NCBI GenBank assembly: GCA_040954595.2
Contig: CM082588.2
Span: forward strand, 1,042,613-1,106,612
Direction: 5' to 3'
DNA length: 64,000 nt
Origin: Balanoglossus misakiensis
Taxonomy: Eukaryota; Animalia; Hemichordata
The notes below the pieces were generated by a model, which had not been told where the DNA came from, searched no databases, and saw nothing but the letters and a program-made list of their open reading frames with translations. Below, piece after piece: positions 1-64,000 of the stretch; the stretch's first letter is position 1, and the number at the start of each line of letters is the position of its first letter. A program made the position numbers and the translations under genes.

Positions 1-125
1 TACTAGTATTCGAAGTACAATGTACACAGACTTAGGTTTCTCCACACAAAAATCGCCTAGGATTATTTCTATAACTTTTTACACGTGTAAGATAACTCTT
101 TTCTGCAGTCCGTACACATATTTAC

Positions 126-3100
126 CTGTAACGTCAGAGAAAATGTTGCAGGAACACTGACGACGTCATCACAGTAGGCAAGAGTGGTGGACACGATATT
201 ACTGCCCAGAACTCTGTCGCTTTGCTGATCGCTTACTCCACGGTACAACACTCCTACTGTTACCATGGAAGCTAGAAAAATACACGATAAATAATGAAGT
301 GTTAGGCGTTGGTATATAGCATAAGACTATTAAGTTGTGGCCACCAACACAACGATAGTATTGTAAATGAAACCTTCCCAAACTTAGAGTTTTCTTCTGG
401 ATGTTACATGTACATGGTCACCCCTTGTTAGTCCGGAAACCATTTTGTATACATCATATATTGCTATATGAAATATTATTTATTTGTAATTGCGTCACTT
501 AGATGTCGTAACAAGTCAATTGACCTCCCTTTTCCATCCTTACCGTTGACATTACAATTGTCATTGATTGTTGGCATGACGATATCGATCGTGTCATCGT
601 CCCAGGCAACTTTATCACCGTCATCACCACCAAAAGACTGACTTGGAAATCTCCATTTTCTGTGAACGGTTTCCTTCTCTCGCGCTTCAATTTCCAGGTC
701 TGAAAACAATCATATATGAGGAGGTTTAATCTTAGGTTGCCCATGGTACTTCTAAAATGTTTTTAAAATTTTCATAGTTTGATTTTGCTTGTTCAATTTT
801 TAGTACGCGACCTGTCAAAGGTTACAGTAAAACATAATGTCCAGAACAAAACGCGCAAACCATTTTGATGATAAAGCGACGTGTGGAAGAAATAATCATA
901 TTGCTTACATATTGAATCCGTCGAAAGGCAAATGGTATCACCCACTTGTAGCATTGACGAAATTCGTAACATAACTTCATCGATCGCAAACGGCACGTAC
1001 GGAAATAAGTCTGGATGCTATAAATGGAAAGAAAATGTGGATTATATGAAAGTTCTATTGGACAATGTTAGTTAACACCAACTGTAAATTTCACAAAACA
1101 AATGACACATAATCATACCTCCCGCAGTATGTCTGTTGATTGCTGAACAATTATCTGCAAGTAAAAATATTAAACTTGAGTTTATCATAAGTATAAAGTT
1201 TCAACATTATTGACACTCGAAAGAATGAATATCCATGATAAAAATGGTAAAGAAATACATATACTTCATGTTTCTGTAGAGATGACTCCAATTTTCCAGT
1301 CTGGGAGTCGATAATAATGATTTTAGGGTTAAACGGGTTACGGACAGAAATGTAATACATGCATACTTACATTTATCATTTCCAATATTATCTGTAAATT
1401 ATTGGATTTGTTGACAAGTTGTACCTCCTCCAATAGGTAAAGAAATGATATCTTCATTTCTGTGTCGTTTGATAGCGACCTACTCCACCCATATTGTCTC
1501 CTGTCTATTGTCACGCGACCTGGTTCGGGCTCAGTTGGAAACCTGGACGAAGCGGTACTGTCAGTTGGTACAAGGGTTGGAATTTTATTTGTCTGGAGCA
1601 TTGCGTTTGTTGTCATGGCACGGGTCCGTGATGATGAATCGTTGGCCTCTGATGATGTTTCATTAAATCCACTAGGCGTACCGGGTGCCGTGTTTGGTGT
1701 TATCGGTTCGACACTTGTTGCTTCTGAAACAAAGCAAAAGACAGCAGCGCACCAAATTTGAGACTGTGCTTGTTTGCAGGAGTCACATTGTTTGAAAATT
1801 GTGGACCTCTTTCCCGAATGGTAACCAATTAAAGGACATATGCTTTATTTTTAATCTCATAAGGCGTATTATTAATGTAGACTCCTTCGATTTAGCGTCT
1901 ATCGCAGTTTGATGTTAATTTGTAAGTATCACAAGATAGAGTAGACACATTTTTTCTGGCAATGTGTTGCATGTTCGAGATTTAGATGTCGTCGGAAGTT
2001 TTGTCTTACCTGCTTCAACAGCCACCTTACAAATGTAAGGATTTCCCGCATCACAGTTATCGTCACGCCAAAGGTAATTTTCGGATTGTTTCAGATAAGC
2101 ACACTGTTGTCCACGAGGATAACTGCCTTCCCAGTCCCAGTTGGTCCACGTGGCTGACACATCGCTAGAATTTGGATAGGACCAATTCCACGCGCCGTTC
2201 AGGTCTAGATCAGTCAGACCAAACCAATAGTCGCTAGAACCCACCGTTGCGATAATCCTTTCTATGTACTGCTGCTCGGCAGCATCTAAAATATCTGTCA
2301 AGTAACCGCCATTTCGAAAAATGGTGTTCTCGCACATATCTCTTGCTTCTGGCTGCCGGAGTTTGTGGCTTCTTGAAAAGAAGTAACAAGCTCCGTTATC
2401 AGGATTCAGAAACATATCTTGTCCGTTGCAATCAACTGCAATAGAAGATAGTAGAGAAGCATGACAAAACATTGCCATTGAAATTTGTTCTGTTTTTGAA
2501 GGATAGTACCATTACCTCCCAGTCAGCATCGATCGTAACAGACTCCAAACAATTATAAAACGAGTCTCGCTCCTTCTTTGAGACGCCATCCCCATATCCA
2601 CATTCTATCTGACCCATCGAAGAAAATGTGAAATACTAGTGTCTATTGATCGCGAACAGATCGCGAACAAACCATCGCGCGCCCCTTTTCTGAGAAACAT
2701 TTATGAATCCATTTAGAGTTTTGAAAGTTCATCTGCTCAATCAATTTTGTTTCCGTTGGAAACCCGATGAACGCAGATGGAAACGTTACAATGAGGTAAA
2801 AACCAGAATTTCCTATTTTCGGGGTCAATGGTTCGATTCCACGTCTCTATATTTATCAAAACCACAAAGGTGTATTTGTTTCAGGGGAAATTCAAAACCA
2901 TTTTATTAGAGAATAAATCAGCGGGGTAGATATTCTTTATAAAGCATCATTTCTATAAAAAATGACCCCATTTTTGTCAGAAATTATGTGTAAGAAGATA
3001 ATTAGAAGAAAACGACGAACAGTCACTCTTTGATGAAAACAATCATCACATAAATTTGGATTTGCAATTTCTGGTTACGCGGCTGTTATTACCAGATTGG

Positions 3101-4056
3101 AAAGAGCTTAAAAGCGACTCTCGCCTGCAGTACAAAAAATCACCGATATTAGAAACTGGAATCTTTTGTGTCAAGGGCGGAAGAAATGATTAGTTACCTC
3201 CTGGATCATCGGGTGACATATTTTGTGCTATTGAATATGACGGCTATGTGATACATGGACGAGTGTAAGCCTATACGATCCGATTGTGTGATTGCTTTGC
3301 GTTTCACCACCTGGATAGTCAGTGTAGGGTTTTGCAGAACTGAATCCTATGATTTACTGTGAAGTTTGAGCACTTACGGACGACAGTATTTAGTTACATT
3401 GCGCTAGCTGTGAATGGTACCTATCGCTGCACATAGCGGTATTATTGTCTAGCCTTAACCATCTTCTTCCAATTCGTAAGAACATGTATTGGCGACCCAC
3501 CCCCGTAAACTTAGAGAGTGTTACTAAAATAAACGCCATTTCTGGCAACTTTGCCAGATATGGGCTTAGAAAGAGCCAAGCTACCAGTGATCATTGTTTG
3601 CTGTATAAAAAAAATAATGAAAGAAGTAAGCGATCTCGGCTTCGTCGTATCGAAACACGAAAGAAAAATTAACAGTTTAGGCAAAACTCATTGAAACACA
3701 CATATACTGTAGTTCAACCATAATAACATTTCTATTTAAAACTCAATCTCATTTTATCTATTCTCATTGGATTTGAAATCGTTAAATCAATCGACGTCAT
3801 TCCGTAACATTTCAGTTTCTCAATTTAATTTCAACAAAAGCAATTTAGAATGTTGATGGTCTGCGATAATTACAGATCAGACAATCAAACTGTCGATAAT
3901 GGAACGAGATAGGATTTCTATTGCTGGTTAATATTTTTCTCGAAATGATACACAGTTCATAAAAAACGACTCACCTCCCAAAGCGCAGGACCAATTTTGC
4001 AAACTTGTTGTAAGAAGAATGTACGTCAGTACCCAGGAATATATTTTGATAACCAT
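126..4056 (-). CDS. 5' part of a C-type lectin + mucin-like stalk + GAIN-like domain receptor (adhesion GPCR or PKD1-like); continues off the left edge
   Basis: Phase-compatible GT-AG exons: 4056-3975 (signal peptide MVIKIYSWVLTYILLTTSLQNWSCALG), possible micro-exon 3227-3198, 2435-2010 (C-type lectin: CYFF..A...C...GGYL..I....EQ..YWFGLTD....W.W...CAYL....WRDDNC....YIC), 1723-1371 (S/T/P-rich stalk), possible 1300-1265, 1017-909, 699-544, 271-126 (GVLYRGV...LGSNIVSTTL...VPATFSL, resembling the GAIN-B strands before a GPS). The GPS and transmembrane part are not in the window. Confidence 0.75.
2010..2435 (-). CDS. C-type lectin domain exon (phase 1-1) of the receptor gene
   Basis: 426-nt exon with canonical CTLD cysteines and a WFGL motif; flanked by a ttgcAG acceptor and a GTaaga donor. 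Confidence 0.92.
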
Positions 4057-7000
4057 CGTGTCCCTGATAAACACAAACACTGAGATAACAACGTTGACTC
4101 CTCTGTAAATATCTTCAACTTTCTACTGCTGCTCCGATGATGGGTTTAAAAGTACGACCAGTCATCCCTTGAAAACATCTTTACCATGAAAACAGCCGCT
4201 TTTGTTTCTATGGTGACCATGTAGAGAATCAGTCACATCGCCGACGCATTTAGATGGAATGTTCCATTTGGTTGGGTGGGTCACAGTGTGCCTTAATAGT
4301 ACCATCTGCTCCCTGATACACAAACTTGTGCGTGTTGAACAAAAACGTAAACGACACATAGAAGTTGTCCACCCAAGATTATACACAGCAAGAGGAAAAT
4401 CCAGAGGGTTGAATTGGTGTAACACATGACCTCTTATCTGTATATCACTGTTTCATTGTGGATAAATTTCGGCCTGTCCAAGAAGATGTGAGGAGGGTAT
4501 TGTTTGTGGTGTAAAGAGCTATTAAACACACCATGGGTCTGTGAACGGGTTTGTTTGCAACCGATTGAGATTGACAGAATTGATATTCCCCGCCAAGTCG
4601 TGAAGTACCCACATCTCCGCTTTTAAATTGATAACAGAAAAAAATGTCAATGCTTATTCACTGATCGCGCACGACTCCCTTCTATGTTGCCGTTTCTTGA
4701 TGATTTCCCCCAATTTATTCTCATCTTTTGTGCACGGGGATCTGGACAGGCGCGATTCAGCATGACTTGGCGTAGGACACAGGATAGCATAGCCAAGCAA
4801 TTGCTGTGCTTCTGAAAAGGGTGACGTCAAGTGTTTGACTTAGTGTCAAAACGCCCGCAAGCCTACAAGTCTACGAATAACCCAGAAAATTGTTGACAAA
4901 CGCGAGAAGTAATTATTTGCAATGAAGGCAAACCCTTTTAGTTTACCTGAAAGGTTTGCGTGCCGTGGCGCGCACAATTAATGTTATAGTTGGTAACAGA
5001 CAGCCTTGCAAAGGTTAGATTCTCCCTGATTAATCGAATAGTTGCGCAAACCTGATAATAAGATTTCAAAATAAAATACATAACGACATCAAACAGGATG
5101 TAGCCGTGTTTCTAGTCGACCGGGAATCTATTAAAATATCGTTATTAGATTTCAATTGAAGATTATAAGTTTATCGGGCTAAGGTTGAAATCCCATGTGA
5201 ATAAGATATTTCATAAATTCAACAGTGGATTATGTCGGATACAATATTTGTCAGATACGTTTTTTCTACTCGCCCAAGAGCGAGAGGCCTACAGTGTTGG
5301 CTGGCATGCAACCTGATTTCAATTGGCCTCAGAGGACATTTTATTTTACGTTTATTGAGCGAAGGGGTGGACTGTTTGATATACGGGAGGGCCCAGGAGC
5401 TGGAGCTGGAGAAAGAGAAGTTATTCCAAAGTTCATACCATTTCTTCAAGCCCCCTCTCCATATCGATTGGGGTCATCCCTAATTAATTTTTACTTGGTA
5501 TGTACTTAATCTAGAATCAGTTATTGATTCTCAATTCAATTCACAACCGTAGCTCTTTCTAATATGATTTTACTGTGAGGATTTCAAGCGAGAACAAAAT
5601 CATTCTTTATGTGCAACCATCTTGCGAAGATTACAAAACAATCTATTTGGTGTGTCTTCAATCCGCCGATAGTGTCTACAAAAAAGCCTCGTCTTTGGAA
5701 CCTGTGTGCATAAGTGCTGTGCAAGTTTTCATCGCCATGGAGACGGGTTTCTGTGACAACAAGGAAAAACGGTGATTGCCTGCATGGTTTCAGCCAAATA
5801 GAAATCCTGCCACAGAAAACACACAACCAATCCGTAACACTGCAAATTCGTTAATCGCATTTTCTCTCGTTTTCCATTAACTCGCCATCACACCATGCCC
5901 TATAAAACGAGAATGGGAATGAGACCCAACCGTAGATTTTAGGGCGTTGCGTAGTGAGCTCAAGCCATGGGAATAACGATGTATTCTGAACTTCCTTTAA
6001 TGCCGTATGCCCCTAATTTTTTTCTGCCTGTGCTTAAGAACAAGTGACAGCATAAGACTGTCTTCCATACGGAACATTTCGTGATTTTTAATATCAATTT
6101 GGAAAAGTGTGAACATTTTCTGTACGCCAGCCCTGTGTATGAATAGCTTTAGGTCATTGCTAGCTTGCGATATCCCTCTTCCAGATAAAAACAAATTTAA
6201 AGAAATAATGGCTGGCTGAGATTGAAAGCGCAGCACAAATCAAACCATTCCCCAAATCATAGGCGTCAAAGATGATCGCAGTGACGTTCGGTGTTGATAT
6301 CGGGCGCAGGTTAATGTATGATTCGCAGGACAATAGCATACGGCCTTGTTGAGATTACAGTCCCTACTGCTGGAGGAAATTAAAAATCGCGATATTTCCG
6401 TTTCAATCATTAAGTGATTTTTTTCCATCCCGCGTACTTCACGAAATGATTTGGAAAATGCGTTTTAAGAGTTCCAGTTTCATCCCGCCGTTAAAATGTG
6501 AATGTTGATCATTTCCACGGAAATCGGACGCGACAAGCAGTCAATCGGTTGTGAATGGTCTAAGAGAAAAATTTTCATGAGAGAAATAGAAGAGATGAAG
6601 TAAAAGAAACACACAGATTCGAAATGCCGTCAGAAATTCGATCAAGTTCGAAAATAGGCGTTATACTGTTGAAGACGACATCAATACTTGTGCCTAGTCG
6701 CCTGAATTGATTTTCTGTGGAAAATAATGGGAAATTGCGCAGCGATTCAGTCAATATCAGAAGTGCCAACTGTTCTTCGGAGATTCTACATACCTGATCA
6801 AAATCTATAAAAAGACTTTTGAATCTCCCCATCTCCTTGGTGAAACAGGCGGTCCTGCTGAATGAAGTAATAATTAAGATTTTCCAACCCGAAAGTTAAA
6901 AAAGGAACCGAACTGTGGATTCAATATTCTTATTGAAAAACTTGACAGCATCATTTTATTGTTCTGCTTTTGCAGCTCCTGTACCGTGAAATATTGTGAA

Positions 7001-8477
7001 CAATATCTTCATCAATTGACAGTCAACAGATATAGTCACAGAAATGTCTGACATACAGACTAAGTTCTATCAAAGGAAGAAGGGACAACCACAAACACAG
7101 CTTCAATCCAACAATCAGCGAAATGCAACTTAAATTCCCGACGCCGGTGACGTCATCATGACGCATCTAAAATAGATTTCCTCAAAATAACTGGCAGGTA
7201 GATTAGCCACATAGTGTACGTCGTGTTGAACTCTGAACAGACCAATGTCGAAGGGAAGACTTCTCAAGGATAAGACATTTGATTAGGTTGAAAGTGAAAC
7301 CCGTGATGGAAAAAATAACTATACTTTATTGTCGTCTGTTCTCCATTTCCTCTTATTCCCTTGATTAAACAAGTCTCGACCGTCAAAAAATAAAGTTGAA
7401 GGAAAGTCGCGTATCCTCCGGTACTGAGCGGGCATGCCCGTAAACACGATTGCTTCAAAATAAGTGTACGTCATCAACTCAGAAAACTCCCATTTTAGCA
7501 GTTATTGACGCAAAAGCGTCCTCACCCATTTCCACGTGATTTCTTTCTGTACAGTTATCATATTTATGTCAATTTTGTCATTACTTCAGGATAAATTACA
7601 CGTAAATGTGAAAATAGCTCGTATTTTCGTTTCACTTCACTTCTGATCTCAAGATTGGTTACGAATGTGTTGTTCCCATAATCATTGAAAAGTTAAGTTT
7701 ATTTGAAAACCAGGACGTTTCTTCATTTTTCTCCCTTTCTCCGGGATATGTACACGAAAGAGTGATGTCGCATCCTAAAGACCGCAGGGATGATTGACGA
7801 ATGAATCGTAGTTCCAAAATTTGGCTCCCAATCCGTTTGTCACAAACGGCAGATCACCCCCGGGACGCTGTTGAACACAAATAATTGTGCTCGTAATAAC
7901 CCTACTGCCAACATTACACGCGTGTGTCAGATAATGTCAAGCAATCGTGTGGTACTTGATTAAACGCCAACCAGTTTGCAATTACTTGACGGAAACTGTA
8001 ATCAGTATGCGCAGATGTTAGAATATTAAAACTTGGAAAGGTCGAATGCCAACTTTCTGTAATCATTTGTCGACAGACTGAGCCTGGCTTGATACTGACA
8101 GCTGTCTACCGATAGACAGTGTACGCATCAGCAGCACGACTTCGCCTTTTCTAGGACCCTTGTACTTTTTCCTTCTTGAAACTACAAAGTCGACATCTTT
8201 TAATGGCAAAAGTTCTTGCTTGACGAAGTCCTGAATAGTGATTTAATGATTCATCTGTGTGTCTGAGAAACGTACCTACGGTTTTATCAAACAGTACAGT
8301 AACCCCACATTTCTGGGAGGTTTAGTAATCAATGTAAACTCAATATACAATGTACCGCATTGCAGAAAAATCATTGTTCTCGCTATAAAAGATATTATAT
8401 ATAAGACTGATATATCTTAGAACGTATCAGGGCGCCCTCTATAGTTATAAGCAGGATGCAAACATATGAGATTAAAA

Positions 8478-9050
8478 ATGGCAGCGCGCATGATAATACA
8501 ATGTGACTGGGATGATGCTTTGAGGTAAGGATTGGTATCAGTAAAGTTTCCATCTTGTGAGTTTAGGGGTCTTCTCCACGTTTTCATGTATAAGGGGCGT
8601 GCGGGGATTTGTGGTACCTCATTTATAAGCACACTATCATGGGTAACTCGCTAGCTGCTATGCTTTGCTAAAACATGACTAGCCGTGTCCTGAAGTAAAT
8701 CGAGTGGTTACCCTGAATGACCCGGCGAGCGAGTGTCCGGCTGTGGCTGAAGTGCCGCCTCGTCCCCAACTCCGAGGCGTCACAGCCGTAGCCGGACACT
8801 TGTTTTGGACAATCTCATTCTCAGTAGGGGTGGTTTGGTCATCATGTTCTTTTAATTGTGTATTTCAGGGAGGCAGAGGGCCATGCCTGGATATCCTTCA
8901 ATAAGATTGGTAAGTATCACCATGGAGATATTGGGATAGTAGCTTAGGGGAGGGTGTGTGTGTGTGTGTAAATCCAACAGAAGTTGAGAACAGAACAAAT
9001 ATGGGCATTATGTTTCAATGACTAACAAGATTCTGTCAAGATGCTGATGC

Positions 9051-9130
<80 letters not shown>

Positions 9131-10273
9131 ATGGTGGCGATGATGGTGGCGATGATGGTGATAATGGGCTTGTTGGTTATTCTGTAGGCCACCCGAGTGT
9201 TCATGGAGAACTGAAGTCACAAGGCCTCAACTCGGACAATATTCCTGTTGTTGTGGGATCTGAAGGGTTTCAAGTTGGTGAAGTTACTGAGGTATGGTCA
9301 GGGATTTTCTTTGAATTGTCATGAAATTGTATGTTTTCTGTAACCATATTCCACCACTATGATTCAGTTCCAATCCATTCTTTCTGATTGGTTCTATAGT
9401 CACTTGCAAATTTTTACTCAAGAAGTACTGATACTGATAATGTTTGTTAATGTTTGCCATGGGTCTTCTTTTCTCAGAGGTCATTGATGGTGTCATATCC
9501 AGATGAGCCAATCACAGCCAAGTTTGTCTCCCCAAGTAAATGTTACCGTGGGTTACACCAGAAAAGCGTAAGCTACCTTAGATATTTTCACAAGTGCCAC
9601 CAATATGTCTTGAAGTCTGTCTCAGTGGATCAGAAAGAAAATAATGTAAAGTTTTTTATTTCCTTGATAGATCGTCAGTCTTGATATTTCTTCTGGAGGT
9701 GCTCTGGGAGTTTCTGCTGCAGGAGATGATGGACGTTTGTTGGTGTGGCAGACCAGTGATGGCGCAGTTCGGGTGAGTCTTCAATTTGACCAAGCTACCA
9801 CTGGTGGCGCTGTTCAGGTGCCAAATATGCTGAATCACAGTCTTTGAGGAGGACTTTGCAGACACTTAAAATTGCAGTGCTGCTCTCAGGGCAGCCAAGC
9901 ATGTACACAACATTCAATGACGTCACAAATTATTCAATAAAAGTCCCGCATATTAGTGCCCTAAAACTGCCAATGGCTGGACCCAAGCTTCTGCAGATTC
10001 CCCTGACAGAACCATCTTTGCTAGTTATTAAATAAATGAAGCCTAAAAGAATGCTCAGGTTTTGAGAGAATGGTTCATGTTTCTATCAATTTCCTTTTCT
10101 GTTGTTTTCAGAGAGAACTAAAAGGTCACGTTGGAGATGTGAATTGTTGTAGTTTCTTCCCATCTGGAATTGTTGTTGTCAGTGGAGGGTCAGATATGCA
10201 GGTGAAGATTTGGTCTGTTGAAGATGGTAGTTGTCCTGTCACTTTGAAGGGCCATACTGCAGGTGGGTCTCAT

Positions 10274-10310
<37 letters not shown>

Positions 10311-13300
10311 TACGTATTGCAGTTAAAGGTATACAGTCACCTCAAAATTACATACGCCCATATATGGCTGAAATGGCGTATTTGAGGGTTCTAAAGAACA
10401 TATGGTGGCGCTGTTTTTTTGCGTGTGCCACCCACTGAAAATCTGTGATTGGCTTGATCCCAATTTGCCATGGTTACTATTGCTAATTTTCCATAGGTGA
10501 CCGTATACCTTTAGAGCCTGCTTATCTTTTTGTATTTTTTCAGTATGATGATTTTTAAATCAAAAGCACTGTGAAGCTGTGATTATAGCTGGATATTTGT
10601 GCATTATATTCCTGCAGGTGTCACAGACACAGCCATTATCGACAGAGGTCGGAATATTGTTTCTTGTAGTCGTGATGGAACAGCCAAACTCTGGGACTGT
10701 GGAGAGTCTACCTGTCTGGCGACGGTGGTGCAATGTGACTGTTATATCAACGGATGTGATCTTGGTGTTGCTAATAATTCCGTCAATCTAGGAAGTCCAC
10801 AAAGTTCAGCCAGTAAGTTGGTGCTAGTTTGTAATTCCCACAAGATTTGCATGCTAAATATTTTTGTGATGGTCGATTTAGAAGGCCTGCTATTTGAGCT
10901 GGTATATTGTTCTTGTAGGTGAAAGAGAAATAGGTACAGAGGGGAAGATTTTATTGCTGGCAAGAGAAGATGGAACTCTTCAAGGAATAGGTTTACATAG
11001 TAGACAGTCGGTAAGATTAAAATGTAAACTTTTTTGTGTTCAGTTTCAAAAAAGACTGCTAAGCCAAACAACTAATGGGCTTTATCAACAGCAACTTAAT
11101 GTAATTTCTATTTGTAGCAAAAGATACTGAGATATTTTTGCCGTTCCTGATCTTTTTTGGCAGATATTTGAATTTTCTGGTTCAGCAGCGTTTAATTGTT
11201 GTGCAGTGTTGTCGTCGACTCATATGATTGGTGGAACACAAGATGGCAACATTTACATCCTGGACATTAGGAACCCCAGGTACTTTGAAATAATTTTTTT
11301 TTAAATTTTGTTTTGGGGGCTCTCACTGGTAAGGCTTCATGAAGAAATATTGGGACAGGGCAATGAAGAGAAAGGTGTAGAATGTTTGTGATGTAGAGGG
11401 CGCTGTTTTTTTCTTTTTTTTCAGTGTCCCCTACAAAGTAATACAAAAGTCAAGGTCGCCAGTGCTGTGCCTATCAAGTTACAACAATGGTTTTATTGCA
11501 AGCACAGGTAAGATTGACGGGTTGTTTTTCAAGGTTAGGTCAAAGGTCGCACGCTGTACGTACACGTGGAAACAGGTCAGGGTGAACATGTACAAGGATT
11601 GTTAAAGTCCCTCAAGCAGCAAGTTAGCAGTTATAATTTTACTTTTAAACTAAAAGCAGTCCATGAAAATGTACTTACTGTGGGTTTTGTGTAAAAAAGT
11701 ACACCTGGCTTAGACTAAGTTTTAAGATTAAAATAAATGGGTTGCCCATTCAAATATGGCTGCTTCTATGCAAATAGCAGAAGATGGTGGACAAGGTGCT
11801 TTTTCCTTTGAAGTCTTCTCAACCCAATCAAAACGTTCATTATAGAAGACTATGCAGAATTTGTACCAAAAGCGTTGAGTAAGCTGCTTTCTGATTGGTT
11901 CAGTGGTTCACTTCGAAAAGTTCGTCTATGGCACAGGTTCAGATGTAGAGAGGGAGAATTCAAAGAACATAATGCCACCGACCACACACAAATAAAATGC
12001 AACATAACTTTCTCTGTTGTCATCTTGAAGTATATATTGCTTGAAATTTTAAGAAAGCATTTCCGTTGCTGCTTAACTTCTTCTCAGTGGTGTGACCTAG
12101 ATAATGACATCACCAGCTTCAACTGTTGATTCAGTATGCGGAAAAAACCTTGATAAAATCCATCTACATCTGTAGGCGGTTCTTTAGATATGTTATTGAT
12201 GAGTCGACGTGTCCAGTGTAGTTTCATTCTATCAGAGTTCATGCACTGTTGCTGACACAGATTTTCTTTTGAAGTTCATGACGTCAGTTTGTGATTCAGT
12301 ATTTATGACACTGATGTGGATTTGAAATGTTTGCTGAAAGTGAAACCAAGAGAAATGATGATCTGTTACCATTGAGATGTCTACATCTAGGTTAAAGTGA
12401 CATTGTTGGAATTCATTAACTGTTGTATTTTATAATAATGATCCAAAGTTCGTGTGTTAACTTTTGCCCCTGGGTGTAACTGGCTGCATATTTTATACAT
12501 GATTACACACATGACCAGTTTGAATAATCAGTCTGTCTTTATTTCTTTTCACTTCTTGTTCTTGGAAGTTTTTAGACTTGATTTGTGCAGAAAAATATTG
12601 TCTTTCACTCCTGTGGTCTCTCTCTCTGTGGACTATGTGCACTACTGCTTGAAATGCTTGGATTTCCATGGTAACTGCGGCACCCATATCCACTAACATT
12701 CAATTTTAGTCCATCTTTGGGATGAAGTCTGGTTTCACAGTACTTTTAAGTTCATTCTGAATGTTTACACTCGACTGCAACACCATGTAGGATATAATGA
12801 TGACATTCACACAAAAACTGTGGTTTTTTTTTACTCAACATCAGAAGTTACACGCTTTGTTTCGTGAACCTCTACACGTAGACCCAGTTCAGTTCAGGTG
12901 AAACTCTCATAATCAGATGCATCTATGTCAATGACAACACTATCGTCATTCGAGACATGCCCCACTGCATTGTGGGATATGGTTACAGGGTCACCTAAGG
13001 TCAAGGCATTTGTCTTATAGGTTGCAGAGACATCATTGGTTGGGTGTACATAGATTCATTATAAATCAGCCGTGTACTCTTCCGTTTTCAAGGTTGTCAG
13101 ACCGAACCATTTGATATCAGGGGTGTGCTGCACAGCAGACACCCTGCGAAAATGTCTTCCTGTTATTCCAAAAAAGAGAGACTATAAAATATGATATTAA
13201 TAGCTATTAATCAATTATTAATTATGTCGCAAATGCTGGTCGTAGCCGACTTAAGATTAAACCCAAAATAAAAAGCTGCATGAGTCTATTGACTCTTGTT

Positions 13301-14275
13301 GTTCCTTTACTGCAACAATGGTTGATAGGTGCTGCAGCAGTGTTGCAGTGCATTGCTGTTGCTGAATTTGTGATTCTGTTCTGTTCTAAATGCAAGTTGG
13401 AGGGGATTGCTGAATATGCTATTCTATCACTTGAGAAGTGTCATTAACTTTTGCTGTTTTCCAACTGCAACATAGTTGCTTTAATTTGCCCACAGACCAT
13501 CAAGAAGACCTGTCTGTGCTGCAACATTGCTGTCTGTCATGAAACTTTAAATACTGTGGTGCTGTCATAGCTGCTGCATTTCTGGGTATGCAACTCTTCT
13601 GCCTGTATTAAATTTTCACTTGGTTCGGCCATTGTAGGAAGGATGAATGACTTCATAGGCAATTTTCTTGTTCTAGAAGTTTCAGTTTGTTGAGTTAAAA
13701 GTACTCAGTGATGTACAAGCTATAAAAGTACGGTCTATTACGTGCTGTAGAAGACAAGGTGTCAAAAATGCACTAATCCTGACATGATTTATATGAAGAC
13801 GACCACAGTTAAGGGGTTATGGTTAACCGCAACCCCTTTATAGTGTTATTTAGTATTAAGAAACTGTTAATGGTTGGTCATGTCATACTCAGATGTTTCT
13901 ATAAACCTCAATGGCTTACAAGTAGCTGTGTTTAATGTTGCTGATGCGTGTCATCAATAAAACATGTCAGTTGTAATTTGATATTAATATTAGTCAAGTT
14001 CACATTCATGGAATTTAGAAAAAAATGTTTTGGTACAGAAATTTTGTGGAAAGGTTTGGATTCCATGGTGCTTTGTGAGTGTCCTAGATTCAGGGCACTG
14101 TGGGACAGCTGTTCATATGTTTCAGCATATGCCATTGAACTGTGTACATAATGTCTTCTGTAGTCTGAGATCTGATAAACAGACTGGTCGACCAGTGGTG
14201 TGAACTAAAGCCTAGCCATCACTTTTGTCATAATTCATCTTTAGTATTGTGTTACCCTGATCTCAAACTCAGCAT

Positions 14276-14364
<89 letters not shown>

Positions 14365-17300
14365 CTAGAAATTGATTGTTTCCTTTAGCTGTTATCATTT
14401 AAATTGAAAAGATTGTAGTCTGGTGGGTAAAGTGAACTTTTTCACATCTTAAAATGTAGAACTGTGTGGTTTATTTACTTTAAAATTGACAACTTATATA
14501 TAGTATAAACAGGCATTTTTGATAACTATTCTCAGAGCAGAATTTATGGTTATTGGTACAGTACAAGGTCACTGTATGATGTGTTGTTTGTACCTGTATG
14601 GGATGGAGCAGGATTGAGTTTATGGGGAAGTAGGACAGTTCATTGGGGTGAATGGTTTGACAGTGTTGCGTTGAAAGGTCGTGTGTGTCGATTGATATGG
14701 GCCAAGGACGGTGGCAGAAACTTCTACCTCAAATTCTGTGAAATAGTAGTCAATTTGTGTGAAAACAGACCCCATTAGGCGAGGCTTTGCAGTATATAAT
14801 GCCCAGATTCTGACATGATTAATCGCTATTTTTAAGACTAGCCGGGTTTGAATTGTAGGCTTTAAGTAGACATGAGAGCGAGGAGAGTTGAGCGTGTGAG
14901 CAACAAACCAGCCTGTCAAGGTCATATCGACAGACTGAATTGTCGCTGTGCCATGGACACTGTCTGTATTCTAATGCATTCTCTGCCCATACTGATGATA
15001 TGACTGTGTTCACCAAGTTGATTCGTGACGCATGTCGTGTGTATGACCAAAATTTATATTCCAGATTATATGAATGAATATTGGTGACATTTAAATGAAT
15101 ACATTATATCTCTGTTACTTGCAAATATTGATGTTTTGTGGAGGAAATTATCTGTGTGATAACGTTCAGACTAAAATATGATATTTTGTGTGTAGGGTTA
15201 GCATGAACAAAGCAAGACAAGAGAAGTGCTCTGGCTTCTGACTGAAAATTCAGTGTTGCACATACATGTATAACAAGCAAGGAAATGCCCAGCATTTCAG
15301 TATATCTTGCAAAATCATTACTTATATCAAGAAAAAAAGAACTTCACACGATAGTCACATAGATGCAGCCAAGTTCAAGTGCACTTTCTCACCCTGAAGT
15401 GTAGCATTGACATGCTAAGCCACAGTGAGGCCTTGATACGACCATGAATGTTTAAGGTCTAATACACCTAGTTCAAGTTCAAGGCAGGAGTCCCTTTTAA
15501 TTAGAGACGCATGGTTCCGATCATGTAGGTTCATTCATTCATTCATTCATTCATTCATTCATTCATTCATTCACTCAGTCACTCACTCACTCACTCACTC
15601 ACTCACTCACTCACTCACTCACTCACCCATTCATTCATCCATTCACCAATTCATCCATTCATTTATTCATTGTTTGATTTATAATGTAACAGCGGGAGGA
15701 ATGACTTACCAAACTATTGTTGCCACTCCTCACCCATGACCCGACCTTGTCATCTGACAGAAAGGCAGACATGCAAATGAATATGTTCCAAATTCTCATC
15801 ACTTCAAAATAGCTAAAAATATCTCTTTATTAAAGAAAATCAGAGAATAAAAGCATCACATGTACTTGAAACCATCTTTAGCAATTGACTAGTGATTATG
15901 AGGTGTGCTTTTCCCTACAGTGGTTGCTAGATTATCAAGTTTACTTAACCATAGTGGTAGCTAGACACTGACCAATCATTACCAAGTTTACTTAACCATA
16001 GAGGTTGTAAGCCACTAACCAATTCCAGTGTAACTTAAACATGCTAGTTACTTTACCAACCATATTACTTGAACTGTGTGGTTGCCTTGCAAACAGTCCA
16101 AAGTTTGTACTTTAATTCCCAGTCAGGGTGGTGATATCTACAGGTTATCAAATATTTATTGTTGCTAAGTTTGTAGGGAATGGATATAAATACTGCCAGC
16201 ATAGATCTGCATTCAGTCACGCACCTCCCAATCATTATTTTTATTCATAAGTAACATCTTTGTCACTGAAAACCAGTACAAGGCCATTTGGAGTTAGTTT
16301 CCATAGTGATTCTCTTGGCCCTGACCTAAATTGTACGTTTGCCATGAGCTCACTTGTCACTGGCCTTCACTGTCCTGCTCAGGTCAGGCTAACTGTATCA
16401 GCAGGCAAGTTCAAGGTGATCAGTGCCTTTTGCTTGAATTCTTTGTTCAACTGCACACAGCAGAGACATTTTTAAATTCCTTTGTTATATTACACATTTC
16501 TCTTGTTTTAAGATCATCTCAAATTCACATGTAAATTGTCCTTACATCTTTTCATTACATTCTCTAAGTGATCGCTTCAAATAATGGGGAAATTCAAGTA
16601 GCTTAGAAGATTCTTCAACAAAAGACAATTGTATTGTCAACTTTCTGTTGATTGTTACATCAAATACATCAAATTGCACATTACAGGCACCAGCCAGACA
16701 GCCAGGCAACACATTCCATGCAGAAAATATAATCCTTTCAAAATAATTTCTGTTTAAATATAGACGAGTCATTTCAATTCATGGCAGCTGTGTCACCCTG
16801 CGTTCATGTTAATTGACAGCCAGTCTATTGCAGGGGTGTAGTTAAATACAAATGTCTGTAATTAAATGCATGAAAGTTCAAAATGGGGCCATGGAGATTA
16901 TTTCTAAAAGTAGATTTTTGAACAACGAAATGCATAAAAAAAATGGAGAGATGTCTGTTCTTGTGCAGCAGTTGTCTGACACAAGAGTACTATGGTCAAA
17001 GTTTAGTTGGACCCACAAAACTTGACATTGGTAATTTGGTTTGATACAAGGCACATGAATCTAAAACTACTGTAGTAGATGAGGGGAAAAGACACTGTTC
17101 ACCCTCACATCATTACCAGGGACATTTCATGTAATTGTACTTGGCAAAGCATGATGGGTAAAATCCTCCTTGACCTGAAATTGTAATTGTCTCATTTTCC
17201 CTCATGATCATCCCAAAATTGCCACATCCAAATTTCAAATTGTCTCCAAACTTGCAGCAAAAAGAACACAACTTTTCCTGGAAAATGTGTTCTATAAAAT

Positions 17301-17489
17301 CCTAATGTGGACACATTTATCTCTGTTTATCCAGGTGATGGCACATGTTATTCCATGAACCTGGAGAGTAACCATACGGAAGAGTATACTGGGTCTGACT
17401 GTGATCCTATCTACAGAATATCGGCTCATGGAAAGTCTCTATATACAGCTTGTAGAGACAAGCATATCAGAAAATATGCTATGAGTTAA
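8478..17489 (+). CDS. PAAF1: Proteasomal ATPase-associated factor 1 (WD40 protein, Rpn14 homologue)
   Basis: 11 exons: 8478-8524, 8869-8909, 9188-9291, 9478-9567, 9671-9772, 10112-10262, 10618-10812, 10919-11010, 11164-11279, 11425-11507, 17335-17489. The spliced protein (MAARMIIQCDWDDALR...LKGHVGDVNCCSFFPSGIVVVSGGSDMQVKIWS...DTAIIDRGRNIVSCSRDGTAKLWDCG...EREIGTEGKILLLAREDG...TGSDCDPIY...YTACRD) follows human PAAF1 end to end as I recall it. Confidence 0.95.
9041..9165. repeat. Compound (CTG)n(ATG)n(GTG)n microsatellite in PAAF1 intron 2
   Basis: Directly visible; it produces the poly-H/Q and poly-I ORFs on the minus strand. Confidence 0.95.
10274..10307. repeat. Poly-G tract (about 34 nt) just downstream of the PAAF1 exon 6 donor
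   Basis: Directly visible. Confidence 0.95.
10327..10510. mobile_element. Non-autonomous DNA transposon (MITE), Kolobok-like
   Basis: TIRs AGGTATACAGTCACCT ... AGGTGACCGTATACCT (1 mismatch), flanked by ttaa and ttag. A related fragment lies at 44381-44474. Confidence 0.75.
14276..14361. repeat. (CAT)n microsatellite
   Basis: Pure CAT run of about 28 units. Confidence 0.97.
15529..15670. repeat. (TTCA)n/(CTCA)n tetranucleotide microsatellite
   Basis: Directly visible. Confidence 0.95.
15918..16060. repeat. Degenerate ~47-bp minisatellite (2-3 copies)
   Basis: caagtttacttaaccatag occurs at 15936 and 15983, followed by similar ...cactRaccaat. Confidence 0.7.
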
Positions 17490-18897
17490 ATATGAGCTAC
17501 ATGTATGATTCGTGGATGGGATGTCATTATTGATAAATAGCTTGATGTTGCGTGCGAAATTTACCCTGACTGAGTTTGCTCTGTAGCACCCTGACCTCAA
17601 ATCGAAGTCATCGTGACCTTGAACTTCCACAGTGCAAAGATTTCTGTCACCTTATATTCCATTAGGACAAAAGTACAGTCCCTCGAGCTCTTTCACACGG
17701 ATGGTGACAAAAGCAATGAGGAGGAGGAGTCAAATAGAATAATCTTTCCTCACTCTTAGTTGAGTATTGCACGTATATGTACAAGTTTTCTCCAAGTGGT
17801 ATGACTTCTGAAAAAATCCACACGAATTTTGTCGATATGAGTTTTAGAAATCCACATACTGATTGTCATAAAGCTATATGGAAAGATTTCTTTCATTTAG
17901 CAGAAGATGAATTTCTTATTTTCGAATATTTTTTTCAGAAAAAAGCTTAGTTTATTGTTATTGATCTTAGTGAATAATTGTTCTATTTAATAAAGATTCA
18001 TAGGGCAAAGTTGCCCTTGTTGGCATTATTTTGGTGATTTCTATTTCATGTTCAAAGTTGTTTATGTTATTCTGCTAGCATACTGCCCGCACACTCATGG
18101 TAATCTGACAGATAGATGCACTGATGACATGATTTTGATATGTGATGTCATGTCTAGTTACATAATAGAAAATTCACATGTACCAGTATATTTCAGTTGG
18201 GAACATTTACTTCAAAATAACAAAATATTAGTATTACCAGAAAAGAGCACCTTCTGTCCCAGGATGGAATGATTGTCTGGTTGAATCAATAAATTTATTG
18301 ACTGGAAGTGTTGATGGTCAGTTTTCATCGGGAATGCTGCAGGCGACTATTCAAGACAATGGCATTTATAAAAATACAAGTACTTGGAATCAACAAACTG
18401 AAATAGCAACCGGATCTGTGAACATTCAAGTGAGAGGAATGCTGGACTTTCTATGACAGATGGTTTGCATTCACTCTCACTGTCTATGAATGATTTCCAA
18501 TACATGAGTCGGGGCCTTAGTTACTTCATTTAAATCTTTCTGTTGATGACAATCCAGGCAATATATTGAACTTTTATTTAGTAAACTGATCTATCTCATG
18601 TTACAGAGGCTGCTCGCTTGCTCTAAACATTCAGCAACTTGAAAGGTTTCAATACTGTTCTTTTTCCATATAGACCACATTAATCAATTCCTTGAGGACA
18701 ATATCATTTTGAGAGCATGATATTTCTGATAGCATTGGTTTACCTTCTGCCAAAATGTTGAAATCTTCCTCGAAATCCCCAAAAACTTAAACAGTCTTGG
18801 AGTGACAAACTTTCTTCCATTGTTCACTCCATCATCCACATAGCATCTTCTGAAACAGCCTTTCTCTTCCAGAAAGTAATTAGGCTGTTAACTTACA

Positions 18898-19008
18898 AAA
18901 GCCACCCGCACCCAGGGTATGACCTTTCAAGGTCAAGTTCAACTGCTAATATCTCCAGAAAAGCCACCATAGTACCCGGGGTATGACCTTTCAAGGGCAA
19001 GTTCAACT
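18898..19008. promoter_or_regulatory. Tandemly duplicated (64-bp period) composite nuclear-receptor element upstream of NR0B
   Basis: TGACCT-ttca-AGGTCA-AGTTCA at 18920-18941 and TGACCT-ttca-AGGGCA-AGTTCA at 18984-19005. Confidence 0.55.
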
Positions 19009-21302
19009 ATCACCAGAGGTCAGAAAAAGTTGCTGAATTTAATTTTAGAAATCTTTGTGTAATAAACCCTTCCAACAAATCTCCCCGGTGCAGGACCTGA
19101 AACATGTATACCAATTTTGTACAGGTTTGTGTCACCAAAGATGTCACATAGCTGTTACCATGGCAGTGGCTGATGCGTAGGTCTCTATTCAGTGCTGTGG
19201 ACACAGACATGTGAATGAGGACTAATTTTCAGTGTAAGCGCAAATATTGCTTATGAAAATTAGGACATTTTCGTCAAATATTCACATCTGAAATCTTGTG
19301 AATTTTCGAGGCCCTCACACCCTGCTTATCCCTGATTTCACAGGCGTTTCGTTAACTGGCAATTTTGTATACCAGTGGTAGGTGTAATAAATCTCGAAAA
19401 CAAAAACTTGTACCCGATATCAGCTGTAAAATAGATAGAGGACCACCAGGGGGGGGGGGGTGGGGTGGGGGGTGGTCCCATAGAAACACCATGCGTTTAC
19501 GTATGTGCCGCCCGACTGCACTACCCTGGATGATGGGTCCGCTTTTCATAGAAGTGGGGGAAGTGAATAGGTCTCAGGTTTTAGAAGTTGGTCACGCTTT
19601 AATTATATAACCCTGTTTTTCTTTATTCGCACGAAATCGTACAGCCTGAGATTTAAAAGCGGGTGGGTAGTTAAACTCAAGAGTTTTGTTTGAAAGCGGG
19701 TTGAGTTTCAGTCGGAGGAGTTGGACATCCCTTCCCTGACTGTATTCTTTCTATTGCACCTGAAGACTTTCACATCACTAACACAAAAGTTGGCCAGAAA
19801 GTTGCTTTATTAACTTCACATTACTTTTCAAGGCCCAAACACAGAAGTATGCTGGATTATCTGCCTGGAAAAAGTTAACTTTGCACGGTGGAGTCCCTCT
19901 ATTTCCTCACAAATACAACACATCTTTAAAAACCAAAATCTTCCACGTTCAATTCGTGGGGGATCAATTAATACTGTATGCTTGATTCCGTGTGTGAATA
20001 GAAATAATTATTGTTTTGTCATGGTCGATGTTTGCGCTTTACGACTTATTTCGACGTATTGTTTCGACATCAATGCCTTTTTCTCTCTCCTTTTTGTCTC
20101 CTGTCAACTTTTGATGACGCTAATCACATGTAAATTGGTTTCTAGTCAATAGGAGCATGCGCAAGCACTGAAGGACCTTCATTCACCAATATTATCTCAC
20201 TACTCTGGTAATTCATTTTCCAGGGCACTGCGCCGCGCTCCAAATTCATACAGCCTCTAGCCAATCAGTATCACCCAAGTGTGATTAACATAAAATATCG
20301 ACCAATGGAAATGACAGCTAATTTTAGCATGTACTGACTGAACTTTTCACCTGTAAAGAAGTATGTCGCTGTCATCATCATAGTCGGGTAAATGTCCATG
20401 TGATCGCTCGCGCTTTTTGCCCAGCTCTGCATACGTACTGCACACAGCCCTGCGGTTATCCGTGGCAGAGTTTCCACAAGCCGGCGTGTGAGTAGACTTG
20501 TCAGTTTCAAGCCAACATACAGGTGATTACGGCACCAGTCTAGTCTCTACTTCGTTCCAGACCTCGTTTTTTTTCCCGGGAAGGGTTTTTAAGAGGTAAT
20601 TCTAATTTGTCTGTTTAATTTGCTGTCGACTCACGTTCGGTTCAGTTCTCGCTTGTTATTGCTTGAGTTATCCAACATTACTTCACGATGGTCAGTGTTT
20701 CGGAGCGGGCGCCCAGAATTATTCCATGCAGAATCAAGTTTTCGTTAACTCTTTGGCAATTATTTTTGTTGGAAGTTCTCTCGCAGAATATTCCGTCAGA
20801 TATTTTTGTTTTAGATTTTACAATTAAAAATGTATATGTTGTTTTGTTTGGACGTAGCATATAAACAAATAACGGTGCAGTTTCTGGTGCGTCGGCGCGT
20901 GTGAGTCAGCAACGGACACAGGCTCAAGGCCGGCCACCAATCACGCAAACTTGTTGGTTTCAACCGGCTGAAATCGACATACGCGACCGAGTCTGCTTGC
21001 GCAGCTACGCGGCGTTCGTGTTCGACGTTCACCGGTAAAAGTAGACTTCGTACCGCACCGTTAATGAGTACACGTACGTACTGTCCAGTGGCTGGGGACG
21101 GACACAAGTGTGTTACTTTATCAATGGTTTGAACTATCAACATAGTTTGGAAACCGCAAATTCAATAAGCCACCACATAGGTCCTCAAAGCGGTTTACGC
21201 ACATTCTTCGACGGGATTGTATTACTTGACCAAAGCCTATTCTGGGCGTGCATTTTTAACTCGAGCAATTTGTCTCCTTTTCTTAAATAGAACTGCAGTG
21301 TG

Positions 21303-24300
21303 ATGGATGAACACGAAGATCAGTCCTGTCAATGCCCGAACAATGAGAAACAACCTGAGCACAGTATACTCTACAGCCTCCTTGCAAGTCCAACATCAGC
21401 AGTAACCATGGAAACTAACAGCATCGTCCCAGCAGCTGAGAATCCAACATCTCGAAGTGGATTGCAATATAGTCATTTTTCTTCTCATCATCACAACCAT
21501 CATCACCACCACCATCATCATCGTCGTCACCATCACCACCATCACCACTGTCATCTTCATCGTTACCAAGCAGCTGCTGAAGTTTCTGTGAAACCACCGG
21601 ATATAGTGGGACAACAGGAGGCTGCTCAACTTCTCTTAAAGTCAATGGACTTCATCAAAAATCTGCCTGCTTTCTGGGACTTGAACAGGGAAGATCGTCT
21701 GCCCCTGTTTCTCAATAGTTGGTCGGAGTTACTGATTCTTAAGATGGCTCAAAACAAATTCAAATTTGAAACCGAAGAACAAACATTGGAACAATCTCAG
21801 GAGACCGTTGCGGCCAAGGTTCACAAGCCTCAGCAAAGTATACCACTTTTGTCCGACATCAAGAAAATCCAGAGTTTTATACGACGATGTCAATTGCTGC
21901 AGCTGGATGATAAAGAATATGCATATATTCAAGCTATCATATATCTCAACCCAGGTAAGTCCTCTCCTTGTATAATACTGGGTACTCTCTATAAAGATTT
22001 GTCGTCAATTTCAAAGTTGTTCTTGCATTGTGGTAATGAATTGTATGTGGGTCAGTCCAGCAAGGTACTTAAGTGCATGAAGTGTGAAAAATAGTTGGAA
22101 AGACAGTTCCTGGTTGTCATGAATTTGTAGCCTCTGATGAGGGTTATCGAACAATGTACATTGTCATTGCCGTGACTAGCGAATGGGTCTTGTCAACTAC
22201 TTTTTCACACGTCATGTGTCTTTCCTTGCAAGACGAAATTGTGTTTTGGTAGCAGTTTCAGTGACTCCAATCTTTTTTTAATATCCACTAAATTTTATCA
22301 CGTGTAAAGGGAACATTAAATCTTGAAGTTTATGGCAACTTTAGTGGTGGTGAATTGTCAGCATACCAGTTTCAGAGATAACGTACTGGTAGAATGATTT
22401 TGGCGGTGCCGTAGTTTATTTCGGTTAAGAAGAACACATCTTTGTCTGGGAGATCTGCTTCCATATTTTATTAAATGTCAAACTGTTGTCATGGAACCTT
22501 TTGTTGCCAGTGACGTCATTCTAACTTTATACTTCCATATAAGGAAAATCTGACCTCCTTGTTGGGGTCAGGTGAGAAAAACCAATAGAGCAGACTACAA
22601 ATCTGCCGTTTTATCAGTTTTTGACCAAATAATAAGAATTTTAACATGGCTATTCCCCAATACCTGTCATCATAATGTTTACAAATAATTAGACTGAGAT
22701 GTAACTCTACCATGAAAATGATACAACATCATAATCAATATTTCAAAAATTTGACTTGGTTTTTATTATCAACTTTTCAAAACTTACCAAAGTACACTTA
22801 CTTTGTAAAGATGTGATGATAGTGCAGGGAAGGTCTGATCTAAAAATAGTTGAATAAACAGAGCAAAAACATTAACCCTTGTTCTGTTTGAAACATACAT
22901 TAAATTTGATCCAGATAATTAATAATACAATAATCATGTCAAATTGAACTGAGTTGTGAACATTAATAATTTTTAACTGACATTTCAAAATGTTCACATT
23001 GTCTAGTTTCTTTTAAATACTCCTCTGAATAAAGTTACATTAGATAATGTGATCTCAACATATTTTCTCATATGTTTTTTAAGGGTAATTATCTAATTTA
23101 GTAATAGTCATTATTTCCTTAGCATTATTTAAGTTAACTGTCTGAGCATAGCAGAACATAGACAAATGCGGAATTCTAAGCGAGCTGAACCGGCCACCCC
23201 TTCACTAAAATGATACGTTCCATGTCTGGTGCATAAATATCTGGCTCCCTTCCACAAAGTATATACACGAATTCAAGGCCGTTCAGCTATACTTTGAAAA
23301 TGAGGACACGACACACGCTACTTCCCTCTGACCTGAACGCAAACACCACTCCTTATTTCTGCCTCTGTTCTAATTTCTGGCCGAGCTCCACATGTTTTTG
23401 CGGTGTGTACAAACGGATGTTGGGCAGACACGACTCAGTAATCAGTATTTCCTGAATACAAGGCAAAAATCAAGCAGTGGTATTCACGGGTCATCGTGAC
23501 CTTGGCATTGACCTTGTTCCTTGATTCATTAGTTTTGCTGACATTGGGATGGAATTAGTGCTGGTATAGATTTGATAAAAAATCGAATACTAAAACCGAA
23601 TGGGGTTATTTTATGTTGTACGGTCATGGATTGTACGCTTTGAGGCCAAGGTCAGAATAGTGCAGTGTTCAATGTAAGGATGTCAAACCATAGAAACGCT
23701 CTATGTCATTCAGTGCTGTCCAATCATAGCCCTCTATACTTATCAGTTATTCTCAAATGTTGGATCATTTCTTTTTGTGTTGTGACCGATTTGTTTCTCC
23801 GAAACCCAGTTTCGTATTTGAATAATATGTGGACACAGGAGACAGGATGCTGTAAAAATAACACAAATTGCGGAGGATAAGTACAAAGTGGTGAATGATC
23901 GTCAGAATTAATTAACAGTCCAGCCTCCGCTCATGTAGGGTTGAGTTGAGAGGTTCAAGGAAAAGAACATTAGCATAGTCTACCCCCATTGACTGGTACG
24001 GTCACCATGACGTCGGTTACCATGACGTCATCGCCGCAATTCAGAGTCCGGGCCGGGTCTGTTCTTCATAGCTTATGCTAAATTCAGATATGTCCTTCTA
24101 TAAAATTAGACAAAAAAATATAATTCGGTTTTCATTAATATATGGCAACAAGTATTGATATCAGTCAACATAGGTGAAGAGGTTCTTCATACCATGTACT
24201 GGGCAAGGAACTAGAAATGCCCGCTTTGAGTCACAACTGGTAGAATGAAAGACTACTTGAAACACTGCAAAATCAGACAGGGAAACATGCTGCCTGAAAG

Positions 24301-27300
24301 CAAACAAAGAAACAGTAACGGAACAAATCATATATCAAGTGAAAATCCCCAATCCCAAATTCTCAACTTTTGGTAACATTTTACAGTGTTTTATCAATCG
24401 ATTTATTGTCTGGTCTGCTGGTAGTTGTCCTTCGTGTGGTGGCCATGGCCCTCAACCGACAACTACTGGTGGTCACCACATTTATATTCCGTGCACATAT
24501 TCCAAGCAGTAACAGTGAGTTCAAGAACACTCACCTCAAGGATAGACAGACTGCACTTATAGTGTGCGATTCTGTAAAGGTACATCATAAACTCAAAAAA
24601 AGCATTTGTTAACTCTTAAAAATACGATATCACATCACAAAGATTTCTTTTCAGATCTGTTTCTCATCCTGTGAGTTAACATGTCAGGATTACGAACATA
24701 TATGATTGTGCGTCCAATTGATGATACCCTTGACATGGGAAGATTTCACCTTCAACGGACATTGATCTTTATAAGGTGACCCCGACCTGACGTAGCCTTT
24801 TACATTTAGCAAATGATTCAAGATTGATAAAGCAGCAGGATTTTTCATTGTCATACTGGCACAGTTACAGTCTATAATCCTGCTTTGGAGGAAAGTGTAT
24901 GTTTTTACCCTTGTGATTAAAACTTCTTTTGATGGTCATGGTTAGATAATAGGTGTATGATCAATTAATTTCTCTGATGATAAGTTTCTCTCATATTTTA
25001 AATGTAGGGTACATATCAAGTTTGTTTGATGAAAATTACCCAATGTTGTATCAGACATTACTTGGGAGAACATTGATGGATGACAGTGACATGTCCAAAA
25101 AAGTTCATTTTGTTAGCAGCTGTTAACAACAAACATAAACAGCCATTTGCACATAAAAGCAAGCAGATGCATACTGTGTTCAGGTCAAGGTGTTCTGGTT
25201 GGTTTTGTCTCTGAGTTGTTACCAAGGTAACAACTAGTTCATTGAAACGTGACAGCATCTTTAGTTTTCGTATATATTTAACGCTACACACACCTGTACA
25301 ATATGTAGATAGTTCTATTATCCTAAAATTGCCTACAGCATATTGACACCAGTATACCACATTTCATTATCTTTCCAGAACCATTTCATACAAAATTTAA
25401 TTCAGGGTTATATCGAATATATTTGTATATAATCTGCTGGTTCTATATAAGGTCAGTTTGCATGAGACTCCACCTGTACATGGGCTGTTTGCGGATTTGC
25501 ATTTAAAATAGGCTTGGCTGGGTTAGAGGGGGTGGTACATGTAGAACGGATTGGTAGCAAATTTCTGTTCAAGGCCAGTCATATAGACAAAGCTCCAACA
25601 ATAAAAGTACAGATCGCAGCACACACTATTTGACCAAACGGCGCAGATGATGATTGCACATAATGGCCGAAAAATACTCAGCATTGTAAACATTCAGTCC
25701 ACAAAAAGTCTGCTTTATGCAAGTCAGTGGAAAAGAAATCCAATTTACTGGTATTAATTCATTCTGATTTATATTTTGTTTCATGAGGTGATTTCGACCA
25801 CATATACATATTACCCAGTCCTACCCGTCTGTAAAATGGTGCGTGCCATTCTTCCAAGGTCATCTCAGTTCAGACTGGGGACATGGACTGTCTCTGCCTC
25901 AAATTAAAATCCCCATGATTCATAGTCGAGAAAGGTGCCAGATTTTACGACTTCGCATTGAAACCCTCAGTGTCTTTGTAAATGACCAAGGACATTGCTT
26001 TCATTCGCCAAGCTGCAGTAAAATGCCAAGCTGCAGTGAAATATGCTGATTAATGTCTTGTAATGCAGACATTGCAACAAAGAGATGTGAAGCATATCTT
26101 TGCCAGAGGTTTTTGCAACTTAACAAAAACTCTCCTTGCACATATTAATTCTTACAGCAATTTCAAGATCAGCTTTTCACAAGATGGAGGTTGTGTCTGA
26201 TATTAGCATAATAATGCCAAGAACACTTCAGTGATAGATGGGCAGACTGATAGGTTGTGTTCTTGAACTCCGCTTTGCTTTTCATCTTTTTATTTTACTC
26301 TTAAACACAGTGGTGTGTTGTCCTGCAACAAGGGCTTTGGTCTTTCATTGTTCAAATATCTATCAGCCATAGTCACCCTGTCAGCGTTGACAGTATCAGG
26401 GTTATCCGGTCATGGCAGCGCATGCGCTTGTTGAAGGTCACAGGGTCAAGGAAAAACCTACGGCTTGCAATGGATAAACACCAAAGTGGGGCATCCGAAT
26501 TCCCAAGGACACAACTCAGAGGTTTTTTATTCAGACGAGTACTTTATTAAATAAATCAAAATTGTTGAATATTTGCTGCAAGTTGTCTAGCTGGCCAGTT
26601 ATAATTTTTAGGGATTTGTCTCACTAGAATGTGACAGATATGTGATAATATCCATTCAACAAATAACTTACATGATCATTTGTGTGCCCTGATAACCTGT
26701 GTTCTGTATACTTGCTTAATGTCTATGACTTTCTGGGTAGAGAATTTTAGCCTGGATGTGCCACAGAACAATTGGTACTGGTAAAAACAATTCAAAAATG
26801 GACAAGTCTGGTAACAGTTAAATGACCAAATCACTGCTTTGGAAACTTGTGTACATAAAAATCTGATGAGCGCCCCCTTGTGGTCATACATTTGGTTGCT
26901 GATTACCCATGATCAGTTTTATACTTTAGTCATACATTTATTCAAACAGATAATGTTGTAGACTCTCAACTTTCAATGGACTTTAATTATTTAAATGGTG
27001 TTAAAGGGTTGGGAAGTAATGAAGTGCATTTTAACTTCCGGGCCTAATAAATTTTAATATTCATCCTTTCTATTAAAAGGAAGTACAAAGTTCATTTGGT
27101 AGGGTTTATAGATTTTGTTGAGGATAATTCTTATGTTAATGTTGGGTAATTTGAGTTGGCGTAGACAGTAAATCACCTTAAAACAGTAAAGTTCAGTCCA
27201 GTTGTATTTTTCCTGCAGATAAGTTGTTGATGCCATGATGTGTCTGGCACTGTTTGGTTCAAGGACAGGTCTGGCGGCCGTCGTATATCCTCGACTGGGT

Positions 27301-30298
27301 GCAGTCGAGTCGCATATAAATGCCATAAAGTTTAACAATGGGCTGAACTTAAAACACATTGCTGACATTTTAAAGAAATCTAGCAGGTAGGCACTCATCG
27401 GGAAATTGATGTGGATGATTGGAGCCCCCATGGAACATTATTTGAAGAAAAATTAGATTTTTCTTTGTATTCATCTATGTAGACAATTATGAAATTAAAA
27501 TTTTCATAATGGAAATTGTAACTGAGTAATTTAGAAGTCCCTGAAACTCAATATGCCGGTTTATTTATAGTCAGTTAGTCCCTGTATATGATTAGAAATT
27601 TAGTCATCATACTTGTAGCATTCATGGTCAAAGAAATTTTCAAAAAAAAACTAAGTAGATGGTAATCAAGGTCTAAATTATTAGTGATGGTAAAAATAAA
27701 TCAGCCACTCTTTTCAGAGATGTTTTCCATCTTCCTCTAATAAGCTGTCTACATCCCCTACTCCCTCTATCAAAAGCTCCCCTTTCTCACAAGTAATCAG
27801 AAATGACTGCAAGGATGTTGAGAAATACATGGATTCAAAAAGGACTTCGGGTTAGATCCTTGAGATGAAATCAAGATGTGAGGATGGACTTCTCAGAACT
27901 GAGAAGAAAAGTTGTTGCCGGGCGACAGGGATGATGATGTTTACTCTCTGATGGAAGACTGTCATTGCATCACTGTGTCCTTGACAACCGTAGAAGACGT
28001 CTAAAAACTGACCCACATATTCAACATATATTTATAGCAGAGTCGTACAGGAAGTCACCAGTAATTGTTGCCACGGTTGTAGGTTGTTGATGAATGGGTT
28101 TTTTCTACGAATTCCACCTTTTTTTTTACATAGCCTGGTTTACATTTTTATGGAAAAGAGGTTAGCGTTCAATCACCCCTGTCTAATCTGCATAATCAGT
28201 GACACCCATCTCATTATAATAATTTATTCGCAAGGTCAGCATGACGAAACCTTAATATAGAATATGTAGTGAAATAAGCTCCGCCCACTGATGAGAGTTA
28301 AGTAGCTGGGCAAGGACAACCCATGATGAGTATAATGTGCGTCCTACGTCAGCCCACAACCAGACAGTAAAGGTGTCACAGTATAATTGACTGCTCATTA
28401 CTCTATATCATAAAAGTCAACATCTTGGTACCTCCGTCATAAAAGTCAACTTATCTCCGACGAGAACACGAGACGAGCATCACCCAAAGAAGTTCTCCAG
28501 TGAATCTACGGAAAGAGAAGACACTGTGGTAGCACAGCCTCTGGTGGCTTACTACAGTGATAGCCGTCGCCTTGTCAGAAAACTGTGTCCAGATATATAA
28601 CAGTACTAGTTGTGAAGACGAGAAAAAAAACCCTGATGTCGAGTTTGGAGTCCGGACCCTGTACAGCCGCTGTGTCCTCACACTACTACAACAACACCGC
28701 TATCAACTATTCCACCAACAGTAAGAAGAGCAATATGGCCAGTGAAGTTTGTTCTCAAGCATCAGCAGGAGTAGACTGTAACTGCCCGCCTCTGGAGTCC
28801 AAAAACTCAATCTTGTATAAACTACTTACAAATACTGTGTGCGGGGCACCATGCTGTCGCAAGGACCACCATATTAGGAGAGAGATGACCAACCACCACA
28901 TGGAAAATAGCAAATTGAAAGTACTTTTACAAGAAGTTAGGAATGAACAACCAGTACCTTAAAAAGACTCCAATGTATGCAATGTCTTAACAGTGTTTAA
29001 AGGTTAGAGATCAGTTATTTTAAAATTTCTCACAAAGTCCTTCTTCTGTGCTACTGGTAATTTTCTTTTTCACAGTATTGTCCGGGTTGAAAGCTGATTT
29101 GAATTCAGGTGGATCCTGTCACAATACAAACAGAAAAAAATCTGTGAGACTGAAAGAAGAGCTGAAAGTTGATTACCGGTGTTACGTTTTTTTATGTTTA
29201 TTACCATGACACGTCGAAAACATGACACAAACTCTGGCATGATGCCAAATAGGAAACATGCTAGCCATCTGACAGACTGCTCAAGGCCAGTTATTGACAT
29301 GGCTTTAGTTTTCAATGCTCAACCAAGGCAATGTCAATGTAAAAGTCAACTCCATTGACTCCATCTACACCTTTTGACTTTCAATATAGTCACCATGGGT
29401 CAGCTAGGAGTTTTTTCCCTCCAGATTTTCATTAGTAGCTAATTACCCAATCGCTCTTGACTACCTGTTGCTGGTTGCTTTTTTTCTTTTCCATGTCCAT
29501 GAATCAGAAGATACTTAATGGTTTAGACAAATGTTAACCTTGTTTTCAATTCCAGATTTAGTTTCAGTTTTCTTGATATCGTAATTTGTAAACCAGTTAA
29601 GAAACCAACTGGTCTTTGTAGCAAGGAGCTTGGTTTATAAGCACTTCACTACATCCACCATGATTTGTTTCAAATCCATGTGTCTTCTGTGGTATAGACT
29701 GGGGGAACGGTATTCAATTGGATTGTGGTCAATTGCTCCCTCCCTCCCCCAAAGTTGTTTGGGTTTCAACGACTTCTTTGGCATTTTACTGAGTTGAGTT
29801 GATGGGATTGGTCAAGATAAGAGTGTGGTAGTTTTCATAGGTTGAATCTCTAGATAGTCTGTTACTTTTTAACCCTTTCACCACCATGGTTTGGTCCAAA
29901 TCCATTGTTTTGTATGGTAAAGTTGGACCTCTATAGACGAAAACAGGGGTAAAAGGTGTCTGGCAGAATAATCACACATCAATCGTTATTAATATGTGCA
30001 ACATAGTTATGGTGATGAAAATAATAATGACGATTTCTTTCTTTAATTATTTGCTACAGAGACTCCATCATTGCTTAACCCCGCTGCTGTGGAAGAATTT
30101 CAAAGCGACGCACAGTTATGTTTGAGTGAATATGTGATGGCCATGCATCCGAACGACCCTCTCCGGTTTGCCCGAATACTTCTGGGCCTTCCATCACTTC
30201 GTAACATCAAACGACAAGCTCTCATCGAGTTGTTCTTTCGTCCATTGATTGGTGATGTCTGTATGGAGGAGGTATTAGCAACAATGTTACAGCAGTAA
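21303..30298 (+). CDS. NR0B: NR0B-family (DAX1/SHP-like) orphan nuclear receptor without a DNA-binding domain
   Basis: Exon 1 21303-21954: CQCP...SILYSLL NR box, His tract, and LBD (LLKSMDFIKNLPAFWDLNREDR..L....WSELLIL...LQLDDKEYAYIQAIIYLNP). Phase-1 intron after NP. Exon 2 30060-30298 (RFARILLGLPSLR...LIELFFRPLIGDVCMEEVLATML*). No zinc fingers. A good acceptor ending at 21290 suggests an unlocated upstream 5' exon. Confidence 0.93.
28225..28455 (+). promoter_or_regulatory. Putative internal promoter upstream of the intronic ORF
   Basis: CAAGGTCA (28231), GC-box-like ctccgccc (about 28279), CAAGGACA (28311), CRE-like tacgtca (28345), and duplicated tcataaaagtcaac (28408 and 28437; CATAAAA is TATA-like). 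Confidence 0.4.
28735..28962 (+). CDS. Putative 75-aa LxxLL microprotein nested in the NR0B intron (frame open from an ATG at 28636, 108 aa)
   Basis: MASEVCSQASAGVDCNCPPLESKNSILYKLLTNTVCGAPCCRKDHHIRREMTNHHMENSKLKVLLQEVRNEQPVP*. Strong Kozak context (aatATGg). CxCP...SILYKLL mirrors CQCP...SILYSLL of NR0B exon 1; second LxxLL is LKVLL. Confidence 0.6.
   Translation: MASEVCSQASAGVDCNCPPLESKNSILYKLLTNTVCGAPCCRKDHHIRREMTNHHMENSKLKVLLQEVRNEQPVP
29869..29957. mobile_element. Short piggyBac-like (TTAA-CCC) MITE remnant
   Basis: ttaaccctttcaccaccatggtttggtccaaatccattgtttt...ggggtaaaagg; shares internal sequence with 37650-37728. Confidence 0.55.
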
Positions 30299-33200
30299 CT
30301 CTACAAAGTATCAGCCTTTTATACTTGATATGCGACAAAAAAAAGTTGTGGAGAAAGGATTTTATTTATTTATCTTTCTTAAATGTTATAAATTGACATT
30401 TTAGGATTAAGCTGTTGAATAAAAACCCTTGTCTGAATTTACATAAAGATGCTATGTAAAATATTCACGTTTTTTCTTCTTTCATCATGATATTTATTAA
30501 ACTAGAAAAGACAAAATAATAGTATCGAAGGCTGGTACCGGTTACACTGTGATTTGTGAGGCAGCTATTTTCAGACTTAAAAGAGAGTACAAGTTACTTT
30601 GTTATAGAGTAGACTGGCAAACTCGATTAATAAATCATTTATTTATATGATGTACAATTGTGCTTCACCTCTGATCTTCTCCCAACGCAGCTGTTAATAT
30701 CGTGCATGTTTAGAGAAGTTATAAAAGTTATAACCGAGATGTTTTTATTTGCTGTAAACAATATGTTAATAATATTCATATTCATTTGAATCCACTTTGT
30801 TTGTTATTGAAGACTTTGTTCAAAAATCTGTTTCTCTCAAATATTTGAATTTTTAGTGAAACATGCAGAAAGCCATTCCAAGAATTTAGATAGTGATACA
30901 TTGTTTTGTCAGATAGTAAAAGCACACATCACCATTTTGTAACATTGTACTTCAGAATGGTAACATTGTTTCCCACAACTGTAACAATGTATTTGCAGAT
31001 TGTAACTTTGTATACAGAATTGCTAAGACTTTTTAAACCTTGATCTTTTTGGATTCCGTTTTTCGTTCCACTTTTGGTTAAATTCTTACAAGAATGCGAC
31101 TACCGGCTAACATAATTTATTGCCTATGATGGGTTCTCTTTATTCACCTCAGTGTGTCTGCAAAAGTAAATGTTTATTTTGTGATCTTAAAAGTTTCTAC
31201 ATTTTATGATTTGTGATACAAAACGAGAAAAGGAAGAGTTTGACTGGAGAGAAAGCATTGTTAATGTTATTCCACAAAATCGTGTTTGCATTATGAAAGT
31301 AGGAATAGTGTATATTATGCTAAGAGAGATCTATTTTATTGGCTTATTTAATTGAAGTTCACCAAGTGAGCTAAAGTAAGAGCATCTGTTACCTACCATA
31401 TTCATCTTTCTGTAGGAGTTCATCTGAATGTGTTAGACTTTCTCTTTATTCACTTTTTATAGTTCACTATCAATCTTGTTTTTTCACCCGCTGTTTTCCC
31501 GTTACATTTATGCAGGATTTCAGTCCACAAGTTCTGAGTGCATTCATGTGTACTTTAGTTCAAGTCGAGTTTCACTGCAATTGTGTACTACACGAAGTAA
31601 GTTTCCGAGACGTGTTTTGAAATTTTGTGGACAGATTTCATTATTTTAAGTTCAGTTGGCAAATCCCAGTTTGACCTGTAGTAACACTTGTAAGCATGCA
31701 AGATATTTTTGTCACTGAACAATGAAATATATCAGCTTGAGAGGTCAAGGTCATTGCCAAATATTGGGGGCCGATAGTGTTACCACAATCACGTGAATGC
31801 TTTCAGAGAAAACTCAGAATGTTTGTGATGACAAGAAATGTAACTGGAAGACGGTGATTTGTTGATAGTTTTGTCATTGATAAAAAAAATGTACTTTGTA
31901 AGTTGCTTAATGTGCCGTGGGAATTTGTCAAACAGACTCCAGTGCACAGTAGACAGAAAAGAAATTCATCATCATGAAAATCTTGTTCCTTTCATTCACG
32001 GTCGGTATATAAATAGGTTGAACATTTGTTATTCCACACATTTCCACTGGCACTCTGAACAAACAAGCTAATTTGCCTTGAACTTGACATTAAAAGAGTT
32101 AATCTAAGCAGTGTATAAGCACGACAATCCTGTATTGTCCCTGGTGAACTTGTGCTAACAGTGTCAGTCCCACGTCAATGCACGCATTTACGCTGTTTGT
32201 TTCATATTTTTTCTCATCAAGATTCAAATATCGATTTCGATACTTAGCAATTGCGAATTATGTTCGTCTGGGTGACATGGAAGCATGTTTTTCTGAAAAC
32301 AAGTGTGCTATTTTGAATCAGTAAGATCTGAGGAAATATGGGAATAATACTTGATGTAATCAAATGAAGAAATCAACAGATGGACGTGTTAATGTAAATT
32401 ATAAGGAAAGTGGAGTGTGGCATTGTGGGATTGATCACGCAGACTGTTTTTTTTACTGGAATCTGGACACGAAGCAGATTTACAATTTAGAAAAGTCATC
32501 TAAACAGTCATGATGTGTATTTTGATGTTAAAACGGTGCAATTTCAGGATTCATACAGTACTTTATATTGAGAAGTTGTAGTCAGTAGCCACGCGCACAT
32601 TCTCTATGATTGGTTTTAGTCACACTGTTATCACAAAACATAATGTTCCTTGATGGTAATACTTTTTGCACAATTTTAGTGATGTTAATTTTTTTGTTTG
32701 ACTATTTTAAACTTCAACTGAATGTACAAAACCACAACATTGAAACTGTTGTTTGTAGTTGGGACCCAGTGGTTATAAAAGATCATCTGTTTTGGACCAT
32801 TTTTTTGTAGCGAGTGTCCCAGTTTGTGTGTAGAAACTAGCTGTGCGATTTTTCAGATGGAGTTTGGTGAGTTCTAATGAAATCCAATATGAGTACTGGG
32901 AAAAAATGTTCAAATACAAAAATATCTAATTCTGAAGGGCAGGTTACAAGAAAAACATTTTTAAATCGTGGCCTTAGTGTTGAAAAATGTGGAAACTTGA
33001 TTAAGTTTATTGAGAACATAACTGTTTACTTCAAGGTAAGATAGCCTTGACCACAAGTTGCCATGGTGACAAAATTATCAAGGTCGCCGTGTTTTGTGGT
33101 AGGTCAACCTGTCACATGTTTTGATGATACTGACAGTCGAATCTACCAGCCAGAACTCGATGGCCTTGGTTTGTCTCTGCTTCTGTTTTAAACACAGCCT

Positions 33201-36200
33201 TGACCCATATGGCACCGTTGAAATTACCCCTACATGGTCCACGTTGCTTCATAAAACACCTGAATAAAAAAACACATTATTAAGAGATTTTCCATTCACT
33301 CTGAAATTAATCAAGTGAAGAAGAAAAGAATAACTTTTTTCTGTGCGAGTATAAGTCCCAGTTGAATGATTAAGCATGACCCGGTGAGGTCATTCTAGAG
33401 ACAATTACCAACACTTGTTTTTGAACATTATAGCTGTGGTTTTGTATCATTCAGTTCAAACAAACCGGTTAGAGGGGCCTCAAAGATTGTTTTCCTTTTC
33501 AACTTTTTATGTGAATGTGTCTAAGTTGTATTCTTTGTTTTTGTTCACAATAAAGTTCCACTTCGGAAAAAAACGGTTGCTGGCTGTTGTGTGACTAGAG
33601 AGAGGTGTGATGATTGGAAGATTTCTTCCTTGCTATGTTGCTGTACTTTTGGTGTTACTTAAAGAAAATGGTGACAAAACTTCCCACCATTTTGGTCTTG
33701 GTGTGCCTGAGGCTGTTCAAGTGCTATTAATACTATTTCTCGATCTTTTGTGCTGAATATGGCTTGGATATTCTAAGCACGCACGGTTATTTAGATACAT
33801 CGCTATGAATGATGGGTAATGGAAAGTCCACGTGTCTGTGCAAAGTTTCGAAAAGAGCGAACAGTGAATAAAATCTATTGTAATATTTCAGTTTTATTCC
33901 TGTTGCACAGAAGAACATTTCGTGAATACATTCTGAACGGTGTAACTTAGCCATACTATTGTAACTGCGTTTTTTGTATCAAATCCAAGAATATCATGGT
34001 TACTACAATTCTATTTTTTCTCATTGTCCCACTATAACTACCCTGTATCCCAGCTTCCCAAACGTGATTTGCACTATTGAAATATGATAGACGCAGATAT
34101 CGCACTTGCTGCAAACAAATACTATTTTTTTCCAGCCGTCAATACACTGATTGTCATTGGGTGCGACAAACGTTGCCACCGGAGAATGTTCTTTCAAGTA
34201 CAGGGCTCTTGATTACTGTGTCATTGAAGAGAAATTTGCGTCAGTGGAATTGTCGTATCAAGTATAATATCAAAATAGACATGGCCTTGTACACGTTCGG
34301 TGAATTCGTGAGAAAGCTGAAGCTATGGTATACCTCGAGAAATCAGAGGTCAACACCCGACCTTCCAAGCAAGGACTCTCTATTGACCCGTATGTAGCTG
34401 GCGATTTTTTGTACCAAAATACAAGTAATTAGAAGAATAAAAAAACGGTTTAAGTTTGAAGAATTATGGGGAAGAAAATTGGCACCCATGGTATCCAACT
34501 GCGGTGACGTGAGATAGAAAATGATGAAAAATAGACGAGGATGTAGCGAAAGCGTTTAGTAATTACTATCTCATTTATATAGATCAAAGTAATACACGAA
34601 AACAATGAAATTTATAAATCATCGCCGGGAAGCAAATTACAATCACAGTTATATTAATATTATAGATCACCAAAACGGAAAAAAGCTTATGGATATTTCA
34701 CACACTTTATCAATATACGTCCACTTTCATTTATGGTGAAAACTCGGGTTTAAAGTCAATCTACGTGAGTGACTACACAGCATGAACTTCGGTAAACTTG
34801 GACCAGGGGTCTTTCCACGATGGTCTAAGCTTACTTAAATGCGATTTCTATCGAATTATATGAGTGTGATAATTTCTCATGATTTCTGTTATGTGTATTT
34901 GAGTGTGTTTTATCTCGTTATTTGGGATTTAAGTTTGGGAGAGCAATTTATGTACTACAAATAATAACCTTGACATGGGCAATGCCCTCGTTGATTCCAA
35001 GAACGAGATTATTTTCCTAGTAACAACCAAAATCCTAAAAATAGAACTATCTTGAACTAAATCATATATTTGTAAATTTTGTTTGGGAGTATCATAGTCA
35101 ACCACAGCCTTATTTCATGTTTTTTATATCAAACATCCTCTTGACTTCGACAGAATTCAATTCTGTGAGGGAAAAAACCTGTCATTTGTTCTGGGTAGTA
35201 TTGCACCATCTGCTTGTGAGTTGATTGAAATCAAATCTAGTGGCTGGTCTTCTTCGTTGTTTCGTCCTATGGTGTTTCTGTCCTCGCCCAACAAAGGAAT
35301 CGAGTATCGATCGGCCATGAAGATTCAGAAGAAGACAGCAAAAATGCGCGATTCAATCCTTCATCTTATTTTAACTGGATCGCGTCGGGCTGATGTTGTA
35401 GGATTTATGACAGCAGTTAACAGTCAGAATCAACGAATTTGCAAATGTCTATGATGTAACCTTTGTTAGTTGGATCTTACATTGCAGCTAGTAGTTTGGT
35501 CCTATAAGTTTGTGTCGAAACACTCTTGAAAAAGAACAAAGAAAGTGTGTGCGTTAACCATCTGACTTTTTCGGTCCTCAAATGTTTTATTTTTTCGCCA
35601 CAAAGTTTGGCCGCCTCTTTCATTTTAATTCAGAGTATTAGCAAATTTTTAACAGAGGTAAAAAAAACAACAACTGTATACTACAACGGGGTCAAGTTTT
35701 TCTAAAATTGGGAAGAGAAAATATAATCTTGGTCGGTAACTGCCAGACTAGACTGTCGAGGTCATGGTAAAAGGTTAACTTAACAAAATCCCGACCTTAA
35801 TGCGAATAAAATTTTACGATGAAAATTAAGTCAGAGTAATCTATAATTTGATACATTTCGCAAAAATATGTTGTGCAGTACGTTTGTGTCAAGTACAGGC
35901 CAACATTCGATAAAGAGGACAAAGAAATATAGCCATGAGTAATAATTTTTATAGATGCTGGCACACCCTTGTGTTGTCCTTCACTTTTCCGAGCCAGACA
36001 AGACTTAACATTGTTGAATCCAGCTGCGAGACACCGTGTGACCTCGTGTATGACTACAGCGCTTGCGCATACCAATCACCAAGCTCATATTGCAGCGCCT
36101 TGATAATTTCGTATTCCAGTGCTGCAGTAATAAGGTCTTAAAATCGCGAGCATCTGTTGATGAGGAAGTTTTCGCATTTTAAGAAAATAATTGTAAGTGG

Positions 36201-36465
36201 AAAACTGTTACTTCTTGGACAGGAAACTTACTCTGAACACCACTGAAGAAAATAAACAAAATTTCATTTCTAGTATCTTAACAAGCCGGGTATTTACACA
36301 GTACAGTGATGTTGCTTTATTATCAATTTCTGTTTCTATATCTCATTTATTTCCCAAGCGTCCTTGCTCCTTTGATGAAATGTTCAAAAGCGTCCCAAAC
36401 AAAAGAGCATCTGGGTGCGACTTTCGGCCTTCGGAAGTGTTCGGTCAACGTTCGGCATTTTAAAG

Positions 36466-49257
<12,792 letters not shown>

Positions 49258-49297
49258 TGACTTGGACATGAAAGAGAAACTGAACATTTTTGTATAG

Positions 49298-49495
49298 TTT
49301 CAAGTTGCATTGTTTCGTAGGAAGAATTCTTTTGTCTTGATTCAAGTTGCATTGTTTCGTAGGAAGAATTCTTTTGTATTGATTCAAGTTGCATTGTTTC
49401 GTAGGAAGAATTCTTTTGTATTGTTTCAAGTTGCATTGTTTCGTAGGAAGAATTCTTTTGTATTGATTCAAGTTGCATTGTTTCGTAGGAAGAAT
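49298..49495. repeat. 42-bp minisatellite, about 4.7 copies, just 3' of the DDX10 stop
   Basis: Unit ttcaagttgcattgtttcgtaggaagaattcttttgtattga; it accounts for the 14-aa repetitive ORFs in the track. Confidence 0.95.
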
Positions 49496-49831
49496 GCGTT
49501 CATCAGATTTCAGGCAGATACCCTTTGGACACATCCAACCCAAAAGCATATACACCTCAATATTCAATATGACGTACTATAAAGGTCATGGATATTTTGA
49601 GAATGGATTTCTTATGAGGACTGACGTTACTTATCGTTATTGCTGATTTACATACATCTACTAGCAAACATATGAATAAATTATCTGGAACTACATTTGT
49701 TTGCATTCTTGTGGTTTTTACCAGTGCGTGTGAAAATATGTGAGTCCATTCCCAAACCAATGTGTGGACATGTTGAATGACATAAATTGTCCTCTGACTC
49801 CCAAATTTCATGGCACTGATGGTATTAGTAA

Positions 49832-50434
49832 CTTTCTTCAATTTTTGACAAAAATCATGGGTTATATAGGTCATGAAAATCATCCAAAAATGACAATTTT
49901 TCGACTTCGCGAAATTTCAAAATTTCTTCATTTTTTGACGAAAATCATCCAAAAATGACAATTTTTCGACTTTGCGAATTTTCAAAATTTCTTCACTTTT
50001 TGACAAAAATCATGGGTTATAGCTCATGAAAATCATCCAAAAATGACAATTTTTAAACTTTGCGAATTTTCAATATTTCTTCACTTTTTGACAAAAATCA
50101 TGGGTTATAGCTCATGAAAATCATCCAGAAATGACAATTTTTCGACTTTGCGAATTTTCAAAATTTCTTCATATTTTGATTAAAACCATGGGTTATAGCT
50201 CATGAAAATCATCCAAAAATGACAATTTTTCGACTTTGCGAATTTTCAAAATTTCTTCATTTTTTGACAAAAATCATGGGTTATAGCTCATGAAAATCAT
50301 CCAAAAATGACAATTTTTAAACTTTGCGAATTTTCAATATATCTTCACTTTTTGACAAAAATCATGGGTTATAGCTCATGAAAATCATCCAGAAATGACA
50401 ATTTTTCGACTTTGCGAATTTTCAAAATTTCTTC
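49832..50434. repeat. Diverged 88-bp satellite block in inverted orientation (about 6-7 units)
   Basis: Unit catgggttatagctcatgaaaatcatccaaaaatgacaatttttcgactttgcgaattttcaaaatttcttcactttttgacaaaaat is a diverged reverse complement of the main monomer. Confidence 0.93.
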
Positions 50435-53400
50435 ATAACCCATGGTTTTTATCGAAAAACCACCAAATTTTGAAATTTCGCGAACTCGAAAAATTGACAT
50501 TTCTGGAAGATTTTCATGAGCTATAACCCATGGTTTTTGTCGAAAAACCACCAAATTTTGAAATTTCGCGAACTCGAAAAATTGACATTTCTGGATGATT
50601 TTCATGAGCTATAACCCATGGTTTTTGTCGAAAAACCACCAAATTTTGAAATTTCGCGAACTCGAAAAATTGACATTTCTGGATGATTTTCATGAGCTAT
50701 AACCCATGGTTTTTGTCGAAAAACCACCAAATTTTGAAATTTCGCGAACTCGAAAAATTGACATTTCTGGATGATTTTCATGAGCTATAACCCATGGTTT
50801 TTGTCGAAAAACCACCAAATTTTGAAATTTCGCGAACTCGAAAAATTGACATTTCTGGATGATTTTCATGAGCTATAACCCATGGTTTTCGTCGAATAAC
50901 CACCAAATTTTGAAAATTCGCGAACTCGAAAAATTGACATTTCTGGATGATTTTCATGAGCTATAACCCATGGCTTTTGTCGAAAAACCACCAAATTTTG
51001 AAAATTCGCGAACTCGAAAAATTGACATTTCTGGATGATTTTCATGAGCTATAACCCATGGTTTTTGTCGAAAAACCACCAAATTTTGAAATTTCGCGAA
51101 GTCGAAAAATTGACATTTCTGGATGATTTTCATGAGCTATAACCCATGGTTTTTGTCGAAAAACCACCAAATTTTGAAATTTCGCGAAGTCGAAAAATTG
51201 ACATTTCTGGATGATTTTCATGAGCTATAACCCATGGTTTTTGTCGAAAAACCACCAAATTTTGAAATTTCGCGAAGTCGAAAAATTGACATTTCTGGAT
51301 GATTTTCATGAGCTATAACCCATGGTTTTTGTCGAAAAACCACCAAATTTTGAAATTTCGCGAACTCGAAAAATTGACATTTCTGGATGATTTTCATGAG
51401 CTATAACCCATGGTTTTTGTCGAAAAACCACCAAATTTTGAAATTTCGCGAACTCGAAAAATTGACATTTCTGGATGATTTTCATGAGCTATAACCCATG
51501 GTTTTTGTCGAAAAACCACCAAATTTTGAAAATTCGCGAACTAAAAAGATTGACATTTCTGGATGATTTTCATGAGCTATAACCTATGGTTTTTGTCGAA
51601 AAACCACCAAATTTTGAAATTTCGCGAACTCGAAAAATTGACATTTCTGGATGATTTTCATGAGCTATAACCCATGGTTTTTGTCGAATAACCACCAAAT
51701 TTTGAAAATTCGCGAACTCGAAAAATTGACATTTCTGGATGATTTTCATGAGCTATAACCCATGGCTTTTGTCGAAAAACCACCAAATTTTGAAAATTCG
51801 CGAACTCGAAAAATTGACATTTCTGGATGATTTTCATGAGCTATAACCCATGGTTTTTGTCGAAAAACCACCAAATTTTGAAATTTCGCGAAGTCGAAAA
51901 ATTGACATTTCTGGATGATTTTCATGAGCTATAACCCATGGTTTTTGTCGAAAAACCACCAAATTTTGAAATTTCGCGAAGTCGAAAAATTGACATTTCT
52001 GGATGATTTTCATGAGCTATAACCCATGGTTTTTGTCGAAAAACCACCAAATTTTGAAATTTCGCGAAGTCGAAAAATTGACATTTCTGGATGATTTTCA
52101 TGAGCTATAACCCATGGTTTTTGTCGAAAAACCACCAAATTTTGAAATTTCGCGAACTCGAAAAATTGACATTTCTGGATGATTTTCATGAGCTATAACC
52201 CATGGTTTTTGTCGAAAAACCACCAAATTTTGAAATTTCGCGAACTCGAAAAATTGACATTTCTGGATGATTTTCATGAGCTATAACCCATGGTTTTTGT
52301 CGAAAAACCACCAAATTTTGAAAATTCGCGAACTCAAAAAATTGACATTTCTGGATGATTTTCATGAGCTATAACCCATGGTTTTTGTCGAAAAACCACC
52401 AAATTTTGAAAATTCGCGAACTCGAAAAATTGACATTTCTGGATGATTTTCATGAGCTATAACCCATGGTTTTTGTCGAAAAACCACCAAATTTTGAAAA
52501 TTCGCGAACTCGAAAAATTGACATTTCTGGATGATTTTCATGAGCTATAACCCATGGTTTTTGTCGAAAAACCACCAAATTTTGAAATTTCGCGAAGTCG
52601 AAAAATTGACATTTCTGGATGATTTTCATGAGCTATAACCCATGGTTTTTGTCGAAAAACCACCAAATTTTGAAATTTCGCGAAGTCGAAAAATTGACAT
52701 TTCTGGATGATTTTCATGAGCTATAACCCATGGTTTTTGTCGAAAAACCACCAAATTTTGAAATTTCGCGAAGTCGAAAAATTGACATTTCTGGATGATT
52801 TTCATGAGCTATAACCCATGGTTTTTGTCGAAAAACCACCAAATTTTGAAATTTCGCGAAGTCGAAAAATTGACATTTCTGGATGATTTTCATGAGCTAT
52901 AACCCATGGTTTTTGTCGAAAAACCACCAAATTTTGAAATTTCGCGAACTCGAAAAATTGACATTTCTGGATGATTTTCATGAGCTATAACCCATGGTTT
53001 TTGTCGAAAAACCACCAAATTTTGAAATTTCGCGAACTCGAAAAATTGACATTTCTGGATGATTTTCATGAGCTATAACCCATGGTTTTTGTCGAAAAAC
53101 CACCAAATTTTGAAATTTCGCGAACTCGAAAAATTGACATTTCTGGATGATTTTCATGAGCTATAACCCATGGTTTTTGTCGAAAAACCACCAAATTTTG
53201 AAATTTCGCGAACTCGAAAAATTGACATTTCTGGATGATTTTCATGAGCTATAACCCATGGCTTTTGTCGAAAAACCACCAAATTTTGAAAATTCGCGAA
53301 CTCGAAAAATTGACATTTCTGGATGATTTTCATGAGCTATAACCCATGGTTTTTGTCGAAAAACCACCAAATTTTGAAAATTCGCGAACTCGAAAAATTG

Positions 53401-56400
53401 ACATTTCTGGATGATTTTCATGAGCTATAACCCATGGTTTTTGTCGAAAAACCACCAAATTTTGAAAATTCGCGAAGTCGAAAAATTGACATTTCTGGAT
53501 GATTTTCATGAGCTATAACCCATGGTTTTTGTCGAAAAACCACCAAATTTTGAAATTTCGCGAAGTCGAAAAATTGACATTTCTGGATGATTTTCATGAG
53601 CTATAACCCATGGTTTTTGTCGAAAAACCACCAAATTTTGAAATTTCGCGAAGTCGAAAAATTGACATTTCTGGATGATTTTCATGAGCTATAACCCATG
53701 GTTTTTGTCGAAAAACCACCAAATTTTGAAATTTCGCGAACTCGAAAAATTGACATTTCTGGATGATTTTCATGAGCTATAACCCATGGTTTTTGTCGAA
53801 AAACCACCAAATTTTGAAATTTCGCGAACTCGAAAAATTGACATTTCTGGATGATTTTCATGAGCTATAACCCATGGTTTTTGTCGAAAAACCACCAAAT
53901 TTTGAAAATTCGCGAACTAAAAAATTGACATTTCTGGATGATTTTCATGAGCTATAACCCATGGTTTTTGTCGAAAAACCACCAAATTTTGAAAATTCGC
54001 GAACTCGAAAAATTGACATTTCTGGATGATTTTCATGAGCTATAACCCATGGTTTTTGTCGAAAAACCACCAAATTTTGAAATTTCGCGAAGTCGAAAAA
54101 TTGACATTTCTGGATGATTTTCATGAGCTATAACCCATGGTTTTTGTCGAAAAACCACCAAATTTTGAAATTTCGCGAAGTCGAAAAATTGACATTTCTG
54201 GATGATTTTCATGAGCTATAACCCATGGTTTTTGTCGAAAAACCACCAAATTTTGAAATTTCGCGAACTCGAAAAATTGACATTTCTGGATGATTTTCAT
54301 GAGCTATAACCCATGGTTTTTGTCGAAAAACCACCAAATTTTGAAATTTCGCGAACTCGAAAAATTGACATTTCTGGATGATTTTCATGAGCTATAACCC
54401 ATGGTTTTTGTCGAAAAACCACCAAATTTTGAAATTTCGCGAACTCGAAAAATTGACATTTCTGGATGATTTTCATGAGCTATAACCCATGGTTTTTGTC
54501 GAAAAACCACCAAATTTTGAAATTTCGCGAACTCGAAAAATTGACATTTCTGGATGATTTTCATGAGCTATAACCCATGGCTTTTGTCGAAAAACCACCA
54601 AATTTTGAAAATTCGCGAACTCGAAAAATTGACATTTCTGGATGATTTTCATGAGCTATAACCCATGGTTTTTGTCGAAAAACCACCAAATTTTGAAAAT
54701 TCGCGAACTCGAAAAATTGACATTTCTGGATGATTTTCATGAGCTATAACCCATGGTTTTTGTCGAAAAACCACCAAATTTTGAAAATTCGCGAAGTCGA
54801 AAAATTGACATTTCTGGATGATTTTCATGAGCTATAACCCATGGTTTTTGTCGAAAAACCACCAAATTTTGAAATTTCGCGAAGTCGAAAAATTGACATT
54901 TCTGGATGATTTTCATGAGCTATAACCCATGGTTTTTGTCGAAAAACCACCAAATTTTGAAATTTCGCGAAGTCGAAAAATTGACATTTCTGGATGATTT
55001 TCATGAGCTATAACCCATGGTTTTTGTCGAAAAACCACCAAATTTTGAAATTTCGCGAACTCGAAAAATTGACATTTCTGGATGATTTTCATGAGCTATA
55101 ACCCATGGTTTTTGTCGAAAAACCACCAAATTTTGAAATTTCGCGAACTCGAAAAATTGACATTTCTGGATGATTTTCATGAGCTATAACCCATGGTTTT
55201 TGTCGAAAAACCACCAAATTTTGAAAATTCGCGAACTCGAAAAATTGACATTTCTGGATGATTTTCATGAGCTATAACCCATGGTTTTTGTCGAAAAACC
55301 ACCAAATTTTGAAAATTCGCGAACTCGAAAAATTGACATTTCTGGATGATTTTCATGAGCTATAACCCATGGTTTTTGTCGAAAAACCACCAAATTTTGA
55401 AAATTCGCGAACTCGAAAAATTGACATTTCTGGATGATTTTCATGAGCTATAACCCATGGTTTTTGTCGAAAAACCACCAAATTTTGAAATTTCGCGAAG
55501 TCGAAAAATTGACATTTCTGGATGATTTTCATGAGCTATAACCCATGGTTTTTGTCGAAAAACCACCAAATTTTGAAATTTCGCGAAGTCGAAAAATTGA
55601 CATTTCTGGATGATTTTCATGAGCTATAACCCATGGTTTTTGTCGAAAAACCACCAAATTTTGAAATTTCGCGAAGTCGAAAAATTGACATTTCTGGATG
55701 ATTTTCATGAGCTATAACCCATGGTTTTTGTCGAAAAACCACCAAATTTTGAAATTTCGCGAAGTCGAAAAATTGACATTTCTGGATGATTTTCATGAGC
55801 TATAACCCATGGTTTTTGTCGAAAAACCACCAAATTTTGAAATTTCGCGAAGTCGAAAAATTGACATTTCTGGATGATTTTCATGAGCTATAACCCATGG
55901 TTTTTGTCGAAAAACCACCAAATTTTGAAATTTCGCGAAGTCGAAAAATTGACATTTCTGGATGATTTTCATGAGCTATAACCCATGGTTTTTGTCGAAA
56001 AACCACCAAATTTTGAAATTTCGCGAACTCGAAAAATTGACATTTCTGGATGATTTTCATGAGCTATAACCCATGGTTTTTGTCGAAAAACCACCAAATT
56101 TTGAAATTTCGCGAACTCGAAAAATTGACATTTCTGGATGATTTTCATGAGCTATAACCCATGGTTTTTGTCGAAAAACCACCAAATTTTGAAATTTCGC
56201 GAACTCGAAAAATTGACATTTCTGGATGATTTTCATGAGCTATAACCCATGGTTTTTGTCGAAAAACCACCAAATTTTGAAATTCGCGAACTCGAAAAAT
56301 TGACATTTCTGGATGATTTTCATGAGCTATAACCCATGGTTTTTGTCGAAAAACCACCAAATTTTGAAAATTCGCGAACTCGAAAAATTGACATTTCTGG

Positions 56401-59400
56401 ATGATTTTCATGAGCTATAACCCATGGTTTTTGTCGAAAAACCACCAAATTTTGAAAATTCGCGAAGTCGAAAAATTGACATTTCTGGATGATTTTCATG
56501 AGCTATAACCCATGGTTTTTGTCGAAAAAACACCAAATTTTGAAAATTCGCGAAGTCGAAAAATTGACATTTCTGGATGATTTTCATGAGCTATAACCCA
56601 TGGTTTTTGTCGAAAAACCACCAAATTTTGAAATTTCGCGAAGTCGAAAAATTGACATTTCTGGATGATTTTCATGAGCTATAACCCATGGTTTTTGTCG
56701 AAAAACCACCAAATTTTGAAATTTCGCGAACTCGAAAAATTGACATTTCTGGATGATTTTCATGAGCTATAACCCATGGTTTTTGTCGAAAAACCACCAA
56801 ATTTTGAAATTTCGCGAAGTCGAAAAATTGACATTTCTGGATGATTTTCATGAGCTATAACCCATGGTTTTTGTCGAAAAACCACCAAATTTTGAAATTT
56901 CGCGAACTCGAAAAATTGACATTTCTGGATGATTTTCATGAGCTATAACCCATGGTTTTTGTCGAAAAACCACCAAATTTTGAAATTTCGCGAAGTCGAA
57001 AAATTGACATTTCTGGATGATTTTCATGAGCTATAACCCATGGTTTTTGTCGAAAAACCACCAAATTTTGAAATTTCGCGAAGTCGAAAAATTGACATTT
57101 CTGGATGATTTTCATGAGCTATAACCCATGGTTTTTGTCGAAAAACCACCAAATTTTGAAATTTCGCGAAGTCGAAAAATTGACATTTCTGGATGATTTT
57201 CATGAGCTATAACCCATGGTTTTTGTCGAAAAACCACCAAATTTTGAAATTTCGCGAAGTCGAAAAATTGACATTTCTGGATGATTTTCATGAGCTATAA
57301 CCCATGGTTTTTGTCGAAAAACCACCAAATTTTGAAATTTCGCGAAGTCGAAAAATTGACATTTCTGGATGATTTTCATGAGCTATAACCCATGGTTTTT
57401 GTCGAAAAACCACCAAATTTTGAAATTTCGCGAAGTCGAAAAATTGACATTTCTGGATGATTTTCATGAGCTATAACCCATGGTTTTTGTCGAAAAACCA
57501 CCAAATTTTGAAAATTCGCGAACTCGAAAAATTGACATTTCTGGATGATTTTCATGAGCTATAACCCATGGTTTTTGTCGAAAAACCACCAAATTTTGAA
57601 ATTTCGCGAAGTCGAAAAATTGACATTTCTGGATGATTTTCATGAGCTATAACCCATGGTTTTTGTCGAAAAACCACCAAATTTTGAAATTTCGCGAAGT
57701 CGAAAAATTGACATTTCTGGATGATTTTCATGAGCTATAACCCATGGTTTTTGTCGAAAAACCACCAAATTTTGAAATTTCGCGAAGTCGAAAAATTGAC
57801 ATTTCTGGATGATTTTCATGAGCTATAACCCATGGTTTTTGTCGAAAAACCACCAAATTTTGAAATTTCGCGAAGTCGAAAAATTGACATTTCTGGATGA
57901 TTTTCATGAGCTATAACCCATGGTTTTTGTCGAAAAACCACCAAATTTTGAAATTTCGCGAACTCGAAAAATTGACATTTCTGGATGATTTTCATGAGCT
58001 ATAACCCATGGTTTTTGTCGAAAAACCACCAAATTTTGAAATTTCGCGAACTCGAAAAATTGACATTTCTGGATGATTTTCATGAGCTATAACCCATGGT
58101 TTTTGTCGAAAAACCACCAAATTTTGAAATTTCGCGAACTCGAAAAATTGACATTTCTGGATGATTTTCATGAGCTATAACCCATGGTTTTTGTCGAAAA
58201 ACCACCAAATTTTGAAATTTCGCGAAGTCGAAAAATTGACATTTCTGGATGATTTTCATGAGCTATAACCCATGGTTTTTGTCGAAAAACCACCAAATTT
58301 TGAAATTTCGCGAAGTCGAAAAATTGACATTTCTGGATGATTTTCATGAGCTATAACCCATGGTTTTTGTCGAAAAACCACCAAATTTTGAAATTTCGCG
58401 AAGTCGAAAAATTGACATTTCTGGATGATTTTCATGAGCTATAACCCATGGTTTTTGTCGAAAAACCACCAAATTTTGAAATTTCGCGAAGTCGAAAAAT
58501 TGACATTTCTGGATGATTTTCATGAGCTATAACCCATGGTTTTTGTCGAAAAACCACCAAATTTTGAAATTTCGCGAAGTCGAAAAATTGACATTTCTGG
58601 ATGATTTTCATGAGCTATAACCCATGGTTTTTGTCGAAAAACCACCAAATTTTGAAATTTCGCGAAGTCGAAAAATTGACATTTCTGGATGATTTTCATG
58701 AGCTATAACCCATGGTTTTTGTCGAAAAACCACCAAATTTTGAAATTTCGCGAAGTCGAAAAATTGACATTTCTGGATGATTTTCATGAGCTATAACCCA
58801 TGGTTTTTGTCGAAAAACCACCAAATTTTGAAATTTCGCGAACTCGAAAAATTGACATTTCTGGATGATTTTCATGAGCTATAACCCATGGTTTTTGTCG
58901 AAAAACCACCAAATTTTGAAATTTCGCGAACTCGAAAAATTGACATTTCTGGATGATTTTCATGAGCTATAACCCATGGTTTTTGTCGAAAAACCACCAA
59001 ATTTTGAAAATTCGCGAACTCGAAAAATTGACATTTCTGGATGATTTTCATGAGCTATAACCCATGGTTTTTGTCGAAAAACCACCAAATTTTGAAATTT
59101 CGCGAAGTCGAAAAATTGACATTTCTGGATGATTTTCATGAGCTATAACCCATGGTTTTTGTCGAAAAACCACCAAATTTTGAAATTTCGCGAAGTCGAA
59201 AAATTGACATTTCTGGATGATTTTCATGAGCTATAACCCATGGTTTTTGTCAAAAAACCACCAAATTTTGAAATTTCGCGAAGTCGAAAAATTGACATTT
59301 CTGGATGATTTTCATGAGCTATAACCCATGGTTTTTGTCGAAAAAGCACCAAATTTTGAAATTTCGCGAAGTCGAAAAATTGACATTTCTGGATGATTTT

Positions 59401-62400
59401 CATGAGCTATAACCCATGGTTTTTGTCGAAAAAGCACCAAATTTTGAAATTTCGCGAAGTCGAAAAATTGACATTTCTGGATGATTTTCATGAGCTATAA
59501 CCCATGGTTTTTGTCGAAAAAGCACCAAATTTTGAAATTTCGCGAAGTCGAAAAATTGACATTTCTGGATGATTTTCATGAGCTATAACCCATGGTTTTT
59601 GTCAAAAAACCACCAAATTTTGAAATTTCGCGAAGTCGAAAAATTGACATTTCTGGATGATTTTCATGAGCTATAACCCATGGTTTTTGTCGAAAAACCA
59701 CCAAATTTTGAAATTTCGCGAAGTCGAAAAATTGACATTTCTGGATGATTTTCATGAGCTATAACCCATGGTTTTTGTCGAAAAACCACCAAATTTTGAA
59801 ATTTCGCGAAGTCGAAAAATTGACATTTCTGGATGATTTTCATGAGCTATAACCCATGGTTTTTGTCGAAAAACCACCAAATTTTGAAATTTCGCGAAGT
59901 CGAAAAATTGACATTTCTGGATGATTTTCATGAGCTATAACCCATGGTTTTTGTCGAAAAACCACCAAATTTTGAAATTTCGCGAAGTCGAAAAATTGAC
60001 ATTTCTGGATGATTTTCATGAGCTATAACCCATGGTTTTTGTCGAAAAACCACCAAATTTTGAAAATTCGCGAACTCGAAAAATTGACATTTCTGGATGA
60101 TTTTCATGAGCTATAACCCATGGTTTTTGTCGAAAAACCACCAAATTTTGAAATTTCGCGAAGTCGAAAAATTGACATTTCTGGATGATTTTCATGAGCT
60201 ATAACCCATGGTTTTTGTCGAAAAACCACCAAATTTTGAAATTTCGCGAAGTCGAAAAATTGACATTTCTGGATGATTTTCATGAGCTATAACCCATGGT
60301 TTTTGTCGAAAAACCACCAAATTTTGAAATTTCGCGAAGTCGAAAAATTGACATTTCTGGATGATTTTCATGAGCTATAACCCATGGTTTTTGTCGAAAA
60401 ACCACCAAATTTTGAAATTTCGCGAAGTCGAAAAATTGACATTTCTGGATGATTTTCATGAGCTATAACCCATGGTTTTTGTCGAAAAACCACCAAATTT
60501 TGAAATTTCGCGAAGTCGAAAAATTGACATTTCTGGATGATTTTCATGAGCTATAACCCATGGTTTTTGTCGAAAAACCACCAAATTTTGAAATTTCGCG
60601 AAGTCGAAAAATTGACATTTCTGGATGATTTTCATGAGCTATAACCCATGGTTTTTGTCGAAAAACCACCAAATTTTGAAATTTCGCGAAGTCGAAAAAT
60701 TGACATTTCTGGATGATTTTCATGAGCTATAACCCATGGTTTTTGTCGAAAAACCACCAAATTTTGAAATTTCGCGAAGTCGAAAAATTGACATTTCTGG
60801 ATGATTTTCATGAGCTATAACCCATGGTTTTTGTCGAAAAACCACCAAATTTTGAAATTTCGCGAAGTCGAAAAATTGACATTTCTGGATGATTTTCATG
60901 AGCTATAACCCATGGTTTTTGTCGAAAAACCACCAAATTTTGAAATTTCGCGAAGTCGAAAAATTGACATTTCTGGATGATTTTCATGAGCTATAACCCA
61001 TGGTTTTTGTCGAAAAACCACCAAATTTTGAAATTTCGCGAAGTCGAAAAATTGACATTTCTGGATGATTTTCATGAGCTATAACCCATGGTTTTTGTCG
61101 AAAAACCACCAAATTTTGAAATTTCGCGAAGTCGAAAAATTGACATTTCTGGATGATTTTCATGAGCTATAACCCATGGTTTTTGTCGAAAAACCACCAA
61201 ATTTTGAAATTTCGCGAAGTCGAAAAATTGACATTTCTGGATGATTTTCATGAGCTATAACCCATGGTTTTTGTCGAAAAACCACCAAATTTTGAAATTT
61301 CGCGAAGTCGAAAAATTGACATTTCTGGATGATTTTCATGAGCTATAACCCATGGTTTTTGTCGAAAAACCACCAAATTTTGAAATTTCGCGAAGTCGAA
61401 AAATTGACATTTCTGGATGATTTTCATGAGCTATAACCCATGGTTTTTGTCGAAAAACCACCAAATTTTGAAATTTCGCGAAGTCGAAAAATTGACATTT
61501 CTGGATGATTTTCATGAGCTATAACCCATGGTTTTTGTCGAAAAACCACCAAATTTTGAAATTTCGCGAAGTCGAAAAATTGACATTTCTGGATGATTTT
61601 CATGAGCTATAACCCATGGTTTTTGTCGAAAAACCACCAAATTTTGAAATTTCGCGAAGTCGAAAAATTGACATTTCTGGATGATTTTCATGAGCTATAA
61701 CCCATGGTTTTTGTCGAAAAACCACCAAATTTTGAAATTTCGCGAAGTCGAAAAATTGACATTTCTGGATGATTTTCATGAGCTATAACCCATGGTTTTT
61801 GTCGAAAAACCACCAAATTTTGAAATTTCGCGAAGTCGAAAAATTGACATTTCTGGATGATTTTCATGAGCTATAACCCATGGTTTTTGTCGAAAAACCA
61901 CCAAATTTTGAAATTTCGCGAAGTCGAAAAATTGACATTTCTGGATGATTTTCATGAGCTATAACCCATGGTTTTTGTCGAAAAACCACCAAATTTTGAA
62001 ATTTCGCGAAGTCGAAAAATTGACATTTCTGGATGATTTTCATGAGCTATAACCCATGGTTTTTGTCGAAAAACCACCAAATTTTGAAATTTCGCGAAGT
62101 CGAAAAATTGACATTTCTGGATGATTTTCATGAGCTATAACCCATGGTTTTTGTCGAAAAACCACCAAATTTTGAAATTTCGCGAAGTCGAAAAATTGAC
62201 ATTTCTGGATGATTTTCATGAGCTATAACCCATGGTTTTTGTCGAAAAACCACCAAATTTTGAAATTTCGCGAAGTCGAAAAATTGACATTTCTGGATGA
62301 TTTTCATGAGCTATAACCCATGGTTTTTGTCGAAAAACCACCAAATTTTGAAATTTCGCGAAGTCGAAAAATTGACATTTCTGGATGATTTTCATGAGCT

Positions 62401-64000
62401 ATAACCCATGGTTTTTGTCGAAAAACCACCAAATTTTGAAATTTCGCGAAGTCGAAAAATTGACATTTCTGGATGATTTTCATGAGCTATAACCCATGGT
62501 TTTTGTCGAAAAACCACCAAATTTTGAAATTTCGCGAAGTCGAAAAATTGACATTTCTGGATGATTTTCATGAGCTATAACCCATGGTTTTTGTCGAAAA
62601 ACCACCAAATTTTGAAATTTCGCGAAGTCGAAAAATTGACATTTCTGGATGATTTTCATGAGCTATAACCCATGGTTTTTGTCGAAAAACCACCAAATTT
62701 TGAAATTTCGCGAAGTCGAAAAATTGACATTTCTGGATGATTTTCATGAGCTATAACCCATGGTTTTTGTCGAAAAAGCACCAAATTTTGAAATTTCGCG
62801 AAGTCGAAAAATTGACATTTCTGGATGATTTTCATGAGCTATAACCCATGGTTTTTGTCGAAAAACCACCAAATTTTGAAATTTCGCGAAGTCGAAAAAT
62901 TGACATTTCTGGATGATTTTCATGAGCTATAACCCATGGTTTTTGTCGAAAAACCACCAAATTTTGAAATTTCGCGAAGTCGAAAAATTGACATTTCTGG
63001 ATGATTTTCATGAGCTATAACCCATGGTTTTTGTCGAAAAACCACCAAATTTTGAAATTTCGCGAAGTCGAAAAATTGACATTTCTGGATGATTTTCATG
63101 AGCTATAACCCATGGTTTTTGTCGAAAAACCACCAAATTTTGAAATTTCGCGAAGTCGAAAAATTGACATTTCTGGATGATTTTCATGAGCTATAACCCA
63201 TGGTTTTTGTCGAAAAACCACCAAATTTTGAAATTTCGCGAAGTCGAAAAATTGACATTTCTGGATGATTTTCATGAGCTATAACCCATGGTTTTTGTCG
63301 AAAAACCACCAAATTTTGAAATTTCGCGAAGTCGAAAAATTGACATTTCTGGATGATTTTCATGAGCTATAACCCATGGTTTTTGTCGAAAAACCACCAA
63401 ATTTTGAAATTTCGCGAAGTCGAAAAATTGACATTTCTGGATGATTTTCATGAGCTATAACCCATGGTTTTTGTCGAAAAAGCACCAAATTTTGAAATTT
63501 CGCGAAGTCGAAAAATTGACATTTCTGGATGATTTTCATGAGCTATAACCCATGGTTTTTGTCGAAAAACCACCAAATTTTGAAATTTCGCGAAGTCGAA
63601 AAATTGACATTTCTGGATGATTTTCATGAGCTATAACCCATGGTTTTTGTCGAAAAACCACCAAATTTTGAAATTTCGCGAAGTCGAAAAATTGACATTT
63701 CTGGATGATTTTCATGAGCTATAACCCATGGTTTTTGTCGAAAAACCACCAAATTTTGAAATTTCGCGAAGTCGAAAAATTGACATTTCTGGATGATTTT
63801 CATGAGCTATAACCCATGGTTTTTGTCGAAAAACCACCAAATTTTGAAATTTCGCGAAGTCGAAAAATTGACATTTCTGGATGATTTTCATGAGCTATAA
63901 CCCATGGTTTTTGTCGAAAAACCACCAAATTTTGAAATTTCGCGAAGTCGAAAAATTGACATTTCTGGATGATTTTCATGAGCTATAACCCATGGTTTTT
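50435..64000. repeat. 88-bp tandem satellite array, about 154 copies, running off the right edge
   Basis: Unit catgagctataacccatggtttttgtcgaaaaaccaccaaattttgaaatttcgcgaa(c/g)tcgaaaaattgacatttctggatgatttt; period 88 (e.g. 50691 to 50779). Confidence 0.99.

Follow-up and report, generated by a model that had tools for sequence, protein, structure and literature searches.

The NR0B locus and an open reading frame in its intron

This locus raises the question of whether the single intron of the NR0B gene of Balanoglossus misakiensis holds a second, shortened copy of the receptor's own N-terminal docking domain and, if so, whether that copy is still expressed as a protein in its own right. A first-pass annotation of the window (the whole stretch of DNA analysed, 64,000 nt) had placed a same-strand ORF inside this intron, and its coordinates, its + strand orientation and its sequence were reproduced here (Table 1). 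Judging from its sequence, the ORF is real and non-random, an old paralogue of part of the NR0B gene (the docking domain) within the intron of NR0B itself. The reading we prefer, at a probability of roughly 0.4, is that this old partial copy without LBD probably still gives rise to a free-standing peptide of 75 residues, predicted to occupy the AF-2 groove of partner receptors and not to recruit corepressors.

The host gene has the make-up of an NR0B receptor, i.e. an LBD without a zinc-finger DBD (PF00104, the nuclear-receptor LBD, was found by Pfam in both coding exons and no zinc-finger family was listed), encoded by two coding exons with a single intron within the LBD; this two-exon structure is described as conserved in NR0B in PMC1891300. 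Exon 1 is 57% identical to an NR0B2-like protein of Glandiceps talaboti, its sole database relative (1 of 77 candidates). With the G. talaboti NR0B as query, amphioxus NR0B was added (2 of 974 candidates), and the solved structures nearest to that query are DAX1 and SHP. The locus is flanked by a WD40 gene and a DEAD-box helicase.

Two in-frame start codons, ATG 28636 and ATG 28735, use the same stop (TAA, 28,960–28,962), and the ORF sits in a frame that runs for 132 codons without a stop, longer than any other in the NR0B intron. The core of its second LxxLL lies at 28,915–28,929. Helices predicted at residues 26–35 and 57–70 include both motifs, in a single-sequence model of low confidence (mean pLDDT 56). 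Pfam assigned the ORF to no family.

Table 1 Features of the NR0B locus and of the ORF within its intron (positions in the window).
Feature	Position	Strand	Remarks
NR0B first coding exon	21303–21954	+	N-terminal box at 21327–21383, His run, first part of LBD
NR0B phase-1 intron hosting the ORF	21955–30059	+	8105 nt
NR5A/ERR-like half-site CAAGGTCA	28231–28238	+	Upstream of TATA-like box
TATA-like box, candidate intronic promoter	28594–28600	+	42 nt before first ATG; chance about 0.05 per 100 nt
108-aa form	28636–28962	+	Starts at the in-frame ATG further upstream, in a weak context
75-aa ORF, likely main product	28735–28962	+	A at -3 and G at +4 of ATG
NR0B-type Cys pair and NR box 1 (C-x-C-x7-SILYKLL)	28777–28827	+	Pattern and profile scores
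Second Cys pair and His residues	28852–28872	+	Aligns with second Cys cluster/His run of NR0B N-termini, modest significance
Second LxxLL (NSKLKVLL)	28906–28932	+	Overlaps match to NR0B V-x-L-[KRQ] linker ahead of helix 3
Moderate splice-donor-like site	29003–29008	+	40 nt past stop, phase 1 in ORF frame, rank 21 of 541 GT
NR0B last coding exon	30060–30298	+	C-terminal part of LBD
First AATAAA downstream of ORF	30418–30423	+	NR0B poly(A) signal, likely shared

The NR0B box signature is shared by the ORF and exon 1

The ORF carries the two elements that characterise an NR0B N-terminus, a Cys pair and an LxxLL-like box. The pattern used for these, C-x(1,2)-C-x(7,9)-[SATG]IL[YF]x[ILM]L, was compiled from vertebrate, acorn-worm and amphioxus NR0B and drawn up after the ORF was known. 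It has two matches in the six frames of the 64 kb, one in the ORF and one in exon 1, and the same is true of the shorter SILYxLL. None of 3000 simulated introns contained the pattern on the + strand (one did when either strand was counted), and the analytic chance is 8e-5 (about 1e-4) per intron strand. A box-only profile (29 columns from exon 1, acorn worm and amphioxus, with the ORF left out) gave the ORF a score of 40.7 vs 18.3 +/- 2.3 for controls, with none of 379 control windows reaching the ORF and none scoring above 26. By both counts the proposed paralogy of the ORF to the NR0B N-terminal box is borne out. Between the Cys pair and the box core there are seven residues in the ORF and nine in host exon 1; in the sequences of Dataset S9A of PMC13012086, the Cys pair of zebrafish dax1 and shp and of mammalian SHP is seven residues ahead of the core.

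General tools gave less: BLASTP of the ORF against exon 1 returned no significant match, in a search of 2313 window peptides with an HMM of three N-termini the ORF came out at E 1.2 (domain E 0.14), and after rebuilding without exon 1 the ORF was outside the top 10 of the window peptides. The signal is significant because of the form and place of the motif, which is short and is missed by such tools. A motif that arose by chance in an open frame of the intron, or an ORF that belongs as an exon to some unrelated gene overlapping here, would be consistent with these values, which are not significant at window scale, and with the ordinary length of the ORF (an ATG ORF of at least 108 aa is found in 16%, and of at least 75 aa in 75%, of simulated introns). 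Such an origin is nevertheless very improbable given the rarity of the full pattern in simulated introns and control windows, its occurrence on the right strand within the gene bearing the only other copy, and downstream elements collinear with the NR0B N-terminus. A stop-free stretch of at least 132 codons around a given codon has a probability of 0.003–0.005. A weaker box look-alike is present on the minus strand at 24,875–24,807; it could be taken to favour chance but does not match the full pattern.

The ORF follows the NR0B N-terminal domain up to the LBD

A modest alignment along the full length of the NR0B N-terminal domain places the elements of the ORF in collinear order: the start Met comes first, then the Cys pair with the box, then a second Cys cluster with His residues, and finally the V-x-L-[KRQ] linker. 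The stop codon lies ten codons past the linker, where the LBD would start. When the whole ORF was aligned to three N-termini, 2, 9 and 43 of 3000 shuffles scored as high; the segment after box 1 aligned weakly to the same three on its own, equalled by 125, 94 and 354 of 3000 shuffles. The earlier statement that the remainder of the ORF is unlike exon 1 needs correcting, as its likeness to NR0B is not wholly absent: the order of elements is that of the acorn-worm N-terminal domain as far as the linker before helix 3.

Among 33,637 random open stretches, NSxLxxLL was present in 10 and a Cys pair followed by the linker in 15 (both patterns defined post hoc), while LxxLL alone occurred in 5.4% and SxLxxLL in 0.6%. 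The second LxxLL may be a repeat of box 1 or may correspond to the linker, and both would hold if the linker had been recast as a box.

Retention of the box and absence of the LBD

Compared with exon 1, box 1 of the ORF keeps 6 of 7 residues although 10 of 21 bases have changed and the serine comes from the other codon family. Residues kept despite base changes indicate an old duplicate held at the protein level. In blastn, the ORF and exon 1 share short chance words only, and none of the 20 largest repeat families listed joins the two. A recent DNA duplication of exon 1 was ruled out, there being no DNA-level match, and the earlier suggestion that the motif has been kept rather than recently copied is therefore upheld. 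In copies of exon 1 left to mutate neutrally (20,000 per level), the motif together with 75 open codons survived in 0.02% at 30% divergence and in 0% at 50%. The pattern of changes argues that selection acted on the ORF protein at some time after the duplication; the decay simulation is silent on present-day selection.

That the ORF has no LBD, as first proposed, is confirmed by Pfam, frameshift-aware alignment and HMM read-through, all of which were negative. Pfam found no receptor family in three read-through frames after the ORF. Profile alignment for an LBD remnant after the ORF gave a score equalled by 369 of 377 controls, and for the exon 2 part by 190 of 377. A decayed LBD at 28,937–29,209, with helix-3-like and helix-8-like stretches picked out by eye, was rejected: the scores of the single-sequence frameshift alignments, 23 and 24, were no better than those of 254 and 271 of the 314 controls, and HMM read-through over the same interval gave no LBD match. 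With 40 trials per level, decaying LBD copies could still be recognised at a divergence of about 30%, and beyond about 40% they would escape notice. These comparisons leave three histories for the LBD part: it was not included in the copy, it was lost by deletion, or its decay is ancient. The ORF thus lacks the C-terminal repression/AF-2 region that is part of an NR0B receptor LBD, and for this reason is not classed as an NR0B receptor.

Retention at the protein level without present function would also be accounted for if the ORF were dead, i.e. a tandem duplicate of exon 1 that long served as an alternative first exon or paralogue and whose LBD part was deleted and expression lost, the frame being still open because the loss is recent. 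We regard this as unlikely. Codon usage does not separate a dead from a living copy: the 75-aa part scores -0.14 vs -0.15 to +0.36 for eight real coding segments, and the ORF frame ranks 5 of 47 in codon usage among open stretches of the intron. A dead duplicate would require about 350 nt to have been lost cleanly and recently at the domain boundary, without trace, and the second LxxLL-like box, found where other NR0B carry a non-LxxLL linker, suggests change after divergence.

Searches for orthologues

A search among 1.84 billion representatives for orthologues of the ORF gave two matches at E up to 0.001, both unrelated repeat proteins, in protein libraries that cover small animal ORFs poorly and from which NR0B itself returned only two proteins. 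P0002 and P0003 were rejected as orthologues, being repeat artefacts. A word search for orthologues found no match among seven candidates of 59–189 aa, exact look-up of the ORF peptide gave 0 of 3, and two metagenome scans produced 384 and 247 pattern matches, none of which was confirmed. The PDB sequence search with the ORF gave one match (E 7.1), the best scores in the Atlas search, 0.78 and 0.81, were uninformative, and Rfam had no matches over 19–34 kb. The empty orthologue searches are also in keeping with a duplicate that has died. No description of a nested LBD-less NR0B gene was found in the titles and openings of abstracts searched, which take in few subscription papers.

Candidate promoter, splice and poly(A) signals

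Splice sites were scored with a generic matrix, and splice and promoter signals were judged against standard consensus values. The TATA-like box at 28,594 is the only one in the 1.3 kb preceding the ORF, and no ATG intervenes before the ORF start. Seven NR5A-type sites are found in the 20.0–30.5 kb region, vs 0.4–0.7 expected, and six of these are in the NR0B intron; this number was reached in none of 300 simulations for each of three Markov orders and by none of 200 permuted motifs. Control of the full-length receptor gene would account for the sites equally well. The ORF lacks a CpG island (o/e 0.46–0.71), in contrast to the NR0B promoter (o/e 1.26–1.40). Neither AATAAA nor ATTAAA is present between the ORF stop and exon 2, and with no canonical poly(A) signal before 30,418 a transcript of the ORF would share the NR0B 3′ end. 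The lack of a poly(A) signal and CpG island of its own counts in favour of a dead duplicate.

As the first-pass annotation had stated, the ORF itself contains no usable phase-1 donor after the box, the single site, at 28,856, scoring -8.5 vs 8.8 for the true donor. Beyond the stop, donor 29003 is in frame with exon 2 except for the ORF stop, and further donor-like sites are present at 29,057 and 29,109. The location of donor 29003, 40 nt past the stop, and its phase 1, which is the ancestral one, are expected for a copy of exon 1 that has an internal deletion and in this respect suit a dead duplicate, but the phase match is a 1-in-3 coincidence. Phase-1 acceptor-like sites are found at 28,667 (score 1.4, rank 20 of 476) and 28,769 (1.1, rank 30), near the true exon-2 acceptor (2.4, rank 13), which would permit splicing from exon 1 into the ORF.

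These sites allow the ORF to be seen as a coding exon of a spliced NR0B isoform, which we consider slightly less likely again than a dead duplicate. Either exon 1 would be spliced in frame into the ORF as an alternative last exon, giving half an LBD followed by two boxes, similar to DAX1A, or the ORF would serve as an alternative first exon and be spliced to exon 2, in which case its stop would be allelic, a fault of the assembly or bypassed. The acceptor-like scores favour the first arrangement and donor 29003, from which the frame would run on into exon 2 were it not for the stop, the second. Precedents are DAX1A, an isoform named in a reference title, and human SHP isoform X1, which has an alternative tail in Dataset S9A of PMC13012086. 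Against splicing, the ORF offers no usable donor of phase 1 downstream of the box, and either product would have only part of the LBD; in addition, the copy takes in the whole N-terminus with a start Met at the homologous position and has a TATA-like box, which is more in line with a first exon than with a last exon.

If the ORF is instead expressed on its own, as we prefer, its transcript would start after the TATA-like box at 28,594, or arise by splicing from a non-coding 5′ exon, and would end at the NR0B poly(A) signal, either unspliced or via donor 29003. Translation would be mainly from ATG 28735. Nonsense-mediated decay follows a 50–55 nt rule, and with donor 29003 near the stop the transcript would likely escape it.

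Predicted action of the peptide

SHP, according to PMC3346990, binds AF-2 surfaces of its partners through LxxLL-like boxes and represses by competing with coactivators and recruiting corepressors, with N- and C-terminal domains both required. By analogy with SHP, the box helix of the intronic peptide would block coactivators on NR5A/ERR-type receptors, and the missing C-terminal repression domain means that it would recruit no corepressor. A peptide made up of boxes only, keeping coactivator competition and losing corepressor recruitment, is thus predicted to be a passive competitor. Alone, it might lower partner activity modestly, as a weak passive inhibitor; together with full-length NR0B, it would relieve NR0B repression, possibly within an NR5A–NR0B feedback loop. 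According to the same review, LRH-1 and SF-1 drive the SHP promoter, and NR0B dimers are also mediated by LxxLL and AF-2 (PMC3346990). In a variant of the scheme the peptide would bind AF-2 of NR0B itself. We tentatively suggest, at a little under even odds, a nested, conserved LBD-less daughter gene encoding a two-box peptide that, under NR5A control, tunes the repression exerted by its parent. Such a gene would provide a naturally occurring NR-box microprotein that stands alone.

Peptides with an NR box are well known as components of large coregulators and in the form of synthetic inhibitors. If the preferred reading is true, this would be a natural gene for NR0B boxes only, and would separate, in a living animal, coactivator competition from corepressor recruitment, the two ways in which SHP/DAX1 repress (PMC3346990). 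It would also mean that NR boxes multiply in trans, via a nested partial duplicate, vs in cis in mammalian DAX1, and that a receptor lineage already without a DNA-binding domain has undergone a second round of domain loss. Small same-strand intronic genes tend to escape annotation pipelines, which makes a screen of NR0B introns in other invertebrates worthwhile. If the ORF is a relic or minor isoform, it would be a modest record of NR0B exon duplication.

Comparison with known NR0B products and microProteins

The closest likeness is to NR0B N-terminal domains (SHP/NR0B2, the single-box fish DAX1/NR0B1, G. talaboti XP_078001459.1 and Branchiostoma floridae XP_035686413.1), with which the ORF shares the Cys pair and SILYxLL-type box and, in the same order, the second Cys cluster, His residues and linker. 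It differs in that no LBD/AF-2 follows, in its position inside the intron of an intact NR0B, and in a linker that reads as a second LxxLL. Human DAX1A is likewise a truncated NR0B product that uses sequence of the same conserved intron and interacts through LxxLL. In DAX1A the usual exon 1 is followed by a short tail of alternative sequence, whereas here it is the boxes that are encoded a second time, by the intron.

MicroProteins are truncated paralogues that have an interaction module only, Id proteins being an example. The ORF resembles these in being small and derived from a larger regulator, with the docking module kept and the effector module missing, and at 75 or 108 aa with the box kept and LBD absent it has the structure of a microProtein. 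Unlike them, its module is a short linear motif, its parent is a receptor already lacking a DBD, and its expression and any dominant-negative action are putative.

Mammalian DAX1 carries 3.5 N-terminal repeats of 66–67 aa (PMC5159745), and these are described in PMC1891300 as mammalian, with a single copy in the non-mammalian vertebrates studied. Amphioxus, acorn-worm and host NR0B have one N-terminal box each. The idea that the ORF is a relic of the duplication that produced the DAX1 repeats does not hold, since the repeats are mammalian and the unit length and spacing do not match: boxes in the ORF are 34 codons apart vs 66–67. The mammalian repeats are thus an event separate from the origin of the ORF. 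Similarly, the likeness to a DAX1 repeat that had been seen in CC..KDH followed by S.L..LL breaks down on spacing, KDH being 13 residues from the second box vs four in human DAX1. NR0B of the spiralian Platynereis has several LxxLL-like motifs (PMC13012086), and multiple boxes are therefore not unique to mammals. Both mammalian DAX1 and Platynereis NR0B resemble the ORF in having more than one NR box from an NR0B N-terminus; in both, unlike the ORF, the boxes are in cis with an LBD, and spacing and unit length are different.

Putative regulatory and structural features of the NR0B locus

Scanning the window with YCAAGGYCR, which we take to be the NR5A-type consensus, identified 14 sites, seven of them between 20.0 and 30.5 kb, and this clustering at NR0B, the DAX1/SHP-type nuclear receptor gene, was equalled in none of 300 simulations. 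These predicted sites therefore suggest an NR5A-NR0B feedback loop in this invertebrate. An acceptor-like site (21,291) directly precedes the NR0B ATG, and the gene likely has a non-coding 5′ exon. The His-rich run of exon 1 is shared with NR0B of the acorn worm Glandiceps talaboti, but is missing from that of amphioxus (Branchiostoma floridae).

Three of the six top-scoring acceptor-like sites in the NR0B intron lie within 600 nt 3′ of the stop codon of the intronic ORF paralogous to the NR0B N-terminal box, which may point to splicing within the 3′ UTR or to alternative terminal exons. Elsewhere in the intron, a minus-strand look-alike has a Cys pair with SILxxLL eleven residues further on; it departs from the NR0B pattern (tblastn E = 2.8) and probably arose by chance. 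A helix 3-like stretch was top-scoring among 377 control windows, but did not reach significance (HMM E = 0.34).

Genomic surroundings

The flanking WD40 and DEAD-box helicase genes are presumably PAAF1-like and DDX10-like, respectively. About 5.6 copies of the 88-bp satellite in one orientation are followed, from 50,435 through to the end of the window, by a main array of 154 copies (99% match) in the opposite orientation.

Table. Features at and around NR0B.
Feature	Position	Strand	Remarks
C-type lectin exon	1915-2511	-	
WD40 gene	10040-17490	+	
NR0B helix 3-like short stretch	about 18330-18375		upstream of NR0B
CpG-rich NR0B promoter region	20000-21291		CpG o/e ≤1.40
NR5A-type site cluster	20924-29289		consensus YCAAGGYCR
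His-rich low-complexity run	21473-21562		NR0B exon 1
Weaker box look-alike	24875-24807	-	inside 81-codon open frame
Acceptor-like sites	29076, 29425, 29556		NR0B intron
DEAD-box helicase gene	about 37800-47200	+	
88-bp satellite	49940-64000
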